Virus record (IMG/VR): IMGVR_UViG_3300047471_000189
Span: 14,230 to 78,229 of that record
From: a virus
DNA length: 64,000 nt
Reading direction: 5' to 3' (one strand)
Shown here: positions 1 to 64,000 of the stretch, one piece after another
How positions within the stretch are numbered: the stretch's first letter is position 1
How the letters are laid out: every line of letters starts with the position of its first letter
Program-made: the position numbers and the translations under genes
Notes under the pieces: generated by a model
Told to the model about the DNA's origin: nothing
Database searches by the model: none
What the model saw: the letters and a program-made list of their open reading frames with translations, nothing else

Positions 1-1
1 T

Positions 2-1288
2 CGCAAGAAGCCGGGAGGATTTGCCCGGCAGTCCGGGATGGCAACAGCCATGTTCGGGATGGAAGAGATTGATCCGTTCGAACCAGTCTACCTCGTGGAA
101 GGAGAATTCGATCAACTGTGCATGACCCAAGCGGGATTCAGGTCTGTTTCTGTGCCGTCTGCCGGGGTGAAGTTGACCCCGGAAATGAAAGACAAGCTGA
201 TGCAAGCGAGCCAAGTGATCTTGGCCGGGGACAACGATGCGACCGGCTCCGGATACATGTCCAAGCTCTGGAAGGAACTGGGGGAGCGGACATATCTGCT
301 GGCGTGGCCCGAGGGGATCAAGGACGCGAATGAGTTCTTCCTCAAAACCTGTAACCGGGATGTGTCTGTTTTCCAGACTAAGGTTGAGGAGCTAACCCAG
401 ACAGCTAAGTCCAAACCAACTCCTGACGTGTATGCGATTCAGGAGGTCATGCGGAACGGAGAAGATACCAGCCTCGCGGACCGCGCCGACCGTCTGCGTT
501 TTCCGTGGACTGAGGTGGACAAAATGGCTATCCTGCTGCCCGGCTCCGTGCTGGGGCTCATGGCCACTTCGACTGGTATGGGTAAAACAGCGTTCTCCTT
601 GCAACTCAGTTTGTTCAATGCACGTAAGTACAACGCCACAGTAATCAACTGGCAGTGCGAATTGTCCCCGTCTGAGATCGCTACGATGGTAACTGCACAG
701 GTCCTCAGAAAGAACAGGAACTTTGTCGGGAAAGAAGATCAGAAAAAGGCCGCTGATGATCTCGACGGAGTGCAATATTATGTCGGAAATAATCCAGCGA
801 CTCATGGTATAATGGAAGTATTAGACCTGATGGAAGCAGCTATTCGCAGGACCGGTGCCACGATTGCCGTCTTGGATAACTTGCATTACTACACCACAGG
901 CATTGACGACGAAGTCCGGGTACAGGCAGCGTCTATGATCCGCATCAAGCAGATTGCTGTCCAACTAGGTTGCATCTTCATCGTGGTCTTTCAGCCCCGT
1001 AAGGCGACCAGCCAGAGCAAGGGCAAGAAGACCCACATCTCGGACGTGAAGGGTTCCGGGGCCGCAGGCGATACCACAGACTCTGTCATGGCCATCCACC
1101 GCGACGGGGTTAAAGAAGACGGCAAGTCCGACACCTACGAAGAGAAGACGCTGGTTGAAATGCTGAAGACGCGGTCCAAGGGTATAGGAAAAGCAAGTTG
1201 CTTCCTGCACTTCTTCGGTGAATTTGCGGCTTTCGAAGCTCTGGAGACAAGGCACGAGGAGGAACCGAATGGATACGAATTGGGTTAA
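2..1288 (+). CDS. Bifunctional primase-helicase (TOPRIM + SF4/DnaB-like helicase; T7 gp4/Twinkle-like), probably 5'-truncated by the window edge
   Basis: TOPRIM motifs VEGEFD, GDND, KDANE; Walker A ATSTGMGKT; Walker B-like VLDNLH; SDVKGSG; LKTR. The frame is open from base 2 (ORF track starts at 38). Confidence 0.88.
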   Translation, partial: RKKPGGFARQSGMATAMFGMEEIDPFEPVYLVEGEFDQLCMTQAGFRSVSVPSAGVKLTPEMKDKLMQASQVILAGDNDATGSGYMSKLWKELGERTYLLAWPEGIKDANEFFLKTCNRDVSVFQTKVEELTQTAKSKPTPDVYAIQEVMRNGEDTSLADRADRLRFPWTEVDKMAILLPGSVLGLMATSTGMGKTAFSLQLSLFNARKYNATVINWQCELSPSEIATMVTAQVLRKNRNFVGKEDQKKAADDLDGVQYYVGNNPATHGIMEVLDLMEAAIRRTGATIAVLDNLHYYTTGIDDEVRVQAASMIRIKQIAVQLGCIFIVVFQPRKATSQSKGKKTHISDVKGSGAAGDTTDSVMAIHRDGVKEDGKSDTYEEKTLVEMLKTRSKGIGKASCFLHFFGEFAAFEALETRHEEEPNGYELG

Positions 1289-1311
1289 AACCTCCAAGAG
1301 GAGATACACGA

Positions 1312-1560
1312 ATGAAAGTTGAGGAGCTAGTAAAACAATGTATAGACTCGATAAACAATCCACTCCGATCTCCGGAAAGTTACGGCCCTTTGATTACTCT
1401 CGTTGGAAAACACACTCTATTTCCAAGGGGAGGAGGGCCCAGACCTGTTGAACTATTGTGCGTAAATTCAAACGGAGATAAGGTTTGGTTATACTCTGCC
1501 ACTAAGGTTCTAGCCGCTCTTGTGGCGAATGGTTTAGTTGAAATAAAGGAAGGGATATGA
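1312..1560 (+). CDS. Hypothetical protein
   Basis: RBS GAGGAG upstream; ATGA overlap with next gene. Confidence 0.6.
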   Translation: MKVEELVKQCIDSINNPLRSPESYGPLITLVGKHTLFPRGGGPRPVELLCVNSNGDKVWLYSATKVLAALVANGLVEIKEGI

Positions 1561-2615
1561 ACATCTCCGCAGCAGAATTAAAACACGCGCTGAAGAAGCT
1601 CTCGCCCGTCAAGACCGAGACCTATGTCTTCGACGTAGACGGAATCAGGGCGCAGGACTCGGACGTTCTGGTCGTGGTTCCGGGGCCTACCTTCGGTGGG
1701 ACGTTTACGGTGTCGGGCAAGAAGCTGGCTCAGGTCGTGAATCGCATGACCGGCCAGATCGAAATTTCTCAATTTGAGAAAAAGTTGACCCTCAAGTCTG
1801 CTAAAGCCGTAGTCGATCTTGAGATTCAACTGGTCAAGTCAATCCCCCTCCCGGACGGCCCGGCTTGCTCCTTGGCCTTGAGTTTGACCCCGTTCAAGAA
1901 GGCAATGTCCATTGCTTCCGCCTCGGCTTCCCCTGCCAAGTCCGCTGCGTTCGGCGGCGTCGTGCTGTTACAGAATCTGCCGCTGGGCATCGAGGAGACA
2001 ATCTCCTCCGGGTACCGGATCACAGGCACCGATGCCGTCGTTCTGACAGCGGTTACCGTGGAGACGCCGGTCGACCTCCAGTTCCGGGCCCTCGTGAACC
2101 TGACAGCTTCCGCTGTTGTCCAGTTAATGGACGGCGAGACGATTGAGGTCGGGGACACGAACAAGTGTCTGGTCCTCAAATCTGGTGGGGTCTCCATCTA
2201 CGCCTCAAAGCCGGTTCAGAAATATCCCGATTTTGACGGGTTAATGGCTAAAATTCCAGAGATACGGGTCGGGTTTAACCCCCAAGAACTTCTGTCCGCG
2301 CTGAAGACGGTCGAGCCATTGATCGACGAAACCGTGGACAAAGGTGCGGTGAGTTTACATTTCGACTCCAGTGTGGTAAAATGTTCTAATATTGGAGTTG
2401 GATCAACAGCTTCCGATGAATCTGCTTATGAGCAGATAGAACCGGACCCGGTTTTCGACCCGAGGGAGTTTAACTTAAAACTTACAGCTAAATATTTATC
2501 TGGGTTCCTAAGCCGGGCCGGGGAACAAGCCACTCTGGGCGTTACAGACGGACCAGTAAGATTAGAATCTGAAAACGTGATCGTGCTGACTATGCCAGCA
2601 AAGGTGGGAAAATGA
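1557..2615 (+). CDS. DNA polymerase III beta-clamp-like sliding clamp
   Basis: 352 aa; N-terminal ELKHALKKL, GTD, KYPDF, ELLSALK, C-terminal LTMP pattern typical of DnaN. Confidence 0.75.
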   Translation: MNISAAELKHALKKLSPVKTETYVFDVDGIRAQDSDVLVVVPGPTFGGTFTVSGKKLAQVVNRMTGQIEISQFEKKLTLKSAKAVVDLEIQLVKSIPLPDGPACSLALSLTPFKKAMSIASASASPAKSAAFGGVVLLQNLPLGIEETISSGYRITGTDAVVLTAVTVETPVDLQFRALVNLTASAVVQLMDGETIEVGDTNKCLVLKSGGVSIYASKPVQKYPDFDGLMAKIPEIRVGFNPQELLSALKTVEPLIDETVDKGAVSLHFDSSVVKCSNIGVGSTASDESAYEQIEPDPVFDPREFNLKLTAKYLSGFLSRAGEQATLGVTDGPVRLESENVIVLTMPAKVGK

Positions 2616-3325
2616 ACGAACCGACCTACCTAGAGCCCCTGAACAAAGACGCCGCCCTCCGGCTGTCTGAGGACATCGATGCCCTCCTCGGCCAGATCAG
2701 TACCCACGAGATCAAGCTGGCCCGTTCCTACGCCCGTCTAGGGGGTCTTCTCAGAGAGGTCAAGAACCAGCAGTACTGGATGTCCTACGGGTACGACCGG
2801 TTCTCCTCCTACCTAGAATTCGTACGGGGAAAGATCGGAAGAGAGCGCAGTCAGGTGTACGCGATCCTGTCCGTGGCTGAGGCTCTGCTCCCTCTGATGA
2901 CCGAGTCGGAACTGGAGACCGTTGGGATTACGAAGGCCCACGAACTCCGCAGGCTGGTGGGTCAGGGAGGCAGTCTAGAGGCTACGTTCGAAGTCGCAGT
3001 CTCCGCCGGGGGGAACGACTGGACCGAATCTGTCCGAATAATGGACTACGCCGCGAGCCCCAAGGTCACCGCAAAACAGCTTCGGGTAAAGGTGAATGAG
3101 ATTCTCCACATCCACGAAGACAGGCAGGGGCTCTGGTTCGACCCGGGCGGGTTCTACGCAACCCCGGATGAACGTAAAGAGATCGACCAGTTCTGGTCTG
3201 TGGGTAGACAGTTGTTTGGGTCTAAGGACGAGCAGCCGGACCACGTATGGAAGAAAGAAGTGTTCTTGGCTGCGATACGAGAGTCGCTAAGTACGTGGGC
3301 TGCGGAGGTCGCGGATGGTCGTTGA
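2612..3325 (+). CDS. Hypothetical helical protein, possibly DNA-binding
   Basis: ATGA-coupled ORF; LGGLLREVK...GYDRFSSYLE pattern. Confidence 0.6.
   Translation: MNEPTYLEPLNKDAALRLSEDIDALLGQISTHEIKLARSYARLGGLLREVKNQQYWMSYGYDRFSSYLEFVRGKIGRERSQVYAILSVAEALLPLMTESELETVGITKAHELRRLVGQGGSLEATFEVAVSAGGNDWTESVRIMDYAASPKVTAKQLRVKVNEILHIHEDRQGLWFDPGGFYATPDERKEIDQFWSVGRQLFGSKDEQPDHVWKKEVFLAAIRESLSTWAAEVADGR
3032..3046. repeat. Dispersed 15-bp motif copy
   Basis: GTCCGAATAATGGAC, intragenic (VRIMD). Confidence 0.85.
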
Positions 3326-3488
3326 TGCGTTGTTAGAGACAATCAAAATTTGGATGACGGGGTTGATAAGAGGGTCGGCGTTCTGGCTTCTTTGCATGGT
3401 TGCGGTTCCGAATAAATCTCTTACGATAGGGCAACTCATTCTTTGTTACTTGGCTGGACTCTTCTGGGAATACGCGAATGAAAAGTAA
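3315..3488 (+). CDS. Small membrane protein (57 aa; not in ORF track)
   Basis: GGAGG RBS; MVVDALLETIKIWMTGLIRGSAFWLLCMVAVP...LILCYLAGLFWEYANEK fills the gap with overlaps at both ends. Confidence 0.55.
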   Translation: MVVDALLETIKIWMTGLIRGSAFWLLCMVAVPNKSLTIGQLILCYLAGLFWEYANEK

Positions 3489-3870
3489 AACCGTCCACGT
3501 AGAGATCGACGAAACGGGCCTACCCTGCCGCATCTTCCGAACGAAGGAGTGGAGGAACCTCCCCAGTACTCAAGTCCTGACTATGAGCAGAGCGGATGCG
3601 GTTGGGGCTATAAGGCGTCGGGTATACCAGCGGTCCCGCCAGAGTCTTGGTCACGCTGAATGCGAGCGGTGCGGAAGATTTATAACCGAAGATAGTTTCG
3701 AGATGAACGAGATACGCCCTAAAGGAGCAAGCGGAGGCAAAACGGGAGGGGAAGTTAGCCTATCGAATTGCGAAGCTCTATGTCATGCCTGCCATCAGGG
3801 AGGACCAGATTCAGCCCACGGCGACCGCCGCTGGCAAACAGCAAAAATCAAGTCCGAAGAAGGACAATAA
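3478..3870 (+). CDS. HNH-like zinc-finger nuclease (first His apparently replaced)
   Basis: CERC ... EMNEIRPK..GG ... SNCEALCHACH. Confidence 0.65.
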   Translation: MKSKTVHVEIDETGLPCRIFRTKEWRNLPSTQVLTMSRADAVGAIRRRVYQRSRQSLGHAECERCGRFITEDSFEMNEIRPKGASGGKTGGEVSLSNCEALCHACHQGGPDSAHGDRRWQTAKIKSEEGQ

Positions 3871-4412
3871 TGGAAGTCGATATCACTAAATACGCCCCCG
3901 TAATTTCAAAAATTTTAACCAAGTTGAAGGTCAAGAAGCAGGACCGGGAAGACTTGACTCAGGAGTGCTACTTAGCCCTCTTGGAAAAACATAAACACTT
4001 GGTTCGGGGGATAGAACTCGGGACCGAAAACAGCTTCGCGACCTCGATTTGCCGAAGCCGAGTTACCGACATATGGAGACGGGACCATCAGGACCGGGGA
4101 CAGTACAAGACCAAAGCAGGAGTCCGGTTCGACTCTTTGTCCGACCCCCGGGTATACAGGAAAGCGGCCAAGGTTATTGAGCCAATTGCCGAGTTAGACT
4201 CAGAGATAGATTCCGGAGAATTGGAAGCAGCTATCCTCAGCCTGCCGTTCGACGAGTTCAGGGTTATTTACGAAGTGTTTGTTGAAGGAAAGACACAAGC
4301 GTCGGTGGCTCAGGAATTGGGCATAAGTATTCGCACCGTCGGGACCCGCCAGCAAAAAGGAATTTCTGGGTTAAAGAAGTATTTTAAGGTGGACAACGAA
4401 CCTGAATTGTAG
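3870..4412 (+). CDS. Phage sigma-70 family (ECF-like) sigma factor
   Basis: Region 2-like DREDLTQECYLALL; region 4 HTH ILSLPFDEFRVI...GKTQASVAQELGISIRTV; start ATG 3870 overlaps the previous stop. Confidence 0.8.
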   Translation: MEVDITKYAPVISKILTKLKVKKQDREDLTQECYLALLEKHKHLVRGIELGTENSFATSICRSRVTDIWRRDHQDRGQYKTKAGVRFDSLSDPRVYRKAAKVIEPIAELDSEIDSGELEAAILSLPFDEFRVIYEVFVEGKTQASVAQELGISIRTVGTRQQKGISGLKKYFKVDNEPEL

Positions 4413-4438
4413 TAAAATGTAGTTACATCAAGAAAAGA

Positions 4439-4861
4439 GTGTGTACCTTGGGGATTCAGACCAGAATCACAGTTTCCTGTGACTACGCGGGCTGCAAGCA
4501 GTCCGTGTCATGGATCAAGGAAGACGTCGAGAGCGGCCAAGTTCCTGCTCCAGAAGAAGGTCTGTACCTAGTGTTATTCCAACAGATGGGAGTAACCAAG
4601 TCCTTCTGCGGCCAGTACCACGCCGCGATGTACTTCATGCCTCCCGGGTACGACGTTACCAAGAAGAAGGTTGTGCAGGTTCCTGCTGTAGAAGTTGTGA
4701 AGCACGAGCCAATCGCGCAGGCCGATGGGGCTGGACCGGAAGAGGTATTGTGTAATTGCGGTCACCCGGTTAATGAGCATAACAACTGGGGATGCTGCGT
4801 AACTCTTTCGGATACGATTGGTGATTTCTGTAAGTGTGAAAACCAAGGACCCCTAGTATGA
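4439..4861 (+). CDS. Cys/His-rich hypothetical protein
   Basis: CDYAGC, FCGQYH, CNCGH...C..CKC clusters. Confidence 0.55.
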   Translation: MCTLGIQTRITVSCDYAGCKQSVSWIKEDVESGQVPAPEEGLYLVLFQQMGVTKSFCGQYHAAMYFMPPGYDVTKKKVVQVPAVEVVKHEPIAQADGAGPEEVLCNCGHPVNEHNNWGCCVTLSDTIGDFCKCENQGPLV

Positions 4862-5226
4862 CATCTTCCGACTTCACCAAATCGATCATCGCTCTGGCTT
4901 GCTGGAGGGCAGCGCGAACCGAGCTACACCAAGCGATGCTGTCCGTTTGCATGGTGTTCCTGAACCGGGCCAGAGATGGATGGTACGAAGGCAGCGTGTA
5001 TGAGAATGCCTGCCACTGGCTGTCCGAGCATGACGGGGGTTTCCCGGACGAGCGGGACCCTCAGTTTCTACAGATGCTTGTCAAGATCGATGCGGTAACG
5101 GCTGGACTGATACCGGACAAAACGGGCGGGGCGTTGTGGTTCTACCCGAAGACAGAAGAGGATATCCAGATTCCTGAAGGATACAACATAACGACAACGA
5201 TTGGCAGTCTGGTTTTCGTGAGGTAA
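4858..5226 (+). CDS. SleB/Hydrolase_2-like cell wall hydrolase homolog, probably catalytically altered
   Basis: V..VFLNR and DKTGGALWFY motifs, TTIG.LVF; WRAARTE replaces the usual EARGE. Confidence 0.6.
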   Translation: MTSSDFTKSIIALACWRAARTELHQAMLSVCMVFLNRARDGWYEGSVYENACHWLSEHDGGFPDERDPQFLQMLVKIDAVTAGLIPDKTGGALWFYPKTEEDIQIPEGYNITTTIGSLVFVR

Positions 5227-5227
5227 A

Positions 5228-5395
5228 ATGGCAATTTACTCATACGTTTGTAAAAGATGCTCTCACCAGTTCGACCAGCTTATTGTCCGAAAAATGGACG
5301 ACCCACCTCCGTGCCCCGAATGCGGAGGATATACACAGAAAACATGGAGTGTCCCCAGTCAGGCTCAATGGAAATGCAGCAAGGGGAGTCTGTAA
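5228..5395 (+). CDS. FmdB-family zinc-ribbon protein (55 aa; not in ORF track)
   Basis: MAIYSYVCKRCSHQFD...CPECGG matches the MPIYEYxCxxC...CPxCG pattern; GAGG RBS. Confidence 0.8.
   Translation: MAIYSYVCKRCSHQFDQLIVRKMDDPPPCPECGGYTQKTWSVPSQAQWKCSKGSL
5285..5299. repeat. Dispersed 15-bp motif copy (1 mismatch)
   Basis: GTCCGAAAAATGGAC, intragenic (VRKMD). Confidence 0.75.
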
Positions 5396-5643
5396 TGGGG
5401 TCAGAATATCTCGGAGAGGTGGTCTACCTTTTATGGAAGGTTAATCGATCCTATGATTCCAGAGAACTAGTCGGGGTATTTAGCTCTCAGGAAAAAGCTC
5501 GGGGGCATGTCGTTCTTCACCCTTCAGAGAAAAGTATAACTAGGTGGGTAGATCACGTAGAAGAAACAACTCGGAATATACCATACGAACTTCAGGAAGC
5601 AAGAATAGATTGGTGGGCTACTAATAAGAGGGCACCGGCATGA
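5395..5643 (+). CDS. Hypothetical protein
   Basis: TAATG coupling; VYLL...ELVGVFSS.EKA pattern. Confidence 0.55.
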   Translation: MGSEYLGEVVYLLWKVNRSYDSRELVGVFSSQEKARGHVVLHPSEKSITRWVDHVEETTRNIPYELQEARIDWWATNKRAPA

Positions 5644-6185
5644 AGAAACCCAAGACGCAGGCGCAGGCAGACAAAGCGGCCAACGCCCGGCTCCAGAAAA
5701 CATACAACCGGGATCTAGCTTGGTACGACGAACAGTTGGAGAAGCAAAACGGAGGCTGCGCGATCTGCGGTCGACCGGCAGGTACCAGACGGCTCCACAT
5801 CGACCACGACCACTCATGGAAGAAGTCCAAGATTGTTTCAAGGAAGCTGGACTCGATTCTAAGTACGTGGATCGCAGAAGGATCATATCTAGACAAGGGC
5901 TACATCGCTAGGGACACGAAGAAATCTCTGGCGGTCCGGGCAGTAAAGCGGATGATGCTCCGGGACAGCGTCCGTGGGTTACTGTGCTATTCGCATAACG
6001 CCGGGCTCCAGAAGTTCCAAGACGATCCGGAGTTGCTTAGGTCGGCGGCGGACTATCTAGAGAATCATCAGATCTCTACGCAGGATCAATGGTGCGACGG
6101 ATGCGACGGCACTGGGCTGATGGAAGGATGGAACCGGAGGGACGGATACTCCTGTCCAAAGTGTAAAGGAAAAGCGACCGTATGA
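5640..6185 (+). CDS. Recombination endonuclease VII-like protein
   Basis: QNGGCAICG, LHIDHDH, VRGLLC..HNAGL..F.DD...L..A..YL; C-terminal CxxC-G zinc motif. Confidence 0.88.
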   Translation: MKKPKTQAQADKAANARLQKTYNRDLAWYDEQLEKQNGGCAICGRPAGTRRLHIDHDHSWKKSKIVSRKLDSILSTWIAEGSYLDKGYIARDTKKSLAVRAVKRMMLRDSVRGLLCYSHNAGLQKFQDDPELLRSAADYLENHQISTQDQWCDGCDGTGLMEGWNRRDGYSCPKCKGKATV

Positions 6186-6361
6186 GGACCACGGGAGAAA
6201 AGCTGGTTGAACTCTGCACGAAGTTTGTGACCGAGCAGGAAATTACCTGTTCCGAATCCGTGTACCAAAGTGATCGGGTGATAGAAAACGCATACGAACT
6301 GATTGACCGGATTTGCAAGATTGTTGGGTTTTATAAAGACCCGGAGGACGAAGATGAGTAG
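6182..6361 (+). CDS. Hypothetical protein (59 aa; not in ORF track)
   Basis: MRTTGEKLVELCTKF...ITCSESVYQSDRV...; ATGA-coupled. Confidence 0.6.
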   Translation: MRTTGEKLVELCTKFVTEQEITCSESVYQSDRVIENAYELIDRICKIVGFYKDPEDEDE

Positions 6362-6509
6362 ACCAATTTCACAATACAGCACGCCAAGGAAATGCTCGGT
6401 ATGTCTGAAGCCAGCTACCGTCTGGGTGCTGGCGTCTCTGGACCAACGGGGCGGACCGGACAAGAGTTCTGTCCAGCCGAGATGTGCGGAGCACGAGGAG
6501 GCGCGATGA
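6354..6509 (+). CDS. Small zinc-binding hypothetical protein
   Basis: GGAGG RBS; CSVC...CAEH. Confidence 0.5.
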   Translation: MSRPISQYSTPRKCSVCLKPATVWVLASLDQRGGPDKSSVQPRCAEHEEAR

Positions 6510-7015
6510 AGACCAAGATCATGCTGGCTCTGTTGATGGTGTGTGTCGCTGCCGGGGCGCAGGGTACCGACTCCAAAGTAAACAAGAAAGTCCGGTCCTG
6601 TGAGAAGCGGAACTGGCCGGTCGACGACTCTGTCTGCCACGGGTACGCGCTCGCGATGGCTCATGAGTATTACGTTGAGCATCCTGATTTCTTTGCGGCC
6701 CCGAAGCCGCCTGTTACACAACCGGACCTTTCTATCAACGGAGCAGGACCGATCACATACGGTCAGATATCCGGCGGTAGCCTCAACATCACCTATCCCG
6801 AAACCCCGGCACTGATCTGCGATAAGTATCAGCATGTCGAGGCGTCGTATGTCTCTATGGATGGAGATCAGATGACCTATCACCCGAGCCGGTGCGTAGA
6901 CGATATTCACATGGTCACTGAAAAGGAGTGGCAGGAGTTGACGGAGCGGCTCAAGACCTTTTGGTACATCGGTCAAGGGTTGACGACCAACGTAAGTACC
7001 GGGGGAGCGAAATGA
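6506..7015 (+). CDS. Secreted hypothetical protein
   Basis: GAGGAGG RBS; signal-peptide-like MKTKIMLALLMVCVAAGAQ. Confidence 0.6.
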   Translation: MKTKIMLALLMVCVAAGAQGTDSKVNKKVRSCEKRNWPVDDSVCHGYALAMAHEYYVEHPDFFAAPKPPVTQPDLSINGAGPITYGQISGGSLNITYPETPALICDKYQHVEASYVSMDGDQMTYHPSRCVDDIHMVTEKEWQELTERLKTFWYIGQGLTTNVSTGGAK

Positions 7016-7188
7016 AGATTTCCGACTCAATGGTACAGAAGCTCAAGGAATGTGCGGCCCAAGAGATGGCTCGCAGCATTCACGTAGAGGACCAGAAAGT
7101 GTACGCCCGTGGGGTAGCCGACGGAGCCACTGTTCTCGCACAAACGATACTTGAAAATTTGGAAGAGGAGACCCCAGTTGCCGAATAA
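7012..7188 (+). CDS. Hypothetical protein
   Basis: GGAG RBS, ATGA coupling; MKISDSMVQKLKE... Confidence 0.55.
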   Translation: MKISDSMVQKLKECAAQEMARSIHVEDQKVYARGVADGATVLAQTILENLEEETPVAE

Positions 7189-8473
7189 TCCAGTACAGGA
7201 CTCCATTAAGCAGAGAGTTGTTGACCTGAAGGCAATGCACCCGGACTGGTCGAGCCGAAAGATTGCGAAGTTGATCGGTATTCACCACAAGACAGTGAAC
7301 CGGATTTTGAAGCTGGCAAACTTCGCTCAAGAGATCTCCGAATTCGAGGAACTCAGCCAAGTGACTGAACCCTCTCGGACCTTGTCAGAAACTTGCGAGG
7401 TCAAGGGAGACAACTGGACCATCACCCTTCCTAAAACACGTATCCACACCTTGGAAGAATTGCTTGAGTATTTCAAAGTCGACATCCTTATCTGGGAAGT
7501 CGAGAGATTCGTCTGCAACAAATGGGAGATGGCGTACAAGGATAAGGATGACAACGCGAAAGTCGAGCCGTTGTTCCAAGTTAAGGCTTTCCTCAAGAAG
7601 AAGAAAGACGTAGAATCCGTTCTCAAAGAAATTGAGGAATTAAAGGAACAAGCGAAAACACACGCCCCAGAAGCCCCCTTCGTTGTCCAGACCGCTTCGT
7701 CCGATTTGATGTTAGAAATCAACTTCCCAGACGCCCATTTGGGCAAGCTGGCTTGGGGAGTTGAGACCGGTCACGGAAACTACGACGTCAAGATAGCGGA
7801 GCAAGTTTATTGGACGGCTCTAGAAACTATTCTGCAAAGGGTTGAGCCGCATAATTTCGATCATATACTTTACGTGGTAGGAAACGACCTACTCAACTCG
7901 GATGACATTGAGGGCCGCACGACTTCTGGGACGTACGTAAGCTCAGACGCTCGGTATCACAAGACCTTCGGGGCCGTCCGGAACTTGATGGTAAAGTCTA
8001 TCGAGCGGTTGCGTCAGATCGCTCCGGTGAAGGTAATGATCGTAAGTGGTAACCACGATCAGCTTTCTTGCTGGCACATGGGGGACTCGCTGGAATGCTT
8101 CTTCCATAACTACGGGGATGTCCAGATCGACAATCTTCCCCGGTCCCGAAAGTATCACGAATTCGGTAACGTGGGTTTGATGTTTACTCATGGGCACAAG
8201 GGGAAGCGGACGGACTACCCGGCCCTGATGGCTGCGGAACAGCCCCAGATGTGGGGAAGGACCAAATACCGCGAGTGTCACACCGGTCACCTTCACATGA
8301 CCAAAACCGACGAACAGCATGGGTTCCGGACGAGGATTCTACCTTCGTTGACTGCTCCCGACGACTGGCTGTCCACGAACGGATTTGTTGGCAACCTTCG
8401 GAACGCAGAAGGGTACATCTGGTCAAAGCAAGAAGGGTTGATCGGACAGGTGTACTACACGGTACCGGAATAG
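7178..8473 (+). CDS. Calcineurin-like metallophosphoesterase with N-terminal HTH
   Basis: DAHLG, GNDLLNSD, GNHD, THGH, GHLH; N-terminal WSSRKIAKLIGIHHKTV HTH; likely TTG start after GAGGAG. Confidence 0.85.
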   Translation: MPNNPVQDSIKQRVVDLKAMHPDWSSRKIAKLIGIHHKTVNRILKLANFAQEISEFEELSQVTEPSRTLSETCEVKGDNWTITLPKTRIHTLEELLEYFKVDILIWEVERFVCNKWEMAYKDKDDNAKVEPLFQVKAFLKKKKDVESVLKEIEELKEQAKTHAPEAPFVVQTASSDLMLEINFPDAHLGKLAWGVETGHGNYDVKIAEQVYWTALETILQRVEPHNFDHILYVVGNDLLNSDDIEGRTTSGTYVSSDARYHKTFGAVRNLMVKSIERLRQIAPVKVMIVSGNHDQLSCWHMGDSLECFFHNYGDVQIDNLPRSRKYHEFGNVGLMFTHGHKGKRTDYPALMAAEQPQMWGRTKYRECHTGHLHMTKTDEQHGFRTRILPSLTAPDDWLSTNGFVGNLRNAEGYIWSKQEGLIGQVYYTVPE

Positions 8474-8480
8474 GAGAAAC

Positions 8481-9308
8481 ATGAGCACACCGCTTGTAAT
8501 CTATCACGGCAACTGTCAGGACGGGTTTACCGCCGCTTGGGCTATCTGGAAGAAGTTTCCGGACTTTGAATTCTACCCCGGAAAGTATCAGGAAACTCCT
8601 CCAGATGTATCAGGTCGAGATGTATTCTTCGTCGACTTCTCTTATAAGCGCCCAGTAATTCTGGAGATGGCGGCAAAGGCGAATTCGATCACGATCTTAG
8701 ATCATCACGCCTCAGCGGAGAAGGACCTTGTCGATCTACCTGAAAATGTGTTCGTAATTTTCGATATGGAACGCTCCGGTGCCCGTATAACGTGGGAGTT
8801 TTTTCATAGCAAAGAAGAGGTCCCGGCTCTCGTAAAGTACGTCGAGGACCGAGACCTGTGGAGATTCAAGTACGAGGAAACCAAATCACTTTCTGCGTAT
8901 TTGTTCAGCTTCGAGTACAGCTTTGCTATCTGGGATCAGGCCGTCCGAATAATGGACGATCTTAATAGGAGGAACGCTGCCGAGTTACAAGGACAGTCGA
9001 TTCTCCGCAAGCAAGCCAAGGACATCGACGAACTTCTCCAGAACAAGTTTCGGATGACCATCGGCGGCACAGAAGTATGGTCGGCGAACCTGCCGTATAC
9101 CTTATGCTCTGAAGCCGGACACATCTTGTCCAAAGGAGAGCCCTTCGCTGCGACATTTTACCTAGACGGAAAGTCGGCTATCTTTAGTCTTCGATCTGCT
9201 GAGGACGGAATCGATGTATCAGAGGTTGCCAAGAAGTATGGGGGCGGGGGCCACAAACACGCCGCAGGATTCAAGGTACCTTCACCTGTAGCATGGGAGT
9301 TAAAATGA
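8481..9308 (+). CDS. DHH/DHHA1 phosphoesterase (NrnB-like nanoRNase family)
   Basis: YHGNCQDG, VDFS, LDHH, DRDLW, SLRS, GGGGHKHAAGF. Confidence 0.9.
   Translation: MSTPLVIYHGNCQDGFTAAWAIWKKFPDFEFYPGKYQETPPDVSGRDVFFVDFSYKRPVILEMAAKANSITILDHHASAEKDLVDLPENVFVIFDMERSGARITWEFFHSKEEVPALVKYVEDRDLWRFKYEETKSLSAYLFSFEYSFAIWDQAVRIMDDLNRRNAAELQGQSILRKQAKDIDELLQNKFRMTIGGTEVWSANLPYTLCSEAGHILSKGEPFAATFYLDGKSAIFSLRSAEDGIDVSEVAKKYGGGGHKHAAGFKVPSPVAWELK
8943..8957. repeat. Dispersed 15-bp motif copy
   Basis: GTCCGAATAATGGAC, intragenic (VRIMD). Confidence 0.85.
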
Positions 9309-9442
9309 AACTTATCAGAAAGATCGCAGCTTGGGTTTTGAAGGATAACGTGTTGGGTTACTGTATGCAGCAAGACATGGATTCCGGATGGATATATGGC
9401 GAGGGATGGCATCTTAACTTCGGAAGGGGGACAGAAAAATGA
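9305..9442 (+). CDS. Small hypothetical protein (45 aa; not in ORF track)
   Basis: GGGAG RBS; fills gap with overlaps at both ends. Confidence 0.4.
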   Translation: MKLIRKIAAWVLKDNVLGYCMQQDMDSGWIYGEGWHLNFGRGTEK

Positions 9443-9642
9443 GAGACCCACGCGCTTTTGAAATATGGCTTTCGTGGCTGAAGGATTTGGGTGGAAGCTA
9501 CACCCCTGTCCGAAACCTCGATGAACCCAAACCCCCAACCGGTCGACGGGACCCGGACAAAAAACCTCGCCAGTACGAACTTGGAGAAAAATACGGTATC
9601 AATTCCAACGGAAGTGTGATACGATTAGAAATTAAACCATAA
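9439..9642 (+). CDS. Hypothetical protein
   Basis: ATGA-coupled ORF. Confidence 0.5.
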   Translation: MRDPRAFEIWLSWLKDLGGSYTPVRNLDEPKPPTGRRDPDKKPRQYELGEKYGINSNGSVIRLEIKP

Positions 9643-9644
9643 CT

Positions 9645-9659
9645 TTCCATTATTCGGAC
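9645..9659. repeat. Dispersed 15-bp motif copy (1 mismatch)
   Basis: TTCCATTATTCGGAC, intergenic before RBS. Confidence 0.8.
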
Positions 9660-9670
9660 CGGAGGGAAAC

Positions 9671-9991
9671 GTGTCGAGAGGGATGGGAAAAGCGAGACGC
9701 CGTCACCTTTACCAAAAGCAGAAGGGGAAGTGCTTCTGGTGTGGGGGTACCTGCCTCGATGTTAGGATCGGAGGTAGCTTCTCGGACATATTCACCGTCG
9801 ATCACATCGTCCCTCGTTCGAGGGGAGGAAGCAACGAGTGGGGCAACTTGGTTGGGGCCTGTTACTCCTGTAATGCAAAACGAAACGAAATCGAAATCAA
9901 GTTGGATTCTGTCCGGAAATTTTACGACTACTTCAAGAAGCAGCCCCTGCATATGTTTCCCGTGGATCACCCAGAAGATGTACGAAACTAA
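9671..9991 (+). CDS. HNH endonuclease
   Basis: CFWCG, TVDHIVPRSRGG, NLVGACYSCN. Confidence 0.9.
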   Translation: MSRGMGKARRRHLYQKQKGKCFWCGGTCLDVRIGGSFSDIFTVDHIVPRSRGGSNEWGNLVGACYSCNAKRNEIEIKLDSVRKFYDYFKKQPLHMFPVDHPEDVRN

Positions 9992-10003
9992 ATTGGAGGA
10001 ACC

Positions 10004-10423
10004 ATGAAGGTCTACTTAGCCTCACGATACCCACGACGGAAAGAGTTGTCGGCTCTGGTACCTCTTCTCAAGGAGCACAACATTTCCGTCACCAGCCGGT
10101 GGTTAAACGAGACCCTGTCTCCAAACACAACCCTGCACGAGGTGTCCCCAGCTTTCTGCCTAGAGACCGCCCTAATCGATCTCGAAGATATTGACCGAGC
10201 AGACACAATCGTATTCTTCTCCGAGGACCCGCTGATCGGAACTCCCCGGGGAGGCAGACACGTTGAGTTCGGGTACGCTTTAGCCAAGGGAAAAAGAATT
10301 ATAGTCCTCGGTGGGAATGAGAATATATTCCATTTCCTGCCGCATATCATCCATTACTCAACCATACAAGACTTCTTGGAAGCGGAGGGGATACCAAATG
10401 AAACTGCTGTCGATGCCGACTGA
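10004..10423 (+). CDS. Nucleoside 2-deoxyribosyltransferase-like / nucleotide N-glycosidase
   Basis: MKVYLAS, DLEDIDRAD, GRHVEFGYALAKGK. Confidence 0.8.
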   Translation: MKVYLASRYPRRKELSALVPLLKEHNISVTSRWLNETLSPNTTLHEVSPAFCLETALIDLEDIDRADTIVFFSEDPLIGTPRGGRHVEFGYALAKGKRIIVLGGNENIFHFLPHIIHYSTIQDFLEAEGIPNETAVDAD

Positions 10424-10706
10424 GGCTGCGGAACGTAAGAAGATTCCAATTTGGTCGGGGTTGTTCAAATACTTTCCGGACGCACTCATCGAAGTGGCTC
10501 GGCTGTCCTACATCGGAAACGAGCAACACAACCCGGGTGAACCCCTTCATTGGGCCCGGGAGAAGTCGGCGGATCAGGAAGACACACTGCTCCGGCACCT
10601 GATGCAGTCGGACGAAATAGATACAGACGGAGTCCCCCATATCATCAAGGCGACGTGGAGATGTCTGGCAGCCAGCCAGTTGTTCTTGGAGTCACAGAAA
10701 AAGTAA
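10398..10706 (+). CDS. dATP/dGTP diphosphohydrolase-like (DUF5664-type) protein
   Basis: FPDALIEVA...GNEQH...W....S...D.L.RH...H...A.WR.LA. Confidence 0.7.
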   Translation: MKLLSMPTEAAERKKIPIWSGLFKYFPDALIEVARLSYIGNEQHNPGEPLHWAREKSADQEDTLLRHLMQSDEIDTDGVPHIIKATWRCLAASQLFLESQKK

Positions 10707-10720
10707 TTTGTAACGAACAC

Positions 10721-10750
10721 AAAAATGCCCCGGTTTTGGCCGGGGCGTTT
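10721..10750. terminator. Bidirectional intrinsic terminator between convergent arms
   Basis: AAAAAT-GCCCCGG-TTTTGG-CCGGGGC-GTTT between the last + gene and the last - gene. Confidence 0.8.
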
Positions 10751-10761
10751 CTGTCTATGGA

Positions 10762-11301
10762 CTACTTCTTGTCTGGTTTCTTCTTGGGTATCTGTTTTGC
10801 GCGTTCGTCAAAAAGAACTTTCCCGTTGGGGGCGATAAGCTGATCTTTGTCGTTCCACGTTGGTCCGCCCGGTTTTGCGTAGATGGACTCTCCCGAAAAT
10901 GACTCGTGATACGGAGTCTTCCATGCGTCATTAAAGTGCAGACGATGGTCGTTGGGATTTACCTGTTGAACAGCCCGGGGATCACCGGCCTGACCCGCCT
11001 TGAACCAACCACGATAATCATAACCGGCGTGAGGGGAGTCCGGGTCATCCATGCCGGGATGGGCGGTGCTATACGACTTCCACCATTGCCGGAACTGCTG
11101 TTCGTCTTTCGGTGGCAACGTAGTGACGTATGGTCCCGGTTTCGCGTACTGAGCTTGCCAAGGTGGGGGCTGGGGCTGGGTGGGAGCGTCTGGAACGTAC
11201 CCGGTCGGTGGAGTTACGTCTAGCTTGTAACCCACCGGGGGTATAGGAGTCGACGGAAGAGTTTGAACTTCCGCGAGTTGTCCATTATCTGGACTATCCA
11301 T
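10762..11301 (-). CDS. Pro-rich hypothetical protein, probably virion-associated
   Basis: Coupled to the end of the giant gene; no recognised domain. Confidence 0.6.
   Translation of the reverse strand: MDSPDNGQLAEVQTLPSTPIPPVGYKLDVTPPTGYVPDAPTQPQPPPWQAQYAKPGPYVTTLPPKDEQQFRQWWKSYSTAHPGMDDPDSPHAGYDYRGWFKAGQAGDPRAVQQVNPNDHRLHFNDAWKTPYHESFSGESIYAKPGGPTWNDKDQLIAPNGKVLFDERAKQIPKKKPDKK
11280..11294. repeat. Dispersed 15-bp motif copy
   Basis: GTCCATTATCTGGAC at gene junction. Confidence 0.85.
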
Positions 11302-14300
11302 TTACAGCCTCTCCCGTTTGGTGATCGAACCAGTTCTGTCCGTCATCAGATCCAACCCTGTGTCCGGTCTGGGGGTGGGTTGCCGTGTAGAGGTAGGCAA
11401 CCTCCTTCTGGAGAGGAGACTGTGCGGTCGGAGGAGGAGTATAGGACGACTGCGGTTGAGGAGCGGCCTGCTGTTGTTGCTGCGGGATCATTCTCATGAA
11501 CCGGTTGAACGTCGGGTCCTTCGCCCGCTCGGCTGGGGTCATCTCCTTCTTCACCTTGTTCAGGTAACGCTTCTGGACCTGTAGGGTCAAGGTAGCGAGG
11601 GCTGCCTTCTCCTGCGGGTTCAGAACGTCGTACAGCTTCAAGTACTCAGCCGCCGGTAACCGGGCCGCTCTGGTGTAGAGAGAAGCCATGTCCGGGGGAA
11701 TGCCTTGGGTCTTCTTGAAGTTGTTCTGGATCTGCTTCAGTTCCGATTCCTTCAACTGGTCCGTCTGGTAGGTAAGCTTGACCAAGTCGGGCCACGTGAT
11801 TTGTCCGGAACGTAGCTGGTCCTCTAGCTGCATCACTCTGCGGTGGCGAGCCATCTGGGTTGAATCGACGGGACCATCCTCGTTGTGGTTGGAGGCAAGT
11901 TCTGCCGCCAGCTTCTGAGCCGGGGTGTTATAGACCTGTGCCGTGCCTCCGGAGGCTTTCCATGCTTGGCCGAGGTTTCCGATTTCAGGACCGGTGCCAG
12001 TTACCGCTTGTCCGATACTCTGGGCAGCGATAGGAGCCATGTTCCTGAAGATGTCGACCCACATGTCTTCCGGCGCGAGCTTGCGGCCAAACTGGTCGCG
12101 CTGGGTAAGGAGTTCCTGACCCATACGGACAGTTGGGGACAACCGGCCCTTGATGAAGCCAACAGGATCGTCTGCGGCGTGGAGCAAGTCGGTTGGGAGG
12201 GTACGGATTCCGAAGATGGTTTCCTTGCCTTCCTTGTTCTTTACGGCCAGTCCGAACGGAGCTTCGTAGTGAGCGTTGCCTGTGGTAAGCAGGTTCAACA
12301 CACGGGCAATTCCCCAGAGTCCGAGAGCCATCTTGGCAACCTGAGCCCTGCCTAGTCCCCCTTCATCACGGTTGAACAACCGGACTCCGGAACGCATTTC
12401 TGATTCGAGCCAGTCAGGAGCGAGCAGCATCAAGCGGCCCCAGTCCTGTGTGGTCGCGCTGCGGCCCATAGCCTTCCAGTTGATTCCACCGAAGCTGTCG
12501 TTGGCGTGAGTTGCCGCCATCTTGGCTACCTTGTCTGTGGACCACTCTGGGTGCAGGCGCTGGTATTCGTCGAACATGTGCTCGGCTGCCGTAGCCTTGA
12601 TCGCCGGGATGTAGCGACGGAACAGCAGGTCTTGGAACCAGTCCATTGAGCCAGCCAATACCTTACCAACTCCGGGGATCATACGCAGGGCACCGCCTCC
12701 GGCAGATACGCCTTCGGAGTGTTCCTGCATGGCCCGGTAGTCAGTTCCGACGGTCAATCCCTGCTCGGCCATCTTGTACATCTTGGTGGGCGAGTTCGGG
12801 TCCATCGGGTCGATCTTCGCTCCGTGGATCAAATCAGGTGCGTGCAGCGTGAACGGGTTGACCCCGGTCATAACTCCGCGCAGAGCAATCTGCACCATGT
12901 GGAACGGAGACAACGAAAGCAACGTGTGCTTCAGTTTGGTTCCCGCTCCGAGCAATGCTTTGCCAACAGGGTTCTGGCCAATGGTCGACGGGTTCAGTCC
13001 GAGGCGATTCTTCAGGTACTCCGCGAATTCCGGGTGAACCTTGATGTCCGACCGGACGAGCACGCCGTTTCCGGCAGAGTCGTTGGTGACGAAGTTCCAC
13101 CCCTTCATCGCCCCGTTGTCGAGACTGATGTAGTCCTGCGGGTCCCAAGCATATTTCTTGGGTTGCGCGTCGTTGAACTCCTTCAATCCAGAGAAGTCGT
13201 TGTTGTTGAGCATCGACTTCAGATACATGAGATCAGTCCTGAGTTTGTTGTTACCGACCTGATCGTACTGAGCTTCCTTAGACTCCGCCCTGTCTTCGAG
13301 GCGTGCGATAGCGGCCCGAATGTTACCCGGGTGAACGTAGGGAGTAATATCCTTTAGAGTCCCGTCCGCTATGAACCGGTCGAAGTCTCCGTTCTTCTTG
13401 AGTCCCCTTACCATGTCGTCGGACAAGTTGATCTTCCGGACGCGGTTCGGGTCGATGAACGTTTTCGGGTCTTCCCCGTTCTGTCCAGTTACAACGCGAC
13501 CTGTTCCGGATAGAACGACTGCCGGGCGACCGTCTGATGCACGGGTTCCTGCGTCACGCAGCTTGTCAATCAACTGCCGATTAGCGGCAGCCTTGATAAG
13601 CTGGGCCCGGCCCTGTGCCGTGGTCTGGACCGGGTCAAGGAATAACTCTTTTGGAGACTTGAGCAGAGCGGTAACCGTAGAATCGTACACGCGCTGCCGG
13701 GCCATGTTCACGTCGGTCGCGAACTTACCCTGCTTGGAATCGGACAGAATAAGTTTACCTTTCGGGTTCTCGTCCTTGTAGACGCGGGTCATGTAGTCTT
13801 CGATGTGGTTATGGAGCAGGTCGTTCGCTGAACCGAGTTGCCAGTTCTTGTCCTGCTCGTCCCTCAAGTATTTGGCTGTCTGGAGCACTCGGTCGGGAGA
13901 CGTACCGCTGGCCACGCGCTCGTACGCACGGATCACGCGGTCCTTATATTCCTTGGGCATGTTCTTGAACTTGTTGTCCCGGATCATGTCATCGATATTC
14001 GACGGTAGTCCATTATCTGGACCACCACGGGCGAACAACGGCTGCCCCTGCTTGAGTACGGACTCACGCATGGAATCGGTGATTGGGAAGTAGGGAACGG
14101 ATTTTGACTCCGGGACGGCCATGTTCATTTTGCCGCCAAGTTTTTCGGCCAGTGCTAGACTACCGTTACGCCGCATTGCGTCTTCGAAGGAGTACCCGGA
14201 CAGCTTCATATCATTGGCTATTGCCTGTGCCTGATGAGGCAGGGAGACAGGCCCACCTTCTTTAAGCCACTTATTCCCCATTTTAATTAGTTCGAGAGAA

Positions 14301-17300
14301 TCATATGACGGACCTTCGTACGTCCATTCGGAACGACCAATAGAAGGAGGAAGGTCGATCTTCGTCTCCCCAACCTTAGCTCCAAACTGTTTTCCAAGTT
14401 TGTTGGCTAGGTCTGGGACGATTTTGTCGTAGAAGCCACGCATACCTTCGCCGCCGACTTTGAGGTCAACACCTGAAAGCTCGTGACTGGCTAAGTGTCT
14501 AAGTTCTACAAACCACCTATTTTCCTTACCACCAACTTCGGAAACCATTATGCTTTCGCGGGGGTTTCCTTCGTTGAGTCTTCGGTCTGGGTGTAGAATA
14601 ACTTCGACTGGCTTCCCGTCAGGGTTTCCGCTAGGGGGAACCATCGCCCGATCCCCGTCCTTCATAGTATCTGTATCGACACGGGGGGTCCGGAGAAGCT
14701 TGTTTGCTGCCTCTTTGCCAATATAGTCAGGAAGTTTTTCAGGAGACGAGTTTTCTGTAAGGATTTGATTTCCGGAGTGATCGAAGGCCCGGAGTGTTCC
14801 GTCTACCGGAGCATACGTAACCCGGCTAATCTGCTTCGACAAATCATACCGAGTGGCTTGGTCTTCTCCCGGTGTCCACAAAACTCCGTCATACCCGTGT
14901 TCCGCAGCGTACCGGACCATCCTCTTCATTAAGAGTTCTGGCCATGTTTTCTTGAAGGGGGCGTCAGGGACCCCGCCATTCTTTTTCTTATTGAGGCTCT
15001 CAAGTTCTCTATCGAGAGTCTCCATTCTAGAAGTTGCTTCGTTAAAAGCAGTACTGTCTTGCTCTTGGCGGTGATACGCTCTTTCCTCTGCCGCTACGTT
15101 TCTTTCTCTAGCTACCTGATAGCGTCGTTGTTCTTCCTCGGGGGTGAGTTCAGATTTGTACCCCTGTGTCCGTCCCTTCTGGTGCCAGTCGCTCTGCAAC
15201 TCTTCGAGGTGCAACAGTTTTTCACCGTTGGGGCCGGTGCGGTCGTTGAAGCGGACGTGTCCTACTACGTTGGGTTCGTCCCAGTGAGAACTGCGGAAGT
15301 TTCCGTGTTCTTCGGTAGAGGAATTAGCGGTGTAGTCGTACTGCACTTGACCGTCTTCGTCCAAGTGAGAGCTAACATACCGATGCGCTTCCACCTCTGT
15401 TGGGAACGTAGCTAGAATTTTGTTCGGATTTGCTGGGTTATAAACGTGGAATCCGGACACTGTCTTCTGGGGCAGCGTCAACAGCATCTCTCGGTAGTTC
15501 TCACCACCGGGAAGGGTGTAGGTGCCGAATTTAGGAGCGTCGTGGGGTTGATCTCGGTGGTCCATCAAGCGGTGGAGGGCCGCTCGTTCCAACTCTCCGA
15601 TGCGGGTAACCTCTTCGTAGTCCGCTTTGGCTCCGGAAGCTTCTGCCTTTTTCATAGCTTCCGAGCGTTCATCTCCGAGGCGGAAGTAGTCGTTTCTTAG
15701 AGCTTCTTCTCTTCCTGCATCCGCGCCCTTCGTAACTTCCTGCACCTGTAGGTTATTAGCTGCCAAGTACTGCCGGACTTCGTCCGGGCGCACCGGTTCC
15801 TTCCCCTTCGAGCGGAGGAATTCGTCGAGACCGGTGTACTTCATTTCGTCCGGTTTTACGCCGTTGTTCTCCAGCATTTTCTGGACGGTGTCGGCGGGCA
15901 TCGGTCCCTGCATCCGGGAGCCGATAATCTGGTTGGATTTCAGGTACCACTGCGGAGCGGGGTTGTCCCGGGCGTACAACGGTATGTACTTGGCACCGAT
16001 TCCGGTACCGCCGCCGATATGCTGATCCATGTATGCCGGGTTGAAGTCTGTTGCCGCTCCAAAATCAAACGCGCTTTGCGGCCCGGACTTCGCTTCTAGG
16101 TGCCGCTGGATTGCCGAGTTGGCGCGGGCGGCTTCGAGTCGACCAGCCGCGTTAAGAAGTCGGTCAGAAACTCCCGAAGTTTCTCCTTGGGCAGGGCGTT
16201 CGGGGACATAGGACTTGAGTTTTTCGTCGAAGGCATTTAGGTCTCCTCCTAATTTGGTTATGAGACCCCGAATTTGGGGGTCATGTTGTAACAGGTCAGC
16301 GAAGTCCGCCGAATGCGCGGCCACGAGTTCTGGGGTCAGAAGACCCTGCTTCACGATCTGCTGTGGAGGTATCCAGCGGTCGTTACCCCATCCGGACAGT
16401 TCGGCGAGGCTCTTGATGAAGCTCCACGCTGCGGCCTGAGCCTGACGCGGGGCTATCCCGTGCGCCTCTGCGGCTTCCCGGACCTTGGCGGACATCGAGT
16501 CGTAGACTGCGGGTTTGTTGATGCGGCCCGGGTCCTGACCGGCGAGCACAGCCATCCACGTGTCGTTAGTTACGCGGTTGACATCCTCTCCGAGATTCTT
16601 GGTAAACGCCGAGACCTTGGGTCCCGATAGTGGTTCTCCTTGCAGAGCACGAATAGCGTTACCCAAACGCGATTGTAAGTCTACGCCCCGGCGCATCATC
16701 TGGTAGAGCTTGGCCGATTTGTTTGGTTTCCCGTCTTTCCAGACAACATCGGTTGGGCGACCAGCCTTGTCCCACTTCGCCCATTGTTCAATGGCCATAA
16801 CAAGGTTTGTCTTGACCGGCTGAACTGGGCTGAGAGCAGCGACGAAATTCAGGAACTTGTCTTTGTCCGCTGGGTGAAGGCGGTCGAATCCCGAATCAAG
16901 GAGGGCGTCGAACGCACGCGACGAACGCTCATACCACATCTGCCCGGCCCGGCCAGCCCTAACGGCGTCGGACCATTCTTCTGCGTCAGGCAGTGAGTTG
17001 AATGCGGCGACTAGTGAGTTCTTCTTTTCGTCGGTGTTGTGTTTTGCTTGTTCCTCGTCGGTGAGGTATTTCTTGATGGAGTTCCAATCACGAGAGTAGA
17101 GACCCGAGAAGTTCTGGCGGAAGTAGTTCACACTGCCGTACGCCGGGGCAGCGTGTTGTCCGCGTCCTTCGTCCCAGTCCCTCAGCTTCCGGAGAATGGT
17201 ATCCTTGTCTCCCGCCGAGGCGCTGAAGCCTTTTTCTCCTTTGGGGTGGATGAATTCGATTTGATAATGCTTGGCCTCTGGGGAAGAAGCAATGGACTGA

Positions 17301-20300
17301 TAAACACGGTCCACTGTGTCCGGGTCGTTCTTCTGAAACTCTACGTTCAATCCGCCGCGCATCGTACGCAGGCGTACTCCACCAGCCTTAAAGAGGGCAG
17401 TGTATGCGTCATCATATCCTTTTGGTACGATCCCGGCTTCATCCATCAGGTCTTCGTGCCAGTCCCCGACAAATGTTTTGTTCTTTCCTGTTACAATAGC
17501 CGCGCTACCGGGCTCTCCCATTCCCGCACGGAGTTTGAGACCGCCAAGCTTTTTGAATTCTTCCTTCTCCTTGGCGGTGAAGTCGCGAGCAGCCAACCCG
17601 AGGGCCGGAACTTGTCCAGATAATGGACTGGTTCCCTCCCGCATCTGTTGCTCGACCGGTGTGTCTTTGAACGTGGCTATTTCTCCGCCCGGGTGGTAGT
17701 ACCCGTCGTAGCCTGCGTCCTTCATCATCCGTTCGTAGATTGTGCCGATTGCCCCTCTCTGGCCTTGAATGCCACGAGCCGCCGCTTCTTGATACGCGGC
17801 AGACATCAGCTTGTCCGGGTCGTCCACCCACGGGTACAGGTTCTCGTTGTTAAAACGAGCTTTGTACTGGTAGGGTTGGCGTTCGTAGAACGGCTCGCCG
17901 TGCGACCCCTCGACACGCCAGTAAGACTTCTTGACGTAGTCCTTGGGGAAGTTGGCTGCCCGTTCCCGTTCCGCGCCCTTCTGCGGGCCCGTGAATTGCT
18001 TCTCGGGTGAGACTGTATCTAGACCTTCTGCTCTAGTGCCGTGAACGGCGTCGACGAAGGGTTCCCTTGGCTCGCGTGTGAGTTTCGATAGCCCCACGTA
18101 ATCGGGCCTTGATTCGAAAGCTTTACGAACTGGACCCCACGTGGGATGCTTTGATTCAAGCTCGGCGAGTCTGGTATCGAGGACCCGCTGGGCGGCGTCC
18201 CGGCTTTCGTAGTCGCCGTGTTGGAATGCTCTGCCATTTGTTTCTCCTATGTTTCCTGCGTCGAGGCGTGAAGCTACTTCCGCGACCTGTGGGCGGTACC
18301 TGTCTCCCGGGCTAACTATGTGGACAAGGTGTCCTCCCGGGATTGGCTCGATGGTGTCGCCGGGGATTCCGTGGGCTTCGAGTACGGCACCAATCTGACT
18401 GGCGTCCGCCGTAGAGAGAGGAACCCGGAACTGGAACAACTTGTCCGAGCCAGCGCCCGGCACGAATCCGGCACCCATGTTCTGGTAACCAGCTTTGGTG
18501 ATGAAGGCGTTGTGGTATTCAACTGCATCGGGGTCTGTACCCGGAGCGAACCTCTGTAGGGTAGAGTTTTCTGCTCCACCTTCCCAGTGGCCAATGGCCG
18601 GACGCACGACTGCCTTGACCCCGGGGAGGGCCTCGGCAAAGTCTTTCGATAATGTTTCAGCGAGTTTCTGCGGGCGGGAATTGAGACGGAACTCTGCGTC
18701 CTGTACATTTGGTAGGTTATGTACGTTCGGGGAGACGAACCCGATGGGGCTCTGAACCTCGTCTTCGTGGAGTTCCCGGGCTGTTAGGCCGGGTTTTGCT
18801 GGGACTTCTGGTTCTGCTTCACCCACTCCAGCAGGGCGGCGTCCCCCTTCTTGAACGCCTGCCACGCTCCGGTCAACTGGTCCTTGCTTGGTAGCGCGAG
18901 TTGCGGCTTCTGTTTGGGCATGTATATCCTCCACGTGTTGACGTGCTATTTCGTTGATTTTGTCGAGGTTGGCAAAAGCGTCTTTGCCGTGCTTTGCTTC
19001 TACCTCTTTGAAGTATTCTTTGATAAACTTGAATTGCTCTTCCGGGGAGATGATTCCCTCGGCCCGGCCAGCCAAGAACTGGGCGGCGGTTTCGACGACA
19101 CGAACAACTGGGCTGGGATCGTACCCAACGTCACTCTGACGCTTTGCCCATTCTGCCGGTATGAGGCCATGAAGCCGGTCCCACTGGGAGCCCGGGGCCA
19201 CGGTAACACTGCCGTCGGGATGTGTGGTGGCTCCGTCGAGATGGTTGACGATGTCCCCGTCCTTGGACAACTCGCGCTGCCAAGTGTGGTGGAGTTCCTC
19301 GGAGACGATGGGGATCGCTTGATCTTTGAGCAACGTTGGGTGGGCGGCGGTGGTGAGCAGCCCTTGCTTGGACAGCGTCGTGGCGGACTGGAACAACTCC
19401 TGAATTTCTTTGTTCTGGCTGACTCCGGCGTTCTCCAGACTGCGGCCCAGAGTCCCGATTTCATCCGGGGCAAAGCTGACGCCCTTGATCGGGTTACCCG
19501 GTTCGGTGGCATGGTTAAACTGCGCCCACGCGCTGGGGGTAAGCCAGACAACGGGGCGACCGTCGGCTCCAATACGAACCTGACCGGCATCGTTCGAGTG
19601 TGCTACTTCTGTCCCGGCCCTCGGCGGCATGTCCGCTGGGGCAATCGGGGTTCCAGTGGGCGGCTGTCCATTATTCGGATCGATTTCATCTGCCCGGCCA
19701 TCTGCCCGTCTTAGAGCAGAAGCGATGGCTGCGGCCTTCTCGGCGTCCGATCCTGTCTCGGCGTGTGCGAAAGTCTCCGCAAGTTCATCATTCTTAAGTG
19801 CTTTAACTTCTGTGGAGTCTCCCAAAACTGCACGCGGTTCTTCGTGCCCGAGCAACTGCCGGGCATGTTGGTCGATCTCTATTGCGTGCTGTTCGGCGAC
19901 GGCGTGCTGGGCTTCCCGCTCTTTGTTCGTGCGGTCGACGGCCAGCCACTCGTCATTCGGGCGGAATGCCCCTTCCTGAATCAGCGGCTTGAATAACTCA
20001 CCGGCTGAGTGGAGGGCGTGGGTAGCCCCGAGAACTCCCAATCCGTATCCGGCGACCATCTCGGTGCCGTACTCCATAGCCTTGTCATAGTCCCCGGACT
20101 TGAGGGCGTCGAGGAACTGGGGGGACATCTGGGCCCCCATCTCAAGCTGTTGGTAAGTAAACCCAGCATTCAGAAGGTAGTTGGCCGTCTTAGCCGCTCT
20201 TGCCGTTGCGGCTATCGGCATAGTGGGAACAGCCTTCCGTATAAGCTGGAAGGACCCACGTTCCATCAGGTTCCCACCAATCAGATCGTGCTCGGTGAGA

Positions 20301-21154
20301 CCGTTCTTGTAAAGGATGTCCTGCCCACGCTTCCACAGCGCAGGGTCGACCCCGGCTTCGCGCACGGCGTCTTCGACCGGCTTGAACGCTTCCCGGGCTT
20401 TCGCGATAGTTGCGGAGGTTTTAGCCAGAGCTTCCCGCTGTATATCCGAAAGCCCCGCCTTCTCCAGAACACTCTGGACGGCTGGCTCCCCAAACATAGT
20501 ATCGGGAACGAGGTTGGAGGTGATCTCCTTAGCCCGCCGTAGAAGGTCCAGATCATGCCCTCCTGCCTCTAGCGCGGCGTTGACGGCAGGTTCTATTGCC
20601 TTCTGGTCCTTGAACGCTTGTATGGCCGCTTCTGAGGCTTTAACGATCTGTGGGATTTCGGTGTCAGTAAACAAACGGGTACCAGTTTCGGTAACCGCTT
20701 CTTTGAGAGCCGTGGCCCCAGCGCTTTCGATAGCTCCGCCGGTACCGAACGTGGCAGCGGTAAGAGCGACAGACAACGGGGAGGTTAATCCGGAGGCAAT
20801 CTTCTCGACACCCCGTTCAAACCCACCGGCACCTTCGCGGTACTCAGGCATTCCGAACAAGCTTTCGGTAACCGGGGTATTCGCCCAGTCCCACGCACGC
20901 TTGTACCACGGCTGGGATTCGTCTTGATATAGGTGAGACGCTGGTCCCTCCGGAGCAGAAGGTTGTCCATTATTCGGACCGGAAAGACCGGCATCGAATA
21001 GGTTTCCAGTAGCTGCTGGGGAAACGGGAGCAGACGGAGAAACCCCTCCGCCCCCGGTTAACCCTTGGTCAAACAGGTTTCCGGAAGCGATAGGGGTTGT
21101 CTTTGTGACAGGAGAAGACTCCAGTCCTTGGTCAAACAGATTGGTATTGGCCAT
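11294..21154 (-). CDS. Giant (3286 aa) polyvalent virion/ejection protein
   Basis: Position after internal virion genes; zincin-like SEELHH, ART-like HGT..GYDG..E, glycosylase-like ALSP..TNDTW..QAAAW and EELQSDW modules. Confidence 0.75.
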   Translation of the reverse strand: MANTNLFDQGLESSPVTKTTPIASGNLFDQGLTGGGGVSPSAPVSPAATGNLFDAGLSGPNNGQPSAPEGPASHLYQDESQPWYKRAWDWANTPVTESLFGMPEYREGAGGFERGVEKIASGLTSPLSVALTAATFGTGGAIESAGATALKEAVTETGTRLFTDTEIPQIVKASEAAIQAFKDQKAIEPAVNAALEAGGHDLDLLRRAKEITSNLVPDTMFGEPAVQSVLEKAGLSDIQREALAKTSATIAKAREAFKPVEDAVREAGVDPALWKRGQDILYKNGLTEHDLIGGNLMERGSFQLIRKAVPTMPIAATARAAKTANYLLNAGFTYQQLEMGAQMSPQFLDALKSGDYDKAMEYGTEMVAGYGLGVLGATHALHSAGELFKPLIQEGAFRPNDEWLAVDRTNKEREAQHAVAEQHAIEIDQHARQLLGHEEPRAVLGDSTEVKALKNDELAETFAHAETGSDAEKAAAIASALRRADGRADEIDPNNGQPPTGTPIAPADMPPRAGTEVAHSNDAGQVRIGADGRPVVWLTPSAWAQFNHATEPGNPIKGVSFAPDEIGTLGRSLENAGVSQNKEIQELFQSATTLSKQGLLTTAAHPTLLKDQAIPIVSEELHHTWQRELSKDGDIVNHLDGATTHPDGSVTVAPGSQWDRLHGLIPAEWAKRQSDVGYDPSPVVRVVETAAQFLAGRAEGIISPEEQFKFIKEYFKEVEAKHGKDAFANLDKINEIARQHVEDIHAQTEAATRATKQGPVDRSVAGVQEGGRRPAGVGEAEPEVPAKPGLTARELHEDEVQSPIGFVSPNVHNLPNVQDAEFRLNSRPQKLAETLSKDFAEALPGVKAVVRPAIGHWEGGAENSTLQRFAPGTDPDAVEYHNAFITKAGYQNMGAGFVPGAGSDKLFQFRVPLSTADASQIGAVLEAHGIPGDTIEPIPGGHLVHIVSPGDRYRPQVAEVASRLDAGNIGETNGRAFQHGDYESRDAAQRVLDTRLAELESKHPTWGPVRKAFESRPDYVGLSKLTREPREPFVDAVHGTRAEGLDTVSPEKQFTGPQKGAERERAANFPKDYVKKSYWRVEGSHGEPFYERQPYQYKARFNNENLYPWVDDPDKLMSAAYQEAAARGIQGQRGAIGTIYERMMKDAGYDGYYHPGGEIATFKDTPVEQQMREGTSPLSGQVPALGLAARDFTAKEKEEFKKLGGLKLRAGMGEPGSAAIVTGKNKTFVGDWHEDLMDEAGIVPKGYDDAYTALFKAGGVRLRTMRGGLNVEFQKNDPDTVDRVYQSIASSPEAKHYQIEFIHPKGEKGFSASAGDKDTILRKLRDWDEGRGQHAAPAYGSVNYFRQNFSGLYSRDWNSIKKYLTDEEQAKHNTDEKKNSLVAAFNSLPDAEEWSDAVRAGRAGQMWYERSSRAFDALLDSGFDRLHPADKDKFLNFVAALSPVQPVKTNLVMAIEQWAKWDKAGRPTDVVWKDGKPNKSAKLYQMMRRGVDLQSRLGNAIRALQGEPLSGPKVSAFTKNLGEDVNRVTNDTWMAVLAGQDPGRINKPAVYDSMSAKVREAAEAHGIAPRQAQAAAWSFIKSLAELSGWGNDRWIPPQQIVKQGLLTPELVAAHSADFADLLQHDPQIRGLITKLGGDLNAFDEKLKSYVPERPAQGETSGVSDRLLNAAGRLEAARANSAIQRHLEAKSGPQSAFDFGAATDFNPAYMDQHIGGGTGIGAKYIPLYARDNPAPQWYLKSNQIIGSRMQGPMPADTVQKMLENNGVKPDEMKYTGLDEFLRSKGKEPVRPDEVRQYLAANNLQVQEVTKGADAGREEALRNDYFRLGDERSEAMKKAEASGAKADYEEVTRIGELERAALHRLMDHRDQPHDAPKFGTYTLPGGENYREMLLTLPQKTVSGFHVYNPANPNKILATFPTEVEAHRYVSSHLDEDGQVQYDYTANSSTEEHGNFRSSHWDEPNVVGHVRFNDRTGPNGEKLLHLEELQSDWHQKGRTQGYKSELTPEEEQRRYQVARERNVAAEERAYHRQEQDSTAFNEATSRMETLDRELESLNKKKNGGVPDAPFKKTWPELLMKRMVRYAAEHGYDGVLWTPGEDQATRYDLSKQISRVTYAPVDGTLRAFDHSGNQILTENSSPEKLPDYIGKEAANKLLRTPRVDTDTMKDGDRAMVPPSGNPDGKPVEVILHPDRRLNEGNPRESIMVSEVGGKENRWFVELRHLASHELSGVDLKVGGEGMRGFYDKIVPDLANKLGKQFGAKVGETKIDLPPSIGRSEWTYEGPSYDSLELIKMGNKWLKEGGPVSLPHQAQAIANDMKLSGYSFEDAMRRNGSLALAEKLGGKMNMAVPESKSVPYFPITDSMRESVLKQGQPLFARGGPDNGLPSNIDDMIRDNKFKNMPKEYKDRVIRAYERVASGTSPDRVLQTAKYLRDEQDKNWQLGSANDLLHNHIEDYMTRVYKDENPKGKLILSDSKQGKFATDVNMARQRVYDSTVTALLKSPKELFLDPVQTTAQGRAQLIKAAANRQLIDKLRDAGTRASDGRPAVVLSGTGRVVTGQNGEDPKTFIDPNRVRKINLSDDMVRGLKKNGDFDRFIADGTLKDITPYVHPGNIRAAIARLEDRAESKEAQYDQVGNNKLRTDLMYLKSMLNNNDFSGLKEFNDAQPKKYAWDPQDYISLDNGAMKGWNFVTNDSAGNGVLVRSDIKVHPEFAEYLKNRLGLNPSTIGQNPVGKALLGAGTKLKHTLLSLSPFHMVQIALRGVMTGVNPFTLHAPDLIHGAKIDPMDPNSPTKMYKMAEQGLTVGTDYRAMQEHSEGVSAGGGALRMIPGVGKVLAGSMDWFQDLLFRRYIPAIKATAAEHMFDEYQRLHPEWSTDKVAKMAATHANDSFGGINWKAMGRSATTQDWGRLMLLAPDWLESEMRSGVRLFNRDEGGLGRAQVAKMALGLWGIARVLNLLTTGNAHYEAPFGLAVKNKEGKETIFGIRTLPTDLLHAADDPVGFIKGRLSPTVRMGQELLTQRDQFGRKLAPEDMWVDIFRNMAPIAAQSIGQAVTGTGPEIGNLGQAWKASGGTAQVYNTPAQKLAAELASNHNEDGPVDSTQMARHRRVMQLEDQLRSGQITWPDLVKLTYQTDQLKESELKQIQNNFKKTQGIPPDMASLYTRAARLPAAEYLKLYDVLNPQEKAALATLTLQVQKRYLNKVKKEMTPAERAKDPTFNRFMRMIPQQQQQAAPQPQSSYTPPPTAQSPLQKEVAYLYTATHPQTGHRVGSDDGQNWFDHQTGEAVNG
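14008..14022. repeat. Dispersed 15-bp motif copy
   Basis: GTCCATTATCTGGAC, intragenic (GPDNG). Confidence 0.85.
17614..17628. repeat. Dispersed 15-bp motif copy
   Basis: GTCCAGATAATGGAC, intragenic (SPLSG). Confidence 0.85.
19666..19680. repeat. Dispersed 15-bp motif copy (1 mismatch)
   Basis: GTCCATTATTCGGAT, intragenic (DPNNG). Confidence 0.8.
20965..20979. repeat. Dispersed 15-bp motif copy
   Basis: GTCCATTATTCGGAC, intragenic (GPNNG). Confidence 0.85.
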
Positions 21155-21178
21155 GTATTCCTAAATTTCGGCTAGTGG

Positions 21179-22855
21179 TTAAAGCATATTTCCGGGATTG
21201 AACGGAGTAGGCTGGACATTTAGAATCTTTTCGCCTACAGAGCCTTTCGGAACGGAGTCAAAGAAAGGTTTAGGAGCGGCAGGTGTTCTTCCGATAGACG
21301 TTAGAATTTTATTCTTCACATCTTCCGATAACTTGGAGGACTGTAGTTGAGCCACTATTTCGTCTGGAGATAGGCTCGCAATCTTTTGTGCGGTCTGTGG
21401 ATCAAACCCGGGGATGTTTTGTAGAATTGCCAGTACCCCTTGATTCGGATTGGCTCCGGGGGTCTTCCCTATGGTAGTCAACGCCCTTTGTCCCAAACTT
21501 GTCAAGTTCTGAATCTGCCGGAGTACTTCTCCGGCTTCCGCCTGAGAGTTCGGATTCATGGTATCATCGATCAGCGTCTTATACTGCTGGTTAAGAGCAG
21601 GGACCATTTTGTTCATGGACTCTGCTATTATAACACGAGAACCCGGGCTTATCGCATCAAAATTACCACCCTTATCATTTAATTCTTTCAGGGCGTTATT
21701 AAACTGTTCGGCTTGGGTTCTCCCGAGGGCCGCATCCTTGGCTTCCTGACGGATTCGGCTTGCGTCGGCCAGATACTTTGCTTTCTCGGCGTTGTCTTTG
21801 TCGATCTCAACCTGAACCTTCTTGACTCCTAAATCCTGAAGTTGTCGAGTCAGATTATCAGCACGCACTTTATCTGCATCCCGCTTAATCGAGACAAACT
21901 GGGATGCGGTAAGTTGTTTGTTGTCTTTTAGAACTGCACCATATTCTGGGAACCTATCAAATACGCCGTCCTTCTTCCACTGATCGTATGTGGCCGTAGA
22001 CACATTGACTTTGCCCTTCGGATCATAGGCAGTATAAACCCCCTCATACGCTGGTTTTCCGTCGGGACCAACCGTCAGTTTTGTTCCTGTTAGCTCCCAA
22101 TCCAATGTTGTTGACCCGGGGTGATCCGCGATATATTGAGTCTGTTCTGATTCGGGAATGTCTTTAGCCACCGGGGTCATCCCGGCGTCGACATATGACT
22201 GAATCTGTGCTTTTCCGGCATCGGCCATTTTTTGATGAAGTTCGAAACTTTCTCCCTGCATCGTCTGATTCATCCGGAGCGTTTCCACATTAGATAAGGC
22301 GATTTGAGCTTTGCGAAGAGTCTCCTCGCTGGATGCTGCGGCTTGTGCCCGCTTCTCTCTTTCTTGTGCCTGCTGGTTCTGGAACTGCTGTTGGGACTCT
22401 GCTTGCAGTTTGTCCCTCTGTTGTTCCTGTTGCTGTTGTGCAGCACCGGCACCAACGGCGAACGAACCGATACCTCCGCCCATCTTTGCTTGGGCACCAG
22501 AGGCCATGCCCATAATGGCTCCAGACAAAATGCTGCGGAACAACTGACCGGCGGTGTTCTGTTGCTGGACTACAGTTCCGTTCGGTCCGACTTCACCGTG
22601 CGTGCCCATGAGGGCGTGCCACCCCAGTCCAGCTTTAGCCAGTCTCGGGTCGATAGTTGGGGTCTCGGGTTGAGGGGCATCTGGTCTTTGCTGCGCGTTC
22701 TGTGCGGAACTCAGCACATACTGGGCGGCACCCTGTGGCATAGAGGATAACTGAGCCGGGGCGGCGTCCTGCATATTGAGAGGCGTGGAGACGTCAGCAG
22801 GGGCCGGGGCAGCCGTGGGGGTAGCAACAGGTTGAGAGGCTAGAGGATCGGCCAT
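21179..22855 (-). CDS. Internal virion (DNA ejection) protein
   Basis: Gly/Ala-rich amphipathic segment followed by Gln-rich coiled coil; synteny. Confidence 0.6.
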   Translation of the reverse strand: MADPLASQPVATPTAAPAPADVSTPLNMQDAAPAQLSSMPQGAAQYVLSSAQNAQQRPDAPQPETPTIDPRLAKAGLGWHALMGTHGEVGPNGTVVQQQNTAGQLFRSILSGAIMGMASGAQAKMGGGIGSFAVGAGAAQQQQEQQRDKLQAESQQQFQNQQAQEREKRAQAAASSEETLRKAQIALSNVETLRMNQTMQGESFELHQKMADAGKAQIQSYVDAGMTPVAKDIPESEQTQYIADHPGSTTLDWELTGTKLTVGPDGKPAYEGVYTAYDPKGKVNVSTATYDQWKKDGVFDRFPEYGAVLKDNKQLTASQFVSIKRDADKVRADNLTRQLQDLGVKKVQVEIDKDNAEKAKYLADASRIRQEAKDAALGRTQAEQFNNALKELNDKGGNFDAISPGSRVIIAESMNKMVPALNQQYKTLIDDTMNPNSQAEAGEVLRQIQNLTSLGQRALTTIGKTPGANPNQGVLAILQNIPGFDPQTAQKIASLSPDEIVAQLQSSKLSEDVKNKILTSIGRTPAAPKPFFDSVPKGSVGEKILNVQPTPFNPGNML

Positions 22856-23250
22856 TACTTATCTCCTTCTAAAAACCAAGCCAGCGGCGTGGTTGTAGTA
22901 ACTGATTGGTCTTTCAGGGCCCGCTTCAGGAATTTAACGATCTGTTGCTGGCCGAGCTTTTCCACGACACCGAAGACGCGCAACACGTTTTCGAGGGTGT
23001 CCTCGGCCTTGATTCCGGCGCGGGACTTACCTTCGATCTTGATTTGCAGGTCGAACAACCCGGCGCGAATACCAGCGAGCGAGGAAGTGAATACGCGGGT
23101 ACCGTCGTCTGTAATCTCGTTCTTGCCCGGCCTAGAGAACGACTTGACAAGGAGCGGATTACGAAGCTGGTAGCAAACGGAATCGGGGTTGGACCAACCC
23201 TTCAAACTGGCGAGCGCGTCAAACAATGCTTCTAAGCGTGTAACGGACAT
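22855..23250 (-). CDS. Hypothetical virion protein
   Basis: GGAG RBS before MSVTRLE; weak resemblance to RNNNPGN-type virion proteins. Confidence 0.55.
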   Translation of the reverse strand: MSVTRLEALFDALASLKGWSNPDSVCYQLRNPLLVKSFSRPGKNEITDDGTRVFTSSLAGIRAGLFDLQIKIEGKSRAGIKAEDTLENVLRVFGVVEKLGQQQIVKFLKRALKDQSVTTTTPLAWFLEGDK

Positions 23251-23275
23251 TCTCTTCTCCTGTGTCCCTTTAAAA

Positions 23276-24001
23276 TTACGGTTTCTTTGCAAGTCCGCCG
23301 GTTAGATAAGCGCCCGCTGCCCCACCCACCGCCCCCAAAATCGCGTTGAACGGGTTGGCTGCTTGGTTCTCTTGGGCAATCTGGTTCCACGAATTTCCTG
23401 CGGCGGTACTCGCCCCTGTAGCTTGTCCAGCAAACCCTGTAGGGTTATAACCAGCGGCAACTCCGCCCAACTGGCCGAGAGCAGATTCATACATGTTGTA
23501 GCCCTGTTGATACCCGGCGTTCTGAATTCCCAGAAGCTGGTCGGACGCTTGGTTAGCCGCGCTCGACGCCAATGCCGAATTCTGTTGGGCGTTAACTCCG
23601 GACGGGAGCAGGACGTTGCCTCCCCCGGCTGCCGCTTGATTCTCAGCCAGAGCCTTTTTCGCATGGGCATACTGCTGGCCGGTCCCCTGAATGGCTTGGG
23701 AGTTGAGGACGTTTGTCTGGGCATCAGAGAAACCGAATTGATTTGGGCCTTTGGCAACAATAGGATTCAGAGTATTCACCAGAGTCTGGTAAATAGCCTC
23801 CGAATTTCCAAATGTTTGCTTCGCGTCATCCATCATCTGTTTGGTGAAGGCCGTCTGCGCGTTAGCCAAATCAGTCTGTTGAGGGGAAGCTCCTTTGCAA
23901 AGAGCTACAGGACCTGTCCATTTTTCGGACACGCGCCTGACGAGAATGTACCGGCTCTGCCGATCACTCCAGATATACGAAACCGATGTGGTTATTTTCA
24001 T
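23276..24001 (-). CDS. DNA transfer/pilot-like internal virion protein
   Basis: Ala/Gly/Gln-rich, C-terminal GAVGGAAGAYL; synteny. Confidence 0.55.
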   Translation of the reverse strand: MKITTSVSYIWSDRQSRYILVRRVSEKWTGPVALCKGASPQQTDLANAQTAFTKQMMDDAKQTFGNSEAIYQTLVNTLNPIVAKGPNQFGFSDAQTNVLNSQAIQGTGQQYAHAKKALAENQAAAGGGNVLLPSGVNAQQNSALASSAANQASDQLLGIQNAGYQQGYNMYESALGQLGGVAAGYNPTGFAGQATGASTAAGNSWNQIAQENQAANPFNAILGAVGGAAGAYLTGGLAKKP

Positions 24002-24402
24002 TCTAGGTCCTTTAACTTGACGCGAAATACTCGAAACGGGAGTTCCTCGAAGATATGGTTCTTGGCAAACTCATCCGTCGAGTCGTCGCTTCCCAGAAAA
24101 TAAATTTCCCCAACTCCAATACCAGCGGCCTGCGTCACAGCGTTCTGTGTGAGTTCCTTCATCGCCGCAGCGGCTTGGAGCTTGGTAGACCCCGGCCTCA
24201 TTGCCAGACTCTCCAACATGAATGGATGCTGAATAGTCTGGAAGGCAAGAGGTCCGTCTTTATCGAACGCGCACCAAGTTGAGCTAGTGGGGAACAACGC
24301 CACTTGGGGGTCGAATTCGTTAGCCGGGTTTTCTTTGGCCCAGTCGAAAAACATCTGGCCTTCATCGGGCCGGACCGGTCGTACAAAAATTGGTTTACTC
24401 AT
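23998..24402 (-). CDS. GNAT-fold-like protein of the podovirus tail module
   Basis: VRPVRPDE start, size, position between nozzle and ejection genes. Confidence 0.45.
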   Translation of the reverse strand: MSKPIFVRPVRPDEGQMFFDWAKENPANEFDPQVALFPTSSTWCAFDKDGPLAFQTIQHPFMLESLAMRPGSTKLQAAAAMKELTQNAVTQAAGIGVGEIYFLGSDDSTDEFAKNHIFEELPFRVFRVKLKDLE

Positions 24403-24730
24403 TATCCTTGATTTTCTGAAGAAGGATCAGACGGAAGTCGTCCTTCATATCCGACAAATGTTCGTTGGTCTTCTGCAACTCAGCAAGAATGTGCGGGAGG
24501 TGGTTCGTAGAGAGAAGCTCGACAGTCCCCTTGACACTGGTGATAGTCTGCTCGGCCTGTGTAAATCTGGTTAGAGCCATGTTAATCCCTGTGACCGCCC
24601 GGGCGAGAGCCGCACCGATACGGTAAAGAACAACCAAGACAGTGGCCCAGCCACAAACCGCTTGCCAATTTGACGCAATCCAATTGATAACTTGCATAGT
24701 AATTCCAACGAGTTGAGTGTGTGTTGACAT
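24395..24730 (-). CDS. Single-TM membrane protein with coiled coil (holin-like); start uncertain
   Basis: WQAVCGWATVLVVLYRIG hydrophobic segment. Confidence 0.45.
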   Translation of the reverse strand: MSTHTQLVGITMQVINWIASNWQAVCGWATVLVVLYRIGAALARAVTGINMALTRFTQAEQTITSVKGTVELLSTNHLPHILAELQKTNEHLSDMKDDFRLILLQKIKDNE

Positions 24731-24758
24731 CAAGCGTGCCCTTCCCGGGGTATGAAAA

Positions 24759-25130
24759 CTAAGTGGCTGGAACGAGTGAAGTAAGAATCCCATTAACGAG
24801 AGTGATGCTCCCGTTAGTTCCCCCGACCGTTAGCTTTGCTGTAACGATTGTCGTGCTGAGTCCAGTGGGGGCCGCTGTTTTTGGTGCGGCGGACAAGGGT
24901 GCTACCGGGGTAAGTCTGTATTGCGGAATCGAACCACCAGCGTAGTACTGACGAAGGTTGTCCGAAGTAGACGAAACCCCCACTACAGGGAGGGGGCAGC
25001 GCAAAGTCGTGCTGAGAACCGGAGCAGCCTCCGCCGACGTTGGGGCCGACGGAAAATGCTGCGCCGACCGCACGTAGGAACCGCCTACCGGAGAACTTGT
25101 ATCAAGTCTTGAAGCTATTGAAGGCATCAC
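24759..25130 (-). CDS. Hypothetical tail-associated protein
   Basis: Ser/Thr/Gly-rich; C-terminal GSITLVNGILT. Confidence 0.5.
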   Translation of the reverse strand: MMPSIASRLDTSSPVGGSYVRSAQHFPSAPTSAEAAPVLSTTLRCPLPVVGVSSTSDNLRQYYAGGSIPQYRLTPVAPLSAAPKTAAPTGLSTTIVTAKLTVGGTNGSITLVNGILTSLVPAT

Positions 25131-28100
25131 TTCTCCTGATCGAACCCGCCGAATAACGACAAGCTCAACAACTCATTTTTAACTGTGTCCGATCCCCAGT
25201 TCACCATGACCTGAAGGTGACGGCACTTGGCCGGTAGCTGGGTCTGAGATACATAGAACCGTTGGGCATAGGTGCTGACGCTGGGTTCGAGTTCTGTCGG
25301 GTCTTGAACGTACAAGGTGAGAGGTTCAAAGTAGCTGACCGAGGTTATGTTCACAGACAGTGCCTGACCTGTTCCTCCGGTAGTAGCCAGAGCCGTTCCT
25401 GTAGCTGGGTATCCTTCTCCGGGAAGGAGTAAGGAAAGTCCAGTTACTGGACCGGTGGGTCCTCCGGATACGCTCGTAACTTTCGCAAGCCCGCCGGTTC
25501 CTCCGGGATAAACCACGGCGACTATGTCTCCGACGGTGTATCCGGCTCCAGCGTTGTTAGGAGTTATGAAATTGATTCCGAAATACGGAGCGATTTCATC
25601 TAGCTGGATAGCAAGAGAAATTGGAGTTCCGATAGCTTTGGAGTCCGAGGTGAAGCTTTCAATCGTACCCAACTGGCCGGGCTGCGCGATAACGATGCTG
25701 CCAAGGGTGGCCCACGCCGGGTAAGCAGAACCGTTGTCCGTAGAAACCGTGTAGTCCCTCTTCAAGATCGGGCCGCTGGTCTGTGGTCCGAGCAGAAGTT
25801 CGTGCGTACCCGGAAGAACTTCGATGGATTGTACAGCGGAGAACCCGCCAACGATCTGGGCTTTGGGGCTCCATGTTGTGCCGGTTTCGGGAGACGGTGT
25901 GGGAGTCATCCTCCACCAAACTCCGTTGAAGTCCGAAACGTATAATCCCTTATCCTGTGATCCAGCGACGTGCCAAGATATAAAAGTGCTGGACGGAGTA
26001 AAGGTTCCCGTGCCGAGGCCGGGCCCAAATTGATCGCCTATTGGAAACCCGATTTCGGATACACCCGAGCTTGGGTCCAACGTGAGGACCTGATTGTCGG
26101 ATGAGTACAGGTATACGATGCTTCCGTTGACAGAAAAGGCGTCGTAGGAAACGAGCCCGATGTCTGTCAGGAACGGAGCAGAGAAGAACGCGCTTGTTGG
26201 TGTTCCTAACCCCTGAATGATGAAGATATCAGAGATCGTAAACACGAGCAGCCCGGAGGATGTTGGGAACAACCTCGTCACCGTTTCCGGGAACGCGAAT
26301 ACGTTCGACGCAGACCAAGCTTCGTTTCCATTTCCGGCGGTTACATCCGGACCGGTAGAGAAGTAGACAAGGTTGTTGACTGCTCCCCAGATTCTTCCGA
26401 GGTGGTAAGTTAATGCCAGTAGTCCGGTCGGAGGGGGGTCGTTGATTCCGTCGATAGGAGCTTCGATGAGTTCATTAAGTCCGGTATCGGGAGTAGTATC
26501 CGTGTATGTCCACGTCGCTCCGCCACCGGGGTTCGGAATTTCATCTAGGAAGAAGAGGACCGATCCACCCTGTACCGTTCTCCAGATTACAATTGTGTCG
26601 ATCTGTGTCGCAGAAGACCCGGCACCTTGGATAATGGCTAGGTTATCGGCACTGACGAGAATCGGAGCGCTTTCTTGACTTGCTGTCCCAATGTGCCCAG
26701 TAATGCTGTTTTTGTAACTGTAGGCATAGATCCACGCCCCAGTGTTTGCTTCTCCGAAAGGACCAGAGTTCAACCACAGTTCTGTGCTGTCCGTGGTGTA
26801 GGCACCAACAGCGGTAGCCCATGTCGGAGCCGTGGTTCCGCTTTCTCCGAGAATGGTGGTTTTCTCGACGGCGTTGTTAGAATCGAGAATAGCTGTGGCA
26901 AGACTTAGAGTCTGGGTGCTGCCGGGCCACGGGGATAAGGAAGGACCGCTCTGGTTTACCCACACCACTGTGTTGTCAATAGTGGTGGTCCCAACTCCGT
27001 TGGTCCAGTTCGGAAACGTGGTTCCGCTGGTTCCACCAATCGTGCATTGGAATAAGCAGTCTACCGTGACTGCTTGCTGAAAAGTTACAAAGACCGGGTT
27101 CCCAAACTCATCTGTCCCATTTTGTTCAGACGTGGTGATGTAGTAAGTGAAGGTAACCGCAAGTATGTCCCCGGCCACATAAGTATGACCCGTCAACCAT
27201 GTCCCGGGACCGATACATGACCAAGTGACGTCCCCGTCGGCAGTAGTTCCCCCGATGATGGTGTTCCAAGTAGGAGCGGAACCGCCGGTCTGGTGAGGAG
27301 CACTTCCTGTAGAGATAAGTTTCTGGAGGTTGCTGTTCGAATCCAGAATAACGAACAACGGAGCATACCACGTGCTGGCTCCCCACGCCGGGTAAACGGC
27401 AGGAGACGGGGCCTGTGTAACGGTAGGCGTTACAGTGGGAGTAGGTATTCCCCACGGTTCGACCTGTGATCCGAGGTTCTCCCATTGCGCCCCGCCGTCT
27501 TGAGTTATCGCATGAAGAACGGTCGACCACGTCGGTTGTGCGGCACCGGTAGTCCCGCTGCCCGTTGTGATCTGGCCGGTCTCTGCGGCAAACGCTTGAG
27601 TCCCGCCGTTAGCAAATTGAACCTGCTGGCTATTTGAGTTTCCTGTCGAAGTCTGAGTCGTTCCATTTAAAGCAGGAACTGTAGTTAAACCAGACAGGGT
27701 GACCTTAGTTCCAACCGGAATTTCAAGAGAAGTACCGGTCCCCAAGAAAATCGTGGCTGTTCCGGAAGCGATCTGTATGTCGGCAATGTTGCCTGTTTGG
27801 CTCCCGATGTTTAGCTGCAAATTCCCGTTGGGGTCTACGATGTACTGACCAGAGGTAAATGCCGTGTTGGCTTTCCAGATTAGTGGACTTTCTATAAGCT
27901 GGTTGGTAGACACTCCGTCCGAGAAGTAGAGAGTGTTTCCTACTCCCTGAAAGCTGGTGACCTTCGCGTCAGGGTTCTTGTTCCACAGAATCTGATTTGT
28001 GCTCGGTCCCGTTACATCTCGGACCGTGCCGCCTAATCCCGGGATAGGAGTAATAACCGCCTGCCCGGTATCCGGGCTAGTGAAGAAGTTAAAGGTCCCG

Positions 28101-28699
28101 AACTGGAACATCGCCTGATTAGCGCCGAGAGTTATCCCAGAACCAGACGGAGGGGTTGTCGGGCCGAGGACCTGTCCATTAAGGGCGGTGTAATTCGTCA
28201 GCCCGGAGAAGCTGTAGGTCTGACCAGAGACCGTTGCCGGTACGTTGGTCGAGAAGGTTACGATGGCAAAATACCGGAAGATCGGCTGATGTAACGGGGT
28301 GTATCCGATAACCAGTCTGAGACTCTCCGTGGCCGTGACTAACCGGGTGCCATGCGGAGCAGCGGTTCCTTGGACATCAGCGATAACTCTGATCTGCTCT
28401 TGGTTGTTGATGACCGGGCTGAAGGCGTAGTACCGATTGATGCCGGGGAAAGTCTGGTTGTTGTAGACAGAGGTTCCCGGTCTCCGGATGAAGGTTAGCT
28501 TCGTGGAGATTTCAGAGTTGAGACCAGAAATGGCCGTGTCTGCCCGAGACCCGTAGTACTCTGCCTCGATGTGTGGGGCATTACCACGCAGCGGGTTTCT
28601 CTGGGTAACCACACCGTCGTAGAAGGTGTCGATCCAGAGAACTCCGTAGCGGGTTGGCTTAGAGGGTTGTGCCCCTTTTTTGGCAAGCTCGTTTGGCAC
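25127..28699 (-). CDS. Tail nozzle / DNA stabilisation protein with inserted Trp-rich repeats
   Basis: Beta-rich; GRIW...NLVYFS, GLLVFT motifs of P22 gp10/T7 gp12-like proteins; synteny after adaptor. Confidence 0.65.
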   Translation of the reverse strand: MPNELAKKGAQPSKPTRYGVLWIDTFYDGVVTQRNPLRGNAPHIEAEYYGSRADTAISGLNSEISTKLTFIRRPGTSVYNNQTFPGINRYYAFSPVINNQEQIRVIADVQGTAAPHGTRLVTATESLRLVIGYTPLHQPIFRYFAIVTFSTNVPATVSGQTYSFSGLTNYTALNGQVLGPTTPPSGSGITLGANQAMFQFGTFNFFTSPDTGQAVITPIPGLGGTVRDVTGPSTNQILWNKNPDAKVTSFQGVGNTLYFSDGVSTNQLIESPLIWKANTAFTSGQYIVDPNGNLQLNIGSQTGNIADIQIASGTATIFLGTGTSLEIPVGTKVTLSGLTTVPALNGTTQTSTGNSNSQQVQFANGGTQAFAAETGQITTGSGTTGAAQPTWSTVLHAITQDGGAQWENLGSQVEPWGIPTPTVTPTVTQAPSPAVYPAWGASTWYAPLFVILDSNSNLQKLISTGSAPHQTGGSAPTWNTIIGGTTADGDVTWSCIGPGTWLTGHTYVAGDILAVTFTYYITTSEQNGTDEFGNPVFVTFQQAVTVDCLFQCTIGGTSGTTFPNWTNGVGTTTIDNTVVWVNQSGPSLSPWPGSTQTLSLATAILDSNNAVEKTTILGESGTTAPTWATAVGAYTTDSTELWLNSGPFGEANTGAWIYAYSYKNSITGHIGTASQESAPILVSADNLAIIQGAGSSATQIDTIVIWRTVQGGSVLFFLDEIPNPGGGATWTYTDTTPDTGLNELIEAPIDGINDPPPTGLLALTYHLGRIWGAVNNLVYFSTGPDVTAGNGNEAWSASNVFAFPETVTRLFPTSSGLLVFTISDIFIIQGLGTPTSAFFSAPFLTDIGLVSYDAFSVNGSIVYLYSSDNQVLTLDPSSGVSEIGFPIGDQFGPGLGTGTFTPSSTFISWHVAGSQDKGLYVSDFNGVWWRMTPTPSPETGTTWSPKAQIVGGFSAVQSIEVLPGTHELLLGPQTSGPILKRDYTVSTDNGSAYPAWATLGSIVIAQPGQLGTIESFTSDSKAIGTPISLAIQLDEIAPYFGINFITPNNAGAGYTVGDIVAVVYPGGTGGLAKVTSVSGGPTGPVTGLSLLLPGEGYPATGTALATTGGTGQALSVNITSVSYFEPLTLYVQDPTELEPSVSTYAQRFYVSQTQLPAKCRHLQVMVNWGSDTVKNELLSLSLFGGFDQEK

Positions 28700-28715
28700 T
28701 CAGGCTCCTAGTTCG

Positions 28716-29807
28716 TTATCCGTTGAAGGGCCCGGGTCCGTAAGGCCACGCGGCCCCGATACCTTGCCAGTTAGCTGTCCAGCTTCCGTCGATACCCATT
28801 GCTCCGCGTTCCGGAGTCATGCGAAATTCTTCCTGCTGCCGGTCGGCACCACGGACGGATTTCATGAGTTGTTCTTCCCACTCTAGGTAAGACGCCTGTG
28901 CGTCCTTGGCTCCGTTGAAAGCCTTGAGCGCGGCCCGGCAGCCCTGCCGGAAAGTAAAGAACATGCTCTGTGGGATCGGGTCCAGAGACTGCTGTAGCGT
29001 AGCCACAACAGGGGGAAGCATTTGATACCGAGGAACAATCCACCAGCAGAGGCCGTTCAGAGCCGGGACAGGGGATAGCCGGAACCCATAACCGTTGGGG
29101 TCGGCAACTGTCCAGATTACGGTGTTGTCCTGAATTCTAGTTCCCGGGGTAGATTGTGGGGGAGCGGCTGGCTCGGTAGCCCCAGAGATACCGTAAGGAG
29201 AAAATCCGGGCGGTATGATCGTGGTCCCTGTGTACCCCGGAGACTCGATAGTCAAACCCAGTTGGGTCGAGTCAAGGAACAGAATGTTTCCGTTCACGTC
29301 GATAAACTGTTGTATAGGGGTCCGAGGAGTCATCGACACACCGTACCCACTGGAGTATTCGGTGTTCGGCTGCCACTGTCCCATGATTGCAAAGTTATTC
29401 TGGATGAAGCAGATTTGGAGAGGGACGCTTTGTGCCGATACCTGCGGAATGTCTCTGACGGTTTCTACGACGAACGTCGGCTTTGGGGCCCCATTGTTAT
29501 TGGACGTAGAGTTGTTGATGTCGACCCGCCACGCATCCTCCAACCACCCTATGTCTGTGAGGTTAGTGACATAATCCTGCTGCAAGCTGGACGTGAGAAA
29601 CGGTGGAGCAACTTTCCGGTTCCACTTCCACGGCATGTTCTCATCGAGAACCCGTTGCATCACCTCGTTCACAATGGTGAGCATCGGCTCAGTGCTGTAT
29701 CCAGCAGCACCTCCGAGAACATTATAGAATTCCGGATTGGCCTTTAGCTGGTTCGCGATCTGCTGACCAGTTAAGGAGTAAGCGTGATTTCCGGGGATTA
29801 AAGGCAT
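28716..29807 (-). CDS. Head-tail adaptor-like protein
   Basis: VNEVMQ...PWKWNR...QQDY; RLSPVP; paralogous pattern to 40780-41493. Confidence 0.55.
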   Translation of the reverse strand: MPLIPGNHAYSLTGQQIANQLKANPEFYNVLGGAAGYSTEPMLTIVNEVMQRVLDENMPWKWNRKVAPPFLTSSLQQDYVTNLTDIGWLEDAWRVDINNSTSNNNGAPKPTFVVETVRDIPQVSAQSVPLQICFIQNNFAIMGQWQPNTEYSSGYGVSMTPRTPIQQFIDVNGNILFLDSTQLGLTIESPGYTGTTIIPPGFSPYGISGATEPAAPPQSTPGTRIQDNTVIWTVADPNGYGFRLSPVPALNGLCWWIVPRYQMLPPVVATLQQSLDPIPQSMFFTFRQGCRAALKAFNGAKDAQASYLEWEEQLMKSVRGADRQQEEFRMTPERGAMGIDGSWTANWQGIGAAWPYGPGPFNG

Positions 29808-29816
29808 GAAGTCTCC

Positions 29817-29831
29817 GTCCGAATAATGGAC
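29817..29831. repeat. Dispersed 15-bp motif copy
   Basis: GTCCGAATAATGGAC, intergenic. Confidence 0.85.
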
Positions 29832-29834
29832 AAG

Positions 29835-31085
29835 TTAGTTAGAGGCCCAGCAGGTCGTCGCGAGTGCCGCTATAGTGCGACCAGCGTCTTGTCGGCTATC
29901 AATGTTATAGGAAAAAGTGGTGGTCGTTTGTGCGCTGATGTTAATCGCAAACCCACCCCGGTTCCCGATAGTTCCTCCGCCAGACCAAGTTCCTACCTGA
30001 CACCACATGTAGTAAGTAGCGGGAAGTGTAGCTCCCCATGCTTGGGTAGCTTCGCATCCTTCTCCAGCGTTTCCGTCATCGACTACCGTGCAGGAAGTGA
30101 AAGTAACTTTCCCTATAATCGTAGTGGTAGGTCCTGTAGGGTAAGTAATCGCAACAGCGGTCTGGGCAGTTGTGCGACCCTTACCGTCGGTAGTTACCTG
30201 ACACACATGGGTAGCATCTCCGCACGATCCCGGTGACCCGTTCACTGTGTTGAGGGTAAGGGGCTGCACTCCTCCGCCGCTTGGAGTAGTTGCGTCTCCG
30301 CCGCCGTTGATCTGTGTGATTCCGGCAGACGCCGACCCGCAGTTAGCTGCTCCTGACACCGCGATTCCTGTAGCGAATTGTCCACCCGGGCATTGTGCCG
30401 GAGTGGTGGCTAGAGCCGTAGCGGTTGCTGCGAGAGTGGCTGTGCCTGCGTTTCCTGAAGTGTTCGCGGCGTTGTCCGGGATGTCTGCACTTACTAACCC
30501 ACGGATAGCAAGAGCCGCCGACCCTCCGGATGCTGGCCCGGCCAGTACCGTGTTTGCCGCAGCGGAAGACCCGGCTAAAATATTCGTCCAAGCTCCGGGG
30601 GCGGTTTGTGCTCCGGTTCCACCTTGGAGAATAGTAGCGAAATTCTCTCCACTTATGGTAGTTCCACCGGCTGCATAATACGCAAGTTGACCGGTAGTTC
30701 CGGGGTTGATTAACCCGGTTGTGGTGCTACTGACGACACAGACATTCGGAATCACTATCCCGCCCGCGCTCGGGTAGGAGATGGTTTCCGTTACGCAGTA
30801 CCCCAACGGGATGTAGTAGTCGTAGTTACCGCCTTCGTCTGCGGTCACGACGGACGGGATAATCGGGGCTGTTAATAACGGGTCCGAGTATATCGTGGCT
30901 GCCATATCGGTCGCGGTGGAGGTGACGGCAACTGTTGAGTACGGTTGAATCACAGCTTCCACCCCGGACGACCCGCGAGCTAAGACCTGTCCGACACGGT
31001 GATACCCGATGGTAACCTGACCATCGCTGTGTGCAGCGATAGCCAAGGCCATCAGTGTGCCGGAAATTATATGAACTAATTTCAT
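29835..31085 (-). CDS. Tail-fibre-like protein with signal-peptide-like N-terminus
   Basis: ATIYSDPLLT..VTADEGGNY head-binding-like domain shared with 36846-40778; QGGTGAQTA fibre motif. Confidence 0.6.
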   Translation of the reverse strand: MKLVHIISGTLMALAIAAHSDGQVTIGYHRVGQVLARGSSGVEAVIQPYSTVAVTSTATDMAATIYSDPLLTAPIIPSVVTADEGGNYDYYIPLGYCVTETISYPSAGGIVIPNVCVVSSTTTGLINPGTTGQLAYYAAGGTTISGENFATILQGGTGAQTAPGAWTNILAGSSAAANTVLAGPASGGSAALAIRGLVSADIPDNAANTSGNAGTATLAATATALATTPAQCPGGQFATGIAVSGAANCGSASAGITQINGGGDATTPSGGGVQPLTLNTVNGSPGSCGDATHVCQVTTDGKGRTTAQTAVAITYPTGPTTTIIGKVTFTSCTVVDDGNAGEGCEATQAWGATLPATYYMWCQVGTWSGGGTIGNRGGFAINISAQTTTTFSYNIDSRQDAGRTIAALATTCWASN

Positions 31086-31094
31086 CCTAACTCC

Positions 31095-34000
31095 TTATCG
31101 CAAAACCGAACCTTTGAAGTGTCCACCGTGTCCCTTAGAACCGTGGGTTGTCGGGTTCGTCACAGTGAGTCCAGTTGAACCGGATACACTTGACGAGGTA
31201 GCCATGATCGTCGTGCTACCTGCCAGAACGCCTGTGGCTAATCCCCCTGCCGAGATCGTGGCGATGCTTGTGAAGGTGCTGGACCACGTAACAGTTGATG
31301 TGCAATTTGTTGTGGTCGAATCGGACCAGTGGCAAGTTGCGGTGTACTGCTTCGTCGACCCCACAACAACCGAGGTACCGGCTGGGGTCACGACGATGCT
31401 GGTTAGGGTCGGCGGGATATTGATCGTATACAACGAACTTCCCACAGAGCTATTCGTAAACCCTGACGCAGAGGCTATCGCCTTGACTGTCTGGGTCGTC
31501 GAGACGGTGAGAGGGGAAGAGTAGACCGTCGATCCTGTTGTTGGGGTCGATCCGTTGGTTGTGTAATAAATGGTAGATGCAGGCGTGGTATCGGAGAGCG
31601 CCACTGTCTGGGTAGACGTGTACGTTCCGGCGTTCGGGCTGGTCACTGGCGTAGCGACAACCGGAGCGTTGATTGTATAGGCTGCGCTGCCTGCGGTGGA
31701 ATCTTGGAATCCTGTTCCGCCAGCGACAGCATACAGAGTTTCACTGGCCGCAACGGAAACAGGTGCGGTGTATTTGGTACCGGTTGTACAGCCGGTTGCT
31801 CCATCAGTTGCCGGAGACCCGGTCGTGTTGTAGCAGATTACAGATCCCGACGTAGTCGAGATCGTTACCGTCTGTGTTCCGGTGTAGGTTCCCGCAACAG
31901 GAGAGAAGGTTGGGGTAACTGCTATTGGGGCCGTGGAGGCCGTGAAAGACGCCTGATCGAGATTGATAAAATACGTCTGTGAACCGCTTGGCGTATTCGC
32001 GTCCATCTGAAACTGGAAGCCGTTACCCGACGTCCACCCCATTGGAAGCACGCCTGAGTTCGTCGTGATCCCGAGGTTATGCACGGTCCCGTTCAAAACG
32101 AACGTGTCGTACACCTGACTATTTCCTACCCTGTGATCGGTAGTTGTGATGTGGTTCCACCCTATTAACGGTGCCTGCGTCACACCTGAGTCAATCCACT
32201 GTATTGTGGCCTGATCCCATGCGTCCCACGAATTATGGCCACCCGGACATCCTGCGCCGTTGTAGCAGTACTGCCAGCCGAACATGTACTCCCGATTCAA
32301 ACCGACCGAGAACAGGAAGGCAGTGTCTAACTCCAAGGCACCAAGATTCGAAGTGGAAGGAAGATATACTTCAAAATCGGATGCAAAGTTTGTGCAAAGG
32401 TCGCAAACTGGAGCGAGCCAGTAGAATAGAACATTGGTGTCTGGTTGGTTTGCGACCATACTCATTTGCATGGACGACCCAGACAAGGAGGGTGAAGCGT
32501 TTCTGATAGTCTGATTGGTTGAGACGGGGATTCCTGTTCCCCCGGGATCGCATCCCGGTTTGATGCAGGTGTTCCAGCCAGTAAGTGAATTCCACAAGCC
32601 GGGCAAGTTAATCGTGTAAGCGGCACTTCCGACAGAGCTAGTCACAAACCCGGCTGCGGTAGCGATAGCCTTCACTGTGGTGTTGGAATTCAGGGTGATT
32701 GCTCCCGAATAGACAGTTGACCCGGTCGTGGGGGTTGAGCCGTCCAGAGTGTAGTAGATTGTCGAGCTTGGGGTTGTATCAGAGATTGTTACTGTCTGAA
32801 TGCTCGTGTAGGTTCCAGCAGTCGGGGAGAAGGTCGGAGTTGCAACAGTCGGAGTGGAGTTATCTACTGCTCCAATGATGCCTCCGGTCGAACTGGTCAC
32901 TACTGTGGATCTGGCCGTAGCGTAGTGCGTGTTCGCGTTGAATTGAAAACGCACCGGCATGTTCGCCGCACCACCGCTCAGCCCAGTACCGCTCTGCGGG
33001 GAAACCGGCACATAAGTTCCCGTGGTAAATGGCTGGCTTGCGGTCGATATGAAGTTGCCCGAGGATAACCCTGTTATGTGATTATTGATTGGCGTGACTG
33101 AGGTAAAGAGGGGAAGATCACTCCTTGTGCTTTCCCACCCGCTGTTCAGATTGCAGGCGCTTGATGGAGAGATCGGCGTCGTGATATTCATCAAAGAGCC
33201 AGCCGCAACGACGTTGGTTGTGAAATCACTAACGAACGTCTCAGTACTATTCCAGCAGGCGCTTGTTCCCGGTGTTTGCCAGATAATATTATTCTGCGCC
33301 ATGACGCGGGGGTACTCGAAGGGAGTCCCGCCGCCATTGTCGTTCGTGTCCAGAATCCCCGAACCAAGAAACGTGCCGGTGAAGCTCAATGTGTTGTTGT
33401 AGAAGTAGAGATTGCCGGGACGTGCTGCTCCGTAGGGACCGTGATCGCCTATAAAGTGGACCCCGAAAAGAGCGGTTGAGTTCTGGATGATGTTGCCATA
33501 GATATGATAGGTGTGAAACTGATCGTACCAAGCGGTCATCAGGTCCATCGTCATGATGTTGCCCTGCGCCCATCCATTAGGGATGTAGTTGTACGCTCCC
33601 ATATATTGCGGGGAATCTTGGTTATCTACGGCATCGATCACTCGCTGCGGACTGTTCGGGGTTCCTCCGGCACCATCGCCAAAATAGTTGTACCGAACGA
33701 TTGTCCCTACGCCTCGATCCTTTAGATTGATTCCTCCAGAGTTGAAAAGCATCTTGTCGATGACGTTGAATTGGACAAGCTGCAACCAGCCTTGCAGGTA
33801 GAACTGATGGATGCTTCCGTTGCCGCTGACGCCGGTTCCGTGGACGTGGTTACCTTCATAATCGGTGTTCTGAACCAGCGCCCAGCCGTTATTGGTATTG
33901 AAGTCGGAGAAGATTCCAAAGTCGCTGTTTGAAACATCGTTCCCACGGATGACCGTATCCATACTGGGCCACACGCGAAGCCCGGATGTTGCCAGCGCCC

Positions 34001-36047
34001 AATTCGCTACCGTCCCACCCGGGGCCGTGTGACTCACAGAGGATGAGGCATTCTTGATCGCCAATCCTTCAAGGATCAAATACTGCGGTCCTGTCCACGG
34101 TCCGGGAGCATAGTTGCCCCACCAGTTTGTTGAGTAATTTCCGCCAACCGATACCGCCGCATATTGCTCAATTGTGTAAGCAAAGGATGTGCTGATGGCT
34201 GGAGTAGCGTTTTGGCCGTCAATGACCGGAAGGTTTCCCGCAGAATCAGGAACACCGCAAACACGAATTGGCTGTGTTCTGGTTCCGGTTCCGCTGAACG
34301 GGAAGTATTCGTGATAGGTGGTCGGACTCGACCCGCTTAAATCTTCATTGTGAATGCGGACTGTAGAACCGGCGGTGAGCGCGGTCCACGGAACGGACGT
34401 AATAGTATGATAAGTCGCTTGCGTCGGTCCTACGTCATAGACAGTTCCTGTTGAACTTGGGTCGGCGGTGCAGTCCACCGGCATTGTCTGCGAGGGTGTT
34501 ACCGGATACGGGAGAGCGTGGCCTGTAACATAAAGAGTAGCCGTCTGAGTCTTGGTTCCGTCAGCCACACTCGTCGCCAATACCGTATAGCGACCAGCAA
34601 CCGTAGCGGAGAACACCGTATCTCTGTTTGTAATATCGCTGAGAATACCGTCCCCTCCCCCCGGCTGCGAAGTGATTGCCCAAGTCACGGCTTGGTTACT
34701 ATTACCGAGAACCCATGTCTGTAAGTCGACTTTTTGGTTAGCGTACAGGGCTTCATAGAACGGGGTTACAATTACCTGAGTGCTTGGCTGACACACATCG
34801 ATTGGAAAATCTACAGTCTTGCTTGTATCGTCCACGCTCTGTGCCCTGATCGTCACAATGGCAGTAGAGGTTGCCGTATAGGTGACGTTGCCGCTGCCAG
34901 AGCCGGGAGATACGGAACAGGTTCCCGGCGTCGAGCCAACGGTGACATCCACCCACGGAAAGGTATTTGCCGTAGCGGACAATGTGGCGGAGGCTCCGCC
35001 TGTTGTCGAGGCTACACTCCAGTTCACCTTATTGGTCGTTCCGTTGGTGATCGTCGCGTAGATACGCCGCACATCACCCGGAAGAACCTGCCAGCCATAT
35101 TGGGATTGGTTCGCAGTGATAGCAACGGCTGGGGGAGGGGTTCCCTGCGTATACGACCACGAGTTAATAAGCACCGCACCGGCATTGCCTGCCGAGACGG
35201 TAGAAGCAGTGATGCCTGCGAGGGCTGTATTACTTCCGCCTACGATGGACGGGATGTTGACTCCTGTCCAAGTATGGGTAAAGCAGGAAGGTCCCGGACA
35301 TGTCCCGCCAGCCGTCACGTCGAACAGGTTCTCAATAAGATTCGATCCGTCATAGGTGATCGTTACCGAGTAGACGTGGCCGGTGGTTGTGTTGAACTGA
35401 GTAGCTGGGGAGTTCAGCGGAACGGGATTAGTAACAAAGCTAGCGTAAGACCGATAACCGGGGTCGCCATCATTTGGGTGGCATGGATCATAGCCAGACG
35501 TATAGAGGTTAGTCGTGCTGTAGGTAAATCCGTTGGCAAAGGGACCGTTGGCAACCGGGTCCACGTTGTTGAACCCGTCCATCGTTATGGCAAAGACGTT
35601 GTTCAGGTAAGTACCGGATAGGGTCACGTTCGGAGCCTGATAGAACCCGCCTTCGCAGCCAGCGCCGTTGAAGAACCCGATCCCCTGATAGCCGGGTTGA
35701 TTGTTGGTGTTCTGGAGCACGAAGGCCAGCGTATTACCGCTGGGAATGAAGGTGTAGGTTGTCGAGAATGCCTGCACGTTGACCGGGGTCGTGAAGTTGG
35801 CAGACATTGCAGTGTGAGAACTATGCGCGGGTGCTAACTGCACTTGGCCTGAGCCGGTAATGCTGGTGGTGGTAGTACTGTTGAGCTTGAAGTTGTTCGC
35901 GCCCAGCGTGTTGTTGCTGCCTGATGCCCCGCAGGTGCCAGCACCTGAATTGAACGCGGAACAGTTAAAGATAGTCTGTCCGTGGCTATGAGCAGCGATT
36001 GCTAAAGCAAGAAGGCCGCCAGAAAGAATGCGAATGATTTTCATCAT
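31095..36047 (-). CDS. Large secreted-type adhesin/depolymerase: lectin-like, Ig-like, beta-helix, 3 chitobiase/Fn3-associated repeats, Big_2
   Basis: Three [AV]TP..SP.AGTYT..QTV..S repeats; C-terminal SIVVTP...QYTAT...VTWSS; Asn-rich beta-helix region. Confidence 0.7.
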   Translation of the reverse strand: MMKIIRILSGGLLALAIAAHSHGQTIFNCSAFNSGAGTCGASGSNNTLGANNFKLNSTTTTSITGSGQVQLAPAHSSHTAMSANFTTPVNVQAFSTTYTFIPSGNTLAFVLQNTNNQPGYQGIGFFNGAGCEGGFYQAPNVTLSGTYLNNVFAITMDGFNNVDPVANGPFANGFTYSTTNLYTSGYDPCHPNDGDPGYRSYASFVTNPVPLNSPATQFNTTTGHVYSVTITYDGSNLIENLFDVTAGGTCPGPSCFTHTWTGVNIPSIVGGSNTALAGITASTVSAGNAGAVLINSWSYTQGTPPPAVAITANQSQYGWQVLPGDVRRIYATITNGTTNKVNWSVASTTGGASATLSATANTFPWVDVTVGSTPGTCSVSPGSGSGNVTYTATSTAIVTIRAQSVDDTSKTVDFPIDVCQPSTQVIVTPFYEALYANQKVDLQTWVLGNSNQAVTWAITSQPGGGDGILSDITNRDTVFSATVAGRYTVLATSVADGTKTQTATLYVTGHALPYPVTPSQTMPVDCTADPSSTGTVYDVGPTQATYHTITSVPWTALTAGSTVRIHNEDLSGSSPTTYHEYFPFSGTGTRTQPIRVCGVPDSAGNLPVIDGQNATPAISTSFAYTIEQYAAVSVGGNYSTNWWGNYAPGPWTGPQYLILEGLAIKNASSSVSHTAPGGTVANWALATSGLRVWPSMDTVIRGNDVSNSDFGIFSDFNTNNGWALVQNTDYEGNHVHGTGVSGNGSIHQFYLQGWLQLVQFNVIDKMLFNSGGINLKDRGVGTIVRYNYFGDGAGGTPNSPQRVIDAVDNQDSPQYMGAYNYIPNGWAQGNIMTMDLMTAWYDQFHTYHIYGNIIQNSTALFGVHFIGDHGPYGAARPGNLYFYNNTLSFTGTFLGSGILDTNDNGGGTPFEYPRVMAQNNIIWQTPGTSACWNSTETFVSDFTTNVVAAGSLMNITTPISPSSACNLNSGWESTRSDLPLFTSVTPINNHITGLSSGNFISTASQPFTTGTYVPVSPQSGTGLSGGAANMPVRFQFNANTHYATARSTVVTSSTGGIIGAVDNSTPTVATPTFSPTAGTYTSIQTVTISDTTPSSTIYYTLDGSTPTTGSTVYSGAITLNSNTTVKAIATAAGFVTSSVGSAAYTINLPGLWNSLTGWNTCIKPGCDPGGTGIPVSTNQTIRNASPSLSGSSMQMSMVANQPDTNVLFYWLAPVCDLCTNFASDFEVYLPSTSNLGALELDTAFLFSVGLNREYMFGWQYCYNGAGCPGGHNSWDAWDQATIQWIDSGVTQAPLIGWNHITTTDHRVGNSQVYDTFVLNGTVHNLGITTNSGVLPMGWTSGNGFQFQMDANTPSGSQTYFINLDQASFTASTAPIAVTPTFSPVAGTYTGTQTVTISTTSGSVICYNTTGSPATDGATGCTTGTKYTAPVSVAASETLYAVAGGTGFQDSTAGSAAYTINAPVVATPVTSPNAGTYTSTQTVALSDTTPASTIYYTTNGSTPTTGSTVYSSPLTVSTTQTVKAIASASGFTNSSVGSSLYTINIPPTLTSIVVTPAGTSVVVGSTKQYTATCHWSDSTTTNCTSTVTWSSTFTSIATISAGGLATGVLAGSTTIMATSSSVSGSTGLTVTNPTTHGSKGHGGHFKGSVLR

Positions 36048-36051
36048 GCTC

Positions 36052-36846
36052 CTAAGAGATTCCGTACTTGGTTCGGAAGTACGCTTCGTTCTGTTGTACC
36101 TGTGGGAGGGTGAGGGCCGACTGGTAGACGATCAACTCCACAAATTTGCCAGCAAATAAGGCAGTACCAGTAGCGTTACCATCTCCGCCAATAACAGTAG
36201 GGCCACCAATTAGACCGCCACCGGCAGCGGACGTACTAACATCCACCGCACTTGCCATTCGAAAGTTAGTAGAAGTGCTCTGTATCCATGTAACGTTGGT
36301 CTGCGTAAACGTGTTTGCTGTGGCATGAGTCACACCTACGGCTACTAGATGGTCATCTTGTCCGGAATAACTATTGAAATTGAGATCTGTTGCCTCACCG
36401 AATGCCGGACCCAAATAGCCGGAGCCAATCACATACCCCGATGAGGTACTAGGTGGAATGCTAAAGACAAAGAATACTGTCTGCTGACTTATACAGCACC
36501 CGCTCGGAGGAACTGTAAAAGCCAACGCCCCCCAGCAACTACTAAAGGTGACGGCTGGCAGGCCGTTCACTTGGTTGGTGTTGAATGTGCAAGTGCCGTG
36601 ATTCAGGGTGGCATCGTTGGCGTTGCCGCTTCTATCAGCCCAAGCAGTGATGTTAGTACCGTTGCTCGGGGTCCCGCATACGCTGCTGGGATATGTGATG
36701 CAATCAGAAGATAACCATAGAGCCATCCCGGCCACTGGGCCTGAAGCGGCAGCGGTAACCGTGCGGTGATTTCCGGTACTGATAACCTGCCCGCCGTTGG
36801 CAGCGAGCAGAGGAATAAGAGCGAGGAGCACTAGTAATTTCTTCAT
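36052..36846 (-). CDS. LamG/concanavalin-like protein with signal peptide
   Basis: LWL....WADRSGNANDA, NGLPAVTF, ELIVY..AL....Q..E.YF..KYG; start MKKLLVLL at 36846. Confidence 0.7.
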   Translation of the reverse strand: MKKLLVLLALIPLLAANGGQVISTGNHRTVTAAASGPVAGMALWLSSDCITYPSSVCGTPSNGTNITAWADRSGNANDATLNHGTCTFNTNQVNGLPAVTFSSCWGALAFTVPPSGCCISQQTVFFVFSIPPSTSSGYVIGSGYLGPAFGEATDLNFNSYSGQDDHLVAVGVTHATANTFTQTNVTWIQSTSTNFRMASAVDVSTSAAGGGLIGGPTVIGGDGNATGTALFAGKFVELIVYQSALTLPQVQQNEAYFRTKYGIS

Positions 36847-39800
36847 TAGTATGTTCCCTGAACAACCCAAGTTGCTTGCTTCGAGGTTCCGTCTGCGACG
36901 AAAGTAAATTTGATATAATCTCCATTCGTCAACGCTACATTTCCGCTCTGTGACGCTGTAGCGAATGAACTTGTACAAGTTACTGCGCCCGTCAGAAGTG
37001 CCCCAAGCGTGTTCCCTGCCGCGTTCATCGTCGAGGTTCCAGAGTTGTCGGTGAAGCATTGCAGACCAGTGAGTGTAACCGTCGACCCGGTTGTGTTCTT
37101 ACAGGTCGACTGGAGATAGGTTCCCGCTGTGATTGCGTTCAAGCCGTCACCAAGACCCGGCTGGCAAGACCATTGACGTGTTCCGCCCACTACAGCCGCA
37201 TCGACATAAGCTGTCGTCGCAACCTTAGTGGAGTTATCCGCCGGAGATTGAGTCGTTGCCGTCGTTCCGTTAGGGATTGCGTTTGTGCCGCTAACAGCAG
37301 TCCCGGTTCCAGCGTAATAAGCTATCTGGTTTGCTGTTCCGCTATTGACGGTACCGCTTCCACCTCCGCCTGTGCATCCGATATTCGTCAAGCCACCGTG
37401 AGTTCCGTTAAAACAGGCAGGGTTTGGGCTTGCGGAGGTCGCAATACTCGGGATCGTAAACTCGCCGCTAGCATAAGCTCGAAACACATCGGTAGACCCA
37501 CCATACGGACGAACCATATAGTAGTTGTTGGTAGACGTCGAACTCGTGTAATTGAAGCCGTGACAGAAGGCGTTGTTGTTTCCTGTATCCCGCCCAAGGC
37601 AATCCCCGAACCAGTCACCAGATGCTAGGGTAGAATTCCACTCTCGGATTAGCGTTGGTGGTCCGCCTGTTGTTGAATGCGAGTAAATGTCCATGCCAAG
37701 GAACCCGCCCGCGTTCGCTTGCCACGCCATGAAATTAAACCAGTTGGAATCGAACCATAATCTCGCAGCCGGAGCGTATACGCTCTGAACATCGGCACCG
37801 AGGCCGCTTGCTGAATACGAGAAGGTATCCGCAGGTTGGATCGGTAGCCCTCCCTTAGCAGCGAAAGCTTCGTTAACCGTTTGCGCCCAAATTACATCTG
37901 CATGGGGGTCCGGTAGCGATGGGGTGTTATCTGCGACATGCAGTAGAGCCCTAGCCGTGTCCGCGTAATAGTCGATGTACTGACCGTTCGACACCATCGT
38001 CGCGTTCTTGCCCATGTACTGGGTCCACATGAAGTAGTTCACTTGACCGGGCTTAACGTCTGCTCCGGTGAGGCCGTACTGGGCAGGAACGATGGTCGTT
38101 TCTAACACCTTCATTCCAGCCGTATGAGCCGCAGCCCAGAGTGTCTGCTTGTCGGCCTCTACTTGAGTTGAGCTTCTTCCGCCAAGAAAGTCGTTCTGGC
38201 CGGTCTGATCGATCAGGAACATGGGTGACGCGCTGATGCTGGCAACCCAAGTTGCCAGATTTGCTGCGGCAGCCTGAGTGGTTGTTTCAAACCCGTAGAT
38301 AGTCCCGTGACCGTAAATATAAGATTGCTTTCCAAACTGCCATATACCCCACAACGATGCGTCGTAGGTAGTGCCGGTGCAAGGGGAGCAAGTGTAGGTT
38401 AAAGTGGTCGGGGTCGTGAAAGTAATCTGTGTTGACGAAGGGACGGTGGTGACTTGGAAAGATCCATACTGGGCAGCCTGCTGAACTGATCCGATGATAC
38501 CGGCGGGCCAACTAGCCAAATTGGACATATCGACTGCATCCCCTATGGACAGACTATGTGCAGAACCGTAGGTGACGGTGCAGGTTGAAGTGGAGGTATG
38601 AACGCAACTTACGCTGGACGGAACACCAAGCGAACGACTGTTCTGTGCGTTTGCATCGTCGTAAAGCCCAGAGAATGACGTAACCACATAAGCCGTTGTA
38701 ATCGGGTTGTACTGAACTCCGCTTGATCCTCCTGCGGTGGTAAGATCGATGTCATTTGTGGTTGTGCTGACCGTGACGCTTGCGTCAGATGAATGAATTG
38801 TGACTGCTGGTCCGGTCTGGGAATTGATGCTTGTAATGCCGCCTCCGCCTCCTCCACCAAACGGGGCTTCTGCTACTCCGTTTTCTGAGTGAACGAGTTG
38901 GTGCGTAACCGCATCGCAGCGGATGTAATCGACCCCAGCAGCCGGAACTCCGGCAGTAGAGGATTCATCACAAGAAAATCCGTGGGCCCCTGAAGGGAGA
39001 GCGGCGTCTGCGGCTGGCGATACCGTGCCTGCTGTTAGAGAAGGCGCTGTGACAGCTTCAGAACACGCAACGGTTGTGCCGTTGTCGGTGCAGGCCGAAG
39101 CGGCGTGGCTCCCTGCCGTAGACCCAACCATCTGCATCTGACCAGCGGTCCCGACCGTGGGACTACCGCTTCCTCCACTCCCGTACGGCACCCAAGCGGT
39201 TCCATTACTCTGGCAAAGATGAGATGTGGACCCGGTGCCTGCTGCGCAATCCAAGGCGTCAACGGCGTTATCGACGGCGATAATTGCGTACGGCCATGAG
39301 GTAGCGGGAGGAAGTTCCTGAATCCATCTTGACTGCAATCCCTTGCCCCAGAAGTTCGCGTTCGGATCAATCGAAAGCCCCTCGGTCGCGCTATATAAGA
39401 GCGGGACATTGACCGGAATGAAGCCGGGAGATGAAACAGGAGATCCTGTGTAATAGAGGAACAACCTCACGCCATTAACGGTGGTATCGCTTGCTCCCCT
39501 GAAGTCGCCTGACATGGCAATCGATGTGAGAACCTGTGTTGTATCGACGTTGGCTCCTGTCAGACTGACCAGTTGGCCGGTGGCCGGTACGGATTCAAAC
39601 TCTTCTGAGGAGATGGGGAATAAACTTCCGCCCGTTGCTCCGGTGGCCGTTGCCGTTGCGCTGAAAGCCGCGACGTTATAGGTAGACGCGCTTAAACAGC
39701 CATCAGCTACGGGCAAGATACCGTGATTGGCACCAACCGCAGCAGCATAAACCGCCGTGATTCTACCGGGAGAGGCTGCTAGATCGGGATACTGGGCTTC

Positions 39801-40778
39801 GAGCGCCCCCGTAAAGGTCCATGTCGCGGTACCGCTAGAGCCGAAGGAGCAATACGACCCAGATGCCATATCCGCAGAAGTCAAGTCACCCGTCACGGTG
39901 ACAGCGGGAGCATCAGTCTTCGAGAATCCTGTCGGGGTAAGAATGACGTACTGACCGGAAATAGGGGGCTGGATGAACTGTCCTATCCCGCTGGTAACAT
40001 CTACGTCGGCAGTTTCAATTCCTCCGCTGGGGTTTCGGAACCGAACGGTGGGGCTGTCCTGAAAATCAAGTAAAACCTGACTGGTGTTGTCAATCTCGTC
40101 CGTCTGTAAGTTCACACTTGGGTTGGCCGAGATGACCCCAGCAACGCAATTCGTGGTCGTGCCGTCACACTGCGCGGCTCCCTTGGACGAATTGGTCGCA
40201 TTGGGAACAGTCGCTGATTCGATTCCCCCACTGGGGTTCGTGAACTTAACCGTAGCCGTATCTTTGAAGTTGAGGATGGTTTGTAGAGCGTTATCGACAT
40301 CGTTGGTTTGAATCTCTGCGCCGGTAGTGTTAGAAAACGTACAAGTGTTTCCTGTGCAACTTACATTTGCCCCAGTGAAAGTAAACGGACCGGAAACAGA
40401 GTTTATGCTGGAAACGATAGCTCCTCCGGCTCCGGCCAGAGAGCATATGTTAATAGTCGTAAAGTTCCCTGATCCCGGGTATTGGACACGCTCGTTTACG
40501 CAGTATCCCAAGGGCATGTAATACGAGAAGTTACCGCTGGAGTCAGCCGTCACCATTCCCGTGGGGATCGGAATAGTCAGAAGAGGGTCCCGGTAGATGG
40601 TAGCCAACGCACCGGTAGCCGTCGACGTAACATAGATGTTCGCGTTGGGGACAACTACAGCCTCTGTCCCGGACGAACCACGGGCCACGACTTGGTTTAC
40701 CCGGTGAAACCCGATGGTCACTTGTCCGAATAATGGACCAGCTATAAGAAGAAGTGCGGATAGAAGAAATTTCTTCAC
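36846..40778 (-). CDS. Tail fibre/spike-like protein with SGNH-hydrolase-like domain and signal-peptide-like N-terminus
   Basis: Head-binding-like N-domain; duplicated QT...DN..Q..L.F.D...V.F.NPSGGIE; GQND block; ADNSTKVATTAYVD fibre motif. Confidence 0.65.
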   Translation of the reverse strand: MKKFLLSALLLIAGPLFGQVTIGFHRVNQVVARGSSGTEAVVVPNANIYVTSTATGALATIYRDPLLTIPIPTGMVTADSSGNFSYYMPLGYCVNERVQYPGSGNFTTINICSLAGAGGAIVSSINSVSGPFTFTGANVSCTGNTCTFSNTTGAEIQTNDVDNALQTILNFKDTATVKFTNPSGGIESATVPNATNSSKGAAQCDGTTTNCVAGVISANPSVNLQTDEIDNTSQVLLDFQDSPTVRFRNPSGGIETADVDVTSGIGQFIQPPISGQYVILTPTGFSKTDAPAVTVTGDLTSADMASGSYCSFGSSGTATWTFTGALEAQYPDLAASPGRITAVYAAAVGANHGILPVADGCLSASTYNVAAFSATATATGATGGSLFPISSEEFESVPATGQLVSLTGANVDTTQVLTSIAMSGDFRGASDTTVNGVRLFLYYTGSPVSSPGFIPVNVPLLYSATEGLSIDPNANFWGKGLQSRWIQELPPATSWPYAIIAVDNAVDALDCAAGTGSTSHLCQSNGTAWVPYGSGGSGSPTVGTAGQMQMVGSTAGSHAASACTDNGTTVACSEAVTAPSLTAGTVSPAADAALPSGAHGFSCDESSTAGVPAAGVDYIRCDAVTHQLVHSENGVAEAPFGGGGGGGITSINSQTGPAVTIHSSDASVTVSTTTNDIDLTTAGGSSGVQYNPITTAYVVTSFSGLYDDANAQNSRSLGVPSSVSCVHTSTSTCTVTYGSAHSLSIGDAVDMSNLASWPAGIIGSVQQAAQYGSFQVTTVPSSTQITFTTPTTLTYTCSPCTGTTYDASLWGIWQFGKQSYIYGHGTIYGFETTTQAAAANLATWVASISASPMFLIDQTGQNDFLGGRSSTQVEADKQTLWAAAHTAGMKVLETTIVPAQYGLTGADVKPGQVNYFMWTQYMGKNATMVSNGQYIDYYADTARALLHVADNTPSLPDPHADVIWAQTVNEAFAAKGGLPIQPADTFSYSASGLGADVQSVYAPAARLWFDSNWFNFMAWQANAGGFLGMDIYSHSTTGGPPTLIREWNSTLASGDWFGDCLGRDTGNNNAFCHGFNYTSSTSTNNYYMVRPYGGSTDVFRAYASGEFTIPSIATSASPNPACFNGTHGGLTNIGCTGGGGSGTVNSGTANQIAYYAGTGTAVSGTNAIPNGTTATTQSPADNSTKVATTAYVDAAVVGGTRQWSCQPGLGDGLNAITAGTYLQSTCKNTTGSTVTLTGLQCFTDNSGTSTMNAAGNTLGALLTGAVTCTSSFATASQSGNVALTNGDYIKFTFVADGTSKQATWVVQGTY
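40724..40738. repeat. Dispersed 15-bp motif copy
   Basis: GTCCGAATAATGGAC, encodes GPLFG of the signal peptide. Confidence 0.85.
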
Positions 40779-40779
40779 G

Positions 40780-41493
40780 TTAACCTCTGCCTCCCTGAAT
40801 GGCGGCTAGTTGTCGGAGAGAATTCAGTTTGTCGGCGAGCCAAACATTCTTTTGGGACTGGCTCAAGCCCTGAGATTCCGTTGCCAAATCAGTCATGAAT
40901 ATCTGCATTGATGTCGTAAACCGGGGGTCGTTGCTGTACTCGAACGCTTTCGCTTGGAACCCCTCGTTATACAGGTAGCTTAGATAATCCGGAATCGGGT
41001 TCCATGTCTGGTTAAGAGCAGTGAACAACGGAGCCGACTTCTGATAATCAACCACAACGTTGTAAATTTTGTCCGGAGCGGGAAAAACCCGGAAGGTTAT
41101 GTTCCCCGAGTCGTCATCGTATTGGGCTGAAATTCTGGCTGGTTGATTGGGTAGGGGTTCTTCGCCTTTGATTAACTCGACCTGTAACTCAAACGCAGCA
41201 AACCCGTCCCCGGGGAGGTAGGCCACAGCCTTCTCAATCCAACCAAACGTAGGCAGGTTGACGATGTAATCCGAAACCCCGATGTCGGTCGTAAACGTAG
41301 GAGTAGACGGTGTGGCCCCCACGCGGTTCCATCTCCACCCGCCTAAAGCAGGAGACAAGATCGTCTGCATCACCCAGTCGGCGTTGGAAAACGCCGGGTC
41401 GTTCGCAGTATTAGCCGTGAACGTCAAGGGGGCGAGACGCTGGTATTGCTGGGCCAAGTTAATGGTCCGCTGTAACTGGATTGTGCTTGCCAT
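40780..41493 (-). CDS. Head-tail adaptor-like protein
   Basis: WRWNR, SDY, FRVFPAPD, IPDY pattern. Confidence 0.55.
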   Translation of the reverse strand: MASTIQLQRTINLAQQYQRLAPLTFTANTANDPAFSNADWVMQTILSPALGGWRWNRVGATPSTPTFTTDIGVSDYIVNLPTFGWIEKAVAYLPGDGFAAFELQVELIKGEEPLPNQPARISAQYDDDSGNITFRVFPAPDKIYNVVVDYQKSAPLFTALNQTWNPIPDYLSYLYNEGFQAKAFEYSNDPRFTTSMQIFMTDLATESQGLSQSQKNVWLADKLNSLRQLAAIQGGRG

Positions 41494-41494
41494 A

Positions 41495-41896
41495 CTACCT
41501 TGGTGGGATTAGATTTTTGGGGAGGGTTTTTAAGATAACCATCGTCAGCTTTTGGGTCTGCTGTTCCAAGATGTTCATAAAGAAGGGAGAGGTAATTTCT
41601 GAGAGATACGGATTCGAAAACTCATGGAACGGATCAAAGAAGACATGGACTAACTCGTGAACCAAAGCCATAACTAACGTCTTCATTTGTCCAGAATCAA
41701 AATCTCGTTTAGCTGGCGGATAGACGTGGACCAGTACGTGCTGGTAGTTAGAGTTTATCGTAGCCTCGGCGTAAGAATTTCCTTTCCCTTCTTCGGGAAA
41801 CTCTACGCCGATGGCCCATCCGTTCAGATTTAAATGAGACCCGACTCGGGAAAGAAACTCGGATACCCACTGTTCGTAGGGAAGCGGTATCTTCAT
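41495..41896 (-). CDS. Zincin-like metallopeptidase
   Basis: LVHELVH (HExxH) with a downstream Glu. Confidence 0.65.
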   Translation of the reverse strand: MKIPLPYEQWVSEFLSRVGSHLNLNGWAIGVEFPEEGKGNSYAEATINSNYQHVLVHVYPPAKRDFDSGQMKTLVMALVHELVHVFFDPFHEFSNPYLSEITSPFFMNILEQQTQKLTMVILKTLPKNLIPPR

Positions 41897-41910
41897 ACGC
41901 CCTCGTCGGT

Positions 41911-42489
41911 TTAGTTATCGTGTAGGTAGGACTCTTCTCTTGCACGAACCGGGTCCAGAACGGACCGGTAACCAGAAGCGGACAGCTTGTTAAAGCTAGG
42001 CTTCTTGCGCCATGAGGCGTAGTCAGACTGCCCGGGACGGAAGATTCTCTGACACACGGTGCAGATGCCCACATCCACGTTGACGTCGTTGCGGTGCCAG
42101 ATGATACTGGTGCGCCCGGCGATGTCGCGCTGCTCGGAGAGCGGGGAGCCGCCTGCGATGTGGTCGCAACTGTCCTGCTCGGCCTTCTGCGTTTCCTTCT
42201 GGCGTTTTGCCAGTTCCTTGGCGCGTTCGTCGAACAGTTTGTTGTTGGCGTCTTCCGCGATTTCCTTCTGGGACTTGACGTATTCGCGGGGCTCGGTGGT
42301 CTTGATGATGGCGGCAGCAAGCGCTTGGTTCGCGGCTGAGGCTTCCTTCTGTGCCTGCGCGGTCTGCTGTTGCAGAGTTACGATAAGGGCCAGAAGTTGG
42401 TCTGTACTCAAAGGTACAGGAGCTTGAGTTTCAGTAGAAACGGGGTTTTCAGCATCTGCTGAAAGTGGCTTAATGGGTTTAATCGACAT
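41911..42489 (-). CDS. Coiled-coil + Cys/His domain protein (paralog of 53333-53971)
   Basis: CDHIAG...IAGRTSIIWH...VGICTVC; GAGGAG RBS before MSIKPI. Confidence 0.65.
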   Translation of the reverse strand: MSIKPIKPLSADAENPVSTETQAPVPLSTDQLLALIVTLQQQTAQAQKEASAANQALAAAIIKTTEPREYVKSQKEIAEDANNKLFDERAKELAKRQKETQKAEQDSCDHIAGGSPLSEQRDIAGRTSIIWHRNDVNVDVGICTVCQRIFRPGQSDYASWRKKPSFNKLSASGYRSVLDPVRAREESYLHDN

Positions 42490-42506
42490 GCTCTCTCCTC
42501 GGGAAA

Positions 42507-43226
42507 TCACTCCCAGACGGGTTTGTTGTTCAAGTTTTTGGAATTGCGATACTGGTGAAGTTTCTTGTACCAGTATGTTGAATCTGCGATGCCGGACGGG
42601 CGTCCAAACTCTTGGTATACCTGTTCTTCGGTCAGGATTCTGTTCTTGATGAACCGAAGTAAGACGTCTCTCCAACCGATTCGAGTAGCTCTCTGCATCA
42701 CGTCGCGAGAATCAAACTCGTATTCGTTGTACTCAGGCATGGGCCCGATGGTGACGTAACCCATGTACTTCGCGGTATTCCCGTGCCAATCAGGATTGGA
42801 AGTTCCGGAAGTAGCGAATAAGGAGATGTCTACAGGAACTCCCCCGACGGTTACAGCCCCGGGGGTGATGTAGAGGCGAGGATAAACGTTGTGAAGCTTT
42901 TGGAGGAACAGGGAGTAGTCCATCATTTCCCCGCGCCGTTCTTTGTGGAAGTCGTCCTGATCGGGGTGCCGCATCCGCTTGGTGCCTTCGGAGTTGTAGT
43001 TCCGTTCCCGGAGACGAGCGGTGTGTTCCGCGATACTTAATTTGGGTTGCTTCTTGCACCACGAGCACTGGGGGTCGTACCCTGATTTGTAAGCTTCGTT
43101 CCGGTCGAAGAACCCGCCAGCGAAGGTCAGCAAACGAAAACAGCTTTGACATTCCTGCCCGCGAATCTCGTTGTCGACTCCGGCTGCCCAGTTGACTACG
43201 TCGAAATCGGACTCGATTAAACTCAT
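42507..43226 (-). CDS. Hypothetical protein with N-terminal zinc finger
   Basis: CQSC...CSWC. Confidence 0.6.
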   Translation of the reverse strand: MSLIESDFDVVNWAAGVDNEIRGQECQSCFRLLTFAGGFFDRNEAYKSGYDPQCSWCKKQPKLSIAEHTARLRERNYNSEGTKRMRHPDQDDFHKERRGEMMDYSLFLQKLHNVYPRLYITPGAVTVGGVPVDISLFATSGTSNPDWHGNTAKYMGYVTIGPMPEYNEYEFDSRDVMQRATRIGWRDVLLRFIKNRILTEEQVYQEFGRPSGIADSTYWYKKLHQYRNSKNLNNKPVWE

Positions 43227-43522
43227 GCAGGCACCCATAGCTTACTGGGTTCCGGCTGATTCGGATCGGGGAAAGCTTCATTGAGCTTACGCTCGATAGT
43301 CTTTACTACGGATTCGGCGAGGCCGTTGTCTTCCGCGTTGTCGGCATGAACGGCGACTTCTCGTTCGAGGGTGATGCCGCCGTCGGCTTGTTTTACGACA
43401 GCGGCGATTACGTACCCTATCACGTTGTCCAGATCAACCAATTCGGTATTCGGATATTCCGTTGGAGAAATATACGACAGGTCGTTTAGTTTCCAAACAC
43501 CAATAGCTACTGACATCTTCAC
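43223..43522 (-). CDS. Hypothetical protein
   Basis: AAGGA RBS; coupled to downstream gene. Confidence 0.55.
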   Translation of the reverse strand: MKMSVAIGVWKLNDLSYISPTEYPNTELVDLDNVIGYVIAAVVKQADGGITLEREVAVHADNAEDNGLAESVVKTIERKLNEAFPDPNQPEPSKLWVPA

Positions 43523-43529
43523 ATCCTTA

Positions 43530-43544
43530 GTCCATTATTCGGAC
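43530..43544. repeat. Dispersed 15-bp motif copy
   Basis: GTCCATTATTCGGAC, intergenic. Confidence 0.85.
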
Positions 43545-43554
43545 AAGTTGTAGG

Positions 43555-44565
43555 TTAGACCTTTTCGAGCACGAACTCCCGAACCGTGATCGAGTTGGCC
43601 GGGGAGGCAAACCCGAACGTTACGGAAGCGAGGAAGGACAGATCAGCCAGAGCCAGAGCCGTTACTACGTTCGTTACCACGGTTGTGGTTGTGAAGTAGG
43701 AAGAGGAACCGGCTGCCAGATTCGAGCTATACCATCCCGACAGAATTCCCGATGCCGAGTCCCACTGTAGAACAGCAGTGATCTCGAAATCGAACGTTCC
43801 GCCTGCGGTTGCAATCGACTGTGCGGCAATGGCCCCAATCGCGTGATCGTTGGCCAGAGTAGAGGACGTTCCCTGATAGAGCTTGAACCCTACCTGAGAG
43901 GTCCCTGCGGCTGGAAGAGCGCCTGCTGGGGTAATTGACCCATCATCTACGAACTGTAGAGTCGGGGCCGCAACGGTTGCCATGAACAGTTCGCCACCGG
44001 TTGTGCGCCCGTACACCTTGTACGAGGTAGCTCCGGTGACAGCGTGCCACTTGACCGTGACGGTGTTGATGTTGGTCCCCGGGGGGCCCGTGGTGATGCT
44101 GGTCTCGGTTGAGGCCAGAGAGGTTCCTCCCGAAGCGTTGACTGCCGCCACCCTGTAATAATAGGCAGTGGAGTCTAGGAGGGTTCCGCCGGTTGCCGCC
44201 GTCGTGAAGGTGTCGTTAACCGGAGCAGCTAACTGCGCTGCCGAGCTTCCGACGCCTGTGATACGAACTTTAAACGGGCGGCCATCCCATGTATCTGAGG
44301 TGAATTGGTCGTTTGATTCGCCGAACGGAAGGCCGTATTCACGTTGTGATCTTCCGGTAACGGCTTGGTTAGCGTTGATGTTCAGCTTCGAGGACGCGCC
44401 ACGAATAGACCCGACCCGGGGAGCTACGACAAAAGCTGTCGCAGTCCCCGTATCGGTATTGACTACCAGAGCGGTCTCCGTAGCGGTCGCAACTGCCTGA
44501 GCAGAGAACTGATTGCGAGCCGAACTGTTTCCGGAGAAACCAGCTACACTGTTGGAGTTGCTCAT
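43555..44565 (-). CDS. Virion decoration-like protein with inserted Fn3-like domain
   Basis: Paralog of 44569-45255; insert YYYRVAAVN...W.AVTGATSYKVY. Confidence 0.6.
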   Translation of the reverse strand: MSNSNSVAGFSGNSSARNQFSAQAVATATETALVVNTDTGTATAFVVAPRVGSIRGASSKLNINANQAVTGRSQREYGLPFGESNDQFTSDTWDGRPFKVRITGVGSSAAQLAAPVNDTFTTAATGGTLLDSTAYYYRVAAVNASGGTSLASTETSITTGPPGTNINTVTVKWHAVTGATSYKVYGRTTGGELFMATVAAPTLQFVDDGSITPAGALPAAGTSQVGFKLYQGTSSTLANDHAIGAIAAQSIATAGGTFDFEITAVLQWDSASGILSGWYSSNLAAGSSSYFTTTTVVTNVVTALALADLSFLASVTFGFASPANSITVREFVLEKV

Positions 44566-44568
44566 TGC

Positions 44569-45255
44569 TTAGACCTTTTCTACGACGAATTCCCGGACCG
44601 TAACCGTGCTTGCTGTGGTGTTGGCCAGCTTGATGCCCGCGCAGAAGGTAAGACCGGCTGCCGCCACGCTTGTTTGCACGTTGGTGATGACCGTCGTGGT
44701 CGTGAACTGCGAGGTGGTTCCGTTCGCGATGTTCGCGGTGTAGTAGCCGGACAGAATCTGCGACGTTGGGTCCCAGAGGCCGGTGAACTCGATCAGGAAG
44801 TTGCTGGGTGTGGTCGAGGTTCCTGCACCCGGATACGCCGCGCCCGTGAGAGCGATGCGGTTTCCGGCAGTGCCGACAACCGTGGCCGCGCCGTTGTACA
44901 GGTAGAAGATTGCCGTCTGGGTTGCGCCCAAGCTGGCAATACCTGACAAGCGGATCTTGAAGGCTCTGCCGTTCCAAGAATCGGACGAGAACTGGTCGTT
45001 CGACTCGCCGGACGGAACCCCATACTCGCGTCCACCACGGGTGGTGATGGCTGCGTTCGAGTTCACGTCAAACTTGGGGCTGGCTCCAAGAACAACTCCA
45101 CCGACGGGAACGGTGACCAAGGCGGTCGCGGTACCTGTGTCGGTGTTTACAACGAGTGCGGCTTCCGTTGCCGAGGCAACAGCTTGTGTGGGAAATTTGT
45201 CTCTGAGGGTTCCGCTTCCGGCGTAACCGCCAAGTACTGTATTGGTGTTCGACAT
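44569..45255 (-). CDS. Virion decoration-like protein
   Basis: Beta-rich Thr/Ala/Gly protein ending VTVREFVVEKV. Confidence 0.55.
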   Translation of the reverse strand: MSNTNTVLGGYAGSGTLRDKFPTQAVASATEAALVVNTDTGTATALVTVPVGGVVLGASPKFDVNSNAAITTRGGREYGVPSGESNDQFSSDSWNGRAFKIRLSGIASLGATQTAIFYLYNGAATVVGTAGNRIALTGAAYPGAGTSTTPSNFLIEFTGLWDPTSQILSGYYTANIANGTTSQFTTTTVITNVQTSVAAAGLTFCAGIKLANTTASTVTVREFVVEKV

Positions 45256-45338
45256 TGATTTTTGTCCTTAATTGATTTTGGTTACGCCCGCATCGCGGGG
45301 TGTGTTACATTCTGGTCCTCGTTGAAGGCAGGACTAAA

Positions 45339-45971
45339 TTACGAGATTGTGCTGGACCGGCTTCCGGTTTCCTTCACCGGCTTAAACACGGGACAGGCGC
45401 AGAGCTTGCCGCGCTCTACGTGGGCCGCTGCGACCCCTCCCGGGTGAACTAATACTCCGTGGTGGTCGCCCATTGTGATCGACCCGAGTTCATGGACAAT
45501 ACTGCTGTGTCCAACGAGTAGGGGAGGGATTCCGCAGTCCATAAATATGTGGAGAGCTTCTTGGAAGCAGGGAGCTATCCGGCTTTTGAAATCGTTCAGG
45601 GATTCGCCGCCGGGGATCACAGAGTCCGGGTTGTCCAGATAAACTTGCAGCCGGGCTTCAGATTCCTTGTTTCTCGGAGTGCCGGAGAATGAGCCAACGT
45701 TGAGGGCCCGGAGTTGTTCAGAAGAGTGGACAGGGAGTCCTTTAGCTGCGGCTATGATCTCGGCTGTTTTAGTCGCTCGTTGTTTGTCGGAGCATAGGAT
45801 GCAGGAGATATCGATGTCGGAGAACAGGTCCGCGAGCTTGTGCGCCTGCTTCAGGCCGGTTGCATCGAGAGGGGGATTGGCGTTCCCTCGAAACATTCCA
45901 GAAGCGTTGAGGACCGTCTGTCCGTGCCGAACGACATAGAAGGCGGTTTGCTTATTCTGCTGGAGAGGCAT
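45339..45971 (-). CDS. Histidine phosphatase (phosphoglycerate mutase superfamily)
   Basis: VRHGQT..N, SD..RA..TA, PGGES, VGH. Confidence 0.9.
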   Translation of the reverse strand: MPLQQNKQTAFYVVRHGQTVLNASGMFRGNANPPLDATGLKQAHKLADLFSDIDISCILCSDKQRATKTAEIIAAAKGLPVHSSEQLRALNVGSFSGTPRNKESEARLQVYLDNPDSVIPGGESLNDFKSRIAPCFQEALHIFMDCGIPPLLVGHSSIVHELGSITMGDHHGVLVHPGGVAAAHVERGKLCACPVFKPVKETGSRSSTIS

Positions 45972-46374
45972 CAACGGGTTCCTTTGGCTTGCGCGTTCTC
46001 TGGGGCTGGGGCGGTACGGGATCGGCGGGGGCGGGCGGAACATCAGGCTCCGTTTCGGGTACATGGCCGTCAGAAAACATCGTAGCGGTGGTTACGCTCG
46101 CGACCAGAGGACCCGAGTTCTTCGCAGGGGCTTCCTCGGGGGCCGGGTACTCAAACTGGAGGCCGTCAAGTTCTACGTCTAACTCAGCTTTGAGGTCGGC
46201 CAACTCTGGATGGTTAGCCAGAGAGGATTTGCGGACAACCAAGACCTCCACAGCTTGCCGACGGTAGTCGCGCTCGGCGCAATCGTTTCGGGCTATGTCT
46301 CGCAGGACGTAATCAGGAAGGAGTTTCAGGTGAGCGTGGTAGTCAAAGAATGGGTCTTTAAGGCGGTCGGTCAT
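45952..46374 (-). CDS. Hypothetical protein
   Basis: GAGG RBS; Pro-rich tail. Confidence 0.6.
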   Translation of the reverse strand: MTDRLKDPFFDYHAHLKLLPDYVLRDIARNDCAERDYRRQAVEVLVVRKSSLANHPELADLKAELDVELDGLQFEYPAPEEAPAKNSGPLVASVTTATMFSDGHVPETEPDVPPAPADPVPPQPQRTRKPKEPVDASPAE

Positions 46375-46385
46375 GAAACCTCGTG

Positions 46386-46400
46386 GTCCATTATTCGGAC
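46386..46400. repeat. Dispersed 15-bp motif copy
   Basis: GTCCATTATTCGGAC just before RBS. Confidence 0.85.
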
Positions 46401-46579
46401 GGGGTTAAGTCAAATTCTCGGCAGTCGGATAAGAGATGGGGACATTCAATGCGACACCGGGGAGTAGAAGAATGAGCCACCCATTCCGGGTCTCGAAAAC
46501 TCATCAAGACCGTTTCGTGGTTCAGGTACGCTGGCTCTACCTGACAATCGAAATAATGTCCTCTTTTATATGACATCAT
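46391..46579 (-). CDS. Small hypothetical protein
   Basis: 62-aa ORF filling the gap; weak RBS. Confidence 0.3.
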   Translation of the reverse strand: MMSYKRGHYFDCQVEPAYLNHETVLMSFRDPEWVAHSSTPRCRIECPHLLSDCREFDLTPSE

Positions 46580-46592
46580 AGATTTGAAAAGT

Positions 46593-46775
46593 GCAGGTCG
46601 TAAGTTGTAACAGGTTAAGAGCGAGCTTGCCCGGCGGTAGGACCAGATTGACTACTTTTGCGGTGAGATCGTCACTGCTTTCGCCGAATCTGTTCTTTCC
46701 ACCAGCCCGAACCACGTTCCCGACAACTCGGGGCTAACGAGAAGCCGGTTCAGTTCTGCGTAACAAACGACCTGC
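46593..46775. ncRNA. Candidate ~183-nt multibranch structured RNA
   Basis: Terminal 9-bp inverted repeat GCAGGTCGT/ACGACCTGC enclosing CCGGC/GCCGG, CAGATT/AATCTG and CCCGA/TCGGG helices; no ORF in track. Confidence 0.5.
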
Positions 46776-46803
46776 GGGGTATGTCCTTATCGGACAAACG
46801 GCT

Positions 46804-46944
46804 GGGGACGACCTTGGTGATCGTCCCTGTATCTCCTTCCGCGCTTGGCGGATGAGAGGGAGGCCGGGACCAAAGATGAAAGGAGGGAACATTCCTTGGT
46901 CCCGGAAACGGGCCTGAAAGTATGTATAAGGAGGCGACCCGTTT
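46804..46944 (-). ncRNA. Candidate multi-hairpin sRNA with anti-SD (CCUCCUU) loops
   Basis: Consecutive stems including the perfect CCGGGACCAA/TTGGTCCCGG and AAACGGG/CCCGTTT, each enclosing AAGGAGG (+) = CCUCCUU (-). Confidence 0.45.
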
Positions 46945-46946
46945 AA

Positions 46947-47162
46947 CTAGCGAACTCTTGTAATCTCGTGCTTGCCTTGGATGTTCTTGAAGAAGAAGTT
47001 TCCGTGGCTGTCGGCCTGCTGGTATGCCTGAGCTTTCTCAGGTGGAACGTCGTGGACAGCAAATGTCCCGTTGTTGAGGTCCAGAGTCAGGCGCTGCGCC
47101 TGTGGATCGTACCGGGCCCCTTGTACATGCGAACTGGGCTTCAGCTTGAGCGGTTGATCCAC
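46947..47162 (-). CDS. KTSC-domain protein
   Basis: SSHV....YD.....L.....NG......VP.......ADSHG.FF..NI pattern. Confidence 0.85.
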   Translation of the reverse strand: MDQPLKLKPSSHVQGARYDPQAQRLTLDLNNGTFAVHDVPPEKAQAYQQADSHGNFFFKNIQGKHEITRVR

Positions 47163-47314
47163 TACTTGACCCTCTTGAGCTTGGGGTTCTTAGCCTTTGC
47201 CGCCGGGCTTGCTTTCCGGGTCGCAGACGCTAAAATGGCTCCAGCCGATTTCTTGCTGTAGCCTTCTCCTTGAATCTTGTTTTGAACTGCTTTGAAGCCG
47301 GGGTGTTTTGCCAT
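47162..47314 (-). CDS. Small basic protein (50 aa)
   Basis: AAGGAG RBS; MAKHPGFKAVQ...AGAILASATRKASPAAKAKNPKLKRVK. Confidence 0.7.
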   Translation of the reverse strand: MAKHPGFKAVQNKIQGEGYSKKSAGAILASATRKASPAAKAKNPKLKRVK

Positions 47315-47334
47315 GTAGCTCCTTATGAAATTCC

Positions 47335-47434
47335 CAGAGAGAACAGACGCTAACGGAGACGCCCTTTCGGGCATTCTTAGCTCCCGGGTTAGGGGAGTTT
47401 TAGGCAAGAAGTAACCGTCAACTACACTACTCTG
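47335..47434 (-). ncRNA. Y-like RNA copy 3 (two-hairpin insert)
   Basis: CAGAG/CTCTG closing stem; UAGUGUAG, GGUUACUUC and CGUCUGUUC shared with the YrlA-type copy; GCCC-GAAA-GGGC hairpin. Confidence 0.75.
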
Positions 47435-47442
47435 AGTAAAAC

Positions 47443-47579
47443 TACTGGAAGGAACAGACGAACTCGGAGATTTTAGCGTTTTACCTTTAAACTACCGGCC
47501 CCCGAAGGGACCGACCGGGACTCGAACCCAGAACTCTTTCATTAGCATTGAAGTAACCGAACTCTACACCATTCCAGTA
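47443..47579 (-). ncRNA. yrlA: YrlA-type Y RNA with circularly permuted tRNA-like domain
   Basis: 8-bp closing stem; T arm CUGGG-UUCGAGU-CCCGG, acceptor stem capped by cUUCGg, then UA-GUUU-AAAGGUA-AAAC D arm; immediately downstream of the Ro60 gene. Confidence 0.88.
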
Positions 47580-47585
47580 AAAGAT

Positions 47586-47603
47586 GTGGGGGCGAACCCC
47601 CAC
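47586..47603 (-). terminator. GC hairpin between the Ro60 stop and the Y RNA (terminator or processing signal)
   Basis: GTGGGG-GTTCGC-CCCCAC followed by ATCTTTT on the minus strand. Confidence 0.5.
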
Positions 47604-47605
47604 GG

Positions 47606-48931
47606 TTAGGATTGTCTTTCAAGTTCCTGAATGTAGTCTACGACAGCTTCGGACCATCCATCAATCCGGACCCAGTCTCTTCCGCCGATTCCGTTCTGGT
47701 AAGAAGCAACGTTCAGCATGTATCCCTTGGTCCCGACTAGCGGGTTTCCGATGTTGGTTGCGGATTGCTCGTCGGTTAAGACGATAACCCGGTCGTAGCC
47801 CTTCGAAGCAGCCAGCATAACCGCCGCCTGTGTGTCAGTTCCGTGTCCGAACAACCCGCTGCCGATTGCGTCGTTTAACGCGAACCCGCGACGGGGAGGA
47901 ACGAACCCGGCAGTCGATCCGAAGGCTATGATCTGGCAGTCGTCGCAGACTTCACGAAGCAACATGGCCAGAGCAGCCGCCGCGTCCCGACGGGAGATTT
48001 CCGACTTTCCGGATACAGTCGACGACATAGAACCAGAGGTATCTACGCAGAGGACCGTCTTTCCAGACAACTTAGGTGCGTCGGCCAAGCACTTGAACAT
48101 AGCCGCTTCCAACTGCGGTTCGAGCGACGGAGCGTACTTTGCAGCCGAGATGAACCGGAAAGGAAGGACACGTTCGACCTTCATCTTCGCCAGACCCTCG
48201 CGGATCAGGCTATCCGATACTCCGGACCCCTGCATGTTACGCAGGTTGCGAAGCAAAGCCATTGCCCCGAGCTTGTTCTCGGACAGCAGGCGCTCAAATG
48301 TTCCCTTCTTGTCAGAGCCAGCGCTCAAGGAAACTTCCCATGTGTCCGGGGTTTCCAGAGTCTGGTCGACGATCTTCTTGAACAGCACAGTCTCGTCGTT
48401 GGACGAAGGCTTTGCGTGTGTCAAGAACAGAACGTCCCGCAGCTTGATGGCCGCGTCTGACTTCTGCCACTTGGCGAATGAGTACTCGTTGAACTTGTTG
48501 AAGGCCGCAGCCAGACCCTTCTTGACCTGAGCCGAGAGGGGCTGCTTGCCATCCTTCCAGTAAATCGCGAGAAATTCCGCGATCTCGTCCGGACGCTGGA
48601 TGACACGGGTGAGGGTTTCCCCTACCAGCTTGCGGGCTTCCTTGTTCGGGTGCCGGGCAAGTTCCCGTACCAAGAACAGCGGGATGTGCCGCAGCTTCAT
48701 CTTTTCGCGGGCTTCGACAGCGATCTGAGACACTTCAAACGGATCGGCTTCGAGCAACGCTTCGCGGACGTACTGGGCGTGAGAAACTCCGTCCACGTAG
48801 AAGCTGTCTTCCCACAACAGCGAGGCCATCACCAACCGGCGAAGCTTCTGGCTCTTGTTCAGACGGGCAGCCTGTGCTCCCTCGTGGGTGCGCTCCAGTA
48901 CCGCCGATGCTGCATTCGTGTTCGTTCTCAT
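47606..48931 (-). CDS. rsr: Ro60/TROVE-domain RNA-binding protein with C-terminal vWA domain
   Basis: LWEDSFY, LRHIP, QRPDE, FNEYSFAKW, LRDVLFLTHAKP, TWEV.LS, ALLRNLRN, LPFRF; vWA MIDAS VDTSGSM and LTDEQ. Confidence 0.93.
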   Translation of the reverse strand: MRTNTNAASAVLERTHEGAQAARLNKSQKLRRLVMASLLWEDSFYVDGVSHAQYVREALLEADPFEVSQIAVEAREKMKLRHIPLFLVRELARHPNKEARKLVGETLTRVIQRPDEIAEFLAIYWKDGKQPLSAQVKKGLAAAFNKFNEYSFAKWQKSDAAIKLRDVLFLTHAKPSSNDETVLFKKIVDQTLETPDTWEVSLSAGSDKKGTFERLLSENKLGAMALLRNLRNMQGSGVSDSLIREGLAKMKVERVLPFRFISAAKYAPSLEPQLEAAMFKCLADAPKLSGKTVLCVDTSGSMSSTVSGKSEISRRDAAAALAMLLREVCDDCQIIAFGSTAGFVPPRRGFALNDAIGSGLFGHGTDTQAAVMLAASKGYDRVIVLTDEQSATNIGNPLVGTKGYMLNVASYQNGIGGRDWVRIDGWSEAVVDYIQELERQS

Positions 48932-48961
48932 GACTTCCTCCAGCCGAAGCTCGGATGATTA

Positions 48962-49029
48962 AGACCGGGAATAAGCGGAAAGGGTAGTTTTTCATGCAAG
49001 AGAAGTAACCCTAGCCTTCACCACGGTCT
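48962..49029 (-). ncRNA. Minimal Y-like RNA (68 nt) in the rsr 5' leader
   Basis: AGACCG/CGGTCT closing stem; UGGUGAAG, GGUUACUUC and CGCUUAUUC core motifs without a tRNA-like domain. Confidence 0.7.
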
Positions 49030-49044
49030 GACTTGACTAAAAAC

Positions 49045-49053
49045 ATTGTACCA
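49045..49053 (-). promoter_or_regulatory. Extended -10 promoter for the Y RNA/rsr unit
   Basis: TGGTACAAT (TGn-TAcAAT) ~15 nt upstream of the Y-like stem. Confidence 0.55.
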
Positions 49054-49091
49054 CAACGAAACTCGATTGTATACCCTAATCTAAAAATAAT

Positions 49092-49328
49092 TTATATCGA
49101 CCGTTCTTCTTTGTCCCAAGTCTGCGGCATGTGGGTAGATACTTCGGCCCGGAGTATCGGAAGCTTTTTCTCATCTCTTGCGACTTGAAATGCCTTAGTG
49201 AAAAGTTCCGTGTCAGACTTACTATCCACTTCTTCTTGGCTGACTAACCCTAACCCGAGGGCGATCCTCAGTTGCAAGTAATGCGGCAAGTTCATGAAAT
49301 CGTAGGCCAAACGCCTCTCTTCCGTCAT
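49092..49328 (-). CDS. Hypothetical protein
   Basis: ATGA-coupled to the HNH gene. Confidence 0.55.
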   Translation of the reverse strand: MTEERRLAYDFMNLPHYLQLRIALGLGLVSQEEVDSKSDTELFTKAFQVARDEKKLPILRAEVSTHMPQTWDKEERSI

Positions 49329-49927
49329 GCTGCTACCAACTCTTTCTCAATTTGAGAAACTTGGTCCATCCAGTCGGCTATACGGCGGTGTTCTTCCGAG
49401 GTTCCGTTGTTCTTGATTCTGTTCGCACGATAAGATATGACGGCTATATTGCCGGGGACGTACCCAAGTTCGGGATTGACGCGATCAAGGCTTGGACAAG
49501 CGTCTCTGTTGTCGTCTGCGGAACCGCGAACCAATTTGATTCCGAGTATGGGACAGAATTCGGGAATTACGATATCGGTGTCGGCGATTGTGATTGGTAA
49601 CCCAAACTTCTTTGCCCTTTTACGGGCTTCATAAAGCAGGGCCTTTTCTGGTTTCTCGTTGGCATACCGGCGGTTGTACTCCAGAAAGTAGTCTCTGTTT
49701 TCCGCTTTGTAGACTTTATTTCTCTCCGATATTTTCTCGGCATTATTCCGGTTGTACGCCTTACGGGTTGCTTTTACCCGGTCCTCATTACCGGATGTCC
49801 ACTCTTTCGTATAAGCTCTGTGGCATTCTTTGCAGTAACTTCCACGACCATCTGGGGATTTAGAACACTTGGTCATTTCATCGAGAGGTTTTGCCTGCTC
49901 ACATTTCGTACAAATTTTAGTTTCCAT
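49325..49927 (-). CDS. Free-standing HNH-type (homing) endonuclease
   Basis: CTKC...YCKEC zinc finger; CPILG, SLDRV...GYVPGNI.VIS.RAN. Confidence 0.8.
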   Translation of the reverse strand: METKICTKCEQAKPLDEMTKCSKSPDGRGSYCKECHRAYTKEWTSGNEDRVKATRKAYNRNNAEKISERNKVYKAENRDYFLEYNRRYANEKPEKALLYEARKRAKKFGLPITIADTDIVIPEFCPILGIKLVRGSADDNRDACPSLDRVNPELGYVPGNIAVISYRANRIKNNGTSEEHRRIADWMDQVSQIEKELVAA

Positions 49928-50009
49928 GTTTCCTCATCTGACCATGAGTGAGTTGAGGCGGCGGGTCAGCACCGCCTCTTCCCGTTCATTTCGATTTATT
50001 ACTGAACCC

Positions 50010-50018
50010 ATTATATCA
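50010..50018 (-). promoter_or_regulatory. Extended -10 promoter upstream of the HNH gene
   Basis: TGATATAAT on the minus strand in an AT-rich intergenic gap. Confidence 0.55.
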
Positions 50019-50077
50019 CAGTTTCGTGATTGCGGGAAATAAAAATCGAAATTATTTTGTTCTGCGTAAAGTATTGA

Positions 50078-51061
50078 TTACGAAGAACTTGTTTCGCTCT
50101 GGAGCCGACGGAGCGTCATTGTCGAGCCCGGACGAAGTGTATTTGTGTAGCGCACGTTGTAACTGACCCAGCCGCCGATTTGACGGGCGGGATCACTTAC
50201 GCTGCCTTGCTCGGGTGCGCTCTGGATGAACAGCTTGTAGTTCTTACTGCCGTCCTCCGGGTTCTTTCCGAGAAAAACTGAAAATATGGCGTCGTCGCCG
50301 AAGATGTACGTATTGTAATACGTATTTCCGGAGATGGTCACCGTCGGTGCCGTGCTGGTCTGCTTGAACGTAACACCGGCGAACGAAATGACGTCATCGT
50401 TCTTGGGCAGTTCGAACAGCATGTTCCGCATCGAGTCCGAACGCTTCACAATGTCAGTCAGACCATTGAAAGACGTGTCGTTCAGGATGTCGCGGACCAC
50501 GTTCGGGTGGATCACGCCACCAAACTTGTTGTCCACGAGCGGGCGAGCATTGACGCTAACCAAGGACTGGACCGCAGAGCGAAGGTTGTTCGCGGTGAGG
50601 TACGATCCGTTGGCCAACTGAATGTTCACCAAGCTGTCGACCGCAACAGCCGAGTCAGCGGTAAGCTGGACAAGGGTGTTCAGGGTCAAAGCGAGGCGGT
50701 AGTTCAGTTCGTTCGCGAGGTTCTGGAGCAGACCCGGGTCATCGATTGCCACGTCCAGAGCGAGGTCGGAGCTATTGATGAAGTCAGCGTACTGACCAAT
50801 CGTAGCCACGATCTTGTTGCTGGACTCGGAGATCGGCGAGCCTACCGTGCCTTCAGCAGCCTGATTAAGGTTTGCTGCAAGCAGGGCGTAGGTGTAGAAC
50901 TGGATCTGGTTGCCTTGGCGCAACGGCAGCGGACGCTGCTTGGTCATGCTAAGGAAGGGGGTCTGGGCCTTGAGGTTAGGAATTGCTTCCCGCTCATAGT
51001 GGATTGCGACTAGGTTCGGGAGCGCCCCAGACGTGACGATTGATGCTGGTGAATAACTCAT
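50078..51061 (-). CDS. Major capsid protein (HK97 fold, N4-gp56-like)
   Basis: 327 aa after scaffold; LPLRQGNQIQF, EG, QYADFI..SD, IHP, DP..Q.G motifs; strong AAGGA RBS. Confidence 0.85.
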   Translation of the reverse strand: MSYSPASIVTSGALPNLVAIHYEREAIPNLKAQTPFLSMTKQRPLPLRQGNQIQFYTYALLAANLNQAAEGTVGSPISESSNKIVATIGQYADFINSSDLALDVAIDDPGLLQNLANELNYRLALTLNTLVQLTADSAVAVDSLVNIQLANGSYLTANNLRSAVQSLVSVNARPLVDNKFGGVIHPNVVRDILNDTSFNGLTDIVKRSDSMRNMLFELPKNDDVISFAGVTFKQTSTAPTVTISGNTYYNTYIFGDDAIFSVFLGKNPEDGSKNYKLFIQSAPEQGSVSDPARQIGGWVSYNVRYTNTLRPGSTMTLRRLQSETSSS

Positions 51062-51083
51062 GGTTATTCCTTTGTTTGTTTAG

Positions 51084-52247
51084 TTACGAGCGCCGGACTT
51101 GGGCTACACGGGAGCGCCGATACGCAGCTAATGTGGCTGCGATCTCTTTGTCTGACATGTTCTCAAAATCCTCGGCTGAGGGCGCAGTCGGAGCTTCCGG
51201 GGCCGCGACGGATGTAAGGTCGCTTGGCCGGATTCCTAATGCCGCTCTCGGGCGCGTTTCCGTGCGAACAATCCGTTCGTCGGGACGCTGCACAGGGGCC
51301 GGTGCTGAAACCGGTACCTGCTGGGTTGTTTCCGCTGAAGGCGGAGCTTGTTGAGGTTTGGGTGCTCTTACGAGATCCCCGTCGCCGCTTAGATCGGCAA
51401 ACGCCTCTTCTAACGTTTCGACTGTCCAGTTGCCTGTGGCATCAAGCTCAAACATACCGGGCGTAACATCGGCCCCATCGGGTATGATCTTTGAAAGCTT
51501 GTATTTGGATAGCCATTGAACTAGTGATATAAAATTCTGACTCTCCGGATCGTTATACCAATCCGGGTTGCGATTCAAGAAGTTCCGGCAAACCGATTCG
51601 GTCCGAAGGTTTGCGTCAGCGTTCGCGCCTTTTTGCGCGAGTGCGACAAGCTCGTCGACGGATTTTCCGGTTCTTTTCTGGAACCACGTTTCGAGAGCCA
51701 AGTCTGGGTTTGAACCAAGCTGGGTCTGAATCTCGAAAATCTCATCGCCGGTTAAGACCCTGCCCAGCGTCGGGACGGCTACAGGCTGAACAGTGCGGGC
51801 GGGCGCGTTGCCCAGCTTCACTTGCTTGTTCAGTTCCCTGATCTTCTTCGTCGCGTTGAGTTTGGCTTTCAGGACGTTGACTACGAGGCCGTCTTTATTC
51901 TTGCCCCAGAACACTTCTGGGTTGGCACCATTGCCCGGATCGAGGGTGGCTTTCCACTGCCCCTTTTCTTTATCCAGAATGATGGAGCCGCCGTCTTCAA
52001 GATCGATGACTTCCGGGCCCTGCGGTTCCTGCGAAACAACGACGGGGTCGGCAGGGGCCTCTGGCTGGCGAATAACTCCGCCTTCGGAGATAACCACATC
52101 CGGCGTCAAGCCGGGTTGAATGTCTACATGGATGTCGGGGTCGTCGATCTCATCGTGCGAGGTCATTCCGAAATCTACGGTGGAAGCAAAAGGGTCTACA
52201 GTTCCGTCGGCATTTACAAGCCACGGATCGATTACAGGCTTTGTCAT
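51084..52247 (-). CDS. Capsid scaffolding protein
   Basis: Immediately upstream of the capsid gene; acidic/Pro-rich; C-terminal EDFENMSDKEI. Confidence 0.65.
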   Translation of the reverse strand: MTKPVIDPWLVNADGTVDPFASTVDFGMTSHDEIDDPDIHVDIQPGLTPDVVISEGGVIRQPEAPADPVVVSQEPQGPEVIDLEDGGSIILDKEKGQWKATLDPGNGANPEVFWGKNKDGLVVNVLKAKLNATKKIRELNKQVKLGNAPARTVQPVAVPTLGRVLTGDEIFEIQTQLGSNPDLALETWFQKRTGKSVDELVALAQKGANADANLRTESVCRNFLNRNPDWYNDPESQNFISLVQWLSKYKLSKIIPDGADVTPGMFELDATGNWTVETLEEAFADLSGDGDLVRAPKPQQAPPSAETTQQVPVSAPAPVQRPDERIVRTETRPRAALGIRPSDLTSVAAPEAPTAPSAEDFENMSDKEIAATLAAYRRSRVAQVRRS

Positions 52248-52291
52248 ATCATTGTCCTTTGTGATAATCCATCACTGCGGAGGATTGGTTT

Positions 52292-52306
52292 GTCCATTAT
52301 CTGGAC
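52292..52306. repeat. Dispersed 15-bp motif copy
   Basis: GTCCATTATCTGGAC, intergenic. Confidence 0.85.
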
Positions 52307-52309
52307 TGG

Positions 52310-52792
52310 TTAGTAGATTTTGTTTTCGTTTCCTTCGATAAGTTGAAGGGGAGGGGGATAGAAAGGAACGTATCCGTATTCTCCGGGAATTTCCTTATCA
52401 TAGAGTTCCAAGATTTCTCTGGCCCACCTAACAAGGTCTTCCGGTCTTTGGCCGTATGGTTGTTTACTTACCCATAGCTCCAAGTTTTCTGGAGAGTTGT
52501 CCTGCTTTCGGCCATTTTTGTGGTGAACGTTTTCGGAGGGAAGCAGGGGTCTCCCAAGAAGCTCGCTCATGATAAATCTATGTTCAGGGACCCTCCCCGA
52601 AGAGTCTGAATTAGGATGATCTGGTTTAAATAAGAGGAGATAACCTTTGCTTAAACTGCCGCTCCCCTTGGGGCGAACTATCTTTATTTCTCGGCCTGTT
52701 CGCTTCTGTTCGTAGTGGGTCTTGCACATCCCTCCGCATCTCGCTTTTTTATAACAGGGTTCGAAGGAACATTTCATTTCGTTCTGGTTCAT
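52310..52792 (-). CDS. Free-standing HNH endonuclease
   Basis: EHRFIM...GRPL...ENVHHKNG.KQDN..ENLEL; N-terminal C...C......MC..HY. Confidence 0.9.
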   Translation of the reverse strand: MNQNEMKCSFEPCYKKARCGGMCKTHYEQKRTGREIKIVRPKGSGSLSKGYLLLFKPDHPNSDSSGRVPEHRFIMSELLGRPLLPSENVHHKNGRKQDNSPENLELWVSKQPYGQRPEDLVRWAREILELYDKEIPGEYGYVPFYPPPLQLIEGNENKIY

Positions 52793-53130
52793 AATCTCAT
52801 ACTCTTTGACACATCCGAAGCGTCTCTGACTTCCACCAACGCTCGCATGAAATCTTCTGGCGGGTTAGCCGCAAAGTCCACGGCGTTCTCCAAGTCAATC
52901 TTGAACTTGGCTGCAAATTGATGTAGGGCGTAAAGCGCGGCTTGCGAAGCCACGACCGACGGGTCCCCGGGGATCAAATTCCTGACTTGATCGTCCATGT
53001 CTTGGACATAAGAGTCGATCACTTCGAGAAGATAAGGCCACGTGGGGGAGACTACAATCGACCGAGCCTTGCTGCCGAACTCGTATGTTGCGATGTCTTG
53101 ATCTAGATTCGGGTAGTAGGATTCTGTCAT
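52789..53130 (-). CDS. Hypothetical protein (portal-adjacent)
   Basis: Coupled ORF. Confidence 0.6.
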   Translation of the reverse strand: MTESYYPNLDQDIATYEFGSKARSIVVSPTWPYLLEVIDSYVQDMDDQVRNLIPGDPSVVASQAALYALHQFAAKFKIDLENAVDFAANPPEDFMRALVEVRDASDVSKSMRL

Positions 53131-53336
53131 TTCTGGCTGTCCAGAATCTTGTCAAGGTCGACGACCCGAACGGCTTTGGGCGCTGGGGCCGGGGCTACCC
53201 GGCCATCCCGGCCTGTCTTGGCTTTGTGGGCGGCATTGATGAGCTTGGTAAGTTCTTCCTCGGACATGTTGTCGTAATCTGTCCCGGCTGCCGCTCCGTT
53301 GATGTTTTGAAACTGCGGTTGAAAAGGATTGTTCAT
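53127..53336 (-). CDS. Hypothetical protein
   Basis: GGAGGAG RBS; YDNMSEEEL resembles the scaffold C-terminus. Confidence 0.6.
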   Translation of the reverse strand: MNNPFQPQFQNINGAAAGTDYDNMSEEELTKLINAAHKAKTGRDGRVAPAPAPKAVRVVDLDKILDSQK

Positions 53337-53971
53337 TTTGTCTCCTCCGCGTCTTTGGCTTTCCGGCGGGATTCTCGAACGTACTCCATAACTTTCCGTA
53401 TCTCGAAGGTGGATCGGTTGTTTAGGTCTTCGAAACTAAGATCGAGAAAATCGGCTTCGATTAGGGGCTCGTTACGTGCGTAAAAAGTACGGGAGGTAGG
53501 TATGAATTGGATCTCTGGTACTTCTTCCCCCTCGTTCATGGGTGCTTCTATCCCGGCAATCGACAACCGACTGAATGATGGTTGCCGTCTCCAGAAGGCG
53601 TAGTCCCCGTCTTCCGGAAAAAACTTCCTCAAACAACCAGTACATACCCCAACGTCCCGGATAGGGTCAGTAGGAGATATTCGGTGCCACACGATACTTG
53701 TTCGTCCGGCTATGTCTGGTACTGATCCCCCAGAGCTTGTACCGGCAATATGCGAGCAGTCTCTCTGGATCTTGTCGGTTATTCCTTGCTGTTTCTCTCG
53801 AAGAAGTCGACCCTGTTTCCGGGACTGCAATTCTCTTTCGAATTGCATAATCTCTTCAAAAACGACTTTCTTTCCTTCGTCTTTGAGTTGAGCTAAAATC
53901 TCCGGTCGGGTGACAAATTCTTTGAGTATCGGAATTGCTTTGAAAATTGTTTCTTCTTGTTCCGGTGTCAT
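53333..53971 (-). CDS. Cys/His domain protein (paralog of 41911-42489)
   Basis: CSHIAG...IAGRTSIVWH...VGVCTGC. Confidence 0.65.
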   Translation of the reverse strand: MTPEQEETIFKAIPILKEFVTRPEILAQLKDEGKKVVFEEIMQFERELQSRKQGRLLREKQQGITDKIQRDCSHIAGTSSGGSVPDIAGRTSIVWHRISPTDPIRDVGVCTGCLRKFFPEDGDYAFWRRQPSFSRLSIAGIEAPMNEGEEVPEIQFIPTSRTFYARNEPLIEADFLDLSFEDLNNRSTFEIRKVMEYVRESRRKAKDAEETK

Positions 53972-54012
53972 TCTTATCTCCTAGTGAAAATCCTTCACCA
54001 CGGATGATTGTT

Positions 54013-54025
54013 GTCCATTCTGGAC
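54013..54025. repeat. Dispersed motif copy with 2-bp deletion
   Basis: GTCCATTCTGGAC, intergenic. Confidence 0.65.
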
Positions 54026-54027
54026 GT

Positions 54028-56109
54028 TTAGACTGCGCTCCCAAACCCGGTAGTAGCGGTCGGAAGTCCCGAGAGTTCGGCAGGCTCTACGGCCTTTTTG
54101 AACCCTTCGCGGAGTACGTCTCGTGCCGCTCTCGCGATGTTTTCCTGATCTGCCAATTGCTGTTGCTGGACGAACTTCTGTTGCTCGATCTGCGACTGTG
54201 CCTGAGTCTTCTGTTGGATAACGCCGCCCTGACTCTGGGCCTGCGCTCTTTGTTGGTCTTCTTTTGTCATGGGGATAATAACGTCGTTCAGGTTACGCCA
54301 GTCGCTGGCCTCGAACCACATCCGGATAACTTCGTTGACGTCGACTTTTTTGGCTTCGACGGACAACTGGGACATCAGGGCGGGGTTGGCTAGGAACTGG
54401 GTTATCATCGGGAGGGCCTGAGCCATATTCCGGCGGGTCTGCATCTTGGAACCCGCGAGTATGTTGAACTTTACCCGAGCATTGAGGAGATCAACTAAGT
54501 CGCCCGGTTTCCCGTCTTCGCCCAAGTACACGTGTTTGAGTTCATCGGACAGGATGAAGTCGAGTTGCGACTCGGGGAGCATAGCCCTGTTCATTTCCTG
54601 TACTTCGTACAAGAAGGGAACGATGACCTGATCCGCGAGTTTGTCCACGAAGTCAGCGATTGGGTTGTTCGCGCCCTGCGTGAGAGCCGAAGCTCCAGCA
54701 GACGAACGAGCCATATTCGAGTGACCGGCAGAACCGGCTTGACCCAACGAAGTGATCGGGTTTCCGCCGACAGTGTCTGCTCTGCCCTGCGACATGGCCA
54801 GCAGTTCGCCAGCTTCCGGGACCGGGGCCGACCGCATCAGCGGTTGCAAATCTCCTTGGGCATCCACTTCAATGATCTTGCCGGGCCCGATACGAATAGA
54901 CTGTGTCGGGATGTTCTTGCCGCGTACGCGCACGAGAGGAGCGTTGAGGGCCAAGCTCGCGTTGTCTATAACAAGATGTGTTATACCGGTCTGGAGTCTC
55001 TGCTCCGATCCGATTGTACGACCTAACCCAAGGCTCCAGAAGGAACCCGGGATTCTCCACCATCCGATAGAGAAAAACGGAATCTTTCCGTACTCGTTCT
55101 TGTCGTTGAAGATAACTACTTTCTTTTGGAGAACAACGATGTAGTTGTTGTTGTCCCACCTCTCCAGAACCTCAAGTGGTTTCTGGAATGGATCGGCAGT
55201 AGTCTCTTCCCATTTCGGGTCTCCCCGAGCTTCCCACATGGGGTTGCGGCTTCCGTCTTCGGAAACGTTAGCTTCGACCGGCTCCTGCGGGGGCAGGAAC
55301 AGTTCGAGCAGTTTCTCTTGTGATGGAATGTTGTAACCGGGACGGTCGCGCAGCTTGTCTAAGTCTTCCCACGTCATGTAACGACGGCGGATGACATATT
55401 TGGCTTTGCGGATGTCCGGGACTTGCAGCCCCGGGTCCACCAAGACTTCACGCAGGTTTTCGATGTGCTCGAAGGTGGGCCGGTCTACGACCTCTTCTAT
55501 GATTTGTTCTTCGAGTTGACCATCAGAAATTCGTGAATCAGGAGCCCCGGGTACAGTGCTTTGGATAACGGCGACTGGATTCGTTCTCTTTACAATCTTA
55601 CGTTCGCGGGTAAACTTCTCCCAACCCCACTGGAACATCGAGGTTCCGAAGATCAGGCAGTTGTGTACACCGAGTTGCAACTCCTCCCGGAAGTTGATGT
55701 CATCCAGTTGGTAGGCTTGCAACGCGGCCACGGCCCGAGCGGCCTGCGAGGTTGTACCGGGGCGCTCCTGTACCATGAACGGGGGCGTTTCGTAAAACAA
55801 CCCCGCCATGACTTGGGGAACGATTCCGTTTACAGCGGTCGCGAGAGTAAAGAACGGAACGGACGCGGCTTCGATTTGCGTGCCGGGCCAGTACCGAGGG
55901 GAATAAGGAGACTCGTACAGGTATCTTGATTGAGTCCACGCCATGATCCAATTCTTGGCGTTTTCACTTCTTTCGGCCCGTTCGGTGTCTTGAACGACCA
56001 AGGCCAAAGAGGCCGGGTCCCCCCAAACTCCGCTAGACAGGAAGGCTTTGGCTTCTTCTGGTGTTATTTCTTTGTGCGGATTACGATCTGGTTCCGGGAG
56101 AATAGCCAT
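54028..56109 (-). CDS. Portal protein
   Basis: 693 aa after terminase; FGT...GW, VDP, YGKIPF...PGSFWSLG, IDN..L; C-terminal Gln-rich barrel. Confidence 0.85.
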   Translation of the reverse strand: MAILPEPDRNPHKEITPEEAKAFLSSGVWGDPASLALVVQDTERAERSENAKNWIMAWTQSRYLYESPYSPRYWPGTQIEAASVPFFTLATAVNGIVPQVMAGLFYETPPFMVQERPGTTSQAARAVAALQAYQLDDINFREELQLGVHNCLIFGTSMFQWGWEKFTRERKIVKRTNPVAVIQSTVPGAPDSRISDGQLEEQIIEEVVDRPTFEHIENLREVLVDPGLQVPDIRKAKYVIRRRYMTWEDLDKLRDRPGYNIPSQEKLLELFLPPQEPVEANVSEDGSRNPMWEARGDPKWEETTADPFQKPLEVLERWDNNNYIVVLQKKVVIFNDKNEYGKIPFFSIGWWRIPGSFWSLGLGRTIGSEQRLQTGITHLVIDNASLALNAPLVRVRGKNIPTQSIRIGPGKIIEVDAQGDLQPLMRSAPVPEAGELLAMSQGRADTVGGNPITSLGQAGSAGHSNMARSSAGASALTQGANNPIADFVDKLADQVIVPFLYEVQEMNRAMLPESQLDFILSDELKHVYLGEDGKPGDLVDLLNARVKFNILAGSKMQTRRNMAQALPMITQFLANPALMSQLSVEAKKVDVNEVIRMWFEASDWRNLNDVIIPMTKEDQQRAQAQSQGGVIQQKTQAQSQIEQQKFVQQQQLADQENIARAARDVLREGFKKAVEPAELSGLPTATTGFGSAV

Positions 56110-56143
56110 TATGCCTTCTTATTCAAGATTCGTGAGTTGAATG

Positions 56144-56158
56144 GTCCGGATAATGGAC
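56144..56158. repeat. Dispersed 15-bp motif copy
   Basis: GTCCGGATAATGGAC, intergenic before portal. Confidence 0.85.
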
Positions 56159-56415
56159 TAGTACTTCGAGGTCGCAACGTTGGGAGAGACCTGCCCGGTC
56201 TTCAAATCAACCGCGCAATCCCACTTCACCGACGTGCTTTGGCTCTCGCCTTTGCTGACTTTGAAATCAGAAGAGGAAGCAGGGTCGGCGGACTTCTTCA
56301 CAAGCTGACCGGCTCCAGACGATTCTCCGGCGGAGCCTGAACCTACGGATGGGTAATCAGACGGCTTAGAGTCTCTGGGTGATTCCAAGTTGCCGCCAAG
56401 TTTAATGAGTTCCAT
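56158..56415 (-). CDS. Hypothetical protein
   Basis: GAGG RBS. Confidence 0.55.
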   Translation of the reverse strand: MELIKLGGNLESPRDSKPSDYPSVGSGSAGESSGAGQLVKKSADPASSSDFKVSKGESQSTSVKWDCAVDLKTGQVSPNVATSKY

Positions 56416-56416
56416 G

Positions 56417-56788
56417 TTAATAACCTCTTGTAGGCACTAAGCCTATTGATTGAGTTGGTGCTGCTGGTTTTGTCGGGGTACCCATGCCCCACGGAGTTGG
56501 TTTCTGATCGTACAGCGGTTTGCCTTGACCCGGAGCTATTCCGGTTAATGGGCTGGGGACCGGTTCCTTCCATCCATTAGGGCGACTCACTCGTACCACC
56601 GGTTGAACCGTCAGACGGAACAACTCGAAAGTTCCCGAGTTTTCGTTGTCAGAATTCTGTGGCATTTTGCTTAACAGCGGTTTGCCGCTTGGGGCGTTCC
56701 ACGCGCTAGGGGTCGAGGCATCGGCAAAATGTTCGCCGACGATATCGTTGTTCTCATCCAGAATTTCTATGTGGATTCTTAACCCCAT
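56417..56788 (-). CDS. Hypothetical protein
   Basis: Overlaps terminase stop. Confidence 0.55.
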   Translation of the reverse strand: MGLRIHIEILDENNDIVGEHFADASTPSAWNAPSGKPLLSKMPQNSDNENSGTFELFRLTVQPVVRVSRPNGWKEPVPSPLTGIAPGQGKPLYDQKPTPWGMGTPTKPAAPTQSIGLVPTRGY

Positions 56789-58830
56789 ATCCCTGCTCCC
56801 AAAATATTTGGCATTCCGTTGGGTGACGTTTGTGGTGCTTCTTCTACCGGGACAAAATCATCGAATGAATTTACCGGCATAGGAGGGTCGACAGGAACCA
56901 ACATACCGTTGTCATCCAAGTAGTAAGCGGCCCCGACGTTCGGCCTGTAATCCTCGTCGAAAACTTCTCCCCAGCCCCGCCGGTCTATCGTCCCACCAAA
57001 CATATCCTGCTTGTTGTCTACAATTGCTTGGACAGCTTGTGGTGCGTATCTGGGTTGGTATCCGAGGTTGTCTGGGATGTCGTCGTGGTGGTGAGAAGAC
57101 ATACACCGTTCGAACTCGTCGTACAGTACGTCCAGTGTGTCGTACTTCGGTTGCATACAGAAGTTGGCAAACCGGAGTCTTCCTTCTTCTACCCACGGGA
57201 TCAACGACCCCATACGAATGCGTTTAGCGTCGAACTGGTTGCTGGGTGTGACCCAGTCTATGTGAGTACAAATTGCAATCACGTACGGGTCGCCGGTTTT
57301 GATGGCTTCCGCGTGAATCGTAGGCTCCAAATGCTTGGAACCCCCGGCGTCTTCAATCCCGAGAATGAACGGTCGTTCTTCCACGACCATCTGGACAATT
57401 GCCTGTGCGGCTGTGAACGGGTTGAACCGGTCTCGAATAATCTTTCGAACGTTCCCGACCGTTTTCCTCTTACCCGTCTTCTTGTTCATATGGTCATAGA
57501 TGTCTTCGTCCGACCACATGACCGAGGAACCCACGCAATAGTCGGTTCCCTTTTTAGTGCTGAAGCTTAAATCCCAGAACTGGGATACGGGCCCTACTCT
57601 TGGTAACAGGTTGTAAGGGACGGTGATTTTGAGCATCGAGAGCCGGTTGAAACCTTTTTGGCTTGCGACCCTCGGGTTCTGATTAAGCTGACCCTCGAAT
57701 ACTTTCTCGTTGTTCGCGTACTCGCCCATCAACCACGGATATGGTTGACGCTTGGGGAGCAGAAGGATACAACCTTCTTCCCGGGCTTCGATGTAGTTAA
57801 CCGGGCGACCTTCCCGGCGGAGTTGTTCTTCGACTTCCGGTTTGATCTGGCAGGCTTTGCCGATCAGGATGTCGATAGCAAAGGTCTTGTTTCTGGTGAG
57901 TGTCCACCCAACCCCGGTAGTAATTTCGGTATCGCCCTTGGCTAGGTACTTCTCTAGCAGTACGCCGTAGTGGTCTTCTTCCGCGTACCGGGTGCCGACG
58001 TAGTCTTTGAAGAATCCGCCGGGCATCAGGAGCTTCTCGGCGAGGAACAGCTTTTCAGAAATCGAGGCGCACTGCTCAACCGATTCGCTGTTCTTATCCG
58101 AGACGGCGTCGTCTGCTTTGATGACTTCGAAACGCCATCCGGCCTTGGTCTTGCCAATCGAGGAGGCCCGAACGGTTCCTTCTTTACGACCCGTTTTCTT
58201 GGCCTTATAGACCGGGGTCGTGAAGACGTTGCCTGCTCCCATGTCTTTCCGTAAGCAGCAGTGCTCGGGGAAGAACATGTTCATGAGAGACGGTGTTTCT
58301 TCTCTCAGAGTAAAGAACCCTTTGATTTCAGAAATGAATCCTTGCGACAGACTTGCTTCGCCGGTCAGGAATAAAATACGAACTGACGGGTAGCAGAGTA
58401 CCCACTGGACAGTGTCTACCGCATCGTAAGAGCTTTTCGCTCCGCCTCTGGGCCAGAGTAGAAGGCGAGTCTTAACTGCGCTCGCTTGGAGGATCGGGAC
58501 CGAGGGGTCTTTCTTGACAAACAAATCGGCGAACACGTCGTACTGCGGATCGAGGAAGATGTTTTCCGTGACAGGGATGTCGCCGTTTTCACTGACAGAC
58601 ATGCTGTCCCACAGGAAGTATTTGGCCAGCCACTTCAGATCGGCGATACTTCTGCGCCGGACCTCTTGTCCGAGGGACGAGTTGGGGACGTGGTCAACTC
58701 CCAACTTCATCATGTTGATTAAATCAGGCTTGATTTCAATCAGGAAGTCATACAGGACGTCGTTGGGAACGAGTTCCTTCCCTCCGTACTGTTCCAGCAG
58801 AGCGTCAAACCTATCGCCGTTATCTGGCAC
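56779..58830 (-). CDS. Terminase large subunit
   Basis: Walker A PRGGAKS, Walker B IKADD, VGTRY; nuclease FWDLS...DY, HDDIPD. Confidence 0.9.
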   Translation of the reverse strand: MPDNGDRFDALLEQYGGKELVPNDVLYDFLIEIKPDLINMMKLGVDHVPNSSLGQEVRRRSIADLKWLAKYFLWDSMSVSENGDIPVTENIFLDPQYDVFADLFVKKDPSVPILQASAVKTRLLLWPRGGAKSSYDAVDTVQWVLCYPSVRILFLTGEASLSQGFISEIKGFFTLREETPSLMNMFFPEHCCLRKDMGAGNVFTTPVYKAKKTGRKEGTVRASSIGKTKAGWRFEVIKADDAVSDKNSESVEQCASISEKLFLAEKLLMPGGFFKDYVGTRYAEEDHYGVLLEKYLAKGDTEITTGVGWTLTRNKTFAIDILIGKACQIKPEVEEQLRREGRPVNYIEAREEGCILLLPKRQPYPWLMGEYANNEKVFEGQLNQNPRVASQKGFNRLSMLKITVPYNLLPRVGPVSQFWDLSFSTKKGTDYCVGSSVMWSDEDIYDHMNKKTGKRKTVGNVRKIIRDRFNPFTAAQAIVQMVVEERPFILGIEDAGGSKHLEPTIHAEAIKTGDPYVIAICTHIDWVTPSNQFDAKRIRMGSLIPWVEEGRLRFANFCMQPKYDTLDVLYDEFERCMSSHHHDDIPDNLGYQPRYAPQAVQAIVDNKQDMFGGTIDRRGWGEVFDEDYRPNVGAAYYLDDNGMLVPVDPPMPVNSFDDFVPVEEAPQTSPNGMPNILGAGIWG

Positions 58831-59009
58831 TACTTCCTCTTCTTGGACTGACCGGATTCGCTCAAGGCGATTGCGATGGCCTGCTTTTGGTTAGAAACTT
58901 TCGGACCCTTTTTAGAACCCGAGTGCAGTTTCCCGGACTTCCATTCATCCATCACAGTTTTAACTGCTGCGGATTTACCGGCTTTGGTCGTAGGCTTTTT
59001 TATGGGCAT
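58830..59009 (-). CDS. Small basic DUF6496-like protein (59 aa; not in ORF track)
   Basis: VMDEWKSGKLHSG...KV.NQKQAIAIALSE. Confidence 0.75.
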   Translation of the reverse strand: MPIKKPTTKAGKSAAVKTVMDEWKSGKLHSGSKKGPKVSNQKQAIAIALSESGQSKKRK

Positions 59010-59193
59010 TCGTGGTCACTCCGTGTTCTGACGATAAATCCAGAAGGATAACCGCCGCGAGGGCAGCTTCATTCTCATGTTCCAGCGCTACTTGCTTATA
59101 CCCGTTGAGTCTAGCGTTGGAAGCAGCGATCACCGATTTATGCCGGTGCCCGCTAACGAATAACCTGAGCCGTTCAATTTGCTCAAACGTCAT
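58975..59193 (-). CDS. Hypothetical protein
   Basis: Fills gap in operon. Confidence 0.5.
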   Translation of the reverse strand: MTFEQIERLRLFVSGHRHKSVIAASNARLNGYKQVALEHENEAALAAVILLDLSSEHGVTTNAHKKAYDQSR

Positions 59194-59196
59194 GGT

Positions 59197-59895
59197 TTAG
59201 CAAGGTCCCATTGTCGCGCATCCTACAGTAATAGCAGTTCGAACTAAAGGAGGCATCCACTGTAGAAACTTTTGCGTCTTGGTTTTGGGTTCGTTAAGTG
59301 CTTTGGTCTGGACACGAATATCAGCGGTTATTCCCTTGACATTGTCCATCGTGTCGGCGCTGTTTGCGGACAGGCGCTGTAGGTTGTCGAGCAGCGCTTG
59401 GTGAGAAGACATCAGAAAGTGCGCGAAGTCTATGGTCGAGCTTAAGTTGGACAGAACAGCGTTGGTGTTGTCCGCTATGTCTGCTTCTTGCTTGTCGTAC
59501 GTGGCCAGACTCTTGTTCAGGTGTCGACCGGCAACCTCAAGTGTTCCGGCAAACCCTCTGATCGTATGTAACGTTCTCGCTACGTCCGCCAAGGTGCCGC
59601 ATGGTTTGTCTTCGTCGACCGCGTAGATGTGTCCATTAACCGGACGGCACGGGTCGAGGAGCTTGGTCAGGACGGAGTTGAGGCTCCGGGATACTCTATC
59701 GATATCCTTGGTTGTAGTCTGAAGGGTGTGGTCAACTGAGGTCAGTGTTTTGTCTGCATGATCCAGAACAGTTACAGTCTTTGCCGTAATCTGTTTTTCG
59801 GACTGGGCCGTAGTCCAAAAGAAGTACGACCCGAATCCGCACAGGAGAAGCAGAGCTAGTTCCCACAACCTGATCTTAGCTAGCCATGAAAGCAT
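59197..59895 (-). CDS. Membrane-anchored coiled-coil protein (spanin-like or Mce-like)
   Basis: N-terminal TM ELALLLLCGFGSYFFW then helical repeats. Confidence 0.5.
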   Translation of the reverse strand: MLSWLAKIRLWELALLLLCGFGSYFFWTTAQSEKQITAKTVTVLDHADKTLTSVDHTLQTTTKDIDRVSRSLNSVLTKLLDPCRPVNGHIYAVDEDKPCGTLADVARTLHTIRGFAGTLEVAGRHLNKSLATYDKQEADIADNTNAVLSNLSSTIDFAHFLMSSHQALLDNLQRLSANSADTMDNVKGITADIRVQTKALNEPKTKTQKFLQWMPPLVRTAITVGCATMGPC

Positions 59896-59899
59896 TTCG

Positions 59900-60334
59900 T
59901 TAGGCAGCGGGCTTGATAGCCGCGATACCATCCGAGATTAACTGGGCCAGAGCATCGGCACTATTGACCGCTTTCGTTACGGCATCCGTAGCAGAAGCAC
60001 TCTTGATGTGGCCGAGGGCCAAAAGACTACCGAGGCTGGCTTTGATCCCGTTGAGAATATCCAGAGCCTTGGGTGTTGCCCCGAAGTCATAAATAACCCC
60101 CATGAGAACGTCAGCGCTGTTGTGGATCTCGTCTTCGATCTTGACGGCAGCTTCAGCCGCCGCTCCGCCGAATTCGAATCCAACGGCAATAGACGTGGCA
60201 GCTTTGATGTAGGGGAGAGCCTTGTCCGAAACCGCAACAATGGTTGGCTCGGCTTTGTGGAAAGCTGCATAAGCCTTTGCGACCCAGCCGGTGAAAGTGT
60301 GTTCGAAACTCTTGAGGGTGTCGAGAACTGACAT
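59900..60334 (-). CDS. Hypothetical Ala-rich protein
   Basis: AGGAG RBS. Confidence 0.6.
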   Translation of the reverse strand: MSVLDTLKSFEHTFTGWVAKAYAAFHKAEPTIVAVSDKALPYIKAATSIAVGFEFGGAAAEAAVKIEDEIHNSADVLMGVIYDFGATPKALDILNGIKASLGSLLALGHIKSASATDAVTKAVNSADALAQLISDGIAAIKPAA

Positions 60335-60345
60335 TGTGTCTCCTG

Positions 60346-60594
60346 TTATTTCTTGTTGGGGTCCGGGGTCTCCGGCTTGATAGGGTCCACTGGTTTCTGA
60401 CCAGTTTTCATGGACCAGAAACCGGTTGCCCAGTCATAAAGGAATTTGTAGGCAAGGGCTATCGCATCCACTGCGTTTTTGATGCTGATAGTCCCCGGCT
60501 TAGGGAGGGCCGCTAACAGAGCCGTGATCGCCATCGTGAGAAGGGCAGTGCTCTGTACGGTTGGGTTAGAAAGGAATTGTACGACTCCGGTCAT
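60346..60594 (-). CDS. Small membrane protein (holin-like)
   Basis: AAGGAGG RBS; hydrophobic helices. Confidence 0.5.
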   Translation of the reverse strand: MTGVVQFLSNPTVQSTALLTMAITALLAALPKPGTISIKNAVDAIALAYKFLYDWATGFWSMKTGQKPVDPIKPETPDPNKK

Positions 60595-60603
60595 GGAGCC
60601 TCC

Positions 60604-61278
60604 TTACATGCCTGCTGGAGGAGCGCCTGCTCCGGGCCCGGCGGCAGGAGCCGCAGGAGGAGCACCGGCCCCGGGGCCTGCTTGACTCATATCAGGGGAT
60701 GGGGGCGCTGCTGGTCCTTGGTCTCCCATGTTATCCGCGATGTGCGACTGGAGGGCAGACATATCTGGAACTACGTGGTCGTCGGGGGCGGGGGCCATTC
60801 CTGCCTCGTCGGGTGCGTGGTGATGCGTGACGATAAACCCGCCGGACTTGCCGCGCTTGACGTGCATTGAATGGGGCTTCTTACCCTTGGACTTCGACTT
60901 CTTGTGGCTTCCGCCGAGAACAGAGTGGGCCCGTGAACTAGATGATTTTGCCATTTCTTTTCCTTTTGTCGACCTATATTCGTCGGCGTCTTTTTCATTC
61001 AGAACCGCTTCGCCTTTTTTCAGGATAGCTGGGCCGGTTTTTGGAACGTAATCTGTTCCTTTATGGTACTTTGGAGGGGCGGGTTTAGATGCAGATTTGG
61101 CGGCGTAGGACTGGCTCGCGCTGCGAACCATGCTGTCGTGCCACGACGTGTCTTCCTTCTTTTGGGGAGAGTCCGGAACAATCTTGTCTATGGCCCCTAA
61201 AACTCTTTGCGCTGGTGTATAAACATGATCCTTTACCCAGTCGGCAATTGGTTGCGCGGCTCCGTAATCTTGGGCCAT
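60604..61278 (-). CDS. Hypothetical protein (basic/His-rich, Pro/Ala tail)
   Basis: HKGTDYVPKTGPAILKKGEAVL motif; possible internal start at 60954. Confidence 0.6.
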   Translation of the reverse strand: MAQDYGAAQPIADWVKDHVYTPAQRVLGAIDKIVPDSPQKKEDTSWHDSMVRSASQSYAAKSASKPAPPKYHKGTDYVPKTGPAILKKGEAVLNEKDADEYRSTKGKEMAKSSSSRAHSVLGGSHKKSKSKGKKPHSMHVKRGKSGGFIVTHHHAPDEAGMAPAPDDHVVPDMSALQSHIADNMGDQGPAAPPSPDMSQAGPGAGAPPAAPAAGPGAGAPPAGM

Positions 61279-61294
61279 GACGGTACAACTCTCT

Positions 61295-61309
61295 GTCCAT
61301 TATCCGGAC
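61295..61309. repeat. Dispersed 15-bp motif copy
   Basis: GTCCATTATCCGGAC, intergenic. Confidence 0.85.
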
Positions 61310-61357
61310 TATATCGCTTGTTATCGGCGTAGACTTTGAACAGTCGTTTTAGCGGGC

Positions 61358-62431
61358 TTAGTAACTGAATCCGATGATTCCCCATGTTTGATTTGCGGAG
61401 CCAGAGTTAATCAGAGTGGAATTTGATAATTCTATGAGCGCGTATGGGACAACTGAAAGAGCACAAGCTTGGGGACCAAGCATTGAAATACCGGGAATAA
61501 TGCTTGCTGAAACTCCTGAGTTGTACCAAGAGAAAATATTCACGTTGCTGGTAAGAGAGATGCACGACACCTGCACAGACTGCCCAGAGGTAGTAGTCGC
61601 ATAAGTCTTGAAAATGCTCGTACTTCCCGATCCTCCTGTTGTGCTCCCTCCATTTTCAAATAAGAAAGTCCCAGTTGTTCCGGGAATAACAATTGCGAAA
61701 ATAGCTTGAAACGGTTCTGAGACGTTGGGAGTGCAAGTGAAAGTTGAGCTTCCCCCAGAAGTGATGTGGCTATAATTCATCGTGCTGTTAAGCGTGGTCG
61801 ACGAGGCGAACAGCGTACCAGCGTGCCATGTATTAGTCACTGAGGAACTGGCCGGGTCTGAGGAATTGCTCCCCGATGATATACAGAAAACAACTACTTC
61901 ATCGTTAGTCGCAATTGTCAGAGGGGAAGCGGTAGTGCAAGAAGCTACTGACCCTGCCCCGCAGGACGTGTAAGTGTAGCTTTTGATATACGGAGGAGCG
62001 GTTCCTTTAGTAGCAAGGCCAGTATCGACATAAGCTGTCGTGGCGAGTTGCGTGCTATTATCAGCTTGCGACTGCGTTGTGGCAGCCATGCCATTGGCCA
62101 AAGATCCGGCTAGAACCTGCGCGGCTGGTAGTCCCGTGGCGCTAGTAAGCACGAGAGCAGTTGGGGTCCCAAGGGCTGGTGCTACGAGAGTAAGTCCAGA
62201 GATAGAGGTCGTCGTTGACGATGCCGCGACTGATGTGCTTCCAAGCGTAATTGGGAAACCGCTTGAACCTCCACCACCAAAAGTGAAGGTCTGGCCGGAT
62301 TGAACTACTCCCGCCCCGGTAAACGTAAAAGGAGGAGGAGTCCCGTTGATCGTTGGTGAAGGGGTTTGGCCCAACGCTGTCTGAATAATGGACAACCCGA
62401 GGAGAATAGGGAGTGCTAGAAGTTTTTTCAT
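61358..62431 (-). CDS. Fibre-like protein with signal peptide
   Basis: MKKLLALPILLGLSIIQTALGQ; ATTQSQADNSTQLATTAYVD shared with 36846-40778. Confidence 0.65.
   Translation of the reverse strand: MKKLLALPILLGLSIIQTALGQTPSPTINGTPPPFTFTGAGVVQSGQTFTFGGGGSSGFPITLGSTSVAASSTTTSISGLTLVAPALGTPTALVLTSATGLPAAQVLAGSLANGMAATTQSQADNSTQLATTAYVDTGLATKGTAPPYIKSYTYTSCGAGSVASCTTASPLTIATNDEVVVFCISSGSNSSDPASSSVTNTWHAGTLFASSTTLNSTMNYSHITSGGSSTFTCTPNVSEPFQAIFAIVIPGTTGTFLFENGGSTTGGSGSTSIFKTYATTTSGQSVQVSCISLTSNVNIFSWYNSGVSASIIPGISMLGPQACALSVVPYALIELSNSTLINSGSANQTWGIIGFSY
62379..62393. repeat. Dispersed 15-bp motif copy (1 mismatch)
   Basis: GTCTGAATAATGGAC, intragenic (SIIQT). Confidence 0.75.
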
Positions 62432-62440
62432 GCGTCTCCC

Positions 62441-62791
62441 TTAGACCACTACCCACAGAAATAGTCTTGTTGCGGTCGCCGTAACTCCGGTGACTGCGAA
62501 GTCTCTCCACGTCAACGAAGACTCAGGAGCCGTAGGTTCGTCAGAAAACAAAATGGTGTTGGCAGCTATAGTGCTACCAACAACCAGTGGGGGATACAAA
62601 AGTTTGCTATCGGAGGGGGCGGTGATCGTAATGGTCCCGGCGGTAGAGGTCGCGGATGGCCCGACCGACAGGACGAGTTTCTGGACGCGGACGCCCTGAA
62701 CCCCGCCGAGGGCTATGACCGAAGCGTCGGCTCTATAGCTCACAAGGTCGGTATCGATGATAATGGGTTTCTGCGTGAGGGCGTTGGCCAT
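62441..62791 (-). CDS. Hypothetical virion-like protein
   Basis: AAGGA RBS; beta-rich. Confidence 0.55.
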   Translation of the reverse strand: MANALTQKPIIIDTDLVSYRADASVIALGGVQGVRVQKLVLSVGPSATSTAGTITITAPSDSKLLYPPLVVGSTIAANTILFSDEPTAPESSLTWRDFAVTGVTATATRLFLWVVV

Positions 62792-62800
62792 AGGTCCTTC

Positions 62801-63022
62801 TTACAGTTTGAAGTGTCTCTTAATCAGGCTCTTGACCTGCGAAATTGTCGCTGCGAAGTGTACACGCAGATGCGGCTCGGATATGTCTCTTGCGACTTCA
62901 AGGTCTCCGAGATATTCCTTGAGTTCTTTTTCGATGTCTTTGAGTTCCATGTGCTGGTCCCACCCCCATAAGAGGGCGAGACCAAACATGGCGAGAATGA
63001 TCCAAATGCTGAAATCGGACAT
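62801..63022 (-). CDS. Small membrane protein
   Basis: AAGGAG RBS; N-terminal TM. Confidence 0.55.
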   Translation of the reverse strand: MSDFSIWIILAMFGLALLWGWDQHMELKDIEKELKEYLGDLEVARDISEPHLRVHFAATISQVKSLIKRHFKL

Positions 63023-63037
63023 TTGGGTCTCCTTGGT

Positions 63038-63670
63038 TTACAGACGGTTGATAACGAATTCCTTGATCGTCACGACCGTCGTAGCTGTCGACGCGAAGGT
63101 GAATGAAGGAATGAAGTTCAGGTCCGTTGCTGCAACGGCGGTTGCGTTCGCATTGGCTGCGTTCGCCACGATAACACCGTTCTGGTACTGGGTCGTGCCG
63201 GTCCACGAAAGGATGCTGGTCGTGCTGTCCCAGAGGAACGACGCCTTCATGATGTAGTTGATCTTGACTGCCGACGTCAGGTTGGCGGTAGCGGTACCCG
63301 TCACAACCTTGGTGCAGCCTGTGCCGAGGGTGGCCAGCGTGTAGCTTGATGCTGCCGGTCCGCCTGCAAACGTCGATGCCTTGGCGTTGTACAGGTCCAC
63401 CAAGGTGTTGGTGGTGGCAGAGCTAGACGCTACGAAAGAAAGAACCACTTCGAAGGGGTGACCATCGAACACGCTGCCCGCGATATCAGGAGATACGCCG
63501 ACGAATACGCCGGTCGGATACGTGGTCGTGGAGAGCGGGAACTCGGGCGAGGGGAAGTAGGGGGAAACGCCCGATGCCGAAGGAGCAAGCAACGCAACTT
63601 CGGTGGTAACCGCTACGGTCTGTGCATAATTGAACGCCGGGTAACCGGCAACTGTGTCTTGACGAGCCAT
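63038..63670 (-). CDS. Virion decoration-like protein (third paralog of 43555/44569)
   Basis: TVAGY start, DGHPF, FLWDSTT.IL, VTIKEFVINRL end. Confidence 0.6.
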   Translation of the reverse strand: MARQDTVAGYPAFNYAQTVAVTTEVALLAPSASGVSPYFPSPEFPLSTTTYPTGVFVGVSPDIAGSVFDGHPFEVVLSFVASSSATTNTLVDLYNAKASTFAGGPAASSYTLATLGTGCTKVVTGTATANLTSAVKINYIMKASFLWDSTTSILSWTGTTQYQNGVIVANAANANATAVAATDLNFIPSFTFASTATTVVTIKEFVINRL

Positions 63671-63688
63671 TGTAGATTCCTTTGGAGG

Positions 63689-63961
63689 CTAAACAGCCTC
63701 GATTGTGATCTTGATTTTTCCGATTGATGGAGGAACGGGGTGTCCGGGGCCGGTAGTGAAGTGCAGAGAAATAGGATAAGGAATACCTTGTGTCCAACTT
63801 CCATCTGCTTTTATTTCCCAAACTTCAGTGGTCTTTTCGTTGGAGTACAACGGGGACTTCTTGGAGGGCTTGGGAAAGGTACCAACCACACAGCTTTTCA
63901 CACGCAATTCGGCTGTGATTTTAGGTTCTGTCATTTTTGGTTTCCTTGGATTCCGGCTCAT
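63689..63961 (-). CDS. Hypothetical protein
   Basis: ORF in operon orientation. Confidence 0.5.
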   Translation of the reverse strand: MSRNPRKPKMTEPKITAELRVKSCVVGTFPKPSKKSPLYSNEKTTEVWEIKADGSWTQGIPYPISLHFTTGPGHPVPPSIGKIKITIEAV

Positions 63962-63978
63962 TGGCTCGGATCGAGATA

Positions 63979-63993
63979 GTCCATTATCCGGAC
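63979..63993. repeat. Dispersed 15-bp motif copy
   Basis: GTCCATTATCCGGAC just upstream of the 63961 start. Confidence 0.85.
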
Positions 63994-64000
63994 TAATATG

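Follow-up and report, generated by a model that had tools for sequence, protein, structure and literature searches.

The window analysed here, a stretch of DNA of 64,000 nt, makes up most of a 78-kb podovirus genome, and terminase, portal and major head protein are all encoded, identifying it as a phage. Flanked by a pair of adaptor-like genes lies a cassette of four minus-strand genes in a row, namely A (1310 aa), B (264 aa), C (1650 aa) and D (416 aa). A Sec-type signal peptide that ends in Gly and is followed by Gln stands at the start of each of the four; the N-termini had been quoted in a sequence-only reading and are present on the minus strand as given there. The genes and features are the following:

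40780..41493, minus strand: adaptor-like gene, 237 aa, directly upstream of the cassette; has neither a signal peptide nor any Cys
36846..40778, minus strand: gene A, 1310 aa, GTG start; N-terminus MKKFLLSALLLIAGPLFG, then Q
40725-40778, minus strand: predicted signal peptide of A, residues 1-18, cut G/Q
40724..40738, minus strand: copy of the 15-bp quasi-palindrome GTCCATTATTCGGAC within the signal-peptide coding part of A
40443-40724, minus strand: putative tail-binding N-domain of A (P22/Pan3-type), about residues 19-112
36052..36846, minus strand: gene B, 264 aa, ATG overlapping the A stop as TAATG; N-terminus MKKLLVLLALIPLLAANGG, then Q
36790-36846, minus strand: predicted signal peptide of B, residues 1-19, cut G/Q
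31095..36047, minus strand: gene C, 1650 aa, AGGAG upstream; N-terminus MMKIIRILSGGLLALAIAAHSHG, then Q
35979-36047, minus strand: predicted signal peptide of C, residues 1-23, cut G/Q
29835..31085, minus strand: gene D, 416 aa, AAGGAG six bases before the ATG; N-terminus MKLVHIISGTLMALAIAAHSDG, then Q
31020-31085, minus strand: predicted signal peptide of D, residues 1-22, cut G/Q
30738-31019, minus strand: putative tail-binding N-domain of D, residues 23-116, with conserved Cys97 and Cys116
29817..29831, minus strand: copy of the 15-bp motif (GTCC-N7-GGAC) directly after the D stop codon
28716..29807, minus strand: second adaptor-like gene, 363 aa, at the downstream end of the cassette; lacks a signal peptide
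25127..28699, minus strand: large conserved tail protein, 1190 aa, homolog of Tunturi_3 gp19; no signal peptide, 4 Cys
61358..62431, minus strand: fifth signal-peptide gene, 357 aa, outside 29835-40778; N-terminus MKKLLALPILLGLSIIQTALG, then Q; 6 Cys
62379-62393: copy of the 15-bp motif in the signal-peptide coding part of the fifth gene, in a different reading frame

Shine-Dalgarno sites are in use at the cassette genes. The GTG of A lies one base past the stop codon of the upstream gene and is preceded by GGAGG/GAGG, while B is translationally coupled to A; a longer ORF of 335 aa at B overlaps A and was rejected as the gene. For D and the N-domain family, a true start located downstream of the hydrophobic stretch is ruled out: the codon after Gln in D is GTT, which is not a start codon, and the homologs have no conserved internal Met. 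Signal peptides were called by our own rule-based scan together with comparative evidence. The scan, which A, C, D and the fifth protein pass, flags 9 of the 76 ORFs of the genome; B was read by eye, its frame lying outside the greedy ORF set. Five signal peptides are convincing, and since four of them are neighbours and Gln occupies +1 in all five, the run is more than chance. The five proteins begin with MK, MKK or MMK followed by a hydrophobic stretch, in keeping with the positive n-region and the uncharged h-region of some 8-15 residues in Sec and signal peptidase I substrates, and carry neither an RR motif nor Cys at +1. The residue at -1 is Gly in every case, and those at -3 are Leu, Asn, Ser, Ser and Ala, of which the Asn (in B) is atypical for signal peptidase I. 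The fifth gene has a homolog with a signal peptide in one related locus, L009. The signal peptides of C and D are about 70% identical, whereas the mature parts are unrelated. The quasi-palindrome is found genome-wide and has the same placement in 10 of 15 related loci; the copy in A codes for G-P-L-F-G and also takes in the first base of the Gln codon.

The best match of the portal is that of Tunturiibacter phage Tunturi_3 (34% over 84%), and this phage is the closest cultured relative. Portal, terminase, major head, adaptor-like and gp19-like proteins are common to both phages, as is the gene order. The 237-aa gene has 31% identity to Tunturi_3 gp13 ('tail protein') and the 363-aa gene, its paralog, 30% to gp12 ('structural protein'), so that the earlier description of the cassette as flanked by adaptor-like genes holds, even if the Pfam SU10_adaptor match of the 237-aa gene is weak (E = 3e-4, under the curated cut-off). 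The 1190-aa protein shows 44% identity to gp19 over 493 aa; phmmer searches with this protein and with gene A against solved structures gave nothing. Located among the homologs of gp13, gp12 and gp19, the cassette takes the slot of the fibre genes gp14-18 in Tunturi_3, which are Cys-poor and have no signal peptide, unlike the cassette here, and no homolog of these fibres is encoded in this phage. The same cassette arrangement is present in Tunturi_1, where the tail-module genes gp12, gp13, gp14, gp16 and gp17 have signal peptides, with A/Q at the junction in four of the five and 10-32 Cys in the four large proteins; the N-domain profile found no match in the first 50 kb of Tunturi_1 and Tunturi_3. 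Both Tunturi_1 (PP887698), whose host is Tunturiibacter psychrotolerans X5P2, and Tunturi_3 (PP885686) are cultured podoviruses of Acidobacteriaceae, described in a paper that makes no mention of signal peptides (PMC11924767). With Tunturi_3 as the closest cultured relative, the host of this soil phage is probably a member of the Acidobacteriaceae. Modules in common with D are found in Acidobacteriaceae and Terriglobia genomes, and a Bacteroidetes host, at which the Gln at +1 had hinted, was dropped in favour of Acidobacteriaceae on the basis of the Tunturi relatives and the synteny with them, the shared modules and the use of Shine-Dalgarno sites.

Immediately behind the Gln, A and D have a domain in common that is 59% identical over 103 residues. 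The sequence-only reading had noted a shared domain and likened it to a tailspike head-binding domain, a view that is supported by the structure comparison it called for. An AlphaFold2 monomer model of the N-domain reaches a pLDDT of about 90 over residues 44-120, and the top eleven rows of a VIA-align comparison are tailspike N-domains of Pan3, Pam1, Sf6 and P22 with moderate Z scores of 7.9 to 5.4 (best values 7.9, 7.7, 6.6 and 5.9, respectively), above all generic sandwiches. When the N-domain profile was run against 177,635 solved-structure sequences, the sole matches were three Pan3 'Tail spike protein' chains at a borderline E = 0.046-0.098. Predicted fold and borderline profile match thus point to an N-domain of the tail-binding type of podophage tailspikes. 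The same small beta-sandwich, predicted here, occurs in P22 gp9 (1lkt, 8u10), Sf6 gp14 (7ukj, 7sg7), cyanophage Pam1 (7eeq_A) and cyanopodophage Pan3 (9vyg m/n/o), where it likewise stands at the very N-terminus of spikes or fibres that are long and modular and have exchangeable C-terminal parts, and Pan3, too, has several paralogs with the domain in one phage. Domains of this type form a trimeric dome in the virion, attached where adaptor and nozzle meet. One homolog of the family bears the Pfam tail-fibre C-terminal domain PF21882. The tailspikes of P22, Sf6, Pam1 and Pan3 are made without a signal peptide, and that of P22 folds and docks in the cytoplasm; here, in contrast, the domain comes after a signal peptide predicted to be cleavable, begins with an invariant Gln and has a conserved Cys pair.

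A profile of the mature domain alone retrieved 225 cluster representatives, the best 150 of which were classified. About 140 of these best 150 possess a signal peptide of variable sequence, and in nearly all of the 150 the domain begins at residue 16-28, behind the signal peptide. Every representative that could be parsed among the best 150 of 225 has Gln at the first mature position, and the preceding residue is Gly in 50, Ser in 20 and Ala in 16 of 92 parsed (86/92). An invariant Gln behind a variable signal peptide also characterises 17 of 17 homologs and each of the 15 related viral loci. Across diverged phages 22 positions of the N-domain are invariant, the most conserved segment lying directly after the Gln. 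The view that the export signals are real is borne out by their retention in about 140 of the best 150 of 225 diverged representatives, with Gln first in all that were parsed. Other searches returned little: tblastn with D against 50,697 phage records gave no match, the N-domain alignment found no relative among genome contigs, and a scan with the signal-less homolog P0126 matched only its Gly-rich repeats, in loci without the N-domain.

The five signal-bearing proteins A, B, C, D and the fifth contain 26, 6, 22, 10 and 6 Cys, all even numbers, with those of A in close pairs. Their Cys content is 1.8% compared with 0.5% in the other late proteins (p = 7e-13), and Cys is absent altogether from the adaptor, the major head protein and a protein of 3286 aa. 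Among the best 150 of 225 representatives, both conserved Cys of the N-domain are present in 128 of 140 signal-bearing and in 0 of 9 signal-less forms (p = 3.8e-9). Those signal-less forms that were traced are short paralogs in related genomes: in eight of these (L001, L002, L005-L008, L011 and L013) such a paralog, located just ahead of the long gene with the signal, lacks the Cys pair, providing a paired within-genome control. The signal-less paralogs have Asn/Val in place of the two cysteines. No signal-less copy of the N-domain is found in our phage. Even counts in all five proteins, conserved pairs and their absence from signal-less paralogs make up a disulfide signature, the bonds themselves being predicted; the earlier suggestion of oxidative folding, derived from paired Cys, is strengthened by a domain Cys pair that appears only alongside a signal peptide. 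Two observations count against the explanation we prefer below. Eleven signal-bearing members of the family are without the Cys pair, and the short signal-less copy in most relatives could mean that tail sites are filled in the cytoplasm and that the exported copies have another role.

For the mature part of B, modelling predicts a ConA-like/LamG lectin fold (pLDDT 76, pTM 0.76), which as a class is a jelly-roll beta-sandwich some 200 residues long. It matches the Pan3 tailspike chain 9vyh_p with Z 19.1 and many lectin-type domains with Z 17-18, and these matches are to be read as a tie within 1 Z of a common fold that shows no function. B matches PHROG 10356 'virion structural protein' (E = 7e-9), and a hydrophobic, signal-like segment opens all 16 of its homologs, Gln being at the junction in most; there is no recognisable homology between B and the small genes with signal peptides that come after the fibre gene in related phages. 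C contains three CHB_HEX_C/Fn3_assoc modules and a C-terminal Big_2 domain. By its sequence it looks like an ordinary secreted bacterial carbohydrate-active protein, which likewise counts against our preferred explanation. Fibre-like repeats follow the N-domain in D. Pfam gives nothing for the bodies of A and D or for the N-terminal 330 residues of C, and a guess that A is an SGNH esterase was dropped as Pfam had no match for it.

The Gln at +1 resembles the Q-rule. Gln comes first in all five proteins of this phage, invariably in the N-domain family and in most of the B family; the Bacteroidetes host that goes with the Q-rule is not found here. Among signal-peptide-like N-termini, Gln at +1 is enriched in an Acidobacteriaceae genome (29/65) compared with E. 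coli (2/20); an earlier, under-powered host test had given 20/86 (400 kb) and 6/46 (E. coli, 200 kb), after which twice the sequence and a stricter filter were used. Type I glutaminyl cyclase (PF05096) had no match in the one Acidobacteriaceae genome searched, a further point against the explanation preferred below. Type II glutaminyl cyclases are members of the broad M28 family. In Bacteroidetes, to which the Q-rule has been described as exclusive, the substrates are likewise cut by signal peptidase I with Gln as the first mature residue, and Q-rule proteins of Porphyromonas gingivalis phages are likewise phage-encoded and copy the export signature of the host, but their function is unknown and they are not tailspikes (PMC5837995, PMC10653852, PMC10367356). 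Here, A and D are tailspike-like and the host lineage is probably Acidobacteriaceae.

Taken as comparative evidence, the predicted signal peptide, the conserved cut site, the disulfide signature, the fold of the anchor domain and the gene position are established at the level of sequence, and export of the cassette proteins is strongly supported; actual export, pyroglutamate formation and docking at lysis are what we infer from them. In textbook tailed-phage morphogenesis, assembly is wholly cytoplasmic. Phage proteins that do use the host Sec system include pIII and pVIII of filamentous phages, SAR endolysins and spanins. These likewise have N-terminal export signals and act in or beyond the inner membrane, and the filamentous ones are virion proteins; filamentous phages, however, assemble by extrusion through the envelope, unlike the tailed phage studied here. 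To our knowledge, the exported proteins of tailed phages are lysis or exclusion factors and not receptor-binding virion proteins, and a literature search for exported tail fibres or tailspikes found no description.

We consider it probable that A-D constitute a receptor-binding cassette of tailspikes, fibres and lectin-like partners that is exported by Sec and docks at lysis. Each protein would be synthesised with a Sec signal peptide that can be cleaved off and would pass into the periplasm, where host signal peptidase I would cut just before the invariant Gln, which may cyclise to pyroglutamate, and where folding would proceed with disulfide bonds. As all of them carry bacterial secretion signals and paired cysteines, the host-recognition proteins almost certainly fold in the periplasm. 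The cytoplasm would be the site of assembly for the head, portal, adaptor and nozzle-like proteins, which have no signal and almost no Cys. The most likely completion is that the periplasmic spikes dock onto particles still lacking them once the inner membrane is breached by the holin at lysis, because A and D carry the putative tail-binding N-domain, of which this phage has no version without a signal. B, with its lectin fold, and the large, carbohydrate-enzyme-like C may ride on A or D or be free periplasmic proteins. It is domain identity and gene position that speak to the fate after export, which may be entry into virions at lysis or display on the cell.

A different purpose of export is conceivable, namely that the proteins are periplasmic or secreted enzymes and lectins outside the virion, stripping or modifying envelope polysaccharides of the host and thereby blocking superinfection or freeing the progeny from the thick exopolysaccharide of Acidobacteria, with the particles of relatives carrying only the short signal-less stub. 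The domain types of C, which has no anchor domain, would suit this, as would B as a lone lectin-fold protein, a short paralog in most relatives that could occupy the tail sites, and chromosomal signal-bearing proteins of Acidobacteriaceae that contain the repeat modules of D and are encoded in a non-prophage glycosyltransferase locus. We nevertheless judge it unlikely, as there is no obvious reason for the strong conservation of the tail-binding domain of A and D, with its 22 invariant positions, if it never meets a tail. Moreover, the signal-less copy of the domain is absent from this phage and the cassette sits in the fibre slot of the structural operon; as no homolog of the Tunturi_3 fibres is present, the phage would be left without spikes.

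The N-termini could also act as uncleaved signal-anchors that tether the spikes to the inner membrane on its periplasmic side or display them on the infected cell, so that particles collect spikes at the membrane or the cell surface is remodelled. The hydrophobic segments are long enough to span the membrane and the c-region of B has its atypical Asn at -3, but an invariant Gln preceded by Gly, Ser or Ala in 86 of 92 cases marks a site for signal peptidase I and not an anchor, and the peak of conservation just after the Gln fits a free N-terminus contacting a partner, leaving this arrangement improbable. Inherited baggage, finally, i.e. a cassette captured from secreted-protein genes of the host, with signals that are neutral or weakly used and with cytoplasmic assembly, appears very improbable to us. 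Modules are indeed common to chromosomal proteins of the host lineage, the near-identical signal peptides on the unrelated mature parts of C and D imply that signal peptides move by recombination, and the repeated 15-bp element in the signal-peptide coding region could drive such exchange. Neutral baggage would decay, however, and the signal peptide has been kept across about 140 clusters that are more than 50% different while its own sequence drifted freely; the Cys pair co-varies with it, and signal-less paralogs in the same genomes have lost both signal and cysteines.

A more general proposal, which we hold to be evenly balanced, is that there are tailed phages with two-compartment assembly, in which capsid, portal and tail core would be built in the cytoplasm and all receptor-binding proteins, Sec-exported, disulfide-bonded and beginning with glutamine or pyroglutamate, would be added only at holin opening, and, separately, that a glutamine-first rule reaches the Acidobacteriaceae. 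The enrichment of Gln at +1 in an Acidobacteriaceae genome already questions the exclusivity of the Q-rule to Bacteroidetes. Were the receptor-binding proteins of an entire soil-phage lineage to mature in the periplasm, annotation pipelines should not discard signal-bearing proteins as non-structural, and expression in the periplasm may be required for recombinant spikes or depolymerases from such phages. Tunturi_1, a cultured phage with the same cassette, makes a direct test possible. For the phages themselves, the last step of assembly would be tied to lysis, spike enzymes could act on the host envelope from inside before release, and virion proteins could possess disulfides and blocked N-termini, which would be useful in acidic, protease-rich soil.

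The window extends from base 14230 to base 78229 of one 78,229-bp contig, in which a terminal repeat is absent. Genes lie on the plus strand up to approximately 10.7 kb, beyond which the minus strand is used, and the minus-strand arm encodes large terminase, portal and major head protein (PHROGs) as well as a 237-aa protein with a weak match to the SU10 adaptor. Among 50,697 phage records, the portal finds its top match in Tunturiibacter phage Tunturi_3 (34% over 84% of the protein), a cultured podovirus with a host from the Acidobacteriaceae (PMC11924767), and homologs of Tunturi_3 terminase, portal, head protein, the adaptor-like paralogs gp12 and gp13 and the 1136-aa gp19 are present with their order kept. 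Repeat modules of gene D also occur in proteins from Acidobacteriaceae, Bryobacteraceae and other Terriglobia genomes, and the phage genes make use of Shine-Dalgarno sites. On this basis, we are most likely dealing with a podovirus-like phage of Acidobacteriota, and of Acidobacteriaceae in particular. The minus-strand arm further encodes a 3286-aa protein (11294-21154, minus strand) that is free of Cys and matches a PHROG annotated as endolysin with residues 1959-2157; it is therefore probably an internal or ejection protein. A gene for a Ro60-like RNA-binding protein (47606-48931; PHROG 850, E = 4e-50) also resides within the virion gene arm.

The N-termini quoted for four consecutive tail-module genes, A to D, in the sequence-only reading agree exactly with the sequence, and a fifth signal-peptide gene was found outside this module (cleavage sites are marked by ↓):

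Signal-peptide genes of the window
40778..36846, minus strand: gene A, 1310 aa, GTG start one base past the stop of an adaptor-like gene
36846..36052, minus strand: gene B, 264 aa, ATG overlapping the stop of A as TAATG
36047..31095, minus strand: gene C, 1650 aa, preceded by AGGAG
31085..29835, minus strand: gene D, 416 aa, preceded by AAGGAG
62431..61358, minus strand: fifth gene, 357 aa, N-terminus MKKLLALPILLGLSIIQTALG↓Q, ending ALG↓Q, 6 Cys

A longer ORF listed mechanically at gene B was rejected in favor of the ATG. The fifth gene is situated amid genes for small membrane proteins upstream of the terminase and has a signal-bearing homolog in a related viral locus (L009); its product matched nothing in Pfam or PHROG. 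For the family, translation cannot begin past the hydrophobic stretch, because GTT follows the Gln codon in D and the homologs lack a conserved internal Met. The signal peptides of C (35979-36047) and D (31020-31085) are approximately 70% identical on unrelated mature proteins, and the signal peptide thus seems to move as a module.

Signal peptides were called by a rule-based scan combined with comparative evidence. All 17 metagenomic homologs of D start with a hydrophobic N-terminus of varying sequence, while Gln is among 23 invariant columns, and a varying hydrophobic leader plus Gln is likewise present in 15 of 15 related viral loci. A profile of the mature domain only, and thus free of signal information, was searched against 1.84 billion cluster representatives and matched 225. 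In nearly all of the best 150 of these, the domain starts at residue 16-28, after a signal peptide. Gln is the first residue after the signal in each of the 92 representatives parsed by pattern, with Gly (50), Ser (20) or Ala (16) in front of it; 51 further representatives escaped the pattern and belong, as judged by eye, nearly all to a second subfamily with a signal peptide followed by QGAHR. In the gene B family, all 16 homologs have a hydrophobic signal-like start, Gln occupies the junction in nearly all and two Cys are invariant. A variable hydrophobic leader in front of a fixed junction of small residue and Gln is the pattern of a signal peptidase I site; neither a membrane anchor nor hydrophobicity arising by chance looks like this. 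An uncleaved signal-anchor fits this conservation pattern poorly and is very improbable; that the signals are neutral baggage acquired from host genes also fits poorly and is more improbable still.

The paired Cys noted earlier for several fibres extend to all five mature proteins, which contain 26, 6, 22, 10 (A to D) and 6 (fifth protein) Cys, all even numbers with many residues closely paired. Cys makes up 1.8% of the signal-bearing proteins versus 0.5% of the other late proteins (p = 7e-13); it is absent from head protein and adaptor, and the portal has one. The domain shared by A and D carries two conserved Cys (Cys97 and Cys116 of D). Among the 150 representatives, signal-bearing forms have both in 128 cases, neither in 11 and one in a single case, whereas eight of nine signal-less forms have neither, none has both and the remaining one, the N-terminal fragment P0112, has one (p = 3.8e-9). 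The possibility that signal-less forms constitute another lineage was rejected, as a scan with their alignment located them on the same viral contigs as the signal-bearing forms. The long, signal-bearing and Cys-rich gene is directly preceded by a short signal-less paralog of approximately 100-175 aa in eight related genomes (L001, L002, L005-L008, L011, L013), for example:

Short signal-less paralogs
L011, 9437-9973
L008, 9643-9990
L005, 9599-9940
L013, 1778-2338

The short copies have at most two Cys and lack the conserved pair, reading YNVTE and NIV where the long copy reads YCVTE and NIC. Short copies of the same kind occur in L124, L131, L146 and L147, four loci outside the count of short/long pairs. 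Short and long copies form a paired control within one genome: same phage, same domain, and the Cys pair only together with the signal. This is the strongest argument that the signal-bearing copies would fold in an oxidising compartment. The signal-less fibres of Tunturi_3 are likewise poor in Cys (1 in 493 aa, 7 in 826 aa). From the sequence data it is thus very probable that the proteins are exported via Sec, cleaved before Gln and furnished with disulfides in the periplasm.

What happens after export is less certain. As the sequence-only reading had it, A and D share a domain directly after Gln (59% identity over 103 residues). AlphaFold2 predicts from its alignment a confident beta-sandwich for residues 44-120 (pLDDT ~90), while the conserved stretch right after Gln is unstructured in the monomer model. 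Tail complexes of the cyanopodophages Pan3 and Pam1 rank first in Foldseek, and VIA-align gives Z 7.9 for Pan3 9vyg_m, 7.7 for Pam1 7eeq_A and 6.6 for Sf6 gp14. The suspected likeness to the P22 head-binding domain was also recovered, with several gp9 entries at Z 5.6-5.9; all these Z values are moderate, and the tailspike N-domain entries all rank above generic transthyretin-like sandwiches. Among all solved-structure sequences, the profile of the domain matched only three Pan3 'Tail spike protein' chains (E 0.046-0.098), which may point, independently of structure, to the same proteins. The Pfam tail-fibre domain PF21882 forms the end of one homolog; the bodies of A and D matched no Pfam family. 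The cassette is flanked by homologs of Tunturi_3 gp13 and gp12/gp19 and hence occupies the slot of the Tunturi_3 fibre genes gp14-18, homologs of which were not found in the window phage, nor was a signal-less copy of the anchor domain. From the conserved tail-binding domain, the fibre slot and the fact that A and D hold the only domain copies in the genome, we infer, with somewhat better than even confidence, that A and D would dock on spike-less particles once the holin opens the inner membrane. P22 tailspikes bind spike-less heads spontaneously in vitro, and by analogy late docking is physically plausible.

In the main rival reading, the exported proteins would act on the envelope as free enzymes and lectins; this is unlikely but has points in its favor. 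Gene C encodes three chitobiase-C/Fn3-associated modules and a Big_2 domain without an anchor domain, and the signal-less stub of the relatives could fill the tail sites. The predicted structure of B is a concanavalin-A-like lectin domain with Pan3 tailspike chain p as top match (Z 19.1), and many lectin-type domains are tied within one Z unit. A literature search found no paper describing tail fibres or tailspikes with export signals.

A 15-bp quasi-palindrome (GTCC-N7-GGAC) is present in 21 copies in the window (0.3 expected) and, where it lies in a signal-peptide coding region, places a DNA-level constraint on part of that peptide. Among the copies are:

Copies of the quasi-palindrome
40724-40738: signal-peptide coding region of A, encoding G-P-L-F-G plus the initial base of the Gln codon
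62379-62393: signal-peptide coding part of the fifth gene, in a different reading frame
29817-29831: after the stop of D

The motif fixes [C/G]-P-[L/F]-[F/S/Y]-G as the residues in front of the cleavage-site Gln. The anchor-domain fibre gene has it at the same place in 10 of the 15 related loci (L001, L002, L005, L007, L008, L011-L015), hence the recurrent CPLFG or CPLSG just before Gln in homologs. The element may serve regulation or mark a junction between modules.

Gln after the signal peptide has been described as a rule exclusive to Bacteroidetes (PMC5837995, PMC10653852) and is copied by phages of Porphyromonas gingivalis (PMC10367356). Regularly spaced samples totalling 800 kb of one Acidobacteriaceae genome (G001; L026-L045, L051-L070) were compared with 400 kb of E. 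coli K-12. In a heuristic estimate from this one genome, no other residue comes close to Gln in frequency directly after signal-like N-termini, with 45 of 178 versus 8 of 89 in E. coli (p = 0.002) and, after stricter filtering, 29 of 65 versus 2 of 20 (p = 0.007). The +1 residue was outside the scoring except for a penalty on Pro; no enrichment was seen for Asp, Glu, Lys, Arg, Asn or His. Heuristic as it is, the estimate points to a bias resembling the Gln rule in a phylum for which the literature denies it, and the phage proteins seem to conform to what is usual in the host, with mostly Ala↓Gln in the host and Gly↓Gln in the phage. Because a type I glutaminyl cyclase was not found in the same genome, pyroglutamate at the N-terminal Gln stays something that we infer. 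An Acidobacteriaceae chromosome (L016, 9986-17924) encodes three consecutive signal-bearing proteins (536, ~1014 and ~1088 aa) within a locus of glycosyltransferases and methyltransferases that has no phage genes in its vicinity; the first protein has repeat modules in common with gene D, suggesting that host surface proteins and phage fibres exchange modules, and the other two contain fn3 domains.

Signal-bearing tail-module genes are also found in Tunturi_1 (PP887698; L075, 10371-23028), a cultured podovirus confirmed by electron microscopy (PMC11924767). Past the 'tail protein' gp11, five genes carry signal peptides. Ala↓Gln forms the junction in four of these, and the four large proteins contain 10-32 Cys:

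Signal-bearing proteins of Tunturi_1
gp12: 1190 aa, ...AASA↓QTAAY, 20 Cys
gp13: 675 aa, ...GFA↓QTTG, 10 Cys
gp14, annotated 'tail spike protein': 919 aa, 21 Cys, one of which falls within the predicted signal peptide
gp16: 149 aa, ...ANA↓QWM
gp17, annotated 'virion structural protein': 1184 aa, ...AGA↓QTCT, 32 Cys

Signal peptides are not mentioned in the paper describing this phage (PMC11924767). Tunturi_1 offers a laboratory system for deciding the question of exported spikes.

What the first reader, a model, noticed from the sequence alone, without database searches (positions are those of the whole stretch)
47335..49053. Phage Ro60 gene flanked by three Y-like RNAs sharing one core with interchangeable inserts
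Seen (minus strand): three elements at 48962-49029, 47443-47579 and 47335-47434. Each has a closing stem, U[GA]GUG[UA]AG, a helix with compensatory changes (AGGG/CCCU, UUCGG/CCGAG, GACGG/CCGUU), an invariant GGUUACUUC, and a 3' CG(UCUG/CUUA)UUC. The inserts differ: none, a permuted tRNA domain, or two hairpins. Known: bacterial Ro60 (Rsr) genes sit next to Y RNAs, and some phages carry Ro60 with YrlA. Inference: a modular family of Ro60-loaded RNAs, with a constant Ro-binding end and variable effector domains, possibly tethering different partners. No rtcB/rtcA is visible in the window.
Basis: partly seen in the sequence, partly recalled or inferred. Interest (0 to 1): 0.85.

Follow-up and report, generated by a model that had tools for sequence, protein, structure and literature searches.

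The report
Phage Ro60 gene with three Y RNAs
An uncultured soil phage encodes a ring-shaped Ro60-type RNA-binding protein flanked by three small RNA genes that share one conserved docking "handle" but carry different heads (one a tRNA look-alike); it is a well-supported but expected new example of the Ro60/Y-RNA system already known in bacteria and phages.

Summary
On the minus strand, three elements (48961-49030, 47444-47578, 47333-47436) flank a 441-aa TROVE+vWA gene (47606-48931). Its predicted fold best matches phiRo60 of Thermus phage phiLo (TM 0.78), then bacterial Rsr and animal Ro60.

A covariance model trained mostly on homologous loci, and not on elements B or C, hits exactly these three places in the 78-kb virus record (E 8e-20, 5e-16, 2.5e-10).

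The same handle sits next to homologous TROVE genes in about 170 phage and bacterial loci. It usually comes in arrays of 2-6, and up to 8 in CcrColossus. Every hit lies on the gene's strand, in the same three size classes.

The handle is: closing stem, bulged U, 2 bp, asymmetric loop YGWA / GyuUGUU, an 8-bp helix, then UUACUUC. Covariation is strong: 93% of cells paired versus 60% shuffled. Four helix pairs that were not in the model also covary.

Element B is a YrlA-type tRNA mimic. A is a short hairpin type. C carries an extended hairpin plus a GNRA hairpin.

Binding, expression and function remain inferred. Constant Ro-binding stem plus variable head is the textbook Y RNA model, so this is a new member of a known kind. 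This scan has already reported the same architecture on other DNA (e.g. e1-6019867, e1-6050735).

The parts
49045..49073 (-). Sigma-70-like promoter (TATACA-17-TACAAT with an upstream TG), ending about 15 nt before element A
   Evidence: It is the only promoter-like site in 46800-49400. This is a consensus match only; no transcript data exist.
48961..49030 (-). Y-like RNA A, short class (about 68 nt): handle plus a small U-rich hairpin. It resembles YrlB and lies in the leader of the TROVE gene.
   Evidence: R2 70 bits, E 8e-20. MFE z -2.3. Orthologous short elements in L009-L011 have compensatory stem changes.
48937..48951 (-). Small AGC-UUCG-GCU hairpin (48951-48942) abutting the GGAGG ribosome-binding site (48941-48937), ahead of the ATG at 48931
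   Evidence: Read directly from the sequence. Function not tested.
47606..48931 (-). 441-aa Ro60-type protein: TROVE/HEAT ring plus a C-terminal vWA domain with the MIDAS motif DxSxS (D297, S299, S301)
   Evidence: Pfam TROVE 9e-12 and vWA_Ro60 1.4e-7. PDB 9KOP/9L5Y phiRo60 E 1.5e-23 over residues 14-438. AF2 model pLDDT 79; Foldseek 9KOP TM 0.78, Rsr 2NVO 0.70, Xenopus Ro 1YVP 0.62. PHROG 850 RNA-binding protein 4e-50. Invariant residues listed.
47586..47603 (-). GC-rich hairpin 3 nt after the stop codon, followed by AUCUUUUACU. Terminator-like, or a 3'-end protecting or processing hairpin, between the gene and element B.
   Evidence: 7 pairs, 6 G-C. Function inferred.
47444..47578 (-). Y-like RNA B, long class (about 137 nt; closing stem reaches 47442-47580). 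YrlA-type: handle + V hairpin + T arm + UUCG-capped acceptor-like hairpin + D arm.
   Evidence: R2 58 bits, E 5e-16, and B was not in the training set. Rfam YrlA 27.7 bits covering the T arm, acceptor-like hairpin and D arm only. Compensatory changes in the T arm, acceptor-like hairpin and D stem among four orthologues.
47333..47436 (-). Y-like RNA C, medium class (about 104 nt): handle + extended V arm (UUCUU/AAGAA plus CUCCC/GGGAG) + GNRA-capped hairpin (GCCC-GAAA-GGGC)
   Evidence: R2 40 bits, E 2.5e-10, and C was not in the training set. MFE z -2.6. Both insert hairpins keep pairing through double changes in L009-L011. The same module type recurs in other loci.

Best explanation
The locus is a phage Ro60/Y-RNA ribonucleoprotein cassette: one ring-shaped TROVE+vWA protein and three paralogous Y RNAs.

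All three RNAs share a protein-docking handle. It consists of a closing stem of 6-9 bp, an invariant bulged U, two base pairs, an asymmetric internal loop (5' YGWA / 3' GyuUGUU), an 8-bp helix, and then UUACUUC. The apical modules differ:
- A: a small hairpin.
- B: a circularly permuted tRNA mimic (YrlA type).
- C: an extended hairpin plus a GNRA hairpin.

Inferred mechanism. The unit is probably transcribed from the promoter upstream of A, as one precursor with the gene, and the RNAs are cut out. The handle docks on the basic outer surface of the ring. In the phmmer alignment, phiRo60 RNA-contact residues K141, K142, R169 and R178 correspond to K137, K138, R165 and K174 here. The different heads would then couple or sequester different host RNA-metabolism factors during infection. 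Candidates are PNPase, as in the Rsr/Y RNA/PNPase and phiRo60/Yrl/PNPase complexes, and tRNA-recognising enzymes for the tRNA-like head.

Shown here: the anatomy, conservation, covariation, strand-locked gene linkage and the protein fold. Inferred: transcription and processing, binding, and the host partners.
For: Protein: (TROVE+vWA, MIDAS motif, best fold match phiRo60, then Rsr and Ro60).

RNA specificity: R2 hits only the three elements in the window and in the whole 78-kb record.

Linkage:
- 182 R1 hits (E<=0.01) in 84 IMG/VR loci around TROVE homologues, all on the gene's strand.
- 117 R2 hits in 37 loci; 36 of 37 loci carry 2-6 elements, 95 upstream and 22 downstream.
- 23 hits in cultured phages: CcrColossus 8, Kikimora 6, Xanthomonas 10KY502B 5.
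- 249 hits in 80 bacterial loci, mostly Acidobacteriota, all on the gene's strand and upstream.

Structure: 92-93% of cells paired, versus 60-64% shuffled and about 50% slid; 582-649 double-change cells versus 184-214; 0 of 500 shuffles reach this. Pairs 15-18 with 66-69 were not in the model and still show the highest mutual information.

Homology to known Y RNA features: the family 5' motif GGYGWAG includes the published GNCGAAG form (GGCGAAG in about 10% of copies). UUAC matches the published YUAY that begins the V loop (PMC4201824).

Experimental precedent in the nearest solved relative: phiRo60 binds two phage-encoded Yrl RNAs through the CGAA stem-bulge and forms complexes with host PNPase (PMC12135203).

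Expression precedent: the 40%-identical TROVE gene of crAss001 is an early gene (PMC8375218).
Against: There are no transcript data of any kind; no RNA run holds this DNA. Element B scores only 27.7 bits against Rfam YrlA, whose gathering score is 69, and nothing in the window reaches any Rfam threshold. None of the three window copies has the canonical CGAA; they have UGAA or UGUA. Three phiRo60 RNA-contact residues (R137, R163, R173) are not conserved. Two homologous loci (RsoM2USA, L005) show no element within the flanks fetched. Linkage shows partnership with the gene, not physical binding. The alignments used for pair counts were fitted to the model, apart from the four extra pairs.
Confidence: 0.85

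Rival explanations
1. The elements are mainly cis-acting. They would be operator-like mimics in the TROVE mRNA (leader element A, 3' elements B and C) through which the protein autoregulates its own translation or mRNA stability, rather than stable trans-acting RNAs.
For: A starts about 15 nt after the -10 box and ends 30 nt before the ATG, with a small hairpin abutting the RBS. In most loci the last element lies within 20-100 nt of the start codon.
Against: Arrays of up to 8 copies, 22 of 117 elements downstream of the gene, closed terminal stems, and elaborate conserved tRNA-like heads are not needed for an operator. In characterised systems the equivalent RNAs are processed and stable (PMC4201824). 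The two roles are not mutually exclusive for element A.
Confidence: 0.07
2. The handle RNAs are real ncRNAs, but their direct partner is another factor (a host protein, or RNase P or tRNA enzymes). The TROVE protein would only be co-regulated with them.
For: Nothing tested here shows physical contact. The canonical CGAA is absent from the three window copies.
Against: TROVE is the only protein conserved beside the RNAs. None of six neighbouring window proteins recurs in about 170 homologous loci. The pairing holds across unrelated phage backbones and bacterial chromosomes. phiRo60 binds its adjacent RNAs in vitro.
Confidence: 0.05
3. They are decayed or rearranged tRNA genes, or tRNA-derived repeats or mobile-element ends, with no dedicated function.
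For: B contains T- and D-arm sequences. tRNA finders and annotators call 'tRNAs' inside sister elements in other phages.
Against: ARAGORN finds no tRNA in the window. Rfam tRNA gives 19.9 bits, below its threshold of 29. A and C have no T or D arms yet keep the handle. The strong compensatory covariation and strict co-orientation with the gene indicate selection on an RNA structure.
Confidence: 0.03

Closest known systems
Bacterial Rsr (Ro60) with YrlA and YrlB/Yrn2 Y RNAs (Salmonella, M. smegmatis, D. radiodurans; Chen et al. 2014, PMC4201824; Rfam RF02553)
   Same: The RNAs are encoded within 2 kb of the TROVE gene on the same strand. There are several paralogues per locus. One carries a permuted tRNA-like module (V, T, acceptor-like, D) and others are simple hairpins. 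A 5' G-rich motif (GNCGAAN0-1G versus GGYGWAG here) and a YUAY (UUAC here) precede the V loop. The RNAs may be processed from a common precursor.
   Different: The protein is about 90-100 aa shorter and is detected against human Ro60 only at E 1.5e-3 by sequence. The handle motif is a variant (C to U, A to U), and a conserved 3' CG-yu-UGUUCC strand, which I did not find mentioned in the parts of PMC4201824 I read, is present. Rfam YrlA does not reach its threshold. There is no rtcBA neighbourhood. The RNAs are split around the gene (S - gene - L - M).
phiRo60 of Thermus phage phiLo with Yrl1 and Yrl2 (PMC12135203; PDB 9KOP, 9L5Y)
   Same: It is the closest solved relative (E 1.5e-23, TM 0.78). 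It is phage-encoded, has two adjacent Y-like RNAs with a stem-bulge-stem, and part of its basic RNA-contact surface is conserved here.
   Different: phiLo RNAs were defined by a CGAA motif and RNAfold only. No tRNA-like module was reported for them, and both lie upstream. I could not locate the phiLo record in the collections to test model R2 on it.
Caulobacter phage CcrColossus TROVE-like gp139 with YrlA-like RNA (listed among phages in Chen et al. 2014, as cited in PMC12135203)
   Same: The protein is 46% identical to the window's. R2 finds 8 handle elements in the 1.2 kb upstream of it.
   Different: It is a jumbo phage with a larger array. In the papers I could read, only YrlA-type RNAs were reported, not the whole array.
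Vertebrate Y RNAs (Y1, Y3, Y4, Y5) with Ro60
   Same: The logic is the same: paralogous RNAs share the Ro-binding lower stem and differ in the loop that binds other proteins.
   Different: No sequence similarity was tested here. The head modules are different, and they are polymerase III genes.

Membership tests
Ro60/TROVE (Rsr) protein family | TROVE HEAT-repeat ring followed by a vWA domain | tested here: met
   Pfam TROVE 9e-12, vWA_Ro60 1.4e-7. Foldseek: 9KOP TM 0.78, 2NVO 0.70, 1YVP 0.62.
Ro60/TROVE (Rsr) protein family | MIDAS motif DxSxS in the vWA domain | tested here: met
   D297, S299 and S301 are invariant in 8 homologues. The motif aligns with the phiRo60 motif.
Ro60/TROVE (Rsr) protein family | Basic RNA-binding surface that contacts the Y RNA stem | tested here: inconclusive
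   phiRo60 K141, K142, R169 and R178 align with K137, K138, R165 and K174 here. R137, R163 and R173 align with S, D and F (alignment; residue list from PMC12135203).
YrlA (Rfam RF02553) | Reaches the family's gathering score (69 bits) | tested here: not met
   27.7 bits, E 0.003, model positions 28-81 only. Sister elements elsewhere score 24-56 bits.
YrlA (Rfam RF02553) | Permuted tRNA-like domain: V, T arm, acceptor-like hairpin, D arm | tested here: met
   Element B: the T arm, capped hairpin and D arm align to the model. The arms covary among orthologues.
YrlA (Rfam RF02553) | GNCGAAN0-1G motif near the 5' end | tested here: inconclusive
   The window copies have GGUGAAG, GGUGUAG and AGUGUAG. 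The family consensus GGYGWAG includes GGCGAAG in about 10% of 117 copies.
YrlA (Rfam RF02553) | Conserved YUAY beginning the V loop | tested here: met
   UUAC is present in all three copies. In the family: U 100%, A 88%, C 100%.
Y RNA (general) | Encoded beside a Ro60 orthologue, on the same strand | tested here: met
   The elements lie 30 nt upstream and 26-270 nt downstream of the gene. All hits in about 170 loci lie on the gene's strand.
Y RNA (general) | 5' and 3' ends pair into a long stem interrupted by a conserved bulge or internal loop | tested here: met
   16 pairs, 93.4% of cells paired versus 60% shuffled, all 16 with double changes.
Y RNA (general) | Stably bound by Ro60 in vivo and dependent on it for accumulation | not testable with these tools
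   The phage is uncultured and no RNA runs exist.
tRNA | Cloverleaf with acceptor stem and anticodon arm in the standard order | tested here: not met
   ARAGORN finds 0 genes. Rfam tRNA gives 19.9 bits, below its 29-bit threshold.

The most novel reading that the evidence does not exclude
The three RNAs are not redundant. Each would be an adaptor that docks the phage Ro60 ring onto, or decoys, a different host factor. The tRNA-like head and the anticodon-loop-like 7-nt V loops would engage tRNA-directed enzymes or defence nucleases, and another head would engage PNPase. In that reading the handle-tagged arrays of 2-8 RNAs in phages, and the arrays seen here in Acidobacteriota, form a combinatorial host-RNA-metabolism takeover or anti-defence device. 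It would be an unrecognised Y RNA superfamily absent from Rfam.
Probability: 0.12. Interest if true: 0.7.

Novelty: new member of a known kind. Interest (0 to 1): 0.35.

Why it matters
The locus adds a clean, compact example (one protein, three RNAs, no other conserved neighbour) to the Ro60/Y-RNA systems of phages.

The comparative set built here also gives:
- A precise handle consensus, with a covariance model that recovers hundreds of unannotated Y-like RNAs which Rfam YrlA misses.
- Evidence that the short, medium and tRNA-like head classes recur together.
- Evidence that some annotated phage "tRNAs" lie inside Y RNA elements.

This is useful for annotation and for choosing cultured models (Xanthomonas 10KY502B-type phages, CcrColossus, crAss001) to ask what phage Ro60 particles do. 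It does not reveal a new kind of system.

Tried and rejected
- Rfam at gathering thresholds gave nothing in the window.
This was solved by rebuilding on 142 hits as R2.
- My loose regex/stem finder gave many 4-bp false positives and was dropped.
- An initial guess of a 4-bp helix, AGGC/GCUU-like, between the loop and the inner helix was not supported. Mutual information instead showed one continuous 8-bp helix.
- My reading of the small hairpin as an anticodon-arm mimic was set aside in favour of the published V-arm assignment. The decoy idea is kept only as the novel case.
- Expression: no RNA holder is listed for this DNA.
- RtcB and RNA ligase are not found in the 78-kb record, which is 71% complete.
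- The neighbouring genes (basic 50-aa protein, KTSC, His_Phos_1, GAAD, endonuclease VII-like, orf140) do not recur in any of about 170 homologous loci, so they are not part of the system.
- I could not find the phiLo phage record to test R2 on the experimentally bound Yrl RNAs.
- The supplementary tables of Chen 2014 and the 2020 Annual Review are not held.

Full report
**Setting.** The window is part of a 78,229-base IMG/VR virus record, about 71% complete. It encodes terminase, portal and major head proteins. The DNA is held by rhizosphere and soil metagenomes. No similar cultured phage exists at the nucleotide level.

**The protein.** ORF 47606-48931 (minus strand, 441 aa) matches Pfam TROVE (9e-12), vWA_Ro60 (1.4e-7) and PHROG 850 "RNA-binding protein" (4e-50).
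- Its best solved relative by sequence is phiRo60 of Thermus phage phiLo (9KOP/9L5Y, E 1.5e-23 over residues 14-438). Human Ro60 is reached only at E 1.5e-3.
- An AlphaFold model (pLDDT 79, pTM 0.72) matches 9KOP at TM 0.78, D. radiodurans Rsr at 0.70 and Xenopus/human Ro60 at 0.62-0.68.
- The MIDAS residues D297, S299 and S301 are invariant among eight homologues.
- Four of seven phiRo60 RNA-contact residues named in PMC12135203 align with K or R here (K137, K138, R165, K174). Three do not.

It is therefore a short Ro60-type ring protein.

**The three elements.**
- GGTTACTTC occurs exactly three times, only there, in the window and in the whole record.
- Each element folds with a closing stem and has an MFE z-score of -2.1 to -2.6.
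- Rfam finds nothing at gathering thresholds. In E-value mode the middle of element B matches YrlA positions 28-81, covering the T arm, capped hairpin and D arm (27.7 bits, E 0.003; the gathering score is 69).
- ARAGORN finds no tRNA.

**Comparative evidence.** Homologues of the protein (40-82% identity) were fetched with flanks from three sources:
- IMG/VR.
- Cultured phages.
- Bacterial and archaeal genomes.

Reading the intergenic DNA showed arrays of elements with the same core upstream of the gene.

Model R1, built from eight short forms, gave 182 hits at E<=0.01 in 84 loci. All were on the gene's strand.

Model R2 was rebuilt on 142 hits, of which only element A came from the window. It then found exactly three hits in the window and in the whole virus record: A (70 bits, 8e-20), B (58 bits, 5e-16) and C (40 bits, 2.5e-10). 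B and C were not in the training set.

In 37 non-redundant IMG/VR loci, 36 carry 2-6 elements, 95 upstream and 22 downstream. They fall into three size classes:
- Short (59-80 nt): 56 elements.
- Medium (83-112 nt): 20 elements.
- Long (119-150 nt, plus one 235-nt outlier): 41 elements, of which 36 contain a T-loop motif.

The window's 68, 104 and 137 nt fit these classes.

Hits in cultured phages:

| Phage | Elements found |
|---|---|
| CcrColossus | 8 |
| Brevundimonas Kikimora | 6 |
| Xanthomonas 10KY502B | 5 |
| Microcystis Mvi-JY20 | 2 |
| cr106_1 | 1-2 |
| RsoM2USA | 0 |

Eighty bacterial loci, mostly Acidobacteriota and including one complete chromosome, carry 249 elements. All lie upstream and on the gene's strand.

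**Structure of the handle.** On the model-fitted alignments, 92-93% of cells pair, against 60-64% after shuffling and 45-54% after sliding. There are 582-649 double-change cells against 184-214, and 0 of 500 shuffles reach the observed values.

A mutual-information scan found four further covarying pairs (positions 15-18 with 66-69) that were not in the model. This is independent of the fitting. The inner helix is therefore 8 bp.

The consensus is:
- closing stem;
- U (100%);
- R-G, paired with C-Y on the 3' side;
- 5' loop Y-G(100%)-W-A(90%);
- 8-bp helix;
- u-U(100%)-A-C(100%)-U-U-C(99%);
- variable head;
- A-rich linker;
- 3' strand of the helix;
- G(91%)-c-u-U-G-U(97%)-U(98%);
- C-C and the closing stem.

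In the window the 8-bp helix is 6/8 paired in A, 8/8 in B and 8/8 in C.

**Heads.**
- B shows compensatory changes in its T arm, acceptor-like hairpin and D stem among four orthologues.
- C's two insert hairpins keep pairing through double changes or whole-stem replacement. "V hairpin plus a GNRA- or UUCG-capped hairpin" recurs in the medium class elsewhere.
- A has only a small U-rich hairpin, like the YrlB/Yrn2 hairpins described in PMC4201824.

**Relation to known Y RNAs.** Chen et al. 2014 (PMC4201824) define YrlA by five features: proximity to Ro60 on the same strand, a GNCGAAN0-1G motif near the 5' end, a YUAY that begins the V loop, a V stem-loop, and T, acceptor-like and D arms.

Here GGYGWAG takes the place of GNCGAAG; about 10% of family members have GGCGAAG exactly. 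UUAC is the YUAY. The order of parts is the same.

That paper also reports at least two Y RNAs per species, one tRNA-like and one a simple hairpin, and YrlA-like RNAs in 22 phages. According to PMC12135203 these include CcrColossus, whose protein is 46% identical to the window's.

PMC12135203 further shows that phiRo60 binds two adjacent phage RNAs through the CGAA stem-bulge and forms ternary complexes with host PNPase. The crAss001 homologue (40% identical) is an early gene (PMC8375218).

**Local organisation.**
- The only promoter-like site (TATACA-17-TACAAT with TG) ends about 15 nt before A.
- A is followed by a small hairpin and the RBS.
- A GC hairpin follows the stop codon, then come B and C. 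The next gene's RBS and ATG (47314) follow C directly.

Processing from a polycistronic precursor is therefore the likely route (inference).

The closest relatives (78-82% identity) have the order gene-L-M-S. The window has S-gene-L-M. Nucleotide homology stops at the cassette borders. The cassette therefore moves between phage backbones and has been permuted here.

None of six neighbouring proteins recurs in the homologous loci. No RtcB or RNA ligase is present.

**Verdict.** Binding, expression and partner recruitment remain inferred.

Constant Ro-binding stem plus variable head is the established Y RNA model, and YrlA beside phage Ro60 is published. I therefore class this as a new member of a known kind.

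The additions that are useful for annotation are a defined handle, three recurrent head classes, arrays of up to 8, and wide presence in Acidobacteriota.

This scan has reported the same architecture before on other DNA (e1-272486, e1-5790182; e1-6019867, e1-6050735).

Noticed in passing
L092:1659-1825 (CcrColossus), L094:1800-1933 (Brevundimonas phage Kikimora), L095:1575-1709 and 1793-1926 (Xanthomonas phage 10KY502B): Annotated or ARAGORN-called 'tRNAs' (tRNA-Gln, tRNA-Ser, tRNA-Thr, tRNA-Glu) lie inside handle elements. Rfam's tRNA model gives no hit there, while R2 and YrlA do. They look like Y RNA tRNA-mimics mis-called as tRNA genes: the handle 5' strand is read as the acceptor and D arm, and the V hairpin as the anticodon arm.
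   Followed up: partly
L101-L180 (e.g. L147 = CP085323.1, Acidobacteriaceae bacterium ZG23-2 chromosome): The same short TROVE subfamily is common in Acidobacteriota (Terriglobia) genomes, each copy preceded by several handle RNAs (249 hits in 80 loci, all upstream on the gene's strand). This fits an acidobacterial host for this soil phage, and a cellular origin or reservoir for the cassette.
   Followed up: partly
window 47328-49030 versus L009:1495-3178, L010, L011: The cassette order is permuted: S-gene-L-M in the window against gene-L-M-S in the 78-82% identical relatives. There is no nucleotide homology outside the cassette. An endonuclease VII/HNH-like gene (49325-49927) sits just upstream in the window.
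   Followed up: partly
window 46380-46946 (minus strand): About 560 nt without a convincing ORF lie between the KTSC-domain gene (46947-47162) and the next gene. There is no Rfam or R2 hit and no homology in the relatives fetched. It might hold further ncRNAs.
   Followed up: no
window 46947-47314 and 45339-46064: Downstream neighbours are a very basic 50-aa protein, a KTSC-domain protein (a domain also found at the C-terminus of some lysyl-tRNA synthetases) and a His_Phos_1 phosphatase. Upstream is a GAAD-domain protein (49092-49328). None of them recurs beside TROVE elsewhere.
   Followed up: yes
L093 (Ralstonia phage RsoM2USA) and L005: These are TROVE homologues (50% and 46% identity) without any detectable handle RNA within the 2-2.5 kb flanks. 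RsoM2USA has a genuine tRNA upstream instead.
   Followed up: no
window 11294-21154 (minus strand): A giant 3286-aa ORF with an endolysin-like segment, next to further ORFs of 1190-1650 aa. These are probably virion or cargo proteins of this uncultured phage.
   Followed up: no

What the first reader, a model, noticed from the sequence alone, without database searches (positions are those of the whole stretch)
47443..47579. Circularly permuted tRNA mimic (T arm, UUCG-capped acceptor stem, D arm; no anticodon arm or CCA end)
Seen: CUGGG-UUCGAGU-CCCGG, then UCGGUCCC-UUCG-GGGGCCGG, then UA-GUUU-AAAGGUA-AAAC. Known: this is the YrlA architecture. Inference: in a phage, a non-chargeable tRNA elbow mimic could decoy host tRNA-targeting defence nucleases/toxins or engage tRNA-binding machinery.
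Basis: partly seen in the sequence, partly recalled or inferred. Interest (0 to 1): 0.7.

Follow-up and report, generated by a model that had tools for sequence, protein, structure and literature searches.

The report
Phage YrlA-type Y RNA beside Ro60
This 135-base stretch is a small RNA gene of a known kind, a Y RNA with a built-in tRNA look-alike, sitting just after the phage's gene for its partner protein Ro60, so it is real but not new.

Summary
They form the core of a 135-nt RNA, 47578-47444.

A covariance model built from 18 relatives, without this window, matches the RNA end to end (117 bits, E about 1e-26). Across 90 distinct family members 95.6% of cells are paired, and 27 of 30 pairs show double changes. 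The tertiary Levitt pair 15:48 also covaries; here it is A15:U48.

The gene directly upstream on the same strand (48931-47606) is a Ro60/TROVE+vWA protein. In 73 of 90 other viral hits, a Ro60 gene lies beside the RNA on the same strand. This is therefore a YrlA-type Y RNA, a class described beside Ro60 in bacteria and 22 phages in 2014. This scan has met the kind before on other DNA.

- **"No anticodon arm" is doubtful.** A 3-bp hairpin with a 7-nt loop (AUGCUAA) abuts a covarying 2-bp helix in exact tRNA register.
- **The nuclease-decoy idea is untested.** Partnership with Ro60 is the better-supported reading.
- **No expression data** could be obtained.

Verdict: a new member of a known kind, of modest interest.

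The parts
47444..47578 (-). Whole YrlA-type Y RNA, 135 nt, from the first base of the closing stem to the last
   Evidence: R1 model built without the window: 117.1 bits, E 1.8e-26, model positions 1-144. All helices verified base by base.
47572..47578 (-). Outer closing stem, 5' strand ACUGGAA. It pairs with 47450-47444. It is followed by a bulged U (47571) and GG (47570-47569), which pair with CC (47452-47451).
   Evidence: In the family this helix is 92.7% paired, and all 8 pairs show double changes.
47564..47570 (-). GGUGUAG, in the position of the published GNCGAAN0-1G motif (the proposed Ro60 contact). It is a variant with U for C and U for A.
   Evidence: It aligns with GGCGAAG or GGCGUAG in relatives. 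The motif is defined in PMC4201824.
47557..47564 (-). Helix 2, 5' strand GAGUUCGG. It pairs with CCGAGUUC at 47467-47460 (8 bp).
   Evidence: In the family it is 92.1% paired, and 7 of 8 pairs show double changes.
47550..47558 (-). GGUUACUUC, nearly invariant across the family. UUAC corresponds to the published YUAY.
   Evidence: Invariant columns. Also present in the two stem-only Y units of this window.
47539..47551 (-). V hairpin, here read as anticodon-arm-like: UCA / AUGCUAA / UGA. It is followed by A42 A43 (47538-47537).
   Evidence: Covarying closing pair (MI 0.83). Loop signature U2, R6, A7 in 44 of 90 relatives against a shuffled mean of 1.7. tRNA-register test.
47532..47536 (-). Variable-loop equivalent GAGUU (positions 44-48). 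U48 is the Levitt partner of A15.
   Evidence: 15:48 is G:C in 58, A:U in 27 and a non-complementary combination in 2 of 91 rows, the other 4 having a gap on one side.
47515..47531 (-). T arm: CUGGG / UUCGAGU / CCCGG
   Evidence: In the family it is 100% paired, and 4 of 5 pairs show double changes.
47495..47514 (-). Acceptor-like stem of 8 bp closed by a UUCG tetraloop (47506-47503). There is no free 3' end and no CCA.
   Evidence: In the family it is 98% paired, and all 4 modelled pairs show double changes.
47475..47494 (-). U8 A9, the D arm GUUU / AAAGGUA / AAAC (47492-47478), then G26 C27 U28
   Evidence: D stem 100% paired in the family. U8, A14 and G18 G19 are near invariant. The 28:42 pair is formed in 84 of 90 relatives.
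47451..47474 (-). 3' side of the Ro60-site module: linker AAAAUCU, helix 2 3' strand, internal loop GUCUGUU, then CC
   Evidence: The conserved CGYYUGUUCC block appears in the alignment.
47606..48931 (-). Context: Ro60 (TROVE + vWA) gene, 441 aa, directly upstream on the same strand
   Evidence: Pfam TROVE 8.9e-12 and vWA_Ro60 1.4e-7. PHROG 850, 4.3e-50. Best solved relative is Thermus phage phiLo Ro60, 9KOP/9L5Y, E 1.5e-23.
47586..47603 (-). Context: terminator-like GC hairpin with a short U run, between the Ro60 stop codon and the Y RNA
   Evidence: a consensus scan only.

Best explanation
The stretch encodes a YrlA-type Y RNA of about 135 nt, the non-coding partner of the Ro60 protein encoded directly upstream.

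**Shown:**
- The 5' and 3' ends pair into a long stem. It carries the conserved motifs GGUGUAG, GGUUACUUC and CGUCUGUUCC.
- The same stem module recurs in two further tRNA-less units beside this Ro60 gene.
- The middle folds as a tRNA body in permuted order: T arm, sealed acceptor stem, D arm, with the tRNA tertiary-contact residues in place.

**Inferred from published Ro60/Y RNA work:**
- The stem module docks on the outer face of the Ro60 ring.
- The tRNA-like module presents a tRNA elbow, and probably a whole tRNA shape, to a second protein. That protein would be host polynucleotide phosphorylase or another tRNA-binding enzyme.
- The phage thereby redirects or dampens host RNA decay or quality control during infection.
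- The RNA is probably released by processing from a transcript that starts at the promoter-like site upstream of Ro60 and reads through the hairpin after the Ro60 stop codon.
For: - **Family match:** A model built from 18 relatives without the window hits it over its full length at 117.1 bits, E 1.8e-26. It ranks 16th of 91 hits.
- **Covariation across 90 distinct members:** 95.6% of cells are paired, against 65.4% when shuffled and 38-49% when slid. 27 of 30 pairs show double changes.
- **Tertiary pair:** Levitt 15:48 covaries (G:C 58, A:U 27). The window has A15:U48.
- **Partner gene:** Ro60/TROVE+vWA lies directly upstream on the same strand.
- **Synteny in viruses:** A DNA pattern search that did not use Ro60 gave 90 other viral hits. 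Of these, 66 lie upstream and 7 downstream of a Ro60 homologue on the same strand.
- **Synteny in bacteria:** The same holds for 36 of 52 bacterial hits.
- **Close relative:** L104 (Ro60 81% identical) has the same downstream arrangement.
- **Stem-only units:** The stem module alone matches two more units in the window, at 47.8 and 38.7 bits.
- **Literature:** YrlA beside Ro60 in 254 bacteria and 22 phages (PMC4201824). Crystal structure of the tRNA-like fold (10.1101/312249). Phage phiLo Ro60 binds its own Y-like RNAs and host PNPase (PMC12135203).
Against: - There is no expression or binding datum. No RNA run was listed for this DNA.
- Rfam YrlA reaches only 27.7 bits against a cut-off of 69, and only over the T/acceptor/D core.
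- The 5' motif departs from GNCGAA at two positions, and it lacks the CGAA whose mutation weakened binding in phiLo.
- The minimum-energy fold of the single sequence (-40.5 kcal/mol) differs from the comparative structure (-31.3) and does not form the AU-rich D stem. The z-score is only -1.9.
- A terminator-like hairpin lies between Ro60 and the RNA, and no promoter-like site of its own was found.
- The RNA lies downstream of Ro60, the minority arrangement (7 of 74 same-strand cases with Ro60).
Confidence: 0.87

Rival explanations
1. Decoy: the tRNA-shaped module acts mainly as bait or a sponge for host tRNA-cleaving defence nucleases or toxins. Ro60 would serve only as a carrier, or not be needed at all.
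For: - The RNA keeps a tRNA elbow and, on my reading, an anticodon-like hairpin with a 7-nt U-turn-type loop.
- The loop triplet varies freely among relatives, as expected if different baits are displayed.
- The 78-kb record has no real tRNA gene that could replace cut tRNAs.
Against: - No nuclease, repair ligase or defence-related gene was tied to the RNA here.
- The same RNA type sits beside Ro60 in many bacterial chromosomes, where a phage counter-defence role does not apply.
- The loop differs even from the closest relative, L104.
- The hairpin also occurs in stem-only units that lack a tRNA body.
Confidence: 0.07
2. A permuted or split tRNA gene whose transcript is cut (for example in the UUCG loop by RNase P) and matured into a working, chargeable tRNA.
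For: - Rfam tRNA gives a weak full-length match over 47575-47507 (19.9 bits).
- M. smegmatis YrlA is cut by RNase P and receives CCA in vitro (PMC4201824).
- The composite anticodon stem and the 5-nt variable loop are in tRNA register.
Against: - ARAGORN finds no tRNA.
- The tRNA score is below the cut-off of 29.
- The acceptor stem is sealed by a tetraloop, with no CCA and no spacer.
- The chain leaves the anticodon stem between positions 28 and 29 to form the conserved Ro60-type stem.
- C27-A43 is mismatched here.
Confidence: 0.02
3. A cis-acting 3' UTR element of the Ro60 mRNA (a stabiliser, terminator or autoregulatory Ro60 site) that is never released as a separate RNA.
For: - It lies only 27 nt after the Ro60 stop codon and has no promoter-like site of its own.
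- A long closing stem followed by a short U run could end or protect transcripts.
Against: - In about nine of ten relatives the same RNA lies upstream of Ro60, so a 3' UTR role cannot be general.
- Characterised YrlA RNAs are discrete species processed from operon transcripts (PMC4201824).
Confidence: 0.03
4. A decaying remnant of a tRNA dimer, or a tRNA-derived phage attachment site, with no function of its own.
For: - A T arm plus a 3' acceptor strand is what attP cores often carry.
- A dimeric-tRNA origin of YrlA has been proposed (10.1101/312249).
Against: - Every helix is kept by compensatory change across 90 members.
- Linkage to Ro60 is tight.
- The model match runs over the full length.
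Confidence: 0.01

Closest known systems
YrlA (Y RNA-like A; Rfam RF02553; Salmonella Typhimurium YrlA, PDB 6CU1; Chen et al. 2014, PMC4201824; Wang et al. 2018, 10.1101/312249)
   Same: - Encoded beside Ro60 on the same strand.
- The ends pair into a stem carrying the Ro60-site motif.
- The order is T arm, sealed acceptor-like stem, D arm.
- U8, A14, R15, G18 G19, the T-loop residues and the Levitt pair are kept.
- The YUAY element is present (UUAC here).
- An extra hairpin lies 5' of the T arm (the published 'V').
   Different: - It scores 27.7 bits against the Rfam cut-off of 69, and only the core aligns.
- The 5' motif is GGUGUAG, not GNCGAA.
- The acceptor-like stem is 8 bp (6 in Salmonella).
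- The stem that continues to the Ro60 site does not run straight on from the D/T core. It is joined through 5-nt and 7-nt linkers, next to a hairpin that sits in anticodon-arm register.
- It lies downstream of Ro60.
Y RNA-like RNAs Yrl1 and Yrl2 of Thermus phage phiLo with phage Ro60 (PDB 9KOP, 9L5Y; PMC12135203)
   Same: - A phage-encoded Ro60 with its own Y-like RNAs next to the gene.
- This window's Ro60 has phiLo Ro60 as its best solved relative (E 1.5e-23).
- More than one Y-like RNA per locus.
   Different: - The phiLo RNAs lie upstream of Ro60 and are described as stem-bulge-stem RNAs with a CGAA motif. No tRNA-like module is reported.
- Binding to Ro60 and host PNPase was shown there and is only inferred here.
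Mycobacteriophage YrlA-like RNAs (for example phage ET08) and unannotated Y RNAs of Streptomyces phages such as Comrade
   Same: - Phage YrlA with a tRNA-like core near a Ro-like gene.
- The core of this RNA is 77% identical over 91 nt to an unannotated stretch about 0.7 kb upstream of the Ro-like gene of Comrade and five related phages.
   Different: - Those are actinophages with large tRNA arrays. This phage has no tRNA gene in the 78 kb held, and it is unrelated to any isolated phage (terminase at most 27% identical).
Deinococcus radiodurans Yrn1 and metazoan Y RNAs
   Same: - A stem formed by the two ends that carries the Ro60 site.
- A variable internal module that tethers an effector (PNPase in Deinococcus).
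   Different: - Yrn1 has only partial tRNA features, in a different order.
- Metazoan Y RNAs have no tRNA-like domain.
True tRNAs, permuted tRNA genes of algae and archaea, tmRNA and viral tRNA-like structures
   Same: - An L-shape-forming T and D loops.
- A variable loop of 5 nt.
- An apparent 5-bp stem with a 7-nt loop in anticodon position.
   Different: - No free acceptor end or CCA.
- Not detected by ARAGORN.
- The backbone is interrupted within the anticodon stem.
- No evidence of charging.

Membership tests
YrlA-type Y RNA | Encoded within 4 kb of a Ro60 (TROVE) gene, on the same strand | tested here: met
   The RNA starts 27 nt after the stop codon of a TROVE+vWA gene on the minus strand.
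YrlA-type Y RNA | T-like stem-loop with a GGUUCGANUCC core | tested here: met
   CUGGG-UUCGAGU-CCCGG at 47531-47515.
YrlA-type Y RNA | [quoted passage not shown] | tested here: met
   An 8-bp stem with a UUCG loop at 47514-47495. The stem covaries in the family.
YrlA-type Y RNA | D-like stem-loop with U8, A14, R15, G18 G19 and A21 | tested here: met
   UA-GUUU-AAAGGUA-AAAC at 47494-47478. These positions are near invariant in 91 relatives.
YrlA-type Y RNA | Levitt pair 15:48 kept as G:C or A:U | tested here: met
   A15:U48 here. In the family, G:C 58 and A:U 27 of 91.
YrlA-type Y RNA | 5' GNCGAAN0-1G motif (the proposed Ro60 contact) | tested here: inconclusive
   GGUGUAG occupies the aligned position. 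Two of the specified bases differ (C to U, A to U). Relatives carry GGCGAAG, GGCGUAG or GGUGUAG.
YrlA-type Y RNA | Conserved YUAY before the V region | tested here: met
   UUAC at 47556-47553, within the invariant GGUUACUUC.
YrlA-type Y RNA | 5' and 3' ends pair into a long stem | tested here: met
   A 7-bp outer stem, GG/CC and an 8-bp helix, all standard pairs. 15 of 16 pairs show double changes in the family.
YrlA-type Y RNA | Score at or above the Rfam RF02553 gathering cut-off (69 bits) | tested here: not met
   27.7 bits over model positions 28-81 only. Five clear relatives beside Ro60 also score only 24-49 bits, so the curated model under-detects this branch.
YrlA-type Y RNA | Bound by Ro60/Rsr in cells, and carrying tRNA-type modifications (D, pseudouridine) | not testable with these tools
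   This needs immunoprecipitation and modification mapping.
tRNA | Free acceptor end, continuous cloverleaf, and detection by tRNA finders | tested here: not met
   ARAGORN finds none. Rfam tRNA gives 19.9 bits against a cut-off of 29. The acceptor stem is sealed by a tetraloop.

The most novel reading that the evidence does not exclude
In this RNA, and in about half of its viral and bacterial relatives, the hairpin published as the 'V' arm is not a variable arm. It is the lower part of an anticodon arm.
- It stacks on a covarying 2-bp helix (27-28 with 42-43).
- The result is a 5-bp stem, a 7-nt loop with U33, R37 and A38, and a 5-nt variable loop, all in exact tRNA register.
- On this reading YrlA-type RNAs imitate a whole tRNA.
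- The chain is opened between nucleotides 28 and 29, where the Ro60-binding stem is attached.
Probability: 0.35. Interest if true: 0.55.

Novelty: new member of a known kind. Interest (0 to 1): 0.3.

Why it matters
It adds one more phage, from soil and unrelated to any isolate, to the viruses that carry their own Ro60 and Y RNAs. It also shows that the curated Rfam model misses this large branch, so such RNAs go unannotated in phage genomes. If the hairpin is indeed an anticodon-arm look-alike, the domain that the solved YrlA structure shows without an anticodon loop would, in most members, be a full tRNA imitation. That would narrow the search for the still unknown effector that the tRNA-like module recruits.

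Tried and rejected
- **Rfam at gathering thresholds:** no hit in the window.
- **ARAGORN:** no tRNA or tmRNA.
- **Single-sequence folding:** it gave a different structure with a weak z-score, so I relied on comparative evidence.
- **My first hand pairing, UAGA with UCUG:** the alignment replaced it with the 8-bp helix GAGUUCGG/CCGAGUUC.
- **MAFFT and RNAalifold:** they did not resolve the V hairpin, because it comes in two length classes. I therefore tested it by counting back from the T stem.
- **Alternative helix ACUUC with GAGGU** (here ACUU with GAGU, 4 of 5 pairs): considered and not excluded, because its 5' strand is invariant. It is disfavoured because 28:42 covaries (MI 0.78) and because stem-only units lack the 3' partner.
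- **Sequencing runs:** no RNA holder was listed. Laying four DNA runs gave no informative variation inside the RNA.
- **Enrichment of particular loop triplets:** GUU is commonest in both sets, but this was not pursued, since it is only about twice the expectation from base composition.
- **Permuted tRNA gene, attP remnant and 3' UTR element:** considered and rejected as main readings (see the rival explanations).

Full report
**Observation.**
- T arm CUGGG-UUCGAGU-CCCGG, 47531-47515.
- Acceptor-like stem UCGGUCCC-UUCG-GGGGCCGG, 47514-47495.
- UA plus D arm GUUU-AAAGGUA-AAAC, 47494-47478.

No ORF of 40 aa or more overlaps the stretch. ARAGORN finds no tRNA in the window. Rfam at curated thresholds finds nothing. 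At relaxed thresholds Rfam YrlA (RF02553) matches 47534-47478 at 27.7 bits (cut-off 69), E 0.0013, over model positions 28-81, which are the T, acceptor-like and D arms.

**Surroundings.**
- The ORF directly upstream on the same strand (48931-47606, 441 aa) is a Ro60 protein. It matches Pfam TROVE and the Ro60 vWA domain and PHROG 850 'RNA-binding protein' at 4.3e-50.
- Its best solved relative is the Ro60 of Thermus phage phiLo, at E 1.5e-23.
- The window is part of a 78-kb viral record, estimated 71% complete.
- Capsid, portal and terminase genes lie close by.
- The terminase is at most 27% identical to that of any isolated phage.
- The DNA occurs in rhizosphere and soil metagenomes.

**Relatives.**
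- Ro60 relatives in viral contigs carry sub-threshold YrlA matches just upstream of the gene.
- They share an invariant GGUUACUUC exactly 21 nt before GGUUCGA.
- A scan of viral contigs for that DNA pattern, which makes no use of Ro60, returned more than 120 loci.
- I aligned 18 clean relatives without the window and built covariance model R1.
- R1 hits the window at 47587-47443 over its full length: 117.1 bits, E 1.8e-26. It ranks 16th among 91 hits in 100 sources.
- Of the 90 other viral hits, 66 lie upstream and 7 downstream of a Ro60 homologue on the same strand. One is on the opposite strand, and 16 have no Ro60 in the piece fetched.
- The same pattern is common in bacterial genomes (Streptomyces, Nocardia, Acidobacteriota, Pseudomonas and others). 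There, 36 of 52 R1 hits lie upstream of Ro60.
- The family is therefore the general YrlA family, not a phage speciality.

**Structure.** RNAalifold on 19 sequences recovers all six helices. On the 91-hit alignment:
- 95.6% of cells form standard pairs, against 65.4% in shuffles and 38-49% when the partners are slid.
- 27 of 30 pairs show changes on both sides.
- The covariation score is 0.79, against 0.21 in shuffles.
- This alignment was fitted to the model, so the counts lean towards the structure. The slid controls and the independent RNAalifold result argue that the signal is real.

The tertiary Levitt pair 15:48 is G:C in 58 rows and A:U in 27; two rows are non-complementary and four have a gap on one side. 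The window has A15:U48. U8, A14, G18 G19, A21 and the T-loop residues are near invariant.

Read 5' to 3' on the minus strand, the RNA in this window runs as follows; every stem pair except C27-A43 is standard:
1. Outer stem ACUGGAA/UUCCAGU.
2. Bulged U.
3. GG/CC.
4. Internal loop: UGUA on the 5' strand (completing the GGUGUAG motif), opposite GUCUGUU on the 3' strand.
5. 8-bp helix GAGUUCGG/CCGAGUUC.
6. Linker UUACU.
7. Hairpin UCA-AUGCUAA-UGA.
8. A42 A43.
9. GAGUU (positions 44-48).
10. T arm.
11. Sealed acceptor stem.
12. U8 A9.
13. D arm.
14. G26, C27 U28.
15. Linker AAAAUCU, then back into the 8-bp helix.

**The anticodon question.** Here, and in most relatives, a small hairpin precedes the variable-loop equivalent.
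- Its closing pair covaries (MI 0.83).
- The nucleotide two after G26 covaries with the nucleotide just 3' of the hairpin (MI 0.78, six pair types).
- I counted back from the T stem, so the result does not depend on the alignment, and assumed a 5-nt variable loop. The pairs 27-43, 28-42, 29-41, 30-40 and 31-39 are then formed in 74, 84, 64, 63 and 66 of 90 viral members.
- All five pairs are formed in 45 members. Other variable-loop lengths give 0-14, and shifted 3' partners give 0-12.
- In the viral set the loop has U33 in 61, R37 in 76 and A38 in 76 of 90 members.
- In 52 bacterial members all five pairs form in 24, against 0-7 in other registers.
- A scan for hairpins with a stem of 3 bp or more and a 7-nt loop carrying U2, R6 and A7 finds 44 of 90, against a shuffled mean of 1.7.
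- In the window four of the five pairs form; C27-A43 is a mismatch.

I read this as a composite anticodon arm whose 5' strand is interrupted between positions 28 and 29, where the Ro60-type stem is attached.

Reasons for caution:
- The hairpin also occurs in stem-only units that have no tRNA body.
- An alternative helix, ACUUC with GAGGU, cannot be excluded because its 5' strand never varies.
- No three-dimensional evidence exists.
- Chen et al. (PMC4201824) call this hairpin 'V' and draw it as a variable arm.

**Locus.** R1 also matches two tRNA-less units through the stem module alone:
- 49039-48960 at 47.8 bits, in the Ro60 leader, just after a promoter-like site (TATACA, 17 nt, TACAAT, with TG before the -10 element).
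- 47442-47332 at 38.7 bits, directly after this RNA.

The closest relative, L104 (Ro60 81% identical), has four tandem units downstream of Ro60. The one homologous to the window's second downstream unit shows a compensatory change in an inner hairpin. A terminator-like hairpin (47603-47586) separates the Ro60 stop codon from this RNA, and no promoter-like site of its own was found.

**Mechanism.**
- Shown: family membership by structure, the tRNA-type tertiary signature, and physical linkage to Ro60.
- Inferred from the literature: the stem module docks on Ro60, and the tRNA-like module recruits a tRNA-binding or RNA-decay protein.
- The supporting cases are PNPase in Deinococcus, Salmonella and phage phiLo, and the action of tRNA modification enzymes and RNase P on YrlA (PMC4201824, PMC12135203).
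- The decoy idea is compatible with the anticodon-like hairpin but has no direct support. The presence of the same RNA beside Ro60 in bacterial chromosomes argues that its core role is not phage counter-defence.

**Expression.** No RNA run holding this DNA was listed, and DNA contigs added nothing. Expression remains untested.

**Novelty.** YrlA RNAs beside Ro60 have been described in 254 bacteria and 22 phages since 2014. A phage Ro60 with its Y-like RNAs has been studied biochemically (PMC12135203). Earlier notes of this scan report the same kind on other DNA and anticodon-arm look-alikes on phage Ro60-partner RNAs. This is a new member of a known kind. The only less ordinary points are the downstream placement, the failure of the curated Rfam model on this branch, and the anticodon-register hairpin.

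Noticed in passing
window 48962-49029 (-): A 68-nt stem-only Y unit lies in the Ro60 leader, between a promoter-like site (49073-49045) and the Ro60 start codon. R1 scores it at 47.8 bits through the stem module alone.
   Followed up: partly
window 47333-47436 (-): A second downstream Y unit has the same closing-stem design, but two hairpins replace the tRNA body (R1 38.7 bits with filters off). It is conserved in L104, with a compensatory change CUCCC/GGGAG to CUCCU/AGGAG.
   Followed up: partly
L104:430-910 (-): The closest relative (Ro60 81% identical) carries four tandem Y units downstream of Ro60. One of them is a minimal unit that still has a hairpin with the 7-nt loop CUGAUAA.
   Followed up: partly
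window 47507-47575 (-); L009:2065-2130: The 5' half of the Y RNA, up to the acceptor 3' strand, scores as a weak full-length tRNA (19.9 bits here; 28.8 bits in L009, just under the cut-off of 29). This fits the published idea that YrlA arose from a tRNA dimer.
   Followed up: partly
L004, L005, L006, L010, L011: Clear YrlA-type RNAs beside Ro60 score only 24-49 bits with Rfam RF02553 (cut-off 69). This branch is therefore missed by standard annotation. The Streptomyces phage Comrade copy is unannotated in GenBank.
   Followed up: partly
window 49325-49927 (-) and 52310-52792 (-): Endonuclease VII/HNH-type genes flank the major head protein gene (50078-51061). The Ro60/Y RNA block sits inside the virion gene arm.
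   Followed up: no
window 11294-21154 (-): A very long ORF of 3286 aa, with further ORFs of 1650, 1310 and 1190 aa nearby. None was examined.
   Followed up: no
window 45339-46064 (-) and 46947-47162 (-): A histidine phosphatase (His_Phos_1) and a KTSC-domain protein are co-oriented downstream of the Y RNAs. Among the proteins scanned (two batches covering about 43.5-58.8 kb), none was an RtcB-type ligase.
   Followed up: no
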